A stretch of 63,927 nt of DNA, filler included, from Choristocarpus tenellus KU-1152 (taxonomy: Eukaryota > Protista > Phaeophyceae), in assembly GCA_964200185.2 (NCBI GenBank). It is 11 parts of 11 records of this genome, joined end to end, with 100 filler letters (N's around TTAATTAATTAA, not from the genome) between each part and the next. Parts side by side here need not be neighbours in the genome. Positions count along the whole stretch, not along the records: positions 15,785 to 32,072 come from CAXNAD020000847.1; 10 more parts are not named here. One strand, written 5' to 3'. Numbering within the stretch: the first letter of the stretch is position 1; every line of letters starts with the position of its first letter. The notes beneath the pieces were generated by a model. The model did not search any database and was not told where the DNA came from. It saw only the letters and a list, made by a program, of their open reading frames with translations. Positions 1-63,927 of this stretch are shown here, in pieces. A program made the translations under genes and the position numbers.

Positions 1-3000
1 GGGGGGGAAGTCTACCCAAGTGTGGTGTGGAACTGGCTCGTTGTGTTATCCAGGTGTTATGCTCGTACTGTACCAAACTGTGGATTGCGCATTGAACCTA
101 CTGTTCTTTGAAATTTTGTTATATTTTTTGTATCAGCTACTACTCTATCTCCAGTATTTCTAAAAATAAAAAAAGCATATACGAGGGATTCATCACACCT
201 TCTACTACGTGCTGTGTTTTCTGTTTTTGTCTTCCACCGGCGGTGCACTTTTTTTTATTTTTTGTACTGGTAATAATGAAAAGTGCCCTTGTTGGCTTGT
301 ATTTTTTTTTTCGTTGAGGGAGAAGAGGAAGAAGAAGAAGTAGTCTCTTTTTTTGTTGTCTTTGTGAGCCTACTGATGTGTGATGTGATGTTCTTCATGA
401 ATCGGTGTCGTTCGTCGTGGAGGTAGAGAGCACGGGGTTCGCGATTCCAGAGCACTTTGAATCTCTTCTTTGAATCTCTTCTGTTTTTGTGATGTCTTTC
501 TGGAGTGAGAACGTCCGCTTGTCAACATGCATGCAGACAGGCGGACGCACTCACAAACTCAGACCCCTCTCGTGCTCATCCCGTGAGTTGCCCAGTTTCA
601 CCCCCAAGAATGTCTTTGAATATGGATGCATCTAGGCATGAACTAATCTTACAAGTAGAACTATGATGCAGGTTCAAGAAGCACTAATGGTGCCGGATGA
701 TGGACTACAGAAATATATTACTGATCTTTCTTTTTTTTAAATCCCCCCCCCCCCCCTTGAAATCTCATTTTTTTTATTACTTTTTTTTGTTGGTCTGATT
801 TTGTTCCTAATACGATAAAGTAGTACGTTGCACCTGACAGCTGACTTTATAACATAGAAGCCATACCATACCCCCTCAAGAATAGAAGGTAATTTTTATC
901 ACGTGTAATAAAAAAAAAATCTGATCCAAATTCTGTGCGTGGCAGGGCGGTGATGTTGTTGAGGGCGAGGGCGTCAACAAGTTTGTTCTGGCGGGTGGGG
1001 TGCTGGGGGCAGGCCTGTTGGTGGTGGCCTTGACAGTTAACTTCCTCCCCTCCCCAGGCAGTCTCTGAGCTGGGAGTGAGTGCCCTAGGTGACGGGGGGA
1101 TAATGCACATGGGGGGAGGGAGGGAAGGAGGGATGGGTGGGGTGTGGAGGACGGGGGAGTTGGAAAGGGATGGAGAAGAGACCTCCAGTTATTTTCTTCG
1201 AGGCTTATGTTCTGAACAGTAGGGTCCCCTGCATCGCTGGAAGGGTTGTTGGATCGAATCGAGGTCTTTTGAGATTTCTTAAGTCGCATATTAGTCGTTG
1301 AATGTGTGTGTGTGGGAGAAATGTATGTTTGTTTGTTTTTTGAGGGAGAGAGGAGTTAGTAAAGGAAGTAACTCGTGGCAGCGGTTCTTGAGAGTGATGC
1401 GAGTCAGTCCATGAAGAGGTTTATGGCAAAAGGGCGAGCTGGAGGAGGTGTGCTGAGTGTTTTTGTGTGTTGATCTCAGGGAGGGAGAGGGGTACGGTGT
1501 TAATGCACAGGACTTCATGGGGGTTGGGTGTTGGGTCACAGCTGCTGTCAATCTGCTGCTTATGGACTATAAGCGCCTCTCATGCGCTTAAATACTTCAC
1601 ATCAAGTTGTCTTTTGAGCTTTGCTGAGAGGCCTCCCCTCTACCTACCTCTCCTCCTGCATCCCTTCACTGTCTTCCCTGGTGTTAGAGGCGTCCTTTAA
1701 GAAGGTTTGCAGTACTTGAGTAGCACACGTCTGAGGGGAGCTTCAATATCCTCTTTGTTCGGAACAGTAGACTGCTGTAGAGAATTAGGTTTGTGTGTAA
1801 CAGGAATCGATGCGGTTGCTGTACTGAGGAGTTTTGCTGCAGAGTAGGAGGGCGATCATTTAGAGGGTATTGTGGTGGTGATTAATCTTCGATTGCGTTT
1901 GGCTAGTGAAAGGGTAGAAGAGGTGAATGCAGCCATCAGTGTTGTAGGACTTTGTGAGGCTTGGTTGCATGCGTGCCCCATAATGGTGGCTGCAGTAGGC
2001 TTAAATCTGTATTGTGGGGGGGGGAGATTTGATCAATTGAGTCGATTATGTCTCTGCAGTTTGCTCTGCTTGTGATAGTGCTAGTACCTGGATTTCTTTG
2101 TGGCTGTAGTACAAAGTGATTAGTTGACTCAGTAAGGAGACAGCTTTAGTCATTCATCTATAGAAACACATTGAGCATGGGGCTTGTAGAGCCTGTGATG
2201 CATGTTCAGAGAGTACATACATGTGGCAAAGTTTGCTGGAGAGCTGGGACGGGTGTGTGAATTGTGCCTTGCATTCAAGAAATAGATCCTTGTCAACAAG
2301 TGGACTTTCTAGTTCTCTAAGTAGGTAATGAAGCTTTTTGCAGCTGAGTCGCTCCCCCTCCTGTCTTTTAGTTTGTGGGAGAATGGCTGCAGTGAGACTA
2401 GTAAACTTTATAGAGGGATACCGAGCAATGAGGGTGAGGTGAAGGTAAATACTTGAGGGCCCCCATTATGTTCATAATATGTGTTCTTAAGGAGGTTATG
2501 AAAATATAGCTCTTCTTGTGAACACACAGAATACTTCCTGTTGGTTGTTGTGGATGTGTCTTTTGGGATATATATGATAGTGGCACAAGCGTAGGGCGTC
2601 GAATCTTTTCCTTTGAAGTGTGACCCTTAGAAGAAGACGCGATTTGTTTCTTGACCTGTAACATGTTGAGCACATATTTGAGGCACTAGAATCTACATAC
2701 TTTGCTACTGGTATTCCTGTCAGTTCTACAGGTAGGATAATGAACTAGGGTATTTGCACCCACTCTACTGATGGTGACATGTTGGGATTCCACATGGAGA
2801 ATGGAATGTGAAGGGCCTTTCAATTCCCCCCATCCACCCTCCACAGTCACTGTGTAGAAGAGAGGAGACCGCTGTATGGAAACTTTATAGAGACACTTTT
2901 CATTGCTCTATCTCTGTGAAAGGGTAGAGGGTGTAGTACGTATTACTTACTGTATACTTCAATGATCCTACTATTCTTCATATTGTGGTTCTAGTCACCC

Positions 3001-3479
3001 ACACTACTCTAGGGTTAGGGTTAATCGAGTAAAAGTATCCTTTTCTCAGCTAATTGCTAATCGAGATTTGAGTCAGAGTACAAATTTGGTAGGGTTCCAG
3101 TATGCTTTTCCGAGGTTACAGGGTCACAGCAAAGTACAGGGCTCGTTCGACTTGATAGCCCAAATCCTGTTCTGAACAGTGTGGGATTTCCCGTTCTTTC
3201 AAGATGACCTTCATTGTGTCAGTCTAGGTAGTTACTATTGATGATTGGATGGCCTGCAAAGTATGCAATACATACAGTCTCTGTTCCTGTGTTCTTTGCA
3301 TTCTTTGCTTGGTACTCCCTCTGTCCCATAAGTCTGCGGCGATAAGGTTACAACTTCTTGAGATGACCTCCAATGAAAAAACGGTTTTTAAAGTTGGAAG
3401 ATTCCATAATGTTTTTTACCTGGTAATCATTTTTCGTCGCTCTCCTCATCCCCGTCAATCCACCAATCTACCGCTGTGT

Positions 3480-3875
3480 TGAAAGCCCCTCTGTCGATTC
3501 TGTCCTATTTTTGCAGACTTTCCTCACCCTGCCTTCAGTTTCGGTGTGGTGTACCTCAAAACCTTTGCCCTGTACCACCTTTAAAACTTGATTGTAGTGC
3601 TTGAAGAAAACCTGCCACATCCTCTTCAAAGTAGCAACGTCGTACACATTGTACATCCTCTCTACCCCCTTCACAAGGTCGTCTATCGTACCATAACGTC
3701 CCCTCCAAACTCTACTTCTTAGGGATGTAAAGAACCACAAATGATTGAGTTTGAGATGAGGTGACTGTGGAGGCTGCTCTACGAGATTGACATTACACCC
3801 CCCCCCCCTCCTGACTTCGTTGAACTTCCATGGTGTGTCTTTTCCGTGGCTTTTCGCCTGGCCCGCAAGTGGAAA
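3480..3875 (-). mobile_element. Tc1/mariner (plant-mariner-like) transposase C-terminal remnant
   Basis: Minus strand reads ...NVNLVEQPPQSPHLKLNHLWFFTSLRSRV...MWQVFFKHYNQVL...FEVHH, matching the QPPxSPDLNxxDLxFFxSL motif and the C-terminus of the copy at 47132-48428. Truncated by the contig end. Confidence 0.8.
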
Positions 3876-3975
3876 NNNNNNNNNNNNNNNNNNNNNNNNN
3901 NNNNNNNNNNNNNNNNNNNTTAATTAATTAANNNNNNNNNNNNNNNNNNNNNNNNNNNNNNNNNNNNNNNNNNNN
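3876..3975. other. Artificial contig linker (44 N + TTAATTAATTAA + 44 N)
   Basis: Identical 100-bp linkers also at 10644-10743, 15685-15784, 32073-32172, 35331-35430, 41686-41785, 46797-46896, 50356-50455, 54255-54354 and 61175-61274. The 12-mer is a palindrome with stops in all six frames. Confidence 0.98.
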
Positions 3976-6949
3976 CCCTCCCAATGCTGGCAACCTCCTC
4001 TCCCCCCCCACAACTCCATCTCCTCCCCCCAAACCAGATACATCCATCCCATCTTGAAGGTGACCATTGCCAAGGTGTCCTTCGCAGTTACACTCTGGCC
4101 CGCCCCCCACAACACACTGTCTTCCATCCTTGCACAAGTTCTCGTTGTTGCAGTCTTTCCCAGACCACAGAGCACTCCCAGCTCCTGGCACCCCCCCCTT
4201 CCCCCCACCCCCACTTCCACTGGCACTACTATTGTGCAAATTCGTCAACTGCCAGAAAGATCTCTTGCCACCTCCAGATCTCCCCTGAAGACCTCCTCCC
4301 CACCTTCCCCCAGCTCTCTCTCCAGGACTGCCTCCTATGGCAATCCCTGGGTCAGACCCGGCTCCAGGTCGAGGTCCAGGTCCAGGACCTGGACCACTGA
4401 CTGCTCCTCCTCTTGATGCAACAGATACACCATTTCTCTGTTCTAAGCAAATTCCACACATCTCTCTCCCCGCCATAGCAGCCCTGGTAGCATCGCACTC
4501 ACCATGCGACTGCTCTGTAGCACACACATCTCCACAGGTGCCAGAATCAGCAGATCGCAACACAGAAGCTCCTCCTTCGCGTTCACCAAAAGAGGATGGA
4601 GGAGGGTGTGCCAAAAAGGAAGTGGAGGAGGGTGCCACACAGACATGGGCCGGTTCTGCTATCATAGTCGAGCAGGGTAGCTGTGGTTGAACCTGTGGAT
4701 TGGAAAGATCGTAAACAGGACAAGGGTGGGGGAGTAAGCACTCGGGCACTTGCACAGTGCGGCTTGTTGTATACTGGAAGAAGAGGATGGGGGCACATGC
4801 TTCACACTTCAACAGCAGCGGGCAGCTGCGTCAAGCATAAGGCGCACTTCAGACGAGCAGAGAGGGGGTATGCATGTTTGCCACGCTCTTGATCGAAAAG
4901 TCGGTATGATTTACAACGCAAGAACACTGTACTATATTAATTCTTGTAAGGATGTGCCACTACGAACTCTACTACCAGTGTAACTGTGCACATACTTCAA
5001 ACGGAAACATTGCAGAAGCAAAAACAAAAAGAAGAAAACAAGGCCCCAAACAAGCACTCGAAACTACTACAATCAATGCACAATTCATGCTGCTCATCCA
5101 TCACTCTTAACCCCCGGTAGTACTGACACAGAGTACGGGTGAGGTGAGAAGGGACTGACACAGATGACAACATTAGCACTGATGGACTGGCTTTGATTGT
5201 GTGTTGCAGTGACTCCACACAATGCATCACCAAGAAAAGACCAAACAAGGTACGGGCCGGATACACCCAGAAAAAAAAAAATCGAGGGAATGAATAGCCA
5301 GTTAAAAAAAAAAATACCGAGGCGTAAACATGTGTATTTTTGGTCAGGCATGTGCAGTGGAATAACTCATCATCTCGAAGAAAATAATGACAACAAAATG
5401 ATAACAACGAAACGATTTTTCTAAACGCAAAATTAACGAGACTTTTTCTCAAAAAAAGGATCGGCAAATTCGAAAAAAATAAAATAAAATAAAAAAATAA
5501 AACATAAAAACTGAAAAAATCTGGAAAAAATTGACGAAGGCAAGCGAAGGCATGGTGGCACCCACACTTTGAAGTTCAAGCTCAGAATGACCCACCCATT
5601 TACTCTATCACCAGAGCATGGTCAAGATTGCAGGCGAAAAGGAAAATGGTACAAAAAAGGAGCATGTTTCTGATCCATTACAGCAATAGAATGGTCTAAA
5701 ATGCAAGGAAGACCTAACCCTAACTCTAACATTCCCAATCACCAATATTATAAATCCCTAAACGTGATGGGATCATTCCCCACCCACCCCCCACCTCACC
5801 CCCTAATCCCCTCAATTGATATGAATTATGCTGTTGCTATAGACACATACAAAGGATCTTACCCACATAATAGGGCAGAAACCATTATAAAATTCAACTC
5901 TATAAAAAAGCAACTACTGATTCCACCTCTTCTTACATATATAAGTTGGGGGGAAATGGTGCAATCCTTGTATGAGAAAAACAGTAGCATCAAATCATTG
6001 ACCAGCTTCACTCCTTATCAAAACAAAACATACTATCCACTGATCCCAACTGCTGTCTGATCTCAACATACTATTGTCCATTTCACACTCAGTCATTTCG
6101 TGGATATTGTAGAGCATACACACTCTGCTTCATTCACAAAGAACATAAAATGTCAACCCCACCCTGCTTCATGCCCCATCACCGCATAACCTCACCAACT
6201 GCTGTTGATGCTGCAGCTGCTCGTGAGAATGACCCTCCTGACACAATTCTGCTGCCACTGTTCCTGGCTCACCCGCACCTGCTCCAGCACTAACCCAACC
6301 TCCACCCAAAGCCACAGAGCTGGATCTAGCACAACCAGCCCCAGCCCCAGAGCCCACCCTAACCCCCCCACCAACCAATCTTCGGGTCAGTTCCTCTGCC
6401 GCTTCGGCAGCATTCACCCCTAAACCCCGTAATCTTCTAATCTCCTCCCGAATAGTGAGGGCTCGGGAAGCATCCTCCCTAGTATACCCATAAACCTGGC
6501 AAGCAAGCGTCCGTAAGGTCAGAGTCCAAGTTTTGGAAACATGGACCAGGTCGAATCATTTATCCGACCTTGCATACGAAGTACTTTGCACTCATGCACT
6601 AACTGCTCACACACGCAACGATACACTGACTGCTCACACACCCAAACCAACCTCAACTGGAAAAATAATTCTTGCCCACAACCACAAATTCAACTAAAAT
6701 AGTACATGTTGATTCACCACAGCACACCCATGCCACCAATGGACATCAACTATTGTCTCTGTATATCCACTTATCTAGCATATTTGAAATGCCCTTGGTT
6801 TCTTTTTCCCCTCTTGCAACAAAAACAAGCAACAGACTAACCTGAACAAGACAGACTACATCAGCCTCTATAAAATTGGGAACCCCAGTTCCCCTGACCC
6901 TAGCAAGAAGGATCTCCATAGCCTATCCAAACAGTAGTGGGGAAAAGGG

Positions 6950-7450
6950 TGTGCAGGAGAAAAACGAAGTCAGAGGAGAGAGGATACCTGATGCTCATAA
7001 TGGGAGGGTGGCGTAGTAGTAGGTTGAAGAGTCAATGTATTGAGTTTCTTATTAATTGCCAAGCATCACTACATCGACCAAAGGTCATTGCCCAACAAAG
7101 GAGTAAGTCTGAAGTCAATGAAAAGGTTTAGGTTGGGAAAACTACGTCTCATTCATCAGGCCTTCCGGAACCAATACAGGGTCAATTCAATCCTATTGGA
7201 GCACCAAAAAGATTCCACTCCTGGTGCACACGCCAGGAGAGGCTACACCATAGGAAGATAGGGTTGAGCGAGGCGGGAGTCTACTGCGTAGTGTCGTTAA
7301 TTGCACGCGACAACAAGTATTGCAGATATCAGGCATATTCAAGACCCGCTACCATTGGCGTCGATATTTGCAATGTCATTCTTCCATCGGGAGGTACATG
7401 CAAACTATCAGTTTGAAACTAGGGAGAAACTCTACATTTTACCCATTTCT
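6950..7450 (-). mobile_element. Highly decayed Ty3/Gypsy-like reverse transcriptase remnant (element probably extends toward about 10300)
   Basis: Frameshifted minus-strand pieces in the expected order: NGSGS*IC, SRAINDTT, LLLCWAMTFGRC, resembling KxDGSxRxC / YRALN / W-x-MPFGLC. Many stops. Confidence 0.35.
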
Positions 7451-10400
7451 TGGAGTCACAGCTCGAAATTCCGACTCCAAGATTGTTCCACTCATGGTGG
7501 CGGCAAGATGTAGCAGAAAGAAAACTATAGTTCTTTCAAAGAGAACATATCCAAGACAGGGAAGTGCTGTAAAAGGAAAAGTCACATCTACGTATTATAT
7601 TAGCGCCAAGAACCGTCCAGCCAGTGTCAAACACACATTACACCGATGGCTGTTGCCACTTGATCACAATGATGTGGCACCAAGACACATGACTAGGCTT
7701 GCACAGCTGCTATGCACTCACCTCCGTGAGACCAGCTCCAGCAGCCATGAGTTTGGCTTGCTCTCTCTGTACGGCTTCGCGAAATTTCCCCTCAGCGAAG
7801 CTAAGCCTCGCCTGGTCCTCCATCTTTCCTTCCCGTCCTCTTGACACTCTACCTCAGACCCCCCCAAAGTCTCGACCTGTAATACACCTTAGTTTCTCCC
7901 TGCAGATTAATACAGGTAAAATCTCTCTCCTACCTAAATCTCGTGAGACCTCACGTTGCTCGCTGGAGCGATGCTAGTGTCTTTCGAGGGATGAACGTCT
8001 CCTAAATGATCAGGGAGGATAGGGCCAACTTCCACCTCCCTCAGACAAGGATGAGACCGTTACTTATCCTCTCTCGAGCGTTCTAAAAACTCCACAGGTG
8101 TAAATATGAATAGTAATTATCTTTCAAAGCATACGTTTGTTATGCCCTGTTCCTGAAAGTTGGTGTGCCAAAAAAGGTAGAAAACTAGTTCATTTCTCTC
8201 TTCCTGGAAATTCAACGTTCCGCTTTCTTTTCAAGGTTCTAGTGGTCGAGAGGAATTAACCCTCAAGAATCGACGCAACGTTTCACTCTAATGCGATCTG
8301 TGTACTGAATGTCGAACCGTCCTCCCATGAAGTTTCCACAAAGTAGCTTTTCCCAAAATTATTACACTCCCACTCACACTATCAAACTGTTTCGTCAGAT
8401 AAACGCCGGTGCAAGGTAGGAAACCTTTATGACTTTGGTTTAAACATTTGAAGTAACAAGTCGTTCAAACCTGAGAACATGCCATTTCGCCAAGGACCCT
8501 CCAGTGCCAACGATGCACATAGGAAAGAGATCAATTTCGGTTCGAGGCCGCATTCAGCACTGGTTGATGCAAGTTCATCAACACTTCTCGGTCAGAGTGG
8601 GGCGTTTACTGGCGTAGACTTTGGTGTTGCAGGTAGATTTGTTGCCTTTTTGGTCATTGTACTGAAGCTCTAAATAAGCGTAGAGTTAAGGTGCAAACTC
8701 CAAAGCAGTGGATTTCCCATGTATTGAATAATGTCAGCTTTCTCCCAGGGTAGTGAAGGAAATATGCCAAATAGAGGAATTTGATTTACACACCTTAACA
8801 TTCGCCTCCAACTGTAAGGGGATCGTATCGATGCGTTGCAAAACTGAATGGCATTTTGTAAGAAAATGTGAGATCGGACTATGCCTTCTTCCCCTTGCTG
8901 CTAGTAGTGATACATCCAGTATAATCTTTATCGCCGTTTTGTGGTCCAGCTTTCCAAGAACCTTACCATTACCTCATCCAATCCATGCTTCTACTGTTCC
9001 TGTTAGATGGAGGTGTCGTTTCCGCAGGGTTTTCCCAAAGAAGAATCCTCGGCACAGGGCCTTCAGAATCTATCTATTCAAGCAGAACCTCGACCACAGT
9101 TGATCTGGCTGTTGTTAGTGGAAGCGAGAGAAGCTTGTCGGTAAGGTCAACATGGCGAGAGGGCGCAGGGCGATCTCCCCTTTCCGTACAGAGCAGGGGA
9201 AGGACATCACTCCCTGGGCGAGGGACACAGGGTCGTTCCTTGGGGCGAGGTGGACGTCAGGCAGCAGGGCTAAGTGCAATGCGTGGTCTAGGTGAAGCAC
9301 AGTCACAGCAGCAGCGTCATGCCAGGGCCGGGTCAAGTTTGGGACAAACACAAGAAAGAGGGTCGAGGTGGGAACGTGGGCAGGGGAAGGGGGCACCAGA
9401 ATTCATCCTCCACGTGCTGAGTGTTCTCCGAGGGCTGGGATTGCGTGGCCTGACCCCTGAGGTTCTTCGACAGGCTAAACATGGCTCAAGGGACAAGGCA
9501 TTGGTGAGAGTGGAGAGGTTTGGGGAAAGTGTGAGTAGATATTGCTTTTGTAGCAGGTGCTCAAGCACTATCAGCAATGACTTCAGAGAGGGTCTTATGT
9601 ATTGAGAATACCAGGGGTGTACCTCAATGTTCGCCAGTCGGACATCGTCATCGCTTGGTTCATCCATTTGCCTTATTGGAAGAATTTGAATACATTGCAT
9701 TGAACTGCCTGGTAAGGTGCAAGTCTAGGTTACACACATCCAAACAGCATCTGCAAATGTCCCACCTCTCATACAAAAGTCGATGGAACTATTGTGTGCA
9801 TGAGGTAGAAAATTAGGCGAAAATTGTTCGAAATATTCCGCCTCAAAATCCTCACCTGCCACTTGATGTAAAATACTAGTGTTTGAAGGGTGAGACCCTT
9901 CCAGCAACCAAGTATGTCTGCTCTGGCATTAGCAGTTGCAAAATCTGACATCGCCAGATACACAAGAAGCAAGAATAAATTTTCAACAGGGAGGAACCAG
10001 TGCCTGAAGTAGTATTGATGGTTTCAGAATTAGCAAGCACTGACCCTAGCTCTAATGATGTAAAACCATGTGCATAGGACAGAAGAGGCTTCAAATTGCA
10101 TCAGATTTAGGGCTTGTTTTATTTGCGCTTCGTTTTTCCCCTTTCAAAGTTGCACTGTCAATAGATACCTCACCTGTTGCACTCTCACTACTCCTGTGGG
10201 GTAGAGATGCATCAGCCTCCCCTGAGGTTACGAGCGTTAAAGGCTAGCTGGTTGAGGGTAGGGGTTAGGTTTGTTTGCTAGTCTTCAATATTTTCATGGT
10301 GCTTCTTCGCTGGCGATCCTTTGTCAGGTGTGGGGCACAAGGCTGCCCTCCCCTACTACTAGGAGAAGCCACAGGATTAAACTTACACCAAATATGGCTG

Positions 10401-11338
10401 ATTTGACCAAGACAGTAGAGTAATCCTCTATCATTGACCGAATCTGCAGTACAAGGCCTTGTGGCAGACCTTATCCTTTTTTCAGTTTGGTGCATTCTTT
10501 GATCTTATGTGGAGAAATTAAATTGTTGAAATCAATCACACATTCGAGAAAATGTTGTTTCTTGAAGCAGAGCGGAGATTTTTTAATCACACAGGGATCT
10601 CTTTTTTTTCTTTTTTTTTGGAGGGGGGGGGGGGGGGGGGGGGNNNNNNNNNNNNNNNNNNNNNNNNNNNNNNNNNNNNNNNNNNNNTTAATTAATTAAN
10701 NNNNNNNNNNNNNNNNNNNNNNNNNNNNNNNNNNNNNNNNNNNTGTGCCGCACGCTTAAGACACCCAGTCTCGGGTCTTCCCCCCCCCCCCATCGAGGAA
10801 CTCATCCCCCATTTTTCCTGTTTGTTTTTGTGACACATAGACCGTTTCATCATTTATTGTTTCTAAAGTGAAAAATGTCAGGTGCAAGTTAGTAGGGGGA
10901 GGTGGTTCCCAGAGCAGGGGGGTTGCTCTGGCGTGCATGGTGCTTGTTTATTCAAAAACAAATAAATATCTTAACTGGAACATGATAATGAAGTCTGCCG
11001 TTTACTCCAATAAAGCGTAGTTCCGTTAGGATTGACTCCCTCACCTCAAGCTCAACCGATTGCTGTACAGAGCTTAATAGTTGTGAAACTGAACACTATC
11101 AACAATACACTAGGGCTGAAATAACAGCAATTGGCAAAACGAACCTTTTGTCAAATGTTACACCCTTGGTAACAATGTAAATCGGGCATTATTGGTGTGT
11201 ACTAGTGTTGGTAAAATCAGCGCTAAGCGGGGAGATGGCACTGTTAACTGTCTTGATAGACAGAGTGAGGCTTGCCACCTTCCTTGAAAAGGAAGTAAGG
11301 GAGGTGCTCTGTAGAAAAGGAGAAGAGAAGAACCGTAC

Positions 11339-14300
11339 CTTGTTCATTGAGATACTTTGCTCAAAGCAACGTTGAGCCTCTGATAGCTCACCAAGGTAGA
11401 AGTGGCACATGCCCATGTTATGGCAAGTAACGTGATGCTTGCCACACAACCTAAGGCACACAACACAACCAAGTCACACAATCAATCCAGCCGTGGAGGG
11501 AAGGGGGGGGGGGAAGGAGTAGTGTGTCATCCAGATTAATAGAAGTCTTCTCCAAACAGACCACTGTTCTATCCGAAGGAATGAACCATTCCGACAACAC
11601 AAGTGACAGGTGGGAGTAACAGATCAATGAAACTTCACGAGGAAGTCTTTCATCTGTGTCATAACAGCAACAGGGCTTGAAAAAAGGTGGAAAATGTCAG
11701 ATCATGCAAACAAAGCCACGCCTCAATAGCAGTCTAGGGTTAGCACATGATTGCAGTGCACATCCATGGATTCCTGATCCTGTCTGTAGTTGGTTGAGGG
11801 TGAAAATTACCAACAAATGCTTCATCCAAGGCGACCTATTATTATTTTGCTAGACATAAGGGTGAAATGACTCTTAAACCATTGAGCACCATATCCAGTG
11901 CTATCCAACGGGGTCCTTGACAGCTCACATTAGAGTTGCAGTTAAGTATACATCACAAGGCAGATAGTATGCTGAAGGCACTGCTAAGCGCAGCCTTGAG
12001 TTGAAATCTCAGAAGCACAGGTAGGTCCTGGGCATAGCTGAGCTAGATAGACAATACTTGTCAAGCAACAAACCTCAATATTGTAAAACAAGAACGACTC
12101 AAAGCCACTAGCACAGGTCCCAACAAGCGACAATCAAACACTATAAAATATAAATATATATCGAGCAACCAACAAACACAAAGAGCCTGTGGGGCAACCT
12201 ATCATCATCGTGGGCTCGCCTGCTTGACTGCTGAAAGAGGTGCAGGGCAGCCCCAAAGTCTTTGAGGGCCATCATCAACCTTGCCACCTCAAAGCTCACA
12301 TCCTTCCCCTTAGATTGCATGAGTCAGGATAGATTGAACAATCAGGGTTACGGAGAGAGAACCAGGGGGAATAATAACAAGGACTACGAAAACACCTTAC
12401 TCAGCAAGAGCAACACATCCTTAGATTGCACGGGTCATGGTTGAACAATTCAGGGTACTGATGGAGTGTGCAGAATGGTAGTACAGAAATGTTGTCTACA
12501 GATTATCATGAGGGACTCTGGCATCTTGGGTGGATCACACAAAATCCCGTTCAGATGTTTGGGAGAGAGTGGCATCAGGCCCTTCAGAATGCGTATGGTA
12601 AACCTGTGGCATTTGAGTTTGACTAGGAGCGGTATTATTGTTGAAGTCACGAAATGACTCATACGCTTGTCTGGAATAGACTGAACTGTGAGGAGACCGA
12701 TAACCCAAAGACTGAACTAAGCTCACTTTAAGCATCTTGGGTGCAGCGTGTACGATTCTATACAACACATTTCTTTATACATCTGAGGCTATTGTAACAC
12801 TAGGATCTGTCTGAAAAAAACGCAACTTCTACCATCAACCACTAGGGAGTTCCAATTGAAGGAGGCGACCATCCAACACTGACAACAACAACAAAAAATT
12901 TAAAAGTACCTTTTTGCAATACAAAACACAACAATCAGATCTCTCCTTATTCACACCAACAAGACACAACGCCACCCTCTGACTCGACCACAAAACCCTA
13001 ACCCCAAAACACTGCCCCAATATGCCCGGCAAGTAACTCTAACCCTAACCCTAAACCATATACGGGGAATAGTACTCAGTGTGACGAATTCAAACCATCT
13101 TTTTTTGTAACCCTAACACTAACCCTAACCTGTTGGAGTTGGTACCACTGCCTTGCTACTCCTTCAGCATCGTTCCTCAGGTCTGTACGGGTAGAAGGTG
13201 CAAGGTCTCGGCTGGACACCTGCATCACACAATGTTTAAATGTTTAAATGTTTAAATGGTTAAATCACGCAAACACGGTAAGAAATCGAAAAAAAAACAA
13301 CTACATGATCCGGACAAAAGACCCCTCTACTCCAGGTGGATGCGTGGACGGAATAAAAAGTCGATTCTCCATCAAGGATGCAAATGACAAGCCCCTGGCT
13401 ATGTGGTCCCAAGGCGAGGTTATCGGGAGCTCACATAGTACCCGTGGTTGAGACTCTAACCCTAACCCTAACGAAAACTCAAATACTTGCGATCCCAAAC
13501 CTAACCCTAACCCTAACACATCAGACCACCGGGTGGGCTCAAAGTTCCCATTCAACCCGCTTACTGCCTATTGAGTATCGTGAAAGAGAGAAGTAACACA
13601 CCCGCTAATAGGTTGCTATTTCCATACACAATGTGTAGCATAGCATGCACAGCATAATGACCACTCGCCAATCAAACCCAGCAGATGTCCCACCCACCCT
13701 CCCACCCCCAACTGCGATGTAGGACCCAAACTTTGTGTGCGTGTGCGTGTACTGAAACAAAATACATCCTCCTGGACTCTTTTTACACTCCTTTGGGGCC
13801 AAAACAACACTGCCACAGTAACTGACGCCACTCCATTAATGCACATACTCCTAACTTCACCACGGAGTGTGGAAGGACAGGGAACTGCCACCAGCTGCTG
13901 TGCATATTCAATGCGACTATCAGCTAAAAAAAAATAAATGCTACAACAAAACATTTATTTTTACAACAAAATAAAAACATTAACTCGTACTCCCTCCCCC
14001 CCTCTGTCCCTCCCCTGCCTCCACAATTACAGACCAAGGGAAAAAAAAGAAGAAACATTGACACTACTACAACTCACATGAGAAAAGGACAAGCAATTCG
14101 AATCTAAGACAATAGCTAAAGACAAATACACCCCCTTAACAATCCGTTGAAGTCACCTTTCCCCATCCTCACACCCCCCTCCATAAAACAAATAAACTTA
14201 TCTAATCAAGAGCGTTACATGCTTTCACCTGCTGCACTAGGCTTGACCTGAACTTCATGAAAATGTCAGGGTCTAAATGAGACAATCGCAACAGCCTGAT

Positions 14301-14411
14301 GATGCACTTGAGACTGGGGTTGGAGAGCTCTTCCTTGACAGCTCTCTGGAGGGTAGTGAATGACTCTGGACCAAAGGCGAACATCGATTCTTCCCACTGA
14401 AGGCGGGTCTC
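11339..14411 (-). CDS. Partial spliced gene: TPR-containing C-terminal region, probably of a MidA/DUF185-type SAM-dependent methyltransferase-TPR protein
   Basis: Four phase-consistent exons: 14411-14229, 13219-13130, 12308-12220 (GC donor) and 11450-11339. They encode ETRLQWEESMFAFGPESFTTLQ...IIRLLRLSHLDPDIFMKF / ...DLRNDAEGVARQWYQLQQ / GKDVSFEVARLMMALKDFGAALHLFQQSS / RLCGKHHVTCHNMGMCHFYLGELSEAQRCFEQSISMNK. The last two exons are TPR-like. The family call rests on recalled motifs (FGPxxF, LLRLSxxDP, DxxFE); the methyltransferase domain itself is not in the contig. Confidence 0.7.
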
Positions 14412-14581
14412 CTACAGCACACAAGGTTTGGGGATTTTTTTTCAACAGATCATCGTATTGCCTTGTCAAATCAATCCCGGCATGGTGAAATCACCTCAAG
14501 ACTAACTTCAACATGCAGGCATTCATGTCCTACAATCACCACCCTAACATGCCATAATAAGAACCTTTCCCTCTCGCTGGA

Positions 14582-14614
14582 GTTAGGGTTAGGGTTAAAA
14601 CCCTAACCCTAACC
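14582..14614. repeat. Interstitial telomere-like repeat, (TTAGGG)n abutting (CCCTAA)n
   Basis: gttagggttagggttaaaaccctaaccctaacc. Other short TTAGGG/CCCTAA tracts near 3010, 13040, 13110, 13460-13515, 15062, 20537, 51978, 55243, 55372, 55487, 58460, 59400, 59770, 60311 and 60737. Confidence 0.85.
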
Positions 14615-15899
14615 TTACATTGGACACATAGAAGAACACAGAGGAAACTAGAGGAAGTACAACCAGTACAACAAAACTTCCGACACATGCAAGCATGCCT
14701 GATATGCAGCAACATGCACGCCTTCCAAGCTCACTGGTCTTCATCGCACTGGCTATCCATACAAGCAGGACACATTGCCAATTTCAATTAGCCCCCTTTC
14801 AATACTTACAAGAAAAATACAAAAAGTGGTACATAAACTTTTCACATCCTTTGCAACAATACATGCACTACTCTGAAGTACTTGGTACCGTGGACGGTCC
14901 AGACTTTTGTATTGTTGGTCACATTCTTTTGTACTGGGGAGAACAGAACAGTCACAAAAGCAAAGGTGACTAAAAAAGGTGACCATGTGCTCATCAGGAG
15001 AATGTAAATTTGAAGAGATGTTTCAGCTATTACAACACCCTTTGTAAGTCCAACCTTTGGATTAGGGTTAGGATTAGGTTTAGGGTTAATTCCCCACCAG
15101 GTAACAGATTACAATATACAAATTGGTTCTATTTATATATATATGTATGTGTACCAGTGGTCCTCTTTTGAAATCAAACGCCGGCGGTGGCATCATTTTC
15201 TGCTCCTCAATTTCAGCCTGATCGCATCAAACTCACACCGGCTATATTCTAGACTTGAGATACAGTATGCAGGCACTAAAAAAAAGGAATCTCCCACAGT
15301 CACAACGTACAAAAAGTACTGCATCGCCTCTTTTCCTCTCTACAAAAACCTTACATCCGTAACTGCCACCAACAGGTTCACAGAGGAAAAACACAGATCA
15401 AGGGACAACAGCTCATGAACGCCATCCTAGTAATACAACAATTTGCATCCTTAACCCAAGGGTATTGAATCCATGACAAACGGGATCCCTTTTTTTTTTT
15501 TTAATCTCTACCGATGATAATTCCCCTTACTGTGTACCAATACTACAAAGTGTAATCTCTCCACACCCCAGACACTTATATCAATAAATTCCCACATTTG
15601 TGTTGCAAACACGACTGTTACACTTATACCAAATAGTACAATCCTCAGCGCCATCAAAAAGAACAGGGTCAAAGTATCTGGGGGNNNNNNNNNNNNNNNN
15701 NNNNNNNNNNNNNNNNNNNNNNNNNNNNTTAATTAATTAANNNNNNNNNNNNNNNNNNNNNNNNNNNNNNNNNNNNNNNNNNNNACGAACGACCAAAGCA
15801 CACCAAAAAGTGAAAATCGAAAAAAGGGTAAAAACGGACGCCGACACCCCCCCCCAGATACTTTGACCCTTACGGGGATCAAGTAGAGGCAGGTAGAAG

Positions 15900-17300
15900 T
15901 AGGCCGTGAGATATGTCGCAAATAAAAGGAGAACCTGAACCAGGTAACAGACATGGGCGCTTCAGCAGATCCAGCAGGAGTGGTACAGAGTGGGGCTGTG
16001 ACTGCGTAACATGGATATACTATTGTTTGGTAGAAGGGTTGAGCTGTGCCAGGAGGTGGTCTGTGCCTAGCTGAGCAAAAATTGGTTACGATATAATCAA
16101 ATACATGTATCTGTGGGGTCTGTATGAAATTGACCTTCAAATTCGTCGATGTGAGATACAGAGGTATCATTGGCAAGGACCCTCCCTCTGTCAGACACAG
16201 TAACAGCTAGTTACGTTCTAGATCAACCATCCCCTCGCTAATGTTCAACTCTGATTGGTTAGAGTACAGGAGGTGAAGAAGGGGAGAATGTTTGACAATA
16301 GCTATAGATACCGATCACCTGGCATCTAGCAATAGTTTCAAATATCTTTGCAGACCACAGGAAACCTATATTAAACCACGGAAGGGCAGTATTTTTGCCG
16401 AGATGGAGTGCACGGTTTTAAATTATTTTATTGTTAGACTAGTGAATGTAGACGACCCCCAAACGAGATTTGCATATGTAGCTTTCTATCTTGTTGCAGA
16501 AGAGAGTCCGTTTTTGGTCAATGCCATGCCCTCAAAATCATACGACAGCATTCACTTTTGTACCATCCTACATGCCAAGGACAAGTAAAGTTCGAGGGAG
16601 GAGCTGGAGTGACGAGAGGTGGAAGTGCAGGATCCTACGCGCTAGAGTAAGGCAAGAATGGACCCAAAACGATTACATGTAATGCAACAACAGTCAATAT
16701 TTTAGACTAGAAGTAGGGTGTTGTATGAGAAGTAGTGCTGAGTGTAATACCTCTGACCATGGGTTGGGATAATCCCGAGGCTAGTTTGTCTTCTTGAAGA
16801 TGCACAGATTGTAGAAGAGGACTTAACTTTGGTTGAAACCATGCCACACAAAGCAATAGATGTTTGTCGTTCCCAGTGCAATGAGGGCTCTCACAAAGTA
16901 GCAGAAAGTGGGTTTGAAGTTATCGTACTAAGGAAACCATTTTTTTTTGGCAACCTAGATACCTCCTGCCACTCAGGATGGACAACTTTGAGGTTGTCGT
17001 TTAAGGCTATGTGGGCACATGGGGGTAAGGGCTTCCCTTCATCAGATCTGGTGCGTGAAAGACATGGTAGGTTGGAGCAAACAGATCAAGAGACTGAGGT
17101 AGGATTGCGTGGCCTACACTCCATTTATGCTGTTGTGTTAGTATCGATGTCTCAAACATTTGTGAAGATGATGCTTTGTCCTTTCCTGAGTGTCCCTGAC
17201 AACAATATCCTCTTGAGTGCAAGGTTCCAGCGGTTCGCATTGCAACTCTATTCATCATAGTTTGTCAAAGCAGAATTTTAACTGAGGAGAGTATTACATG
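15900..17300 (-). mobile_element. Decayed Ty1/Copia RT-RNaseH remnant
   Basis: Minus-strand fragments in Copia order: LFAP, GFNQS, LQRYLK, SRT*LAVTVS, LLDLLKRP. Heavily interrupted. Confidence 0.4.
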
Positions 17301-18520
17301 CACTCAGAATAACATTTTGCTGTATTACTGTGGAGTGATGATCCTATCACGTACTACCGTGTTTCAGTTCCAATGACAATAATGGAACTACTGTCCACTT
17401 TCTGTGGCCAGGATGGGTTACTGCAGTTTGCAATGCTGGAGTGGGTACCGGTTTGGGACTGTACCGGGGGAGAGAGAGGAGTGGAAGACCTAACAGTTAG
17501 TACACACACTACTGTGCACTAGCAGCCCCAGAAGGTAAGGGGTGGTGAAGGGGTTGTACTTATGTTGACTTGTGGGGGCTGTAGTGAGCGGGAAAGAGAA
17601 GGAGAACAAACCACCACAGTCCTGAACAACAGCAAGAGGAAAGGTACTGGTGGGGACTATGTGGTCTGTGACTGGGGAAAAATAGGAGAAACTCCAGTAG
17701 CCATCCACAGCACTCTAGCAGTGTCAGGACGAATGACACAACAGTGTGGTACTGTGCCTGGGTAGCAGGGATATAGTATTGTTATTGTTGTTGGTCATAC
17801 TCTGCATTCTTTAGTTTGGGTGGTGAGGTTTAATAATATATCAGAGAGGGTTATACTGTGCGCCCGTTTGGTTGCACAATCCTTTGTACTTGAATCAAAT
17901 ACATCACGTCATTATCCGCCACTTGTGATGCAGTCCAGCAACTCCTAAGTTACTCATTATCCTGTATTTCATGCAATTACCCAACTAGTCAGTAGTTCCT
18001 TCTGTAAATAGTATGTTCAAACACCTACACGTTCCTCGAGACAATCACTTATTGAGTCTTCGCATGAACTTACACCATCTCTTCATTATTCACCTCATTA
18101 TTTGCTACTCATAGCACAGTGCTGCAACCCCCTAGCTTGTGCAATATTTCCCTATTAAAATAAAATGTACACAGAGAGAAATATTAAAGTACATTACAGC
18201 AAGCCATAGACAGGCACATGCAGTCACCCATCATTTGTGAGCTGCCTATTTCTAGTTTTATTTTCGATTTAAGCCAAATCCCTTACTATGTATGGTACAC
18301 ACCAGCACGACCATTGTCAACTGTGATTGCTACGGGAGGTCTGGTGCAATTATGTGAAGCTCATCCATGTCGTGAAGTTCACGGCAAATATTCCAGATAT
18401 CATGCACTCTGTTTTGCGCGCAAAATTCTGGATTAATTAATAAATTTCCTGCTCCTCTTTTCTTTCACTCCTTACCATTTCCCACGTCACTCTCCACCAC
18501 CTTGAGTATCACTCCTTACT

Positions 18521-18700
18521 GACCCAAAGTATCTGGGGGGGGGGGGTGGTCTACACCAGAGTGTCCATTTAGACCCAAACCAGGAAATGTGAACTTTCAT
18601 TTATCCATCCAATGTATTGAACCAAGTCACCCAAAAATCGCGATAAGAAAAAATTGTCCCCAAATGGACAGCCACCACCCCCCCCCAGATACTCTGACCC
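18521..18700. mobile_element. MITE family A, complete copy (180 bp)
   Basis: Termini GACCCAAAGTATCTGGGGGG / CCCCCCAGATACTCTGACCC, flanked by ACT on both sides. Internal sequence shared with the other family A copies. Confidence 0.85.
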
Positions 18701-18861
18701 ACTATTCCAACGACATTTCACCATCTCCTTTTTCCACCCACCCCTAAACCTAGTGTTTCCAACCACACGACCAACCCATGCTGCCATCAGCATATCCATT
18801 TTCCAAAACATCGCAGCCATCCACATGTTCGCTCCGCTCCAAATTCGTCCACACCACACTC

Positions 18862-19010
18862 TGTTACAAAGCGCTCAGCAAGTTTATTACTACTGTGATG
18901 GGATATGTAGCTCCAATCCACAAGCCTGTAAGGTGAAGACAAGGCTCGTAAAGGACTCCATAAAGGATGAGTCATCAAATATGCTGGATTTTTCACTTCG
19001 ACTCACGTGA
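18862..19010 (+). mobile_element. Partial LTR, same family as 19211-19514
   Basis: Starts TGTTACA. Shares GGATATGTAGCTCCAAT...AGGACTCC...TCAAATATGCTGGAT..TCACTT with the reverse complement of 19385-19490. Confidence 0.6.
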
Positions 19011-19210
19011 TTGGTTTCATTGGGGTATAAATATAAGACTGAACAACCATGCATGGCGTAATGTATGGTCTCATAATTACTGAATAATATACATTAACCG
19101 TCTTCAGCTACTCAAAGACACTTGAAGCATTGGAGTTTATTTCCCTTGTAGAAGTGGATTTATCGTCCAGGAAGCTTTGGGCAACCCCCCCCCGGGGTCA
19201 AAAGGCAGAC

Positions 19211-19514
19211 TGTTACAGGCGATTTGTCTTGATGGCGGTTTCATAAACACCATTATGACCTTGAAGTCCTAGATTTTATATATTTGTACTTCTTGACCAT
19301 TTATTTATTTTTCGTCATTGTGGTTCCCGATTACGATAAGACATCGTAGACCAGTTCCTTTTTATGCGATGATATTGATATTATCCAAGTGAGAGATCCA
19401 GCATATTTGAGGACTTGTGCATCAGGAGTCCTATACGTGCATCAGTATCATCTATAGGCCCATATATTGGAGCTATACATCCTGTGGAGGTGAGTTCAGG
19501 GGTGTGCTGTAACA
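19211..19514 (-). mobile_element. Solo LTR (304 bp)
   Basis: TGTTACA...TGTAACA inverted termini with a perfect 4-bp duplication AGAC on both sides. Both ends match the insertion at 47789-48270. Confidence 0.75.
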
Positions 19515-20179
19515 AGACTGGACCTGCTGCAGAGTTTTTGCTTTGTAGTCGTGCAGTATAGGAGGGGGCTAAGGGGGTCCATTTGTTATGCACCTGACCT
19601 TGACTGCATCTCTTCATCCCTCCCTCCTCTACTAAGGGAAAAATAGTATCACGGTGGTGCAGTAAACATGGGAGATCCTCTGTTTTTGGGAGGTCTCACT
19701 GTCTTTGGAGAAGGGAAAGTTCAAGTAATCTGAGTTTTGTGGGCGGAAGAATTCTGGTTAGTTGGGGGCACAGGGGAAGGGAAGGAACAGAGAGAAGAAT
19801 AAGAATGAGTGAGAAGGGAACGAAGACTAAAGTACTGAGTGGCTAGGAGAGGGAGGAGAGAAGTTAAAGAAATGAGTGGTAGGAGGAGACACAAGGGGAG
19901 AAGGAGTGGTCAACATTGAAAAGATTGCTGAGGGCAAATGGTACAAGATGAGGAGGGTGAGAATATGACAACCTCTAACTCTCCCACCTACCCGCCCTGT
20001 TGCTTGCTCATGACCGATAGGGATGCGGGGAGGGAGAGGAGGTCAAGTTCGGGCGGGGTAGACGTCTTCTAGCTCCTAGGCATGACATGAAGTGGATGAT
20101 GAAGGGGTGTTCTTATATGATTGTGAAGTGGTGTTGAGTGGAGTGGTAACTTGTGTGGGGTTGAAGGTTGGGGGGGGGT

Positions 20180-20395
20180 GACTGGAAATCAGTGATGAAG
20201 GGGTTTTGCCCTGGTTGGTCATCAGATGCGGGGGGTAACTGTAAACCAGTGGTGAAGGGGTTTTGCCCTGGTTGGTCATCAGAGGTAGGCGTTGGCTGGA
20301 AAGCAGTAGTGGTCAAAGGAGTTCGCATTTGTTGGTCATTGCAAAGGGGGGGGAGGATGGCAAAGCAGTGGTGAAGAGTTCGCACTGGGTGGTCT
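20180..20395. repeat. Degenerate tandem repeat, period about 57 bp, about 4 units
   Basis: Recurring AGTGxTGAAGGGGTTTTGCCCTGGTTGGTCATC. The minus frame gives a repeated DDQPGQNPF peptide. Confidence 0.75.
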
Positions 20396-21198
20396 TAAGT
20401 GGGGTTACAATGGGAAGGAAAAGGGAAATGGTTGGATTGCAAACAGAGAATTAAAATAATAATCCAGAATTCGTGAGCAAAACAAACCTCCACGATTGTC
20501 ATACTTTCTTCACTTCAGGTTATTTTTCACACACAGGTTAGGGTTAAGGATGGGGTTAGGGTCAAGGTTAGGGTTTTAGTTAGATTCTCAGGAATGAGTG
20601 TGAAAAAAGTGATAAGGTAGTGGATCCTTAAGAGTTGTTTTTTCCATCTAGGCTAATCACTCATTCGCAATAACCTTTATAATCAATTTTTCTAAAATTC
20701 TCCATGATTGAGATTATTTATCATCATTCAAGAATGAAAGATTTACAACTCAAATAATTTCATTCATTCATGGAACTTCAGAATTGGAATATTAATACAA
20801 ATATATACAACTGACGGTATTTTATTTTCGATTCTGGAAATTCTAAAATAGAATTCGCAAAAAAAAGGAAATGATAACAAATTACTGAGAACTTTAATCT
20901 TTTTCTTGGACATAGTAGGAAGATGTTCATAAAATATGTACAAATTCCAAATCGGATTTGAAGTCAGAATGAGAAAAGTTTAAGAAGAAAACATGGGGAG
21001 AAGGAGTTTTTGGCATGTGTTTCTCCCATGCAATCATGGTAGAATTCTACCCCATTGTTCGCAATAATAGAAGTGTGCTAATTTGACGACTCAGTCATCA
21101 GCCCCGCCCTCCTCAAAATCATTTTATCTAACCACATTTCAGCAATTCTTTTATTGGGTCGCATACCAGAGTAGGTGCGAAGCAGACCGAGAAGTTCC

Positions 21199-24100
21199 AT
21201 GAATCGCTTCTCTTGGAACCACGTGGCTGTGGCAGCAGTTGCGGTGACAGCAACCTTTGGCCTCTATTCGCCAGTCCAGGGAGAGGTTGTTGTCAACCTG
21301 CAGCCGTGTATCATATCTGTTGGGGAACTGGTATGTAGATGTGAAGAAATACGATAGACGACATTCCCTTGGCCATCCGCATTTTTTTTGTCGAACCTGG
21401 TGTTCGGCAAAACTGTATGAGTTGATCCGTTCGTATCTACCACAAACTCCACATAGACCGATGTCAATAGATGACGCGGAAATGCTGAAGGATTGATAGG
21501 TCTTCTTGCTTGCCATGCTTTATCCATTGCGTGGGAGACTTGCCCTCTTTCACGACGCTTGATCCCTCCTTGACCTCACCAGATTCCAGACGTTGGGAAT
21601 GTCTCAGAGTCTTACATTCTCTCGGAGTGGTACAAGGGATTTTGGTCTGCTTCCCAGGTGGGTTACTGGGTATGGGTTACATTCTCTCGGATGCACAGCC
21701 TTTCATAGGAGCCCCACTAAACCAACTCCTCAACTCTCTTGCCTTGTCTCATTGCTCGCATTAATTTAGGTGTCGATAATCAACCCTACAGGAGCATTGG
21801 GCTTGACCAACTCTGACGGGTCCGGGATGTGCGACACCATCTATGTTGGTGTGGCTCCGACTGCTGATCAAAAGACGGAGCTTCAGGACTACTCTAAGAA
21901 TTTCAGGGTAAGTTTGAAATTGATCAGCATTTGTTTTCCAGCGATGTCTAGTGGACGTACAGAGAGAGTGATGGTGCTTGAGTCGTATTCTCGGAACACG
22001 CTCGAACAAATGCGCTCATGCCCCGATGAAAATCGAGCCACATTTGTCAATCTCCTCATTAGCAGCCCTCAAAATACCACACTGATCTTTGTAGGTCAGG
22101 ATTGTGTACTTCGACAATGCCGAAGCGGCGAACGATGCTGAGGTGCAAGGGAGACTGAAGATTAGCCAATACTGGAGCGAACCTCTCTACTCCGAAACGA
22201 CTCCCATCCCTGAGGGGATCAGGTTGACCAGTGAGTGATAACACCGGGAAAAATTTTAGGGAAATCCACTGCACAGCAGTTAAAGGCTTCATGAAAGCCA
22301 AATGCAATGTGTGACTATGTAAGCTTGAGTATGTCATATTGAAGGCTAAGTAATACCGAGTGACGAAATTGAGACCCGATTCTTACGTGCTTACTAGCAG
22401 TAGCATCAGCACAACCACGACCATATTGGTTTGGAGACAATGCCAATCCTTCTTTCAAAACTCGGAATATCTCTTACTTGTTTCTGTGCACATTCTCTGG
22501 ACCCAACTTGTTTTCCTCCGTGCAGCTGCAGGGGAGGCAGACTCACGAGTGTCTCCAGCCAACATGGAGACCAATCCCCAGACACTCAACATTTATACCA
22601 GACCAGTGATCCAATGGGGAACGACTTTTGAGAATGGAGCGGCAACTATTATGTCATCGTAAGAGTTTCACATCATCGCATGGTGATGCTGCTCTTGACT
22701 GCAGTGCAAAGCAGTGTGCCGTTTGGCTCTTACGACCTTCGTTGATTTCTTTGTTTAATTCTTTTTTTTGTCATCTACATCCTTGCCACTATTGACTACA
22801 TTAGCAAGATTGAAACTCTGAATTTGAAGAGGGACCTAACATGCAGAAATTAAGAAGGTGCTGTTGCTGATGTGATTTTACCTCCACCAGCGGCTGCCGC
22901 AGTACAGATGTTCGTTCTGTTCCGTGCATATTTTCCCATGGGTCAACAGGTAGCAGTATCCACACAGTATCTGGTGCGAACCAGTGCCCCTGTTTTGTCA
23001 CATTGAATGCGGTGAACGCGAAATTTTGTGAATGTTAATTCGAGCATCTACGCGTTATATCTGCTCTTCCTTTAGCATCATAGTGTGTTTTGGCAGCAAG
23101 AATCCCCAATCTACTTCAGTCTTACGCATTTGAGTGTGTTTATGGTACACTCATCTACCTCTGCATGTTTCCTTTATCAATATTTGTATGCTCAGAGAAG
23201 CTACTCACTTCTACTCCTATTTTATAACCTTCATCTATTCAACTAGCATCAAATGATACGCACGTCTTCCTCATATTGATCCCTGTTCCATACAACCGTA
23301 TGACAGCTACGTGGATTCAGATGGCAACCTAATGGAGGTCACAAGTGGTGAAAGTACATACCCTTCGGCAGCCGCAGTGGAGTGGATCGGTACAGATGGA
23401 CTGGAGGAGCTTTACTTTTTTCACACAATGGCCTGGTTTGACATGGGCTCATGGGCTTGGGCAAACTATGTCACTGACTGGGCCACCCGGGGAGTATTTC
23501 AGGTGAAGGAAGTATTGACATAAAAGGTTTTGTGTGATGAGTGAGAAATATCTGACTTGGGTTACCCTGTACATTATAGCACAAAAAGAGGCGCGCGTTT
23601 TTTGTTGGCATTCCCATCAAAAAAAGCTGTAAGGCCTTTTGCCTAACCACAGCATTGTGTAAAGGGAGTTAGGGCTCATACCATGGAGAATTTTTACTTT
23701 CTGTGATGTCTGCCCTGCCTCACTTCGATCCAGTAACATACCTAACAACTCCCACACTATTTTATTGGTGTGCTGTTGCTGCAACGTGGGGAAAACTGCC
23801 TCTAGGGTGAGAGACGCTACTACCTTGGTCCTGTTGTGGATGACTTGCTACTGGGTACAAACGTATTTGAGTACAATGGTGACACCAATGAAGGAACTGT
23901 AAGTGTCAAGAGTACTTGTGCTTGTCGAGAACGGTGTGGTGAAAGAAGGGAAGTTTTAAAGTGAAATGCGGTCAAGTGAGCCAAAGTAAACTGTCTGATA
24001 CACAAGCATGGACTGATAAGAAATCAAAATCCAATCATTTTTGCTGATTGCTGTCCTTGTACCCAGTTTTCGTTTTCTTTGTCCCTTAATTGTTACTATC

Positions 24101-27100
24101 AGCGGGAACTTGCCACAGTTGTGACTGATTATGTTTGTCAAGTACCTTTATTAGAGTTACTGTCATAAATATTCATATTAAATGTTGCACTCACAACTGT
24201 CTGCCGCAGTGGAAGGGTGGTGTGTCAAATATTTGACAATATAACGCCTTTGGTCTCCTCCTGCATACACAGTTTTCTCAAATCACTTATAGTCAATATT
24301 TTTACTTGTCATGTGGAGGTAACCTCTTCTTTAGACATATTTACCAAGCCATGATACCATGTCGTACAGGATAGCTAGCCTCTAATACGTGCATTTACTG
24401 CTGTGTTAATGAATTTACCAGGAATACAGGATGTCAGGGACCGACATGGAGACCTTCGCTGCCTTCCAAGACTCTCTGAACACCCAATATGGCTCTGATG
24501 TATTCGTTGACTTTGCCTACAATGGCAACGGTATTCTCACGAAGGTGATCTAAGAATTGCGTTATCCTAAAGTTGTTTAGAAATGCCTGTCAATATTCTC
24601 TCCAAGACAATTCGGCTCACATCCCTCTCTGAACAAGCAGTTATATAGTCGAAAAAAAATGTATTAGTGGCCATGTTGAAGCAGCTAATTATCCATCATG
24701 CTGACATGTGATGTGCAGGTGAACTCTCCCTTTACCCTGACATTTGATGATGCTGACATCGCACTCCGAGCAAAGGGTGTAAAGGTTGATCCTCCCGGTG
24801 AGCAACGTTCTCCTTCCCAACTCTGGCAATTTTCAAGTATCGAAGAGAAAGCTTTATCCGATCACCGAGTTACTCTCAGGCAAAAATATTTCATTTTTTT
24901 GCATTTACACCTCTAAAGTAAGTGATAGGTATACTTGGTATGAAACACTCACCTGCTCATTGCTGTGAAATAGTAAAATAAAGTAACTTCCTATTATTTG
25001 GTCTTCACATATATATGAGGTGGAAGGATAGAAGGGTGAAAAAATGCTCTGTATAAGATCCTGGTCGTAACTGTGTTAGTGCAACTGGACCCCCAGGTTT
25101 TTGTAGGTCTTGCCATGTATATTAAATATTGACATGCGCTCTATGCACTATTTTGTGGTAGGCATCGACAACGTTCATGACTCCACCTGGCTGACAACTG
25201 GCATTCCTGGAATGACTGAGGAGTATGCTGCTGGTAGCTGGGTTTCAGATGATCTTCTAGCTTCAATTCTCACCACAGATATCAAAGAAAAGTTCCATTG
25301 GCAGTCACACACCATGTCTCACCTTGCCAGAGACGCCCTCGGCTTGTCAGACTGCACTATTGAGGATAAGGGTGAGAGGCAATATATCGTTATGGGCTGA
25401 ACAAAGCCAGGCTCAATATGTACGCAGAGAGTGGCACCTTGGTGTTGGTCAGTCAGGGTATTTCCAATTTACTTCTCCACAAATTTGTATGCCTCTCTTA
25501 TCTCTTCTAATGCTATAGGTTGTCCATTGTAACTTGGGCATTTTTTCCAAGCTTGGGATAGCTTAATTCTTCAAGGATATTTATTAATTATTTTCTGAGC
25601 GATATACTTACCAGTCCGATTTTTCGTCTCTCGATTATGTTATTTATCTTCTTCAAAATAGCCAACATTGGAATTGCCCAGCTGTTGGACTTCTACTATG
25701 GCAATGAGAATTTCAACTGGTATTCCATGACCTCCCCTGGCATCACTGGTCTCTTCAACGAGTACTGCCTCACGTGAGTTGATATTGCAGCTCCTGAATC
25801 TCGAGGATTTCAACCAGATTAAATCCAAATCACTCGTTCATCTTCATGTCTGTCTTGCTTTTCTTCGTTTATTTTTTCTTAATAGTGCATCTCTGCTTGT
25901 TCGCAAGATGTATTGATCAAGGTCTCTTACCCAAACTACTGAAACAGCAACTTGTTTTAGGGGTGTGACTATTGTCTGGTTTGGGCCCACCATGTTTGCA
26001 AGCAAAAACTCTCTTCCCTAGAGCTGGTGTTACTGCATAAGTACTCCTTGGTTGTACCAGATCCATTTCACCTGCAGCAGATTGAACCTGAAGCATTTTC
26101 TTGCGTCAAGATCACACACACACACACCTTACTGCACGTTTTCTGTATGACTATTTTAGGAGTGGTGCCAACTCACTTATGACATGCTACCCCGGTGACA
26201 ACACGTACCTGCCGGGCATCACCAATGTCTCCCTTGTCGCTGACAATCGCTACCATCCACTGACGACCACTGTTGACACAAATGGTGAGCCTAAATGTCT
26301 AATTATGTGAACTTATGGGCAAGGAATCTGACCTTGGACAGCTGACCATGAACAGCTTCCACTTGTGGGCATGGGTTATCGATTGTCTTTCTAAGTCTCT
26401 GCATTTTGTTGGTTGAATTCCCAGGAAAGAAGAATGGTAGAAAACAATACCCTCATGACATCTCAATCTGCCCGTGGAGACTGGGCCTAATCAATAGAGT
26501 CTGAGACTTGTCAATAGGGTAATGTGTACTTTTTTTGTGACGCCATACCCCAATGTACATCCGATACGAGGGGTAGTCTCCGAGTGCAATTGCCATCACA
26601 AGAGTGTCAGTTTGAAATCAAAATACTATTTTATCAACTACCTGACATTTTTTTTTAATTATAGCACTCTCCTTGTGTTGTACTGCTTGCCATTCCTCTT
26701 AGGATATGATGGCGCTACAATTGTGCCCCGCTTTGCCACATTTGTCTACTACAACTGTGTCACTCCAGAGGTAAGAGAGGCATCCCTTCCTATACAGCAT
26801 TTTCTACCTTATTCTGTTCTGTTCTAGGGCGCAATTTATCCCTCCACAACCATTTCTTGTAGCAAAGGATGTGTAGCTGGTGACATGCTTGAGTCCTGGG
26901 TGTAAGAAGGATTAAAAAAATTGAGTTTGTACAGGTTGGAGTGCTTTTGATTTCAATAGAGTTCGTATGTTGGGTCTCGTTAAGGTTTGTTAGCTGGGTT
27001 TGGGTTTGTCACCTGTTGTTGCTCTGTTGTCTGTAGGATGTGGGCTTTCACTAGAGTGGCATGGCTTGCAAGAAATGGCATGTCCTGTATTGTAGTGAGA

Positions 27101-29722
27101 GAATGCTTATGATGCTGAATTATAATCAAGATTAGTGTCTGAGTGTTCTGCATTATGTGATCACCAACAAAAAAACATTTTTGTTCTTTGTTTGTGGTGG
27201 ACACATCGTTCTAACCTTTCTGATATGTCTTTCAATTCTTTCTGTGGCCACGCTTACTCTCTGTGGCCTTCAAACAAAATCTGCAGTGCCTCATCAATGA
27301 GAATGAGTATATTAGGCGTGTTGTCTGTGGATGCGACAACTTGGACCCGTCCAACTCTGACACTGGGGTGAGTTCAATATTTTCATTTTCAGAATATTTA
27401 ATTTTCTTGTAATTAGAGGAGCTGCAGCGGTTGCACTGCCACGTGCCTTGCTCACAACTGTATCTTTATCACGTAATTCATACCTCCAAGAAGGGTGACG
27501 ACCATTTGCATGCATGCATTACTGCCCCTCTTGAGGAGGACAAAGTTCCATTGCATATATTAAAACGTTTTGACTGCTGATTCAAACAACTTGTACAACT
27601 AGTGACAAGCAAAATGCCATTATATTTTCTAGGTGTGCCCAGCCTGTGATGGTGATATTCAGTCCTTTGGTTCACTGGATGACCTCATTGCCTGGGAGCA
27701 GGAGGCCACAACGAGGCAGATTCTTGGGGGTTATCGTGACAAGTACATGTTCCACCAGGTGTGTGCTCCTGTTTTGATTCAATCTGTCCCAAGGTTTCAT
27801 CAGGTATGACGACCTAACCTTTTGATGTAAAGCCGCTGTTTATTACTATTGCTATTCTTGATGATTATTTCATACAATTATGTATATGCCTTGTCATTCA
27901 ATCCAACGATTACCCTCTCACATATTATCCTAATGTTCACTGCTTGGAAGGTGAACTTGGTACCTACCACCATTAATGGAGTAACATCGTCTCTCCTACA
28001 GTACTGGATGGAGGAAATGATGGCTAAACTTACATTGTTTATCAAGCTTCCCATCAAAGTAAGGCTCAAATTATCTGGGGGTGGGGTGGCGGCTGTCCAT
28101 TTGAGGCCCATTGTTACATGTCACGATTTTTGGGTGATTTGATTACATGCGTTGGATGGATAATGTAAGTGTACTTTTCCTGATATTTCCCCTTATGTTC
28201 TTCCCACCTTTGAATAAAGCCTGAGTTCATGGTGTAATTACACTTAGCTGGTAGTACCACTAGGTATGCTCTTCTTGTTAATGGGTTTTTTCATTCAACT
28301 CTAGACTACGTTATTGCCCTGTGCCTGTATGGATGGTGTTTGTGATGTTTTCAGACCCTTAAGTTTGACCACCTCTGCGAGAACTTCAACTGGCATGAGG
28401 CACTGGACAACGCTGCTCCTCTTCTGAAGGCCACCAAGGACACAACGACAGGTGAGGGTTAGGTTCTACATGACTCTTCACCTTGCTTTTGCTGCCCACA
28501 CTGGTCCAGAAACTCCTTCAGTTCACTTTGAAACTCCAATTTGTATTTGTGTAATTGTGGCAACTCTTGTTTTGTTTTGCTTGTTTTTCTGAGTACTATA
28601 TGAGAGGACAGTGCCTGGTAGACCCTTCCTGATGGAGACCATCATCTGGTGGTTTAAATGTATGTGCCCCATTACAGAAACTGAAACCGGGTTATGCACC
28701 GTCTCACCAGCACATTCACGTTTATCTTAACAGGTGCTGTTACCAGTGTCCAAATATCTTCTGGAAGCTACGGGTACATTCCCTTAACCATTCCAGATGG
28801 CATGACTGTAAGTGTTGCCGTCTCTTTTCTATTTGCAATGCCATTATCATGAGTTATTGCACTTTTTCTTAAGAATGTGTGACTGTTGAGCTGATGGCAT
28901 AGTTGTGCATCCTGTGTCTGTCAATCTTCTCCTGCTGCAACTTTGCAGGTGGACATTTCTAGCTTTGCAGGGTCTGAAGACGTGACCTACGGCACAGACA
29001 GGACATATTACCTTGCCACAGATACCTCCCTTATGCTGACCTACAAGGGTGAACCCGAACCTCCTCTGTGAGTCGTTCTGCATAGGGGGATGGTTTCCGG
29101 AAGGTGTATTCAACTTGAACCTATTGACTCTAGCAGTAGTACTATGACGGTGTCATTTGTCATTACTTGTTAGGCCTAGGGGTGGAAGTGGACCTGGGAA
29201 CAAGAAAATTCTCAGTTTTTCATTGATTTGATTTTGTTGAACAAAATCATACAAATAATTGTTTGCCTTGTCATAACAGTGGCCAACACAAAAGATAAAA
29301 TGTAGATATTTAGGTTGATAAATTCTGATAGCAAAACCTTTGTGCTTTTCCCTGTAGTAAGACACATTGTTGGTCCGTTTTCCTCCAAAAAAGCGCAGTG
29401 TTCATAGAGCTACACCAAGTTTATTTACCACTGGTCATTACCTACTCCCTGATCCTCCTCCTGCAGTCCCACGCCATCGCCCACACCAGTTCCAACTTCC
29501 TCCATAGTCATGCCTACGCTGACTCCATCAACAGTGACAAAGACTGAAGCACCTGGGGCTGCACCTACCCTCAGCCCTGTAGATGGAGACTGGGATGGAG
29601 GACGTGATTGGGGTAGTAAGGGTGGTAGCAAGGATAAGGAAAGGAATGCTGGAAAGAAGTTTTGGGGGAGTGAGGTGGGTAATGGTAGAAATCAGGCTAA
29701 CGGTAGAGGTGGAGGTGGGTAA
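21199..29722 (+). CDS. agd3: Secreted Agd3-like (carbohydrate esterase family CE18) polysaccharide N-deacetylase; complete 20-exon gene, about 826 aa
   Basis: Exons, all GT-AG and phase-consistent: 21199-21330, 21583-21657, 21770-21907, 22095-22230, 22526-22658, 23307-23502, 23806-23898, 24422-24544, 24719-24797, 25162-25371, 25662-25773, 26160-26284, 26703-26770, 27287-27367, 27633-27758, 27951-28058, 28355-28451, 28734-28807, 28949-29067, 29467-29722 (sum 2481 nt). The N-terminus MNRFSWNHVAVAAVAVTATFGLYSPVQG is signal-peptide-like. Motifs in Agd3 order: DWATRGVFQGERRYYLGPVVDD, AYNGNG, QSHTMSH, SPGITGLFN, GDNT, YHPLTTTVDTNGYDG, VPRFATFVYYNC, DKYMFHQVNL, SLLQYWME, LPIKTLKFD. The symbol denotes homology, not proven orthology. 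Confidence 0.88.
28063..28184. mobile_element. MITE family A, partial copy in intron 16 of the Agd3-like gene
   Basis: GGCTCAAATTATCTGGGG...GGCTGTCCATTTG...TTGGATGGATAATGTAAGTGTACTTTTCCTG is the reverse orientation of family A. The other end is missing. Confidence 0.8.
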
Positions 29723-30200
29723 TGGTAGAAATCGTGCTAACGGTATAAACGGTTCTAATAGTGGAAATGGTTCTGGTAAGAATTGAAAATTTGGCTGGTG
29801 CACATATTTCCCACTTACAGTTGATAAGACTTGCTTGCCTGAAGACTATGCCCGCTTTTTTTGCTACAGCAAAATTCCCGTCCAAAATTCTGTACTGTGG
29901 TTGTGGTTGTATACATACATGTATGTGTGTGTGTATGTGTTTTGTGTCGAAATTTTCTTGCGAAGCTTTTATTGAGAAGAACAAGAGGTCTAAATTGATC
30001 TTGCGTGATGAATGCAATGAGGATAGTTGAATGCAACCGACTGCCTTGGCTGTTGGCCCCTGCCTTTTCTATGTCTTTTCCGTCTTTTTTGGTTTAGTGA
30101 GTTGTTTTTCCTGTTTACTCTCATTGTTGCGCATAATTCGTTTGGACTGTGTGACAATATGGGAGGAGCAACACTGTATTAATTTAAATTCTCAGGATTT

Positions 30201-30547
30201 TTGAATGCCTAGGTTGCTGTCCATGGGAACTTTTATTGTTCAATAATTATTAAGCAAATTATTTCCTATTATGACATGTGTGCCATGATCTTCCTCGTGT
30301 CTCGCACACAATTGTAAAGGCACACATACATAAACTAAGTGTATCCATTTCCTTCTTGTGTGAAAGGTGTTCACCATGGATGATGATGATCAAGGATTGA
30401 ATGCCTAGGTTGCTGTCCATGGGAAATTTTGTTGTTCAATAATTATTAAGCAGATTATATCGTATTAGATTGACATTAGTGCCATGATCTTCCTCGTGTC
30501 TCGCACACAATTGTAAAGGCACACATACATAGACTAAGCGTATCCAT
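30201..30547. repeat. Direct duplication of about 150 bp (30201-30347 and 30397-30547)
   Basis: Both copies read TTGAATGCCTAGGTTGCTGTCCATGGGAA...GTGCCATGATCTTCCTCGTGTCTCGCACACAATTGTAAAGGCACACATACAT. Confidence 0.9.
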
Positions 30548-31049
30548 CTATTTTTCATTTTCCTCATAGAGCACATAGGAGGAGTTTGAACTGAAGTAGG
30601 CAACAGCCTAGAAAGTACACTGAGTACATGCTTTAGTAACTTGAAGCATGAAGCCGGACCTGAGAGTATTGCTATTTCTTGTACCCAACAACTAGTGCTC
30701 AGCCTCCACCACATCATCAAGCAATCTCCCTGGGTTTATCACCTTAATTATTTTTGATGACTTGGGCGGTACTTTAACACAATATATTGAACCTTAGGTT
30801 TCTAACCCATCATTTCATCATGTCCTCACATGGAGATGAGATTCTACCTGACCCTGTCAAGGGCCCATCTGTTCAAGAATTCTGGCAGCTTATGGTGTGA
30901 CGGTAGCAGATCTGTCAAAAAGCATTGGCAATCTCATGTTGCAGTCTAATAGAGTCAGTGACGGAAATCATCCCGCCATCCAGGCTGCTGTGCCCAGCAC
31001 ACGGCTTCCGGCTGGGCATTTTTACCAGTCGAAATGGGTCCGATGGAAC

Positions 31050-32072
31050 ACATGTTGACGGAAAATTTCCCAGAGAGGGGAAACAGTTCGGATGCTGTGA
31101 GTTTCAGAAGTGGGGCGAGCCGGAGGTTCGGTTCTTAGATGTTTGGGGTCAGGCGCACATATTGTTCACCCTAAGGGGTCAAGGGCTCAGCCACCAAAAT
31201 TATTGGACAACTCGGACTACCGTGACTGGCGGAGGCGTTTCATCGTGCTTGTCGATATGCCCACTGCCTGGGTGCGTTGACAAGTGAAAGATCAGTTAAC
31301 CAAGAACGCTCATGAGCCAAAGTATCTTAGAGGGTAGAGCCGCGTCCATTTGGGGGCCAAAATCCAATGTTCCGAATTTGATGTAATTTTGGCTATCATC
31401 TTTGTTAGGAAGTGCCAATATCCTTGTTGCGGACACACCTTTTCATAACGTACACATTTTACCTACTTGGAAATATTTTGGAGTAGGAAAATGAGATAAA
31501 ACCCCCCGAGGGAAGTCAAGCCCCAAATGGACAAAAAGGGAAAACTCGTACCCTCTAAGATACTTTTACTCTCATACGAGGAACTTCTCTCTTGGATGGG
31601 TTCAGTGCGAATGATATCTGGATGGCCGAAGAGGCTTACAATGCATTTACTGTTGCTCCTGTCGCACCCACCACCAGGGCTCTGTGCTATACGCAACAAA
31701 GCCTGAGCGAGCTTTTCCGAGCATTAGATGATTGGTTCATGCCTATTACAGTGGGTAATAGCCGACATTTGTTCCGTGAGTTCTTCTCTTCGAAGGTGGA
31801 GAAGGGGGCGAATCCACTCCTGACCTTCACCCAATTGGAGGAGCTACGGGGGAGGATGCTATCGATGGACCTGGTCATCTTGGACAAGCTGCTGCTCCTA
31901 CATTTTCCGCGTGCACTCGGATCAGATTACGATACTGAGACACACATGATGGCCTTACAGAGGACACTATGTCGAGCAGACATAGAGAAGGTAGTCCGAG
32001 AGCGATATGTTAAATTATCCCCAAAATCATCAAAGAGGATAAAGGTGATAAACCCTTCGAGATTGCTTGATG
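31050..32072 (+). mobile_element. Ty1/Copia gag remnant interrupted by a MITE and truncated by the contig end
   Basis: ORF 31592-32072 ...LFREFFSSKVEKGANPLLTFTQLEELRGRMLSMDLVILDKLLLLHFPRALGSDYDTE... fits a UBN2/Retrotran_gag_2-type pattern. No introns, unlike the host genes. The left boundary is approximate. Confidence 0.7.
31314..31571. mobile_element. MITE family B, complete copy (258 bp)
   Basis: GAGCCAAAGTATCTTAGAGGGTA ... TACCCTCTAAGATACTTTTACTC, with a perfect 4-bp TSD TCAT. Confidence 0.9.
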
Positions 32073-32194
32073 NNNNNNNNNNNNNNNNNNNNNNNNNNNN
32101 NNNNNNNNNNNNNNNNTTAATTAATTAANNNNNNNNNNNNNNNNNNNNNNNNNNNNNNNNNNNNNNNNNNNNATCGGAGGCCGGGCGAGAGGGA

Positions 32195-32366
32195 GGGGGG
32201 GGGGGGGGGGGGGGGGTCTACCCCAGGTGTCCATTTAGGGCATAACCAGGAAAAGTGAACTTATATTATCCATCCGACGTATGCAACCAGATCACCCAAA
32301 AAATGCGACATGGAAAAAATTGGACCCAAATGAACAGCCACCACCCCCCCCCAGATACTTTGAGCC
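32195..32366. mobile_element. MITE family A copy, left end lost in poly-G
   Basis: GTCTACCCCAGGTGTCCATTT...CCCCAGATACTTTGAGCC. Confidence 0.85.
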
Positions 32367-32599
32367 CGTTGTGATTGGGGTGTGTGTGAGGAGGAACAAG
32401 AGTAGTCAGTAGTTTGAGATGTTCCGTTCTTTTCATATTTTTTATTTCAACCACGTACTACCATAATCCTACCTAACCCTATAGAGTGTCTAATACAACA
32501 TGGACAAGAGTACTATTAACTAGTACCATTTCGTATCTCACAACCATAGTTGTACTATTGTTGCTACTACACTGTGTTCTTGACACTTGGTCTGATCCT

Positions 32600-33160
32600 G
32601 ACTCGGGTTGACATCTACCAGACCAGCATGACGAGTGCGCTTGGCTACCCAAGAGGCCCTTCTTCCTTTGTGGGGTCACAAGGACAGACATCGCCAGATG
32701 TACGCAACTAGTTTGGAACCTCTATAGACTGAATACAGACACCCCTCTTATCATTTCATCAAGCTGAAGTTGAAGCGTGACTTCTCCACAACAGGTATCG
32801 CATCACCCCCTGCTGGAAAAGGAGCGGTCTGGGGCATCTGTTCGTCCCCTTCAGCTGGGCTACCTGCTGTATGGGAGCCGAGCGAGCTTCGAACGCGCAG
32901 CGCAACTCCAGGCAATCATGGAGGCCGAGCCCGTTTTTGACAGGTGTACTCAATGGTCCCCAATGGCGGCTACTGTTTTGTCAAGCAATGCAAAGCTGTT
33001 CAGTAGTAAATAGTGAGAAGTTTCTTGTCAGGTTTGGGAGAAAGCACATAGATTTTAAGATATGGTACCCCATCCAACTTCATGAAGGCATGCGTGATTT
33101 GGCTACGACTCGGGTGCGCAACTGCCAACTTGCATGCGATTCTGTGTTCAAATAATACTT
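32600..33160 (+). mobile_element. Decayed Ty1/Copia RNase H remnant
   Basis: IMEAEP, then RKHIDFKIWY and QLACD in the plus frames, resembling the Copia STxEAEY, TKHIDxRYH and QLAD motifs in the same order. Confidence 0.55.
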
Positions 33161-36100
33161 CTCCTATCTCCGGCGCGACTATTGCATCACAGGGAGGATC
33201 GGCCGTTCCTGAACCACACCCAGCGGTATCTTCGGTCAGCGGAGAAGATGGCCCACTTCCACACAAAGTGCAGGGATATGGGGCTCGTGGACCCCCAGGT
33301 GAGTGGGGTACACTGGAATATTACGCTTACAGGTGAAACCTACGTATTTATTGCCCCTGTGCTTGCGATGGTTGGGAGATGATAAGTGGAACCACCAACA
33401 CCGCAACATTAGGGCACACGATGTTCTACAAGAATAACCCGAAATGGAAATGGAGGGGAAGAGGTGGGAGGGGACAAGTGGGATGACATTAGAGCTATTT
33501 TGGCGATAGGAGGGCAATGAGGCTTAGTGAAAAACGGTTATAGTGAGATACGGGGAAGAAAATGCGTGCTTGGGTGAGTGAGCTTCAGGGATAACTGAAG
33601 GCGTATTTTGCTAGTGCTCGTTTAGACTATTGTGGCACGTTTTCCATGCTTATTTTTAAAAGTTTCCTGTTGGCTTACTCTGCTTCCGAAAAAAAATTGC
33701 TCTGCATTCTCCTTGTGTGGCATAAGATGGGACAAATGACATGAAAAACTAGTCTGACCACTGTGTACTACTCTTAACATTTTTTCCACCGGCTGCGACT
33801 TAGAGAGGTCAATTTCAGCAGTTCGCAGAAGGACATGGTGCTGGTGGGAAATATACTGTACAGAAACCCCATCAACAGTGGTTGAGGAGCATTATTTGTT
33901 TCATTAAGAGTACCCTCATTCATTATGTGGAATCTAATAGTAGGGAGGGGTTAGTCTACAGTCTTTCTATCGACTAAATCTTCGACTGATTATGGATTGA
34001 CCTATTCGAGTCTTTTCTTCTAGAGACATAAGACTGTCTTTGTGTCCAGCCCTTGTATTCAAACTTGAATGTAGTTGATGTTGTCCTTTCATCCCAATCT
34101 TTTTTGGTGCCAAGGTTTGACCTCTTGCATCATTATGGTATGAAGGGCATACCCCCACATGCACTAGCCCAACAAAATCAAACATTGCATTGTCCTGGTA
34201 ATCTGCCTGGTCAAAAATGGCATCTCAGGATGCTGACATTACTCTAGCATATGTTTTACCAAGGATTAGGGTACTGGAACATACAGGGTACTTGGATTGT
34301 TGCAGGTAAGGTGGTTGTGTGTACCACCACCAACTCCTTGTTGATCCCTTTGGAAGAGTGAGGACACCTCTTCAAGACACCATTACTAGATAGGGAGATA
34401 CTGGGGAAATGCACTGGTTGATACCTTTGACTGGTGCATAATTGCTTTTGGTTTTTTATAGCGCAACCTACCAAAGCTGCTCAAGTGTTGTCCCACCCCT
34501 GGTGCTCCTTGTACTCTGATTGGTTTGTAGTGACCGTTGAACATTGAGATGCCACTAGTCCATTGGGGGCAGGCAGCCATGACTCATGTCGTGACTGCAT
34601 GCCACGGCTGCCTGTCCCAATGGAACAGTAGAATCTCAATGTTTAGCAAAATCAGAGGTTGGGAACCTTCCCAGCGTGATATATGGGGTTGCTTGATTCT
34701 GTTGACAATTGAGATGAATATCATCTTTGTGTCGCAATGCTCATATTACCTGAAGATGTGATGGCTCTGTTAATCCAGTTATGTTCACTGGAACGGTTAT
34801 GGAAAGCTTGGGAGTATATCGGCACAGGGAGGCAGCTTGCTGGCTGAATGCTTCAGTTTTGGGACTGGCAGTAGAATGTTAGTATGTTGCTGAGATTACT
34901 CTAGCTTTTGTAGCACCCTACAGTTCTCGGTGAGGATGGCACTGTGAGGTCAGGTTTGAGGTTAGGTGGTGTGTCAGATGGAAACTTGTGTATATCAGAT
35001 CTATTGTTAAATTGCTTGTAAAACTAAAGCGATCCTGGATCTGGAGTGGGGCGGGGGGAAGGAATGGAGTGCACTTGATTGAGGCACTTGATTTAGATGC
35101 AAGCAAATGAATCTGTTGGGACAATTGCTCTCGTGAACTGAAGGAAATGGGGAAAATGTAGGGGGATATGACCAACCATGCATGAGTGGCAGCCTATACA
35201 AATATGCATAATGGAGATGGTTTGGCAATGTCCAGCCCTTGCGACTTTTGGGCATGGCTGGGGAGATGGGATTTTGAGATTAGGATTGCACTGCTGGCAG
35301 GGTCTTTTTTTTTTTCATTTGTGTTTGAGGNNNNNNNNNNNNNNNNNNNNNNNNNNNNNNNNNNNNNNNNNNNNTTAATTAATTAANNNNNNNNNNNNNN
35401 NNNNNNNNNNNNNNNNNNNNNNNNNNNNNNTTTTTTTTTCTTTTGTGTTGCTTTGGCGTGGTGTGGGTGGGGTGGGTGGTGGGGGGGGGGGGGCAAGAGG
35501 GCATCTTTTTTTTTTCCACAGGTGCATTCTTGGTTGTTACTTTGTCTTGTTGCATGTTGATGTGGTGGATGGGATGTGTACAGGTATGATACATGGCGTT
35601 GCAAGGGATCAGGCAGGCATGTTAGATGGGGAAAATGTATGTATTTGCTGAAAGGTGACCCTGAGAGCATTGCAGAAACTTAGTGGACTCCAGGATGCTG
35701 GGCAGGCCACCTATTTGTCTGAGGAATTGGAGATTGCTGCTGGTTCATGTAGGGTTGGTATGAATATTGTGTAAGGTGTATCACTGCTTTTATAGTTGAA
35801 ACGAGCGTAGCATAGAACTGCCACCGGGGGGGGTTTCACACACATAGAATGCTGCAAACTATGCTGCAACCTCATTTCTATCCCTGGAGACTAGTATAAG
35901 GTTGTTTCCAGGGGGTTCACTGGGTCAGGCAGTTAGCATGTCCACCCCGGCCATATTAAGCTATACGTGCTGAACCACTTGATGAGGCCATGGACTCAGT
36001 CGTGTTCAAACAAAACTTAAATGCACCGGTCATGTCAAGGTAGTGACAGCTATGGACTCAACCGTGTTTGAACAATTTTTTTATCAACGGCCATCCAGGT

Positions 36101-37091
36101 ATAATATAGTTGGCACGCAAGCCAGTCATGCCATGGGACGACATTCGGTCTCGGGTATTTGTGTATTATTATTGTGATGGGTTGCTTTCTATTTCCACCT
36201 TTTTTTTTCGAAGTAATATTTGTTATATTTGTCCAAAAAATATAAATACATACATCTTTTGTAAATACGAAGCACTATGCACAGATTCACTTTTCCACTC
36301 CTACGTTCATTCTGAATTCTCATTTTTTAATTAAAAAAAAAAAAATGGATAGATGATATGTTCCTTCGAGATTTTGAACCAAGAAAAGCCCTGTAGCAGC
36401 GGTGAAAGGGAGGGGACTATCCGTGTTCAGGCAACGTCCTTATCTGGACATTTAAACACCCCTTGTTTGCATGGGGTGGCCAAGCGAATCAGACGGGTCT
36501 CTATAACGTAGACTGGTCCAGGAGTAGACCCGCCTGCTCCATGGACTGGACTTATTAATAAGCACATGGTCCGGATACGTTAGATAATGTTAGACCCAGT
36601 CCCGCCAGCGGAACATGAACTGCTACAATACCTATTGGACATGATCCAGGGTATGTCAGATATTGTTAAGACTGATCCGACCTGCAGACAAGGACTGGTA
36701 CAAGACTTGGTCAATGCGGTCCAAACATGTCAGATAGTTGTGAGGGGGAGGGGGGGGGGGGGGGGGGGGGGGGGGGTAGATGTTTTGTGAGATAAGTTTT
36801 GTACGAGATATATATATGTTGTAATTTTTTNNNNNNNNNNGGGGGGGAGGTGGGGGGGGTTGTGTGCAGATGTTTCCCTGTTGAATGTGTGCACGAAGCT
36901 CAGATATTTGGGAAATTTTCGCTAGAGTTGTGTTTATTTTTATGTTTATTTTTATTGGACTACTACAGTAGTGTTTGCAATGAAATAATGGGCTTATTAT
37001 TCTTCATTCCCCTTTGCTACTCAAAACGTATGCCTGTCTTGTCTCTCCCCCCCCCCGGTGTGTGATTTTTATCTTTTTATTTCCAATGAAG

Positions 37092-38834
37092 ATCCGAATA
37101 TGATGCCAACCATGAGGGTGGACAAGGGGGCCATCAGCTTTGTGATGAATGGTGCCAATATCATGTGTGCAGGATTCACATCCAAGGGGGGAAGCATGTC
37201 CACTCCCATCGTGGGAGACAAGCCGGTGGTGAGTGTGAGAGGAAATGTAGAATATAAATACTGTTCTGTTAAAATGGAAAGGTTTTTCTTACGGCTTTTT
37301 TAAAAACTATGTCACGGATATGTTGGCACTACTCAAGACATGTTTTTTTCCTTTTTTTTGTGCTATGTGTTCTCATGCTGTGTGCAATGATCACGTGAGT
37401 AACATTAGTGCACGTTTGATGACCTGTTACATTGGTGGATTAACTTTTTTTAATTTGTGGATTAAACTTTTGTAATTTAGTCATTATGGTTGTGTGTGTG
37501 TATGTGTGTGTGTGTGATGTCTTTGTCACAATGTTTAAGACATCTGTATCTTGAAGACCTTTGAGAGAGAGGAGAAAAAGTGTTTTTTTGTGTGAAGGGT
37601 AAAGAGAGAGAGTCTGTGTATTGTGTGTGTGTGTGTGCTTGCTCTTTCAGAGCTGTACTTGCATGGGGTGGCGCAGCGCCTTCCTTGACCGTTGAAACCC
37701 CTGTGTAATCGCCCGTGGCATTTTTTCCATGCGTGTTGAGAACAGTAAGTTATGATGTGGTGGTATTGGGCATTTGTACAAACCTAGGGCTCTCCTCGAG
37801 ATCCTCCACCAGTACCAAGTTGCACTCAGTCGCGGTTCAAGTATCTGTTTGTGATACCGTAAGCTGGTAGTGCTTTTTTTGACAGCTACGCCGACCTAGT
37901 TTGTGTCATTTATACCATTTATGTCATTTGTGGTATGTGCAGGCAGTCACTCGCTTGTCTTACTCAGAGATGGCTTCTCTTAGTGCCTGTGGTTGCTTCT
38001 GTGAGCTGGCTCTCCTAACGTACGGGGGATGTGGGAAGAGCTGTGTGTATGTAGTGTTCCGTCTGTACTGTCTGCTGTGCATGTGATCAGTGGATTGCTG
38101 TGATGTAATTTGCTACAACAATCAGTCTCCACATGGTATCTATGGAGTAGCTTTTGTAGCGCTAAACCTATGTTAAGAGCTGGCTTCTCCGGCAAGTTAT
38201 GTTGATATGTCATGCTTGTATTTGGATGAGAATATTGGCAACGCCCCGTGTATTGTTGACGGGGGGGTGTGGTGGGTTGGTTTTCGGGTTGAATATGTGA
38301 GTGTGCTGTGTCCCCTACCACTGTGAATGCTATAATTATTTTTTTCTGTATGGCCGTTTTTTATTTTACTTGAAAAGCAACACCAACTTGACAACTAGTT
38401 CAATGATAAGGTGGCCTTTTTTCTCGTTGTGGAGTGGTATCCATTGACTAGAGTGGATTTGGTGCAAATCCTAGCTTTTCTTAGTACTTTTATTTTTATT
38501 TTTCTGAAGAACAAGATTCCAACATATTTTATGGGGCTATACACATCTCCTTCTGAATTCTGGCAGCATCCACCAACAACAACGTAGCATTTTGGGGGTC
38601 ACAAAACAACTTGCTTCTCTAGCCCCCCTCCTCTTCAAGATCTACTTTCCCATGAAAAAATGATTTTTTTCTTTACCTAGTTCCCTTCTCACCCCCACTT
38701 TTCCTTTTTCTTATCCCCTTATGTAACATATGTTTGTTCATTGATTGTTGGTGTTAATCCTTTCAGTGTATTATGGCAGAGGGCAAACAGGTAGCACTGG
38801 CAGTGGGTGTGACCAAGATGTCAACAGGCGACAT
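37092..38834 (+). CDS. MCTS1: MCT-1/Tma20 PUA-domain translation re-initiation factor, two internal exons (partial gene)
   Basis: Exons 37092-37228 (PNMMPTMRVDKGAISFVMNGANIMCAGFTSKGGSMSTPIVGDKPV) and 38767-38834 (CIMAEGKQVALAVGVTKMSTGD), both with AG/GTGAGT boundaries. Matches the VDKGAIxFVxxGAxIMCxG and IxAEGK motifs. Confidence 0.92.
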
Positions 38835-40857
38835 GTGAGTTAGCAATGGAAGGATGAAGGGATAGACCACCGCAGTACCTGTTGCAAGAATCTCTGCAAT
38901 CCACTTTCCAGTTATTGTGCCTAGGTATCTATTGGAACGATGTCAAACTGTGTATCACATCTCATTTTTTGTATTCTTTGTGTTTTCATGAATGTGAAAC
39001 AATCAGTAAAATAACATGTTCTTAGAAGTATAGATAAGAGCTGGACCCAACAGCACATTGGCCTAGTACTGTTCAACAGGTGTGGAGAGGTGACTGTTGT
39101 CATGCAAGAATGACTTGTCGATCCCAAGATCAAACGCCATGGGGGTAAGAAGCAAAGCAAAGCAAAAGGGCTTCCGTCTGCCCCCCCTCCCTTGGCGGTT
39201 GTATCAGTTTCTTTCAGTGCGAACAAAGCATAGCGCTGCTGCGTTCTGTTCTTGATTGATCTTGTTCAACTTCAATCAGCAAGAAGAATTTCAAATTTGG
39301 TTGGATTGAGGTGTCAGTGAACGAGATGAGTCAAAGGTGGCGTTATGAGACAAAGGGCATCCCGCCCCAGCTGGAGAAGGGCCCAACCAGAGGTGTTTAT
39401 AATTTGATTCCAAGAAGAGTCTTCTTCTGTGCCCTTTCTCCATCTCACCAGAATCGTGATGTGGTGTAATATCTGAAAAGAGACTATTTTTCATGTTTTT
39501 CTGAGGAAAGACTGAAACAATGGGCGGCTGAGGGGTTGAGTACAAATGGTGAATACGGATCTAGCATTGTTTTGAAGTTTATCTCTTTTTCTCATGGAAT
39601 TATTGTCATTATCTGCATAGAAGAGGATACGGACAACAGACACAACAGACACAACAGACACAAGAACCCTAAAGAGAGGTATGGGTAACAACTACAACTT
39701 CACAGTACAATCAAGAAGAAAGATACAGTAATTGTTATCTTCATATTTTTTAGTTGTGTAATGCACATTGTACTGGGTGGGGAGAGTAAAAACAAATGGA
39801 GACAAATCGGTTGAACTGATTAGAAAATCACAAAATAGTAATGATCAAAATGTTTATTCACAATTTAGTGAACGCTGATCTGGAAACAAAGCCAGAAGGT
39901 TATTTTTGATTAGGTTCTCGTTCTTTAAATGGTTACGGAAAATCGATTATATGGAGTGCAAAAGAATAATAATAGTAGTAATTCTAGTTTCTCTATGAAA
40001 GGAGTTATCCTCACCTTAGGACCTAGATCCAACTAAGGGGTCAGAGTCCACAACACTGATAGCATGTTCTGGTGAGGTCTCCTGGAGAGGGGAGTGAAGT
40101 GCATGTGTTGAAGTGTGGTGCAGGATGACCACAAGAGAAGAAGATGGTGGTATGATCGATCAAGATTATACTCTCAGCAGTATTATATAGTGTTACACAG
40201 GTAGTGTGGTGTCATGAATCGTAGCAATTAGGGGTTTTTTTGGGGGGGGGGCAAATTCAGGAGGGCACATATTGCCCTTGGAGCTCAGCAATTCACACGC
40301 CTCCATTTGTGCGCCATGCGTACATTTCGATTGTAATCGAAAACGATTAATTTTCTATTTAAATTTCGGTTCTCAAAACCGATACCACCAGCGTAAGCTC
40401 TACCATCTTACCGACCAGTGAAACCTCTGGTGTGTAGTCAGTAGCGGTGACCAATTTGTGATTAAGATTGCTGCACCGCTGACAAATCAGTTACGTTTGC
40501 TTCCCCTGGATTGAGTAGTTGATGCCTTTCTCGCATGTATTTGGGTGGCTTTTTTGAACTCCTTTGTTTTTTAGGTCATCCAACCATGGGTAGGTCTTCC
40601 CACCGTCTTACCTACTGTTTCCCTGGCATCGTTGCTCTTGCCTTGTCGCTCCCTCCCTCAAGAGCATAGCCTCTCGGACAAGCAAAGACTTGTGAAAAAA
40701 ATTCGGAAGTTTTAAGAAAATAACCAGAGAGTAGAGTTTGGGATACATCTTTTTTTGGCTGGAATAGAAAGGTTTGAAGTTAGATATTTGTACTATCTCT
40801 TTATGAAGCTGGATTAAGAAAGGTCGGTCTTCAGGGGAAGTTTTAACCCCTTGGTTT

Positions 40858-41114
40858 GAGCCAAAGGATTTAAGAGAGTAGAACTTATTTCCTGTTTGTC
40901 CGTTCGGGGCTTGGCTTCCCACGGGTTTTTGCGCCCCTTTTCGGTTTTCTATGTCAACACAGTTACCTAAGATGTATGCAACTATGAAAGGTGTGTCTGG
41001 AGCAAGGATATTGACACTTGTTAACAAGCACGATGGCCAAAATCTGTCAAAATCGCAACATTGGATTTATGACCCCAAACGGACGTGGGCCCACCCTCTT
41101 GAATGCATTCACTC
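40858..41114. mobile_element. MITE family B, diverged copy
   Basis: GAGCCAAAGGATTTAAGAGAGTA...TTGGCTTCCCACGGG...CCCTCTTGAATGCATTCACTC, colinear with 56693-56951. Confidence 0.75.
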
Positions 41115-41824
41115 TTTTTGGTGTCGAAAATATCTTCAGTTTTGAATTAAATGATATTTGCATATTAATAACACTAATTGTATTCCTAGCATGGTACATA
41201 TTTTGGGACGAGGACATGTGAAATAGATGTAAACGTGGTTTAGTGGGACAGTATTCTGCCTGCAGTTTCTTGTTCGATAGTCATACCTGTGCAATATAGA
41301 CTAGTAGTCTATATGGTTTATAGTATAAAAGTGAATGAAGTAGTTTAACTTGAACTTAAAAGTGACTGATGTAGTTCAACTTGAACGTATAAGTGACTGA
41401 TGTAGTGTAACCGTCACAAACACATTTAAACATATTTCTGACATGTTTGATGACGAATGAATTAGATAGCAAGGGAGAGCACCAGCCCCCACCTTGAGGA
41501 TAGTGCCCACTCCGCTAATAAACAAGTCCGTACCACATAAAGCAAAATACTCTATCAGAGTAGCTCTCTTTTGCATAGGTTATGAGCCTCAATGGTATGG
41601 AAGCGGACCCCCGTAAGCTGCCACTCTGGAGTGGAGCACGGGGGCATACACGGGAGAAGTGGGCGGAATGGTGGATGGCGCTGGTNNNNNNNNNNNNNNN
41701 NNNNNNNNNNNNNNNNNNNNNNNNNNNNNTTAATTAATTAANNNNNNNNNNNNNNNNNNNNNNNNNNNNNNNNNNNNNNNNNNNNCTTTCCCATTTTTCC
41801 TGTCCTTTTAGAGGTTGTGGGGGT

Positions 41825-41879
<55 letters not shown>

Positions 41880-42164
41880 GATTCTACTACTCTGCAGAAG
41901 AAAGTACTGCATGGAGGATCTGAAGAAGTAAGGATGGACCTCATTCAATGAGGTTACAGTTGCCGGACATAAAACAAATCACAGTCTGATTTTCCTGAAC
42001 GAATGCCAGCAGAAAGGAACCAATACATCAAAAAATACATCAAAAAATACATCAAGGCTCTACAAATCCCCAGCACAAAACACGCAGCAAGCCAATGACA
42101 TACAGTCACAGTTTCTTTGTCTCAAGGCCATCACTGACCAATCTGCAACTACAATTTTCCCGCA

Positions 42165-42210
42165 GTGACATTAGTGATATTAGTGACATTAGTGACATTA
42201 GTGATATTAC
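42165..42210. repeat. 9-bp tandem repeat (AGTGACATT)n
   Basis: About 5 units. Similar short intronic repeats at 39632-39662 (ACAACAGAC), 43428-43480 (CACACCTATTAT) and 58799-58836 (GAATCTTCTT). Confidence 0.85.
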
Positions 42211-42314
42211 ACTAACTGATTCGGTCAGCTACCTTTCGTGCAATACATACATTCGGCAAAGGTGGCCCTCCAAAGATCACATACATCACAAAAAAACAAC
42301 AAACAACAACACGG

Positions 42315-42345
<31 letters not shown>

Positions 42346-42457
42346 ATGTCCTGATGGGCCGCTTACAAAATTCAAAGCACAGGGGAGCAGTCGGAGGAAC
42401 ACAATTACACAGGGATAGGGCTCAACGAAGAGGGGGGAGGGGAGAGGGACTAAATAC

Positions 42458-43230
42458 CTTTTCCACTGGAGACGGAAGCGCCAGTCCATTTCTGCGTACA
42501 TAATCAATGACTGCATCTTCTGAGGTGAAGTAATCCCGTCCCTCCTTCCCAAACTTCTTGTTCTCAACCCCAGGCGGCCAGTAATGCCAGTCCGCTAACC
42601 CCTGCCATCACACGGAGAGTTCAAAACCGACCCAAGTCGTTGGGACAAGGGGTTGACATCGTGGATAATGAAAGCACCCCCTTGCTTTGTCAATTATTCT
42701 TCTGGAACATGACGGTGCATTCATAGCAACAGGAAACGGTAGGGAAAGAGCGACAGCGGCTAAAACAAACTAAAACACACCCAACTAAAAAACAATGGAA
42801 ACCCAATATGTGCCACAGGTGGAGCAGATGATGATTGCTGAGCAGGTAGCAAATCTCTGAGCGCAGAGAGAGATCCGCCCATTCAGCACACAAAATTATT
42901 TTACCGCCTTCCAAGACATGGAAACCCGCTTGATGTTTGGAAGTATTGGTGGGTTGATGTGTACGGCACAGAGCGTCGTTCGTCTTGCTTGGAGTGCATG
43001 GACGCCAATCCAACCACGTCACAGCCCTCTACCTGCACCATGGTACCAGATGCTCCTCTACAAGCCATCTAACACCTGCAACAATATCATGTGCAGAGCT
43101 TGACACATTTTGACGCATGGCACTTCCGAGAGCGCGCCCGAGGAACAGGATTAGAGCACCATACGCCTCCCCAATATCACAGGCATTACGAAAATATGTT
43201 AAAATGTTTCCCCATTAAAACGTCTCCCTA

Positions 43231-43262
<32 letters not shown>

Positions 43263-45568
43263 TATTAACCGCTTTGCAGACAAATACGTTAACGTTTAAC
43301 CCTTTCCAAGAAGGCAAACAAACAAACAAAAAAGACTGCGATTACACTCAAGCAACCGCCAGCTACACCCAAAAGGTCGGTCAAGTGCCTCATATTCCCC
43401 AGCCATTTTCCCGGATGAGATCTCTCGCACCTATTACCACACCTATTATCACACCTATTATCACACCTATTATCACTACTATGAGGTCTTCCTCGACTTG
43501 CACAGTGCCCCCCCCCGTACACAGGGGCAACAAAAAATGAAACACTGGATGATTGCATCGCATTTCCCCATCATCGGATTCATCAAAAGAAAAACTGACT
43601 CTTAATGCTATCCTTATGCGCTGTACGTCTCATTGCTGCATAAGTCATCGAAGATCGCCACAGACGCCCTCGACCTAAATTCGAGTTCAGATCTCAGGAT
43701 ATGTTTTTGCATCAACAATGACAAAAAATGGTTTGGTAAAAAAATTCCAACGCCATCAAGAAACTGATTAGTTTTTTTTTTTTTTTTTATTATTAACAAT
43801 GGAGGTGAAGAAAAGTAAAAGCAGTCCATCTCCACCTTCTATTTATACTATCGCCCCATCGATCAGAACTATCCTATCTTATATTTGAAAGGACCATCTG
43901 ACTCTTTGGGGAAAGTGTTACACTGTGTTGGTAAAAGTGTCGCCAGAGAGATGACAACAGCCTGAAATGATTTAAAAAAAAAAATCAAGTATAAATATGA
44001 CCAAGATGTTTCAATAAGAGACACTGCTCATAGTTCGGGATTTTTTCACAATCAGTGAAAGTTCTCACTCCATGGTGAGAGGGTGTCAACAGCTGATCCA
44101 CTAATCATACAAATCAGAATGTCAAAAAGTACATTGAACATGACCCAATAAAATTTCCTGGAAAATGCTGTATTGGGATGACAAGAAAATTGATCGCTTA
44201 GTCATCTTCTTTTTCAAAATATTGAGGAAGGCCCACTTCCTTTCTATACTTCTCTGGCAAGACCAAAACACCTTGTACTACTAATTTCGTCAACACATGT
44301 CACCAAGTGCACACACTATTTCAACTGCCCCTGCTAACCCATGAACCAGTCGTTTTTCTCACCCTGCCAGGGGTGCTGGTCCAACGATTAGTTAACAGGT
44401 ACCTCCATAGGTCACTGAAGTGCTGGAAAGATGTACCCATGCCAAAATCCAGCCCAACCTTGGGGTTTGGAGGAGCGGGTGATGACAAAGCAGCCGCTAC
44501 CGCCGCCCCTCCCCTTCCCACACCACCATCCCAGCCGGAGCCTTGAGCAATGGCTTCCTTCGCGATGCTCATGGCTTTCTTAAATTGGTGCTTAAGTTGT
44601 GCTCCGAGCTTCCAGCGATGGTAGCAAAACAGGAAGAAGGGAACAGAAAATAAAACAAAAAACGGTCGAAGATTGAGCACTACACATTGCAATTACACCA
44701 ACAGAGAGCGGAAGGAGGTATACAGAGCAGGCGAAACACAAACGGTTGTTCTCTACTGAACACTGCCCTACAGAATATGTTGGTACCGACAGTTAGATGT
44801 AGGAGACAAAGTGCAAACAACTGGTGGGCTACTGTCCATAATTTGTACAAGGTCCAATGCTTCTCTGCAAGGGTGCATTATTATAGGGCCTTGGGGAAAC
44901 TAGTGCTGAGAGCCAAAAGAAATCTCGCCAAGATTTCAGACTTTCGCTGGGAAGTGGTGATGTCTCTGATTGACATTTATCCTACGAACAAAGAGTCACC
45001 GACTTACTCGCTGCTGCTTCATTTTCTCCAAATTTTCAAGGTAGGGCCTCGTAGTCTCATCGCTCTCAGAGATGATATCCCATTCTTTTTCGTCACCCAT
45101 GAACCTTTACGGGATGCAGGGTTGGAGGATTGTGAACGTAATCATAGAGGTCGAAATTTTGTCAAGAAAGCGCTGAATGAGCTGTATACTTCCAGTGGCA
45201 CATAATCTCCGTGGGGTGGTGGTCACTTGGAATTCGAGGTAGTCGGTCTTTTCCCAAACCAACATGTGCACATTTAAAATACATAGCCTTCAACTTGTCG
45301 GCATTCGAAAAAAATGTCTACAATCCATTTCTCTGAGCCATCAACCATTTCCCAGTTCAACTCACAGGACCACAAGCTCGTCATCTTGAGGTTCCGCCTC
45401 CTTGTCAAAGACATGAACCTGCCTCCTTGCCGGGATTAAGAAGCCTATCCCATCCGGAACCAACCCTGCGTCCTGGGCAGTAGACCAGGTTTTAAAAACC
45501 ATTGCCGGCCACCATTTCTCTCTCTTATTCGCCCTCACCCATGCCATCGATCCATCCTCAAGTTTCAT
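42458..45568 (-). CDS. PWWP-domain protein, first four exons (3' part missing)
   Basis: Phase-consistent exons 45568-45366, 45104-45008, 44608-44363 and 42601-42458: MKLEDGSMAWVRANKREKWWPAMVF...ELVVL/FMGDEKEWDII.../LGAQLKHQFKKAMSIAKE...FSDLWRYLLTNRWTSTPGR/GLADWHYWPPGVENKKFGKEGRDYFTSEDAVIDYV. PWWP hallmarks: WxRxxxxxxWWPAxV, VxFxG and FxxAxxxA. Confidence 0.85.
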
Positions 45569-46353
45569 CTTGAATGAAGTAGGATAGTCTCACGATCACA
45601 GTTGCCTCAACCGGTAAGGTGTGTGACAAGGATTTGTCTGTGCTTCAAAGGCCACTACACACTTTCAAGCTTGATGGATCCACAACTTTTCTAACTTGTA
45701 TTAATCAGGAACATAATTTTTATTCACAAGTAGTATATTCAAATTTCCAAATCAGAAAGAACACAACAATGTATTATTTTATTTTTTGGGAGAGCTGGAA
45801 TAGGAATCGCGCGATGGGGGATATCTCTTAACCTTCACCGCGCGCATTTTCGTTTTAGTTTCGAGAAGTGATACCACAACAATCTTGGTCGTTCGTTGGT
45901 GTACTGTGTGTGGATTAAGATATCACTTGTAAGGGGAGAGATATGACACGAGGCCTCTGCAAACTAAGGCTGTGGGTTCTGTTTGCTTCTCTCACGACTA
46001 GACTTTCGTTGGGCAAGCACGTGGTCTTGGACAATGTGCGAAACTTGGGCATCGAGTCCAGCAGCCACGATCTTTTCCTCTTCCACTCTGTTCAATCCAG
46101 CACTTGCTTTCTCTCCGCTGTTTCTCAATATATTGACTGAGTATCCTTGTGAATCCCTTCGCAAGTACATTAGAATTGTACAGATGGAAAATCACACAAA
46201 GTGCCCAAGTGATAACTGTTGTAGTAACGATCCCATACCCTTGTCATCCCCCCATCAACATCGAATTGGACACTGAACTTGTTCTTACTTCCTATACTTG
46301 GACTTTTTGTGCAGTTCATTATCGTACACTGAAACCCTGGTTGCATTGTACAG

Positions 46354-46462
46354 GTTTTGTCGGACAATCCTCCCCCGGGGCAAAGCGATGCATCTTGCGC
46401 ACATCTCGTCCGTGTTGGTCTCGACGAGGGTGTGGACCACTCTGGACGGCCGCTTGTCGAAC
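46354..46462 (+). CDS. Probable internal exon of an unknown gene divergent from the PWWP gene (candidate start 45943, candidate upstream exon from 46184)
   Basis: tacag|GTTTTG...GAAC|gtgagt is open as VLSDNPPPGQSDASCAHLVRVGLDEGVDHSGRPLVE. No family recognised. Confidence 0.35.
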
Positions 46463-47131
46463 GTGAGTTCTATTCTGCAATCCTCAATTCGATCTTGCGG
46501 AAGCATTGCGTATCACTGAGCACCAAGCAAGCCTCCTGCTCACGTTCTTTTCTGATTTATGGTTTTTCTGTACCATCTGCTGAATTCTTTCACTCTGCTT
46601 TTCAAGCGTACTATGGTAAAAAATGGGACACCACACTTGTGACAATAGCAGCCAAGAATGAACTGACATATCTACCCTGTTCTCTTTATACCATTTTGTT
46701 ATTGGATGGCACGTGGTAATGAAAATGTGCCCATGATGCTAACACCGTGAGTCCAGCCGAGGTACACCACCTGCCTCTCGCCATGCGCAAGAGGTGNNNN
46801 NNNNNNNNNNNNNNNNNNNNNNNNNNNNNNNNNNNNNNNNTTAATTAATTAANNNNNNNNNNNNNNNNNNNNNNNNNNNNNNNNNNNNNNNNNNNNCCCC
46901 CCCTCCCAGATACTTTGGGTCAATGAAGATGGGCACCAAGGGGCTGAATGAAGATGGCCGCCAAGGGGCTGAATTATAGCACGAGCACCATAAAGAGGTG
47001 GTTGGATGATATGGGGGCCATACCGAATTGTCGATAGATCAAACGCAAGCTTAAATCGTGGCAAAAGGTATGGAGAATACAGTTTGTTTGCGATCAAGTG
47101 GACCGGAAACGTGGTGTGTACGCCTTACACG

Positions 47132-48428
47132 GTGAACAAGATCCATGTGGATGAAACCTGGCTTTACGTAATTACTGATGGGGAAAGGGTTAGTATATTT
47201 CCGCATGAGGATGATAGCGACCTTTCAGGGTCTCCTACTGTGCAGCACAAAAGTCATATCCCCCAAACCCTGATCATTGCAGCCAACGCCCGCCCAGATT
47301 CGGCTCACAGCTTTGATGGAAAGCTTGGTGTTAGACGTGTGTGTGCGCCAAAAACGGTAGGCAGGACAAGCAGAACCATATAAAGGGGGTTGTGTATGAG
47401 CAGGACTGTACTTTAGACCATTTGTGGTACAGGAACTGGTACATGGAGGAGTTACTGCCTGCAATCAAGACCAAGATGCCTTGGTTGTAGGGGAAGCACG
47501 GTGTCGTTCAGCAAGACGGTGCCACCCCCCACACGGGCAAGGACAACTCAGAAATCTTGTCAGGGGCAGGGAAGACCGAGGGGTGGTCGATTAGGCTTGT
47601 GATGCAACCATCTAACTCCCCCGACGTCAATACTATGGACCTGTGCTTCTTCAGGTCTTTGAAATGCCGGGTGATGGAGGAGCAGTTTGGGTTCTTTGAG
47701 GAGATGGGGAAGGTCATTAAGAAATAGTATGAGGAGTATGATGAAACCACCCCTGGGACGGCTTGGCAGCTCCTTTTTGTGGTGTACAGGTTACAATATG
47801 CTCCAGAACTCACCTCCGCAGGATGTGCAACTCTAATCCAACAACCTTAAAACGATGCTATGGGGGTATTTCCTCAGTTGATAGCCACTTGCGGTGCAGC
47901 CACTCTTCTCTCGATTACCCAATCAGTGCTTAACTCAATGCTTGACTTATTGTTTCACTCGAGATAAAAGAATGAAAAACGTGCGTTGGGTGGCCCTCAA
48001 AAGCACTCTTATATTTGCATCATCCACCCGATTCCTACAGACTATAAGTTAAAAGACATCTGCAAGCTTTGGTATACGTAATCAAATTACAAAACCTTTC
48101 ACCAACTCCCAGGAATTGACGTTTGTTCTGTGAGGTTAAGTATGCATTTTGAATCTTACTTCTGCATTTCCTATCAATTCAACGTCTCCTCTTGTATAAT
48201 TCTTACATATGCATACTGTTCGCGCATGTTGGCACGTGGAAAGAAATCCTCGCTCTATTCGCCTGTAACATAAATCAAGTACTTAGACACAAAGGGAGGA
48301 ATGACTTCGGTGTGGAGCACACAGGGGTAAGGAAGAGGCATTTGTCTGTCGAGCTTGAAAATACGTCGAAGGTAGACATGGAGGCTTTTTCTGTGACTGA
48401 TAAAATTGTGATGGATGGGGAGGAATAA
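47132..48428 (+). pseudogene. Tc1/mariner plant-mariner-like transposase pseudogene with DD40D spacing, split by a solo LTR
   Basis: IHVDETW (D at 47150), QHKSHI, AANARP, FDGKLG, VQQDGATPH (D at 47515), QPSNSPDVNTMDLCFF (D at 47638). The C-terminus NQVLRHKGRNDFGVEHTGVRKR resumes after 48270. In-frame stops present. Confidence 0.9.
47789..48270 (+). mobile_element. Solo LTR (482 bp) nested in the mariner transposase
   Basis: GGTTACA...GAACTCACCTCCGCAGGATG start and TCGCCTGTAACA end match 19514-19211. Flanks TACA/TAAA (3 of 4 match). Confidence 0.7.
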
Positions 48429-50244
48429 AAATAAAAAGAGCTGACCCCAACCAGAAATTCATTAAGGATTCCCAATCTTTTAGAAACGAATTTCATGAAC
48501 ATCTTCAAACGCTATGGACAACCGGGCACAGACTTATGGCGTGGAGGTAGTATACTTAGAGACCTCTGCATGTTACCCCTTTCGACGTACAAAGTGACAC
48601 CACAATTCAGCGAAGAATATTTCTGTAATTGTGCAAAACTGCATCTTTTTGCCCTTTCTCGGGATCCTTAAAATGCAACCTTGCCTTAACCTCTCAATTG
48701 ATTTGGCTCTTTGCCCGTTGGTGAACTCGAAAAGGTCAGTGACTACAATTATTTCAATACCTCCAAACCTCAGAGCCAAAGTAAACCAGAGATACTCTGT
48801 TTTTGGTCGTTTTGCATTAGAGGGTAGTTTTTCATTTATTTGCTTATTCATCCATATTTCTATGGATGGCGAGCTAAGTTTGACCTGAGAGGGTTGGTTT
48901 CTCTGTTCGAAACCTTTCGACACGATTCGGATATTATTTTATTCTCATAGGAAAAAAAAGGCGATGTTTGCCCACATTTGCCGTCATCCTTAAGACCCAA
49001 CTCTGGGTACCTCTCGTTTAGTTTGACCTTCAGTAGGCGAACATCACCAGTGTTCTGTTTGATCCAAGCAATAAGATTCAAATGTCATGCTGTCCCAATC
49101 CCTCCCCTTCCACCTCTCTCTCCAGTACTGGTGTATTGGCATCTATAACAATGAACAATCTGTCCTTAGAGGGAACCTGCTTGACAGTTATATGAAGGGT
49201 CCCGGAACTCGTCCTTCTCCCCTCTTTTCATCCCTCACTGTGAGCTTGGAAGGTGCATGGACTATAACGAACAATGCTGCATTCAGGATCCAAACCTGCA
49301 TCAGCTGATAGCTGATGTATGCTGCGCTTGGGCTTTTTTCACTGGACAATCGACTTCTTCACTGCTGCCATGCGACACCATATCTTGCTGTTCTACTCTC
49401 GTCTCCATCCATTGCAGTAGAAAATATACCCAATCCTTTCGAATTCGTGCTGTCCACCTTGTCTTGTCTTCTGAAGTCCGATTACGTCACATCCAATATT
49501 TATTGCTTGTATCAGTGGGGTATCGCCATGACTTATCCCGTTCTCGCCATTTTCCGCAATGGTGTGAGCTTTCTAGGTGGCTCTTGTGTCTCCTGTTCCA
49601 AGTTCTCGAGGAGGCAAAGGCTTTTCCCTTCGGCTTCCTCTGCACAGCATTCAGGTCGTTCTCTTCCTTCCTAGCTCTCCTTGTATGGCCTCTGTACGTG
49701 GCTTGCTTCTCACGCCATGGAGTGGGTTGACCCCCACCTCATCAGCAGTAAACATTTCTCCACCATCCTCCCATAATATACCACGAGCGTTCGCTGCAAA
49801 AACATTCGACCTAACTTCTACCGCACTCAATGAACTTGTATGAATATTCATACACCAAATTATGACGACACATACACCCCAAATGAGATAGAATGTGGTG
49901 TGTGGAAAGCAAGGGGAGCAAAAACGTCAACGGACGAGAGTCGAGGGACACGTGCAAGTAATGACATGTAATCGGTTTATATCTCCACAGGGTTGGGGCT
50001 TAATCTGTGGTGTCGTAGGATGACAACCCAAGAAACTGTGGATGCTGTAAGTTGGATTAGTTGCTAAGATCATAATGTGATATTGCTAAACCTCCCAATT
50101 TTTCCTTTGTTATTAGGGAATTTCTGGAAAGTCGATATCTAGCCCCTCCAAGTGCGCTTTTCTAATTGCTGATGTGCACATGAATTCAGCAGAGAGACAA
50201 GCACCACTAATTAAATTAAACCAACTGTGAGAGCAACATTCCAC

Positions 50245-50355
50245 AGAAGGCATACCCTGAAGGTTACCTATCTTGAATATCATGTAGAAGGTATGCCCTG
50301 AAGGTTACCTATCTTGAACATCATGTAGAAGGTATACCCTGAAGGTGACCTATCT
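50245..50355. repeat. 41-bp tandem repeat running off the contig end
   Basis: AGAAGGYATRCCCTGAAGGTTACCTATCTTGAAYATCATGT starting at 50245, 50286 and 50327. Confidence 0.9.
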
Positions 50356-52227
50356 NNNNNNNNNNNNNNNNNNNNNNNNNNNNNNNNNNNNNNNNNNNNT
50401 TAATTAATTAANNNNNNNNNNNNNNNNNNNNNNNNNNNNNNNNNNNNNNNNNNNNTTCAAAAGTGCCGCAACATTTACAAAAAAAAAACTATAGGCACTT
50501 TCCGCGCACCATTTTGGGTCAAACCCATCCTCCATGGCATAGTATGCTCTATCCTCAATGTTGGTGATCAGCTGTTAATTATTGACGATCTTCTCCTCAA
50601 CCCTATTCATCATATTTAATGAAAATAAGTGCGAAAAGTGTTGCATTGTTCTCCACACACTCTTCCCTCCTTTCTAGGGAACCTATTCCAAATCCCCCCA
50701 CCTCTATTGCTTGCACCAAATATTCTACAGAGCATGAACAATACTAGTAGGCAAGTCACGCAGCATGAGATAGCTACCTATAGAATTTAATCTCAAACTC
50801 TCTTCTTACATATGTCATCCACTGCCTCGGCTCCAGCAACTACAATTGTTTCATATTTCTGAAGAGAGGTGCTTTTATTGCGGCTGACTGATAGGTCCAT
50901 ACCTTGATCACATCCCTTTCATTTGATAGTAGTAGGAACGATTGACCCGAAGAGGATTGTAAGAAATCCTAATCAATTAAAGCACTGCACACCGAAACTT
51001 GATGCCCCCGTATTCAAGGGGACATTCTTGTACTACGGTCGCCGAATCGTTCCTGTATTTGTTTGAAAGGGTAGGAGGAGGATGCCGACCAATCAGTTCA
51101 CAGATAGGATTAAATATACCAAATCCCAAACCATTGCCTCCTCCCATAATCGCGAGGTCTCAACAATAAACTACTGCACCTCAAAGTGTATCGTAATAAC
51201 GGAAAATGAGATGCCAGGCCACGAGCGAAAAAGAAAGTTGATAGCAGGGCCCATCCATCATTTACTATCTAGAGATCTTTCCAACAGCGCCTGGATTTTG
51301 TGTACATGTGCGTGTGTGCGCATGTCTGTGCTACAACAGTTGTAGGGCATTTCCCATAATGTTAAGGGTCCTCAGCCTATCAGATGCAACGCGTCAGGTT
51401 GGCAGGGGGAGGAATCAGCCCTCTCTTTCGTAAAGACCCCAAATTCAGTATACTTGCTCTCTTTAAGCCTGCTCCTGTAAGCACATTCCCATCCCTATAA
51501 TCCCATGCACAGCAGGTAGATTCTACACAAACACAATTTGCATACGCACCACTATAGAACATCTCCAGCAGTCAGTTAGTTACCAGGGGAAACAGAAAGG
51601 CACTTGGCCAGTCCAGCTCAGACGCCCCACCCCCCTTAAGAACACATGGCAGGAGGTAGGTAAACCACTGTATAATACAAAAAGTACATGTTACCTGGCA
51701 GTTTGGGGAGGCAGATCGTGACCAGGACAATCCAACAAGCATGAGAAGGCCTAACGAAACCACAGGCATTTGAAATAGATCAGAGTCTACTCTCCTAATG
51801 CACCAATTTTCTTGAGCAATCGAAAGAGAAGTCCGCACTTTCCCATAGCGTTGAAAAGAAGACAGCACACATATGCTAGACGATTATACTAGTGCACGTA
51901 GTAACTTCACAAATCATACACCAGTACGACACTTTAAGACTTAACTCCATACCTTCACGCCGTCACACCAACCAATGACCCTAACCCTAACTCTAACCCT
52001 ATCTCAAACACTGGTAAACAACAGTGACATCTCTTCAACAGTGATACGAGCAGTTACACCACACACCAAAGACAGCCGAACACGAGTAGATAAACCTAGC
52101 ACTAAGAACAGTGAACAAGCACGGGTACTCCTGCGGAATGATTCGGGGGAGAGGGGAGAAGGAAGCTGGTGAACTGGTTTGGAACGATCCTCAAGCGTTT
52201 GCTGTTCATTCCCTGGCGTGGCAGTAG

Positions 52228-52844
52228 TCTCTGGATTCAACACGGCAAGTCTTTCACGGAGCTCTTTTTCCTGAATCCCTTGGAGACTAGGACTGGGGAG
52301 GAGTATCTGGTGCCTTTCTCCTCTGAAGGGGTCGCTCCCCTCAGCTGTCCATTTCCATCACGAAGAACGGGCACACCCTGCAGTAAGGACGGGAAATGGA
52401 GGAGATAACGCAAAGATCAACTTATGTACACTGGGGGAAGGAGGGGAAGGAGGGGAAGGCGAGGATGTTGTGGAGGTCCGAGTGGCACCAACAATCAAGA
52501 GCCTATCACAGCAAAAACGAGAGGGCATGTGCAGCACAACCTTTGTCTCAATACACTCCTTTTGCAGCTGTGACTATTGGAAGGGAAATATAGCCGGTTT
52601 CCCCTTGATCGCATACGTCAAGTGCGGAGTTCTATTAAAAAAAAGATGGTACCAATGAGCAACACCCATCCACCTGAACCCCCCCCTTTCCCACCCTCTG
52701 AGACTTTTCACTAACCCCCAAAGTCTCCTGGGATGACGTATCCTTCATGGCAAACTTCCAGCGCTTCTTTGGGACAGAAGCGTGACCCTCTAGTGCCTTT
52801 GTCAGCTGCTCCGACTCCTCCTTTCGCTCCTCGATCGCTGCCAC
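52228..52844 (-). CDS. Possible exons of an uncharacterised protein
   Basis: AG|GTG GCA GCG ATC GAG... gives VAAIEERKEESEQLTKALEGHASVPKKRWKFAMKDTSSQETLG|GTTAGT, followed by a CTGCAG acceptor near 52379. The frame of the second exon is ambiguous and no family was recognised. Confidence 0.3.
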
Positions 52845-54380
52845 CTTACATACATATGAGACCAGTCAATGAATGCAGTTTCCGCACAAAAAATAAAAAA
52901 GTTACACTTCTTTCGAGTTTTTTTTTGGGGGGGGGCAGGGAGGAAACAACAGAGGACACGGCTACAGAAGCGAAGAGATCAGCACCTTCCAGCAGACAAT
53001 CTTTTCCTTTTTTTTTCTTCTTCACATAATGACGTATCTGCCCTCACACATTAAGAATCACTATCGATGCTTCAACTGGTATTACACACATTCCCATCAG
53101 TTAGGGTAAGGGCTGACGGGGAGATGCAGACCACCACCTTCCTCTTGAGCACAATATATATACTTTACTTCACGTTGGTAGCGATCATTTTTTTTTTTCC
53201 CATGAGATTGTTCAGCTGCCTGGCTGGATACCTCAATTGACGCTCCTCTCGTGCACGTACACTTTTTTTTTTGTCACAACAACAACAGCGCAACTCCAGG
53301 GGGGGAAGGGAGGGGTATGTGTCTAATCAAAGTATAAAAAACACAACTGTAAAAATGTAAAAAATATGTATGTAGATAACTGTCTCCTGCCGCGGATTGG
53401 ACCCCAAAAAACACGCAACTTCTAAAGACACCAAAACAATGAGACTGGTTCAACAGAAACAGCAATAGCATACAGGAACAATCGCATTAAGCAGAACATG
53501 AAGACAAGGTAGTATGAGGAGAGGAGTGGTTGAAAAGGGGTATTTTGCTCCAAATATGTGTTCGTACGGAACGGGGTATAAGAATCGGGCGTATATTTTA
53601 GTTGGGCTGTGTTGGACGATGCCCTTGGTGCCTCTTCATATTGTAGCAGGTATTGCTCTGTTGCGTAGGAAATTTCCTAGTGGAATCTTCATAAGCAAGT
53701 GACCTTGCGAGGCGTGGAACTCGTTGCAGATTCTAGGTCATAAGGGTCACGAGGGCCGGTCTTTCACGTGGGCTCTCAATCAGATGAATCTTTGTAACCT
53801 TAGTGCCTGCGGTGAATATATCCCACCTAAATTGGACTCATATCGGGACCATACTAACCTGAGGAATGGAGATCTGAGGGAAGGGGACATTCTACATCCT
53901 AACGCCGATGAACGCTTCACGACCCTGTGATGTGATGTGATGTGATGCGCTAGCAAAAAAATAAAGAAAAAATAACAAAAGTCTACCGAATAAATCCATG
54001 GATATCAAAGAAATTTTTTGGAAGGTTGAGAGGAAGGGGGTGCTGCAGCGCAGGCAGATAAACACCAAGCCGACCCTCGGGGGATACATTTTGTGGGCCT
54101 TTGGCCAAAAAGAGGTACCATTATTTGGTCACCAAGGAGCAGAAACAAGTCTGACGCGGTAGATGGCAGGGGGGTGTACCCCTGCTTTCCAGACAAAGGG
54201 GGGGGGGGGGGAAAAGTTTGCTATGTTTCAATTTTTCCTCGAACAAGTACCGGTNNNNNNNNNNNNNNNNNNNNNNNNNNNNNNNNNNNNNNNNNNNNTT
54301 AATTAATTAANNNNNNNNNNNNNNNNNNNNNNNNNNNNNNNNNNNNNNNNNNNNCCCCAGATAATTTGAGCCATATGCTG

Positions 54381-57300
54381 TCAAGCAAGAACAGACCCGG
54401 GATCAGCCATGGGAGCGTGCTGTCTCGTTTTTTGCTTTGCAATGAGAGCGGACGGCTTTTTCCTTGCGTCAGCTTTCCTGTGTGCATCCAGCTTGCGAAG
54501 CATCTCCCTGTGGCGCCTGTGGACGGATTTGCCATCTAGGCTGGTCAACAGATCCCCAGACCTTGCAATCGATCAGTTTGGGGTTAGGTAGGATCGAGGG
54601 AAACGTTTTAGGGATGAAGGAAGTAGGGAATTGGTGATGATAGTATGAAGACAAAAAAAAGAGGTGATTCACGTGGTGCTTTGGAGGTAGCCCCCAACCC
54701 TAACCCATCATTTTTACGTGTCATAGCTATGAAGCATATTTTTTTTTACTTTTTTGTTTACAATAGGACGGTAGGATGCATTTATTTTTTTCTCACTGGT
54801 GTATACAATACCCTATCATGTTTGGTCCCCTAACCCTATCACCAGAAGTTCTTCAGGTCCATGACCAAAATTTACACTCTTTTGCACCTTGGTAGATCAA
54901 CAACCTAATTGTCACAAATCCAAACATTTTCTTGCTTAAGAAAGGATAAAGAAGTATAATCTTTGCCAATGGAACAGAACGAACAAAATACAAAACATTT
55001 TTTTTCTTCTGTCTGTACTCTTCTTCTCATAGAAATTTCTGTTCTTTTTCTGCAGCAAAGTACTACCAGTAATTAATTGAGAGGTGAGGCGAAGCACTCC
55101 ATTCTTACGACTTCAGTCACCCCCTCCCAGCACTTCCATGGTTGCATTTTTATTGTCACAGAAATGGAGTGGATCTCTGTGCACACGTTTTGTTATCATT
55201 TTTCTTTATTGTGTCCTTGCTGTATGTGCATGCATATGTTGACCCTAACCCTAACCCATATACTCGATGGAGAGCCTCAATAAATATTGTTGAAGCTAGC
55301 TGACTCCGGCTCCTTGGCTGACTGAGTGATTGAGTAGTTGGCTGTCTGTTTTTTACACCTTATGTGCACTGACCCTAACCCTAAGTCTAACCCTAACCCT
55401 AAACCCGAGAAAAAGAATGATACAAGAGCAACATGTTCTGGGTCCTTCATTCCAGTGTGTGTGTGTGAGGTTGGACTACAGTTAATGGTTAGGGTTAGGG
55501 TTAGGTAAGTCCCGATAATGTCCCGTGGGGGGTCTGGCAACAGCGACCGCGACAGCTCTGGACACAACATTGCTTCTATTGAGAGTCTGTAGCGGTTTGT
55601 ACAACAAAAAATTTTATTTCATTCATTTTTCTTGAATCCCACAGGAACCATTTTTTATATTTCCAACCAGTTACTTAGCAAGTTTTTTTTTCCATAGAAG
55701 TATGTTCACAGGCTGGCGGCCAACTATACTTGAAATGTTGGGAGAGCAGCGTGATGCTCTGCATCTACTCTGAGCGGTATAGTCCTTTCCACATATACTG
55801 TTGAGTCAAATTATCTTAGAGGGTAGAGCCCCGTCCATTTGGGGGTCAGAATCCAATGTTGCGATTTTGATGTGATTTTGGCTATCATGTTTGTTAGGAG
55901 ATATCAATATCCTTGTTCTGAACACTACTTTTCATAAAATATACATTTTACCTACTCCAAAACATTTTGGAGTAGGTAAAATGTCAATAAAAACTCGTGA
56001 GAAGCCAAGTCCCAAATGGACAGAGAGGGTAAAACTCGTACCCTCTGAGATAATTTCATTCTGTTGGCATTTTTTTCCTTAGTCATACCGTACAACTGAC
56101 TCAACCCTAACCCTGATGTAAAACACTGTTTTCTCAATTCTTCCCCTAACCCTAGCCCTAAACTTTACGTCAATCCATAGGAGCTATTGTACATTGTGTG
56201 TATTTGCGAGTAGCCCTGTATTATGCATAGTGCGCTTTGAATGAGTGCATATGTGGATTTTTGAGGCTAAACGTATCTGAGGGGGGATGGTGGCTGTCCA
56301 TTCGGGGTCCACTTTTCCATGCCACGAGTTTTGGGTGAATTGGTTGCATGCGTTGGATGGATAATGTAGGTGCACCTTTCCTGGTCAGGGTCCGAATGGA
56401 CACACTGGTGTAGACCCCCACTCACCCCCACCCCCCAGATCTAATACTCTATGAGTACAACCCACCCTCTCTTAGAGGGGGTGTCAATGATGACCTCCTA
56501 TCCTTTTAGCACTCTGAATGGTGATTTCAAACTTACGTGGATGAATGCTTGTCTTATCTTAAACAGCCACAGCTTCCTAGCGGTCAGGGTTGGCTACATC
56601 TCAGGCATGGAAATGGGATGTTAGGGGTAGGAACAAAAGCCTCTAAACATTCAGAACGGCCTCAATGGATCGATAGAGTGACTCTTACCCTAGAGTGAAA
56701 GTATCTTAGAGGGTACGAGTTTTGCCCTGTTTGTCCATTTGGGGCTTGGCTTCCCATGGGGTTTTTATGATATTTTGCCTACTCCAAAATGTTTCCGAGT
56801 AGGTTATATGTTTATGTTATGAAATGGTGTATCCGGAACAAGGATACTGACACTTCCTAATAAATACGACGGAAAAAATTACATGGAAATTGCAACATTG
56901 GATTTTGGCCCCCAAATGAACGCGGCCCTACCCTCTAAGATAATTTGACTCCTAAAGCTTGAGATTTGAGGGTATTGGGACAGGCTATTGTTGTACTTTT
57001 ATTATTGTGCCTTGAAGAATTAAAAATAGTGTGCTATTGACTGTAGCCTAGAAACCTTGTGAGACTAGATAAACAATCACAAAATGGACTGAGGTTGCAC
57101 TCACAAGGAGGATGCAGGTGAAACAGAGCGTTGGCGATGATGAGAGCAACCGTTGTTTCAAGTGTTTCCACTTACTCCATGTTGTGAGTGACTATAGTCA
57201 CTGAAATGGCAACCGAGAATGGACATATGGTAGTGAGACCTACTTGAATAAGAACCTGAGCGCTCTAGAGTGGTTCCAAAGGAAAGAAGAAGCAGAACAA

Positions 57301-60300
57301 AAAATAATGATACCATTAATATATACAAAATAGAGTAGAAAAATATACTCCAGGGTACATAATATATGTAACGCTTGTATTAATTTTAAAAATCTGAATT
57401 CATCGTTATACCACAATATAGCACTGCTACACTTTGTTGTACTGTAGCAGGACTTGGGGTTAGGATTCACGGGAGACAACAGTTACATCAGTGGGATCGC
57501 TTGTGGCTCAAAATATCTGGGGGAGGGGCGGCAGATGTCCATTCGGGGCCCGTATTTCCACGTCGCGATTTATGGGTGAATTTGGTTGCATGCGCCGGAT
57601 GGTTAATTTAAGTGCACTTTTCTTGATCAGGGCCCGAATGGACACCCTGGTGTAGACCCCCCTGCCCCCCTCAGATACTTTGAGCCTGTATACTTTGAGC
57701 CTATACTGCAAGTGACATGTTGCATTGAGCCAGCAGGAGGACATTCTGTACGCCCTGAATCTCCTTATCGAAACTATCTTCATCTCAATTCCGTAGAGTA
57801 ACCCTAACCCTCAATGATTTATGATTGATCGCCACATTGAAGGTGCAGGGGCGACTAAACATGCTACGTAAAATAACAATCAATAAATAATAAATAATGC
57901 ACAATAAAAATGTACCTGGTGACAGCCTTCTCAAAGTACTTGGGTTGCTGGCACACAGGGTTGTTCCTCAGGTCACACTCTTCGAGAAACTCCAAGGCTG
58001 TGACAAAATCCACCACCTGGAAGAGCAAGAAACAGGTCTGCTTCAGTACATACTTTCTTTGGAGTGCAGTACCTGGCTGCTTCAAGGAACTCTCACCTAA
58101 TGAATGGTTACCATTGAGTATAACTGTCAATGCCAACACTCAACCTCGGACAAGGAAACATGAGTTCGTTCACTTCGTACCATTGTCACAACCTAGTGAG
58201 CATGGACCACCAGTGTTCATAGTCTGAAAGTATGTGTACGTTTGTTTTCCCCAGCAGGAATTTCCGGCTTATTTGAATATGTAACTCATTTTAGTCCTTC
58301 TGCATACCTGCTCCATGTTAGCATCATTTTTTCCAACTACTGCTTCCACCTTCCCCACAGAGGCAGCATAGACTTGTAGGAAATTTATCAATCGCTTTCC
58401 ACAACCACAGTGAAGTACTTTGCATTGTTTACCGTAGTGAATATGTATATATATATAGAGTTAGGGTTAGAGCTAGGGTTATGGTTACGGTCAGGATCAT
58501 GGCGTTATTTTTTTGCTACAATCTGCAGGCTACACGCCCAACTGTATCTCGCTGACATTTCTTCAAATCAACAAGGCTGCATGTGCCATCCAACCCACCC
58601 AAGGCACTACCAACCTCTATAATATCATTTACTTCTCCGATACACACACCACATTGAAATGATTTTACTTTAGATAGAGTCAATGCTGCTGTCCAAAGTC
58701 TTTTTGCAGGGTTTATTTTGCTGCTCCTGTTATTATTGTTGAGCAAAGATTTGTTAATTATCAATAATATGATATATACTTGTATGTGTATATGGAGTGA
58801 ATCTTCTTGAATCTTCTTGAATCTTCTTGAATCTTCAACACAAAGGTCTTCTTCCGTGTAATGGGATCTTGACATCATTCCAAATAATTGTGAGATTGCT
58901 TTTGCACAACATGTCTGAACCTAACCCTATCCCTGGATTGCCTGCAGCATGCAAGCAAAAACGACCTGTTTTTTTCTTCTTGAGTCACAGCAGTGGCTGT
59001 CCTATGGGTCAAAACTTACTAGTTTTCTTATGACAAGAAACTTCTCCGAAAAGAAGTATCGCTATCAGTAAATGTGTCTAACTGTCATCCCCTTGGACCA
59101 ACTATTTGGAGGAAAAGGAGAGGGAACTATAACACTTCTGTTCTATACACAGGCACATTGCACCAATCCTAACCCTAACCTCTTAGTGATGGTGGATCAT
59201 TCTAGTGTTATATTATGATTTGTGAAAACTGCATATTTGAAGAGCTTGAAGTTAGTTGCCTGTGCCATATTCTTGAGTTGATTATTGGCTAGGGAGAGCT
59301 TCTGCAGTCTGTGAAGGTCCAGCAGAGTCTCCATATCGTCCTCTGTCATGCCATTGTCAGATGCATTAAGCACCCGCAGTGAATCCTGTTGAAGTTTAGA
59401 GTTAGGGTTATGCTTTTATATTTATGTATTTATTCTATATGCAGACACTGGATGTATCATAAAAACATCCTAGTCGATCTAATATCGAAGATTGTGTTAG
59501 GTGCCTGGAAGGCTAGGGGAGGGGGGCTGACAACATCACCCCCAAGGAGTAAGTTATGAAGTTATTTTAATCCTTAACCCTATCGCTAAGGCTCAAAGTA
59601 TCTGGGGGGGGGTCTACACCAGGTTGTCCATTCGAAACCTGACCAGGAAAAGTGCACTTACATTATTCATCCGATGCATGCAACCAAATCACACAAGAAA
59701 TGTGACATGGAGAAACAAGCCCTGAATGGACAGTCGCCACACACCCCAGATACTATGAGCCCTCACCCCCTAACTCTAACTTTAACCCTAACCATAACCT
59801 TAACTCAATACTTATGAACACACACAAACCTTATCTTCAGGAGTCTCTTGGTTGAGCTCGACTCCTATCCCTAAATCTAACCCTAATCCGAGAATGAAAT
59901 ATCCTCAGAAAGCACAGGTACATTGCGTTTTTTAACCATAGGGAAAAAAAAGAATTGAACCTGTTTCTCCTTGTCCTTGCTATGTTGTGCTAAATTAAGT
60001 GAACAAAAAATTGAATGTCAATTGCTGCTTTTCAACCCTTTTTCACACCTTTATCCCGTGGATTGATGCCTCATCAAATCTTAGATTTGTTCCCACTGGG
60101 AGATGCTGGCCTGCCACATGAAGTTCCTCCAGGCATTCTGCCGACTCGAGACCGCACACCCATGAGATTTTGTTTCCGTTGAGGAATCTGAATAAAAGAT
60201 TCATTAAAAAAAATCTGCACATGAGAGACCTATTCCGACGAACATGTTACAAAAGGAAAAAAACCTACTAAAATAGGATTGAAACAGGTACGGGATTGAA

Positions 60301-61046
60301 AAAATATATCTTAGGGTTAGGGTTAGACCATGGAGTGGTGCGGCCTGGAGGGATCAAGAAGGGCGCATTCAAGCAGTAACCATGCACCTTTGATCTCCTA
60401 AAAACGAAACAGACACTATACAGATCTGGACTTTGGGTCAGAGGCATGAGCAGATTGACAAGTTTGTTTATCCCAGAGGCACCACCAATGATGATGTTCC
60501 TACTGCTGCCAAAAAAAGAAAAAATAACAAAGAGATCTGACAGGCCTGGAGCTGCCTTTCTGTAAGTACAGGCAGGAGATATAGTGATCACAATAACCAA
60601 CACAAAGGCGCAGTACTTGAGCTCAAGATATGATTGGTCAAGGTAAAGTACTTTAGTCCTGCTGTTTTGTTTCATGACCAGAACACTTACCCAGGAACAC
60701 TGATTATAGACGTCAGGAAGAAGATCTAAGAAGTCCTAACCCTAACCTAACCCTAACCCTAACACCACCACTGCAACAATACTCGAAAACATCTATCACT
60801 AATCTTTAGCTAACGAATACATCTGCAGCACAATTGAGGAATGCTTTGAAAAGTGCAAAAAAAGCCCAGCTCAATTTTTTGTGTGATAACTCGAGATAGT
60901 ATCTCTTACAGTTTCAAGAGGCGTTGGCATGGGATAGCGTCTTGCATGGTGGTGATGATGTTGTTCTCGAGGTATAGCTGTTCCAGATACCGCAAGCGTT
61001 TCAGACAGGTAATGTCTGAAATACTGTTTTCGTAGAGGTAGAGCAC
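54381..61046 (-). CDS. PPP1R42: Leucine-rich repeat protein PPP1R42/LRRC67-like; last five exons (5' end missing)
   Basis: Phase-consistent exons 61046-60910, 60187-60049, 59385-59260 (GC donor), 58016-57916 and 54561-54381 (TGA): VLYLYENSISDI...LEQLYLENNII / LFLNGNKI...LEELHVAGQHLPVGTNLRFD / DSLRVLNASDN / CDLRNNPVCQQPKY / LTSLDGKSV. ELHVxxQxLPxGxxLxFD and NPVCxxPKY are characteristic of this family. Confidence 0.88.
55803..56061. mobile_element. MITE family B, complete copy
   Basis: GAGTCAAATTATCTTAGAGGGTA...TACCCTCTGAGATAATTTCATTC, perfect TSD TGTT. Confidence 0.9.
56265..56440. mobile_element. MITE family A copy (reverse), right terminus clipped
   Basis: GGCTAAACGTATCTGAGGGG...AATGGACACACTGGTGTAGACCCC...CCCCAGAT. 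Confidence 0.8.
56693..56951. mobile_element. MITE family B, complete copy, inverted relative to 55803-56061
   Basis: GAGTGAAAGTATCTTAGAGGGTACGAG...TACCCTCTAAGATAATTTGACTC, flanks CTA/CTA. Confidence 0.9.
57505..57686. mobile_element. MITE family A, complete copy (reverse)
   Basis: GGCTCAAAATATCTGGGG...TCAGATACTTTGAGCC, flanks TGT/TGT, followed by a short duplication of the terminus. Confidence 0.88.
59590..59761. mobile_element. MITE family A, complete copy
   Basis: GGCTCAAAGTATCTGGGG...CCCCAGATACTATGAGCC, flanks CTAA/CTCA. Confidence 0.88.
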
Positions 61047-61117
61047 CTGGGGTGTAGGTGTACAGGAGTCATTGTCAGTATTTGATATCAACAAATGATA
61101 AGGATAATAAAAATAAA

Positions 61118-61174
61118 GAGCCAAAGTATCTTAGAGGGTAGAGCCGCGTCCATTTGGGGATAAAAATACAATGT
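61118..61174. mobile_element. MITE family B fragment at contig end
   Basis: GAGCCAAAGTATCTTAGAGGGTAGAGCCGCGTCCATTTGGGG. Confidence 0.85.
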
Positions 61175-61274
61175 NNNNNNNNNNNNNNNNNNNNNNNNNN
61201 NNNNNNNNNNNNNNNNNNTTAATTAATTAANNNNNNNNNNNNNNNNNNNNNNNNNNNNNNNNNNNNNNNNNNNN

Positions 61275-61341
61275 CCACGGGAAGCCAAGTTCCAAATGGA
61301 CAAACAGGGCAAAACTCGTACCCTCTAAGATACTTTCACTC
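61275..61341. mobile_element. MITE family B fragment at contig start
   Basis: ...CAAATGGACAAACAGGGCAAAACTCGTACCCTCTAAGATACTTTCACTC. Confidence 0.85.
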
Positions 61342-62307
61342 TCATGCGTATACATGTACTTATCTGTAAGCATTATCAGACACTGTGCATGATCGCACAC
61401 TACGACCCACATGGAATTGATAATCCTTTCTGGAGATCTAACACAATGGCAACTGTCCTCGGTTTTTCAACAATACGTCCTCACACATTCCGTGCACAAG
61501 CACAAATCGAACAACAATAGCATTCTTCCGCTTCATCACACAATCTCCAGCATGGTTTAGTGGAACCAAACACCAAAATGTTACACTCTATATCCTGCCA
61601 TGCAACAAACAAATTATATCCTATACACGTATGTGCGGCAATGCACACACACTACAACGCCACCAGGCCTAGTAAACCTTTTTTTGTGTGGTGCATATGC
61701 CCGTAAGACCTGTCACCGACCCTAACCTCCTCACAAAATCATTGCAACGAACAACACCAAACAACAGCTTCTGTAAGTGTTTCTGTTTGTGATAAGCAAA
61801 ATGCCGTACGCCACCAATTATGCATACAGCTAGTATTACCTACGCACATCTTTTCGCTTACATGACTTGCACTAACGAACACAGACACATGGACACAAAC
61901 ACATGTGCCAAACCTGAACATCCAATCTGTTGTTTTTAATACACACCATATTTCGTGCCGTAAACTTTCACCTCTTTACGTTTTACGCTCTCTCTCACGC
62001 TTACTGTTCGAAATACATCTTCAGAATGTGTTGTTCATTCTCATAACTTCCTCTAGTGTCTAATCACATCCACATATACAACATCTGGGGGCATTTGGCA
62101 CTCAGACGCGTCTTCTTAAACACATCTTATCACCAACCGAGCCATCACAAAATATCCCTAAGATCTTGCGGGGAGTAATACTTAGAGAGAGGATTTTCAT
62201 CAACAGGATTATCTCTCCTACAATCCACACACGAACGCAACATCTAAGACAGTAGCCTGCATATAAGAAATGGGCTTCAAATGTTCACTTGTTCCAAGTA
62301 ATGTTTT

Positions 62308-62862
62308 GACCCAAAGTATATGGGGCGTGGGGTGGGGGGGTCTACACCAGGGTGTCCATTTTGGGCGATGGGGTGAAAGTATCTTAGAGGGTACGAGTTT
62401 TCCCATATTTGTACATTTGCGGCTTGGCTTCCCACGGTTTTTTTATAACATTTTCCTATCCAAAAATGGTTCAGAGTAGGTAAAATGTGTATGATATTAA
62501 AAGGTGTGTCCAGAATAAGGATATCGACACTTCGTAACAAACACGATAGTCAAAATTAAATCAAAATCACAACATTAAATTTTTAATTTTGATCCGCTAA
62601 TAACAGCCGATTTATATCGACACTTTATCCCAGTCAATTTTGGCTCAAGCCCCCATCCTCAATGAAAAGCTCCATCCTCAATTTTTGAAATCGTCTGTTT
62701 AATGGACGCAGCTCTACCCTCTCAGATACTTTGACTCGATGACCAGGAAAAATGCACATACATTATCCATCCGATGTATGCAATTAAATTACACAAAAAA
62801 TTGCGACACGAAAAATTGATCCCAAATGGACAGCCGCCACCCCCCCCGAGATACTTTGAGTC
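62308..62862. mobile_element. MITE family A copy split by a nested family B copy (62371-62737)
   Basis: Family A left arm 62308-62370 and right arm 62738-62862. The inner element GGGTGAAAGTATCTTAGAGGG...CCCTCTCAGATACTTTGACTC has a perfect TSD GATG. Confidence 0.88.
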
Positions 62863-63927
62863 TTTCTTCCAAAGTCCCCTACCCGACAAACTACACAAAG
62901 CCTACATCAACCCCCTGTACCATAAGGTACTCTCAGCCGTCACACTCATATATATCTGTGTAGACTAATACTCACACATTTACACACACACTAAAACAAA
63001 AGATGTTTTCCTCGCTTCCACGAAATCACACAACACTCTTCTTTCGAAAGAAGTGGGTTTCGCTGTGTAAAAAGGCACAACCAAATCGTATCCTATATAT
63101 CAAATAGTTTCCGCACACTGGGTTACAAATACTTTGATTTCCGTGACATTCCCTCTTTCCAGACAATCCTTATCCTCCATAATCTACCCTTCACCTTGGT
63201 GTTCTTTTCCATCCTTACAAGTCTCCCCTCCCCTCCAACGAGACTGATCGATTCTCATAATATAGATATTTCCAAATTTTGGGAAAATGCCTTAATTTCA
63301 TTTGGGTACTAAGTAGTCGAACCTGTGAACAAACCTACACCCACGTTCAATGTTGTAGACAACAACGCTTCATGTACATGCACAAACGTCCATCGTTACA
63401 CCATGCATACTTTTTTCATTTATCATTAGCAAAAACAAATATATGTACATGTAGTTGATTCCAAACGGAGGAAGCGCATATAATATCATGCTTGTTGAAA
63501 TGTTGCAGGGATTATCATGTATAACAAATAGGGAATAAAATGGGAAGAACTGTGAAACAGATGGAAACAAGCCGACCAGTCCTCCACAATGAAGGGGAGT
63601 GGGGGAAGACCCACAGGAGGCAAGGAAAAGGAGAGAGACAAGTCAAGAGGGAGAGCAATCCCTCAGAAGATCACTCAGGAATGGAATGAACAAGTGGTAA
63701 GTGAATGCGGGGGTTTTGCAAGGTCCCCCCAAACCGCCCGCAATTTAGTTCAAAGCAGATGTTACCTTCAACATACACAAACAAATGTCGTATGAATATC
63801 AGATTCTTAAAGATAGGTCACTTTCAAGGTAGACCTTTTTTTGGAACACGGCTCTCACATCACACCCCCCCCCCCCCATATGTGATTTGTTGCAGGTATC
63901 AGAATGACACAGGTGTCAATGGGAAAT

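Follow-up and report, generated by a model that had tools for sequence, protein, structure and literature searches.

The window, a 63,927-nt stretch of DNA from the early-branching brown alga Choristocarpus tenellus joined from 11 parts, contains within its CAXNAD020000847.1 part a complete 20-exon gene of the Agd3/CE18 type. The best overall explanation, to which we give a probability of about 0.7, is that this resident gene encodes a secreted Agd3-type deacetylase acting on a matrix polymer of the alga. That the locus is a genuine and intact brown-algal gene of the CE18 family is almost certain, and its product is very probably an extracellular polysaccharide deacetylase. GalNAc-type de-N-acetylation of a polymer made by the alga itself is a more tentative proposal, with a little less than an even chance.

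Splice sites were chosen by reading frame and by homology to brown-algal proteins. With full-length brown-algal homologues as tblastn queries, about 20 collinear blocks were found in the piece from 21199 to 29722, which resolves on the + strand into 20 exons and 19 GT-AG introns. The spliced CDS of 2481 nt encodes 826 amino acids (aa) and has a single terminal stop at 29720-29722, exactly reproducing the first-pass annotation of 20 exons, 19 introns, no internal stop and about 826 aa. GC content is 50.5% in exons versus 41.0% in introns. The protein has 12 cysteines, and its sole hydrophobic stretch (aa 8-26, after the start MNRFSW) is signal-peptide-like, as had been proposed. Each of the 19 introns matches, in position and phase, an intron of an annotated 20-exon gene of Discosporangium mesarthrocarpum (L001), and 10 exons are identical in length between the two genes. 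A distant Ectocarpus paralogue (P0086) has 14 to 15 of 17 intron positions and phases in common with the window gene, and Choristocarpus paralogues share intron positions and phases with it as well. The predicted splice junctions are thus supported by intron conservation among brown-algal homologues.

Exon 1 (21199-21330; aa 1-44) carries the start codon, the signal-peptide-like stretch and the start of the mature protein, and the first intron is positioned as in P0086 and in the Discosporangium homologue P0084. Exon 2 (21583-21657; aa 45-69) was placed by tblastn, the splice model and intron conservation. Tblastn and the splice model also placed exons 4 (22095-22230; aa 116-160), 5 (22526-22658; aa 161-204) and 9 (24719-24797; aa 343-368), exon 14 with a Cys-rich loop (27287-27367; aa 541-567), and exon 17 with the end of the CE domain (28355-28451; aa 646-677). 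With structure superposition in addition, exon 3 (21770-21907; aa 70-115) was assigned to the N-terminal alpha/beta/alpha (CBM87-like) domain, and exons 18 (28734-28807; aa 678-702) and 19 (28949-29067; aa 703-741) to the C-terminal beta-sandwich. Exon 20 (29467-29722; aa 742-826 and the stop) encodes a Pro/Thr/Ser-rich linker and then a Gly/Lys/Arg/Asn-rich tail; the corresponding residues 744-833 of P0084 have pLDDT values below 50 and are predicted to be disordered.

All seven motifs quoted in the first-pass annotation lie on the + strand at the places it implied. CM1, VVDD (23833-23844), is in exon 7 (23806-23898; aa 271-301) and includes D282 (23839-23841) and D283 (23842-23844), and CM2, SHTMSH (25305-25322), located by motif and alignment in exon 10 (25162-25371; aa 369-438), includes H418 (25308-25310) and H422 (25320-25322). 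PGITGL (25736-25753) falls in exon 11 (25662-25773; aa 439-475) and GDNT (26194-26205) in exon 12 (26160-26284; aa 476-517), both placed by motif, tblastn and the splice model. Exon 13 (26703-26770; aa 518-540) holds CM3, PRFAT (26726-26740), with R527 (26729-26731), and also VYYNC (26744-26758), while CM4, YMFHQ (27744-27758), with H608 (27753-27755), is in exon 15 (27633-27758; aa 568-609). By alignment, W248 (23434-23436) in exon 6 (23307-23502; aa 205-270) is the counterpart of W344 in the CBM87 domain of Agd3. The catalytic set (D282, D283, H418, H422, R527 and H608) is complete, and all of the catalytic-motif residues that are nearly invariant across 40 family members are present. With residue roles taken from Aspergillus fumigatus Agd3 (PMC7229062), D282 would be the catalytic base, D283, H418 and H422 the metal-binding triad and H608 the catalytic acid; R527 is kept.

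In an exon-wise profile search, PF25115 (Agd3_CE) was matched collinearly by exon 8 (24422-24544; aa 302-342; profile positions 21-62, 24.9 bits, E 1.2e-5), exon 13 (positions 234-255, 22.9 bits), exon 15 (positions 268-298, 18.2 bits) and exon 16 (27951-28058; aa 610-645; positions 307-340, 15.5 bits), the last also placed by tblastn and the splice model. The family assignment is supported by these four collinear exons and by full-length Agd3_CE relatives from Discosporangium and Choristocarpus (55-66% identity, 154-170 bits on PF25115), but no single exon of the gene reached the Pfam gathering score of PF25115. When the Choristocarpus protein P0002 was aligned with Agd3 (PDB 6NWZ; E 3e-33), the DD, SHTxxH, PRxAT and YMFHQAN motifs matched, and the counterpart of Agd3 W292 was not clearly kept. 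Together with the fold of a homologue, these data uphold the earlier claim of CE18/Agd3 identity with intact catalytic residues.

Evidence on the fold comes from a high-confidence model of P0084, which is 55% identical to the window protein (pLDDT 83, pTM 0.83). Its best Foldseek match was Agd3 (6NWZ, E 3.6e-39), and superposition paired model residues 24-723 with Agd3 142-792 across all three Agd3 domains (VIA-align; Z 43.3, rmsd 2.7 A, 609 residues). By this proxy, the window protein would consist of an N-terminal alpha/beta/alpha CBM87-like domain, a distorted (beta/alpha)7 deacetylase domain and a C-terminal beta-sandwich, probably followed by a disordered Pro/Thr-rich and Gly/Lys-rich tail. 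In the algal proteins, CBM87 (PF25116) and Agd3_C (PF25117) were undetected by Pfam and seen only by structure comparison. The second-best structural match was the human NDST1 N-deacetylase region (PDB 8CCY, 9F6Z), whose N-terminal and deacetylase domains superpose on P0084 over 431 residues (Z 22.8; Foldseek E 3e-13). This match is far weaker, with 13% identity, and the algal protein lacks the sulfotransferase domain; Pfam found no match to PF12062 in the algal Agd3_CE proteins. The CE4 and Pel deacetylases (PelA CE21; B. cereus PelA-DA) have a metal-dependent NodB-type core and an Asp/His/His triad as in the algal protein, but structural scores are far lower (Z 13-15 for CE4 structures), the algal CM1-CM2 spacing and insertion are typical of CE18, and the MT4 Asp is absent (PMC7229062).

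Agd3_CE proteins form a multigene family that turned up in every brown alga inspected. It spans Discosporangiales, Sphacelariales, Ectocarpales and Laminariales, and its carriers include Ectocarpus, Pylaiella, Scytosiphon, Undaria, Sphacelaria and Cladosiphon. The C. tenellus genome has at least four Agd3_CE paralogues, the window gene among them. Discosporangium P0084 and Choristocarpus CAM9308757.1 and CAM9244706.1, at 55-66% identity, have the same domain order as the window protein and identical intron positions and phases; the window protein is a separate paralogue, absent among the database proteins returned. Some brown-algal paralogues carry WSC or extensin-type modules, and an Ectocarpales subfamily has an N-terminal WSC domain that the window protein lacks. 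Intron positions are common to deep paralogues, and the family to which the window gene belongs is old. No paper discussing this brown-algal family was found in the literature searched, but UniRef already lists Ectocarpus members under the automatic name 'Agd3 deacetylase domain-containing protein'. The family is thus in databases and absent from the searched literature, so the earlier description of the system as undescribed stands only in part.

Two DNA runs cover the gene evenly, at about 20x and 5x, and show no differences. The window part has non-coding repeats in common with C. tenellus contigs, at a GC of 0.42-0.44, and the tree places the window protein with three paralogues from C. 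tenellus, nested among them (97 SH-aLRT). A very high-copy dispersed repeat of about 120 nt occupies 28063-28182 in intron 16, from 4 nt past the donor site, with a summed depth of 12470/3714 in the two runs versus about 20/5 and loose ends at 28062/3 and 28182/4. Other copies lie at 18581-18700 (inverted), at 15832-15873 and on a C. tenellus contig (L003). The first-pass annotation had placed the host's own MITE in the introns; a high-copy host repeat is indeed present, but of the 19 introns only intron 16 has a recognisable repeat, for which MITE is a putative label. Intron positions common to brown algae, the host repeat, uniform depth and the tree agree with its view of a resident nuclear gene in a brown-algal host, most likely C. 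tenellus or a close Discosporangiales relative.

Unexpectedly, intronless Agd3_CE homologues were found on giant-virus (Nucleocytoviricota) contigs from marine metagenomes and IMG/VR (P0132, P0136; L005-L014; GC 0.39). These are full-length proteins of 763-848 aa, about 43-47% identical to the brown-algal query P0084, and the tree places them within the brown-algal radiation; identity between the window protein and the cluster representatives P0075 and P0076 is 43-44%. The closest non-algal relatives found were fungal (24-30% identity), and the sole transfer signal seen was between brown algae and giant viruses.

Giant viruses integrate into brown-algal genomes, and their Agd3_CE genes lie among core genes (VLTF3, A22 resolvase, D5 primase-helicase) and a hybrid histidine kinase, so that the window gene might be a piece of an endogenous viral insertion rather than a host gene. 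This is very improbable: the 19 spliceosomal introns of the gene sit where host genes of other brown algae also have them, no viral gene was seen in its flanks (5.4 kb upstream, 2.3 kb downstream), depth is single-copy and uniform, and its product groups with host Discosporangiales genes outside the viral clade. An origin as a fungal or bacterial contaminant contig, or as a dead pseudogene, is just as remote. Identity is 55-66% to brown-algal proteins versus 24-30% to fungal ones, and intron structure, repeats, GC and the tree likewise led us to reject contamination; the open frame across 20 exons, canonical splice sites and retained catalytic residues argue against a pseudogene.

In the proposed mechanism, the secreted enzyme would bind a polysaccharide chain in the groove between its CBM-like and CE domains, and metal-activated water would hydrolyse acetamido groups, converting N-acetyl-hexosamine to a cationic amine. 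The likeliest substrate would be alpha-1,4-GalNAc, as in galactosaminogalactan (GAG), and a polymer of the alga's extracellular matrix would be expected to change in charge and adhesiveness. In fungi, GH114 and GH135 enzymes are hydrolase partners of Agd3. Ectocarpus, Cladosiphon and Nemacystus have Spherulin4/GH135-like proteins, one of them encoded by an intron-rich host gene, and on a metagenome scaffold (L015) 4.3 kb separates a Spherulin4 gene from an Agd3-like one. GH114 is amplified in brown algae, with about five genes per genome (PMC11468063; preprint 10.1101/2024.02.19.579948), and because of these two gene groups a galactosaminogalactan-like polymer is plausible in brown algae by analogy. 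Agd3 removes acetyl groups from fungal galactosaminogalactan, a sticky galactosamine polymer (PMC7229062), and Pel enzymes likewise act on alpha-1,4-GalNAc (PMC13254593). Like Agd3, the window protein is predicted to be secreted, and it keeps CM1 to CM4 and the W344 counterpart. However, Agd3 is only about 22-30% identical to the algal proteins and has a fungal N-terminal Ser/Thr-rich region in place of the algal C-terminal tail. The window gene is not clustered with synthase, epimerase or hydrolase genes, and its flanks contain no GAG-type gene over 5.4 kb upstream and 2.3 kb downstream. Since Agd3 is the sole characterised CE18 enzyme (PMC7229062, PMC13254593), transfer of its substrate at about 28% identity is weak.

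The same fold could serve another substrate, through O-deacetylation of acetylated matrix glycans (e.g., fucose-containing sulfated polysaccharides) or NDST-like de-N-acetylation of GlcNAc chains. The related CE4 superfamily includes both N- and O-deacetylases, NDST1 ranks second in structure, and no counterpart of W292 is clearly retained; in addition, current brown-algal wall models list no galactosamine polymer (PMC12223506). We nevertheless regard this as unlikely, though the most serious alternative: Agd3 is far closer than NDST1, all four catalytic motifs are retained, as is the counterpart of W344, PF12062 is unmatched, and the known substrates of the GH114 and GH135 families are GalN/GalNAc polymers. 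Alternatively, the enzyme might act on foreign Pel/GAG-like exopolysaccharides of epiphytic bacteria or fungi, in control of the surface microbiome or in defence. Predicted secretion would suit such a role, no algal synthase is known, and GH114 and GH135 enzymes serve elsewhere as biofilm-disrupting hydrolases (PMC7229062; PMC10485009). This seems improbable, as deacetylation raises polymer adhesiveness in the known system (PMC7229062). The large, old family, with WSC or extensin wall-type fusions in some paralogues, fits the alga's own matrix instead, and the occurrence of Agd3_CE genes in giant viruses of the same clade points to a host structure as the target. With an Agd3-type deacetylase of the alga's own matrix as the preferred reading, the presence of this family across brown algae is a hint that a wall or glue polymer has escaped notice.

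The 16-kb piece that carries the gene (15785-32072) has a GC content of 39 to 48% and lacks long bacterial-type open reading frames (ORFs), as expected of an intron-rich eukaryote. Searches of this piece by tblastn with full-length brown-algal homologues gave approximately 20 collinear coding blocks. Frame-preserving GT/GC..AG pairs were enumerated as candidate splice sites, and those that reproduced the residue spacing of the homologues were kept. The resulting gene model (21199-29722, + strand) has 20 exons separated by 19 GT-AG introns of 112 to 648 nt, with a coding sequence of 2,481 nt that specifies 826 amino acids and in which the sole stop is terminal (29720-29722); GC content is 50.5% in the exons versus 41.0% in the introns. 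This homology-guided model returned the same exon count (20) and length (826 residues) as the first-pass annotation, and every motif named there was found on the + strand in collinear order. An apparent splice joint (26127 to 28083) in DNA contigs was rejected as not real, as it ends in a high-copy repeat and one of its sides is 21 nt long.

The nearest full-length relative is P0084, the homologue from Discosporangium mesarthrocarpum, with 55% identity over residues 1 to 779 (local blastp). Its gene, on contig L001, is annotated with 20 exons, and the exon chain could be rebuilt exactly from the protein. We placed the introns of the window model, P0084, and the paralogues on a joint alignment. 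All 19 window introns match a P0084 column (or lie 1 to 2 columns off at gaps) in the same phase, and 10 exons are identical in length between the two genes. The three Choristocarpus paralogues have the same intron positions wherever they are covered, and P0086, a distant Ectocarpus paralogue, has 14 or 15 of its 17 intron positions in common with the window gene. Introns common to such deep paralogues indicate that the exon-intron structure predates the split of the paralogue subfamilies. Window exon 2 also has matches on two Choristocarpus tenellus contigs, at L002:2033-2075 and L004:2670-2716, upstream of the annotated paralogue starts (4234 and 3485, respectively). The public models of the paralogues P0001 and P0002 start at positions equivalent to residues 174 and 136 of the window protein; given the exon 2 matches upstream of the starts, both look N-terminally truncated. 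The window model supplies a full-length annotation where the public Choristocarpus models appear truncated.

A phmmer search with one exon (25164-25370, 69 amino acids) against 1.84 billion cluster representatives gave 71 matches. The full-length proteins among them were brown-algal (Choristocarpus tenellus, Pylaiella, Scytosiphon, Hapterophycus, and Ectocarpus), and all of these carry the Agd3_CE domain PF25115 (E values of 1e-40 to 1e-50). When the window gene was scanned exon by exon, four exons matched PF25115 collinearly, at profile positions 21-62, 234-255, 268-298, and 307-340; the exon scores of 24.9, 22.9, 18.2, and 15.5 bits each fall below the 27.6-bit cut-off and sum to 81.5. Homologues 55 to 66% identical to the window protein score 154 to 170 bits. 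The catalytic exon alone, which is too short for the purpose, had no match in the PDB. The Choristocarpus paralogue P0002 matched the sequence of Aspergillus fumigatus Agd3 (PDB 6NWZ) with an E value of 3.2e-33, and the motifs pair as VVDD/QIDD, SHTMSH/SHTFTH, PRFAT/PRWAT, and YMFHQAN/YMFHQAN.

In Agd3, D377 is the catalytic base, D378, H510, and H514 form the metal triad, an arginine marks the third conserved motif (CM3), and H668 is the catalytic acid (PMC7229062). Each has a counterpart on the + strand of the window. When aligned via P0002, the CM1 motif VVDD (23833-23844) supplies D282 and D283 (23839-23844), equivalent to D377 and D378. The CM2 motif SHTMSH, of HxxxH form, supplies H418 (25308-25310) and H422 (25320-25322), equivalent to H510 and H514; H418 lies 135 residues past D283, and the CM1-CM2 spacing that characterizes CE18 is more than 120. 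The CM3 arginine is R527 (26729-26731), in PRFAT, and the counterpart of the acid H668 is H608 (27753-27755), in the CM4 motif YMFHQ. An alignment of 40 relatives shows almost no variation at these catalytic residues. Both the CE18/Agd3 family call of the first-pass annotation and its reading of an intact catalytic site are therefore upheld, the former by the collinear exon matches and the homologue scores and the latter by the retention of D282, D283, H418, H422, R527, and H608. In the region equivalent to the carbohydrate-binding module CBM87, the aromatic residue W344 of Agd3 is kept as W248 (in MAWFD); W292 aligns to a nonaromatic residue, with an aromatic two positions further on. No Pfam match to PF25116 (CBM87) was obtained in the algal proteins scanned.

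The fold was approached by proxy, by modeling P0084 (55% identical, same exon structure) with the alignment of 40 relatives. The model had a mean pLDDT of 83.2 and a pTM of 0.83, with residues 21 to 743 ordered. A Foldseek search of the PDB placed 6NWZ first (E value of 3.6e-39, target-normalized TM score of 0.81). The superposition on Agd3 that had been proposed at the first pass, carried out with VIA-align for this homologue model, gave a Z score of 43.3 and a root mean square deviation of 2.7 Å over 609 residues (model residues 24 to 723, Agd3 residues 142 to 792), a span that takes in the CBM87, CE, and C-terminal domains of Agd3 as defined previously (PMC7229062). By this proxy, the predicted fold is that of Agd3, with a CBM87-type alpha/beta/alpha domain, a distorted (beta/alpha)7 domain, and a C-terminal beta-sandwich. 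The next structural matches were human NDST1 (Z score of 22.8) and CE4 enzymes (Z scores of 13 to 15), and the nearest clusters in an ESM Atlas search were Agd3_CE families of fungi and bacteria. An NDST-type identity was rejected, since the heparan sulfate N-deacetylase domain PF12062 (HSNSD) had no match in the algal proteins scanned and the NDST1 score is far below that of Agd3. The likeness to NDST1 covers the N-terminal and deacetylase regions, and one protein (P0123) and some bacterial clusters have both PF25115 and PF12062 signals. The structural comparison suggests that Agd3-type and NDST-type deacetylases may share a two-domain ancestor.

The only hydrophobic stretch of the window protein, at residues 8 to 26, resembles a signal peptide, and no other membrane segment is present; a secretory start is therefore likely. 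The protein contains 12 cysteines and two N-x-S/T sites. It ends in an 85-residue tail, rich in P, T, and S and then in G, K, R, and N, the counterpart of which in P0084 is predicted to be disordered.

We considered whether the gene might belong to a contaminant contig, a pseudogene, or an endogenous viral insert. Phylogenetically, the window protein falls within a Discosporangiales clade (SH-aLRT of 100), where its position is among three C. tenellus paralogues (97). Noncoding sequence at 15790-15871, 20037-20147, 28080-28182, and 31314-31573 matches the C. tenellus contigs L002 to L004 at 72 to 89%, several of these repeat copies sit in introns of the paralogues, and the GC content of those contigs (0.42 to 0.44) is the same as that of the window. 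Two DNA runs of a single organism yielded contigs that span 23200-29199 with no differences and with a flat depth of approximately 20 and 5, except at 28000-28199; there the summed depth reaches 12,470 and 3,714, and loose ends occur at 28062/3 and 28182/4. This jump and the loose ends indicate that intron 16 holds an element of approximately 120 nt, very high-copy in the source genome (28063-28182, starting 4 nt past the donor site; other copies at 18581-18700 and 15832-15873), which has no tRNA or Rfam match. The shared repeats, matching GC content, flat depth, and tree position together exclude a fungal or bacterial contaminant and assign the piece to C. tenellus or a very close relative. 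A pseudogene was rejected because the frame is open across 20 exons and the catalytic residues are kept, and a viral insert was rejected because the 19 introns lie at positions shared with brown-algal host genes. The first-pass annotation had argued for a resident gene from introns containing a host MITE, and had called for a phylogeny. Residency now rests on introns, host repeats, depth, and a tree that places the protein among brown-algal paralogues and not as a contaminant; the high-copy repeat in intron 16 is real, but the MITE label is not confirmed: neither terminal inverted repeats nor target-site duplications could be demonstrated.

The C. tenellus assembly is reported to be highly fragmented, with an N50 of 6.6 kb (PMC11468063); a piece of 16 kb accords with this. 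The flanks of the gene (5.4 kb upstream and 2.3 kb downstream) contain ten long ORFs without a Pfam family, no tRNA or Rfam match, and no nameable gene. Several repeats were observed there. A dispersed repeat of approximately 260 nt (31314-31573) has five copies (72 to 85%) on L002 and L004, three of them within annotated paralogue gene spans. Downstream of the gene, a unit of approximately 197 nt is tandemly duplicated at 30201-30547 (copies 92 to 95% identical). A 65-nt inverted repeat (82%; 30715-30779 and 32008-32072) has arms 1,228 nt apart, the second cut by the piece end, and may mark transposon ends; the span contains a 171-amino-acid ORF without a Pfam family that stays open from 31559 up to the piece end. 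Upstream, 19285-20784 is strongly G-skewed (GC skew of 0.35 to 0.40) and includes a tandem repeat of 57 nt (20173-20286); one segment of this stretch (20037-20147) is found again on L004.

[quoted passage not shown] We conclude that the window carries a genuine and complete brown-algal gene of the CE18 family, which is one of the paralogues in an old, widespread gene family. In one Ectocarpales subfamily, a WSC domain is fused to the N terminus of the Agd3-like body, in some members together with extensin-type repeats (PF02095), and these fusions point to the cell wall as the probable site of action. Members of this WSC/extensin subfamily are P0055, P0090, P0091, P0093, P0095, P0098 to P0100, and P0108 to P0110, of which P0110 has the extensin-type repeats only. 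Ectocarpus members are named "Agd3 deacetylase domain-containing protein" or "WSC domain-containing protein" in UniRef. The Agd3 paper reported homologues in fungi and bacteria only (PMC7229062), and the main texts of the brown-algal CAZyme survey (PMC11468063) and the Phaeoexplorer preprint (10.1101/2024.02.19.579948) make no mention of CE18 or of a deacetylase. Full-text literature searches gave no paper in which Agd3 or CE18 is linked, in a relevant sense, to brown algae, Phaeophyceae, Ectocarpus, or algae. The family is already in databases and undiscussed in the literature found. The novelty claimed at the first pass holds as regards the literature searched but not for a lone, undescribed gene, as this is a multigene family that UniRef has named automatically.

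In trees with fungal sequences (24 to 30% identity) as the outgroup, the brown-algal and related environmental sequences form a single clade on a long stem (100). A scan of contigs with just three peptide patterns turned up no bacterial relatives, a weak negative, since bacterial Agd3_CE clusters are present in the ESM Atlas. In the trees, intronless environmental sequences form two groups inside the brown-algal clade, nested among the host subfamilies. One of these groups (P0132/P0076, P0136, P0075, and P0039) is encoded on marine contigs of 17 to 62 kb that carry the giant-virus core genes Pox_VLTF3, Pox_A22 resolvase, D5_N+DUF5906 primase-helicase, and SWIB; three such contigs are classed as viral in IMG/VR. 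A hybrid histidine kinase lies directly downstream of the viral Agd3-like gene, kinases of this hybrid type being characteristic of brown-algal phaeoviruses. Two further core genes, DUF5767 and DUF5759, occur on these metagenome and IMG/VR contigs (L005 to L014), where the Agd3_CE genes are intronless and full-length, at 763 to 848 amino acids (e.g., L005:10001-12547). The sister of the viral group is a host subfamily of intron-rich genes (that of P0086 spans 10 kb). Since the host introns predate the subfamilies and the viral genes are intronless, capture of an Agd3-like gene by a virus from its host would be the simpler reading, with modest deep-node support (80 to 87). On the metagenome scaffold L015 (65.7 kb), the Agd3-like gene (10001-13721) is split into three segments (10040-11425, 11505-11714, and 13134-13721). 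Within the 1.4-kb gap, the opposite strand bears an ORF for an HNH endonuclease, suggestive of a mobile intron or insertion.

Models of the brown-algal wall comprise cellulose, alginate, and fucose-containing sulfated polysaccharides, each of them either neutral or anionic. Reviews of these walls list no galactosamine polymer (PMC12223506). GH114, the family of the endo-alpha-1,4-galactosaminidase Ega3, is among the most populated glycoside hydrolase families of brown algae, at approximately five per genome (PMC11468063), and is markedly amplified in the lineage (10.1101/2024.02.19.579948); its size has been called unexpected, with no substrate proposed. GT4 is also large in brown algae (PMC11468063) but is not specific for a galactosaminogalactan (GAG) synthase. 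None of the fungal GAG cluster partners uge3, gtb3, ega3 (GH114), and sph3 (GH135) was recognizable within 5.4 kb upstream or 2.3 kb downstream of the window gene, on a short contig. At L015:4804-5709, 4.3 kb upstream of the Agd3-like gene, lies a Spherulin4 gene that belongs to the Sph3/GH135 family (PF12138; E value of 1.9e-29). Its nearest named relatives, at 63 to 68% identity, are brown-algal proteins, among them Ectocarpus siliculosus CBJ32333.1 ("Spherulin-4") and those of Cladosiphon and Nemacystus. The copy in Ectocarpus sp. 12 encodes 379 amino acids over 5 kb beside a TM231 gene, which indicates a host gene with introns. Judged by family assignment from sequence, three of the five gene families that make up the fungal GAG cluster appear to be represented in brown algae.

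If the enzyme works as Agd3 does, a metal-activated water would attack the acetamido carbonyl of the substrate, with D282 as the base and H608 as the acid; the polysaccharide chain would be held in a groove extended by the CBM-like domain, and the product would be a cationic amine. By analogy, the substrate may be alpha-1,4-GalNAc, de-N-acetylated by the enzyme, a specificity suggested by the GH114 and GH135-like genes of the lineage and the W344 counterpart. We tentatively propose, with a probability of roughly 0.3, that brown algae make and tailor an unrecognized, partly de-N-acetylated, galactosamine-rich (GAG/Pel-like) cationic exopolysaccharide by means of a lineage-wide CE18, expanded GH114, and GH135-like toolkit, and that their giant viruses captured the deacetylase, on one scaffold with an adjacent GH135-like gene, to remodel that polymer in infection. 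The presence of the deacetylase in giant-virus genomes opens the question of how such viruses alter the host surface. The CE18 family and the GH135-like genes offer a testable answer to the GH114 puzzle, namely, a GalNAc/GalN polymer that would be cationic once deacetylated. Such a polymer could serve in spore or zygote adhesion, in the cross-linking of anionic alginate and fucans, and in control of the surface microbiome, and the window gene, together with the published GH114 expansion, makes an unrecognized brown-algal galactosamine polymer directly testable.
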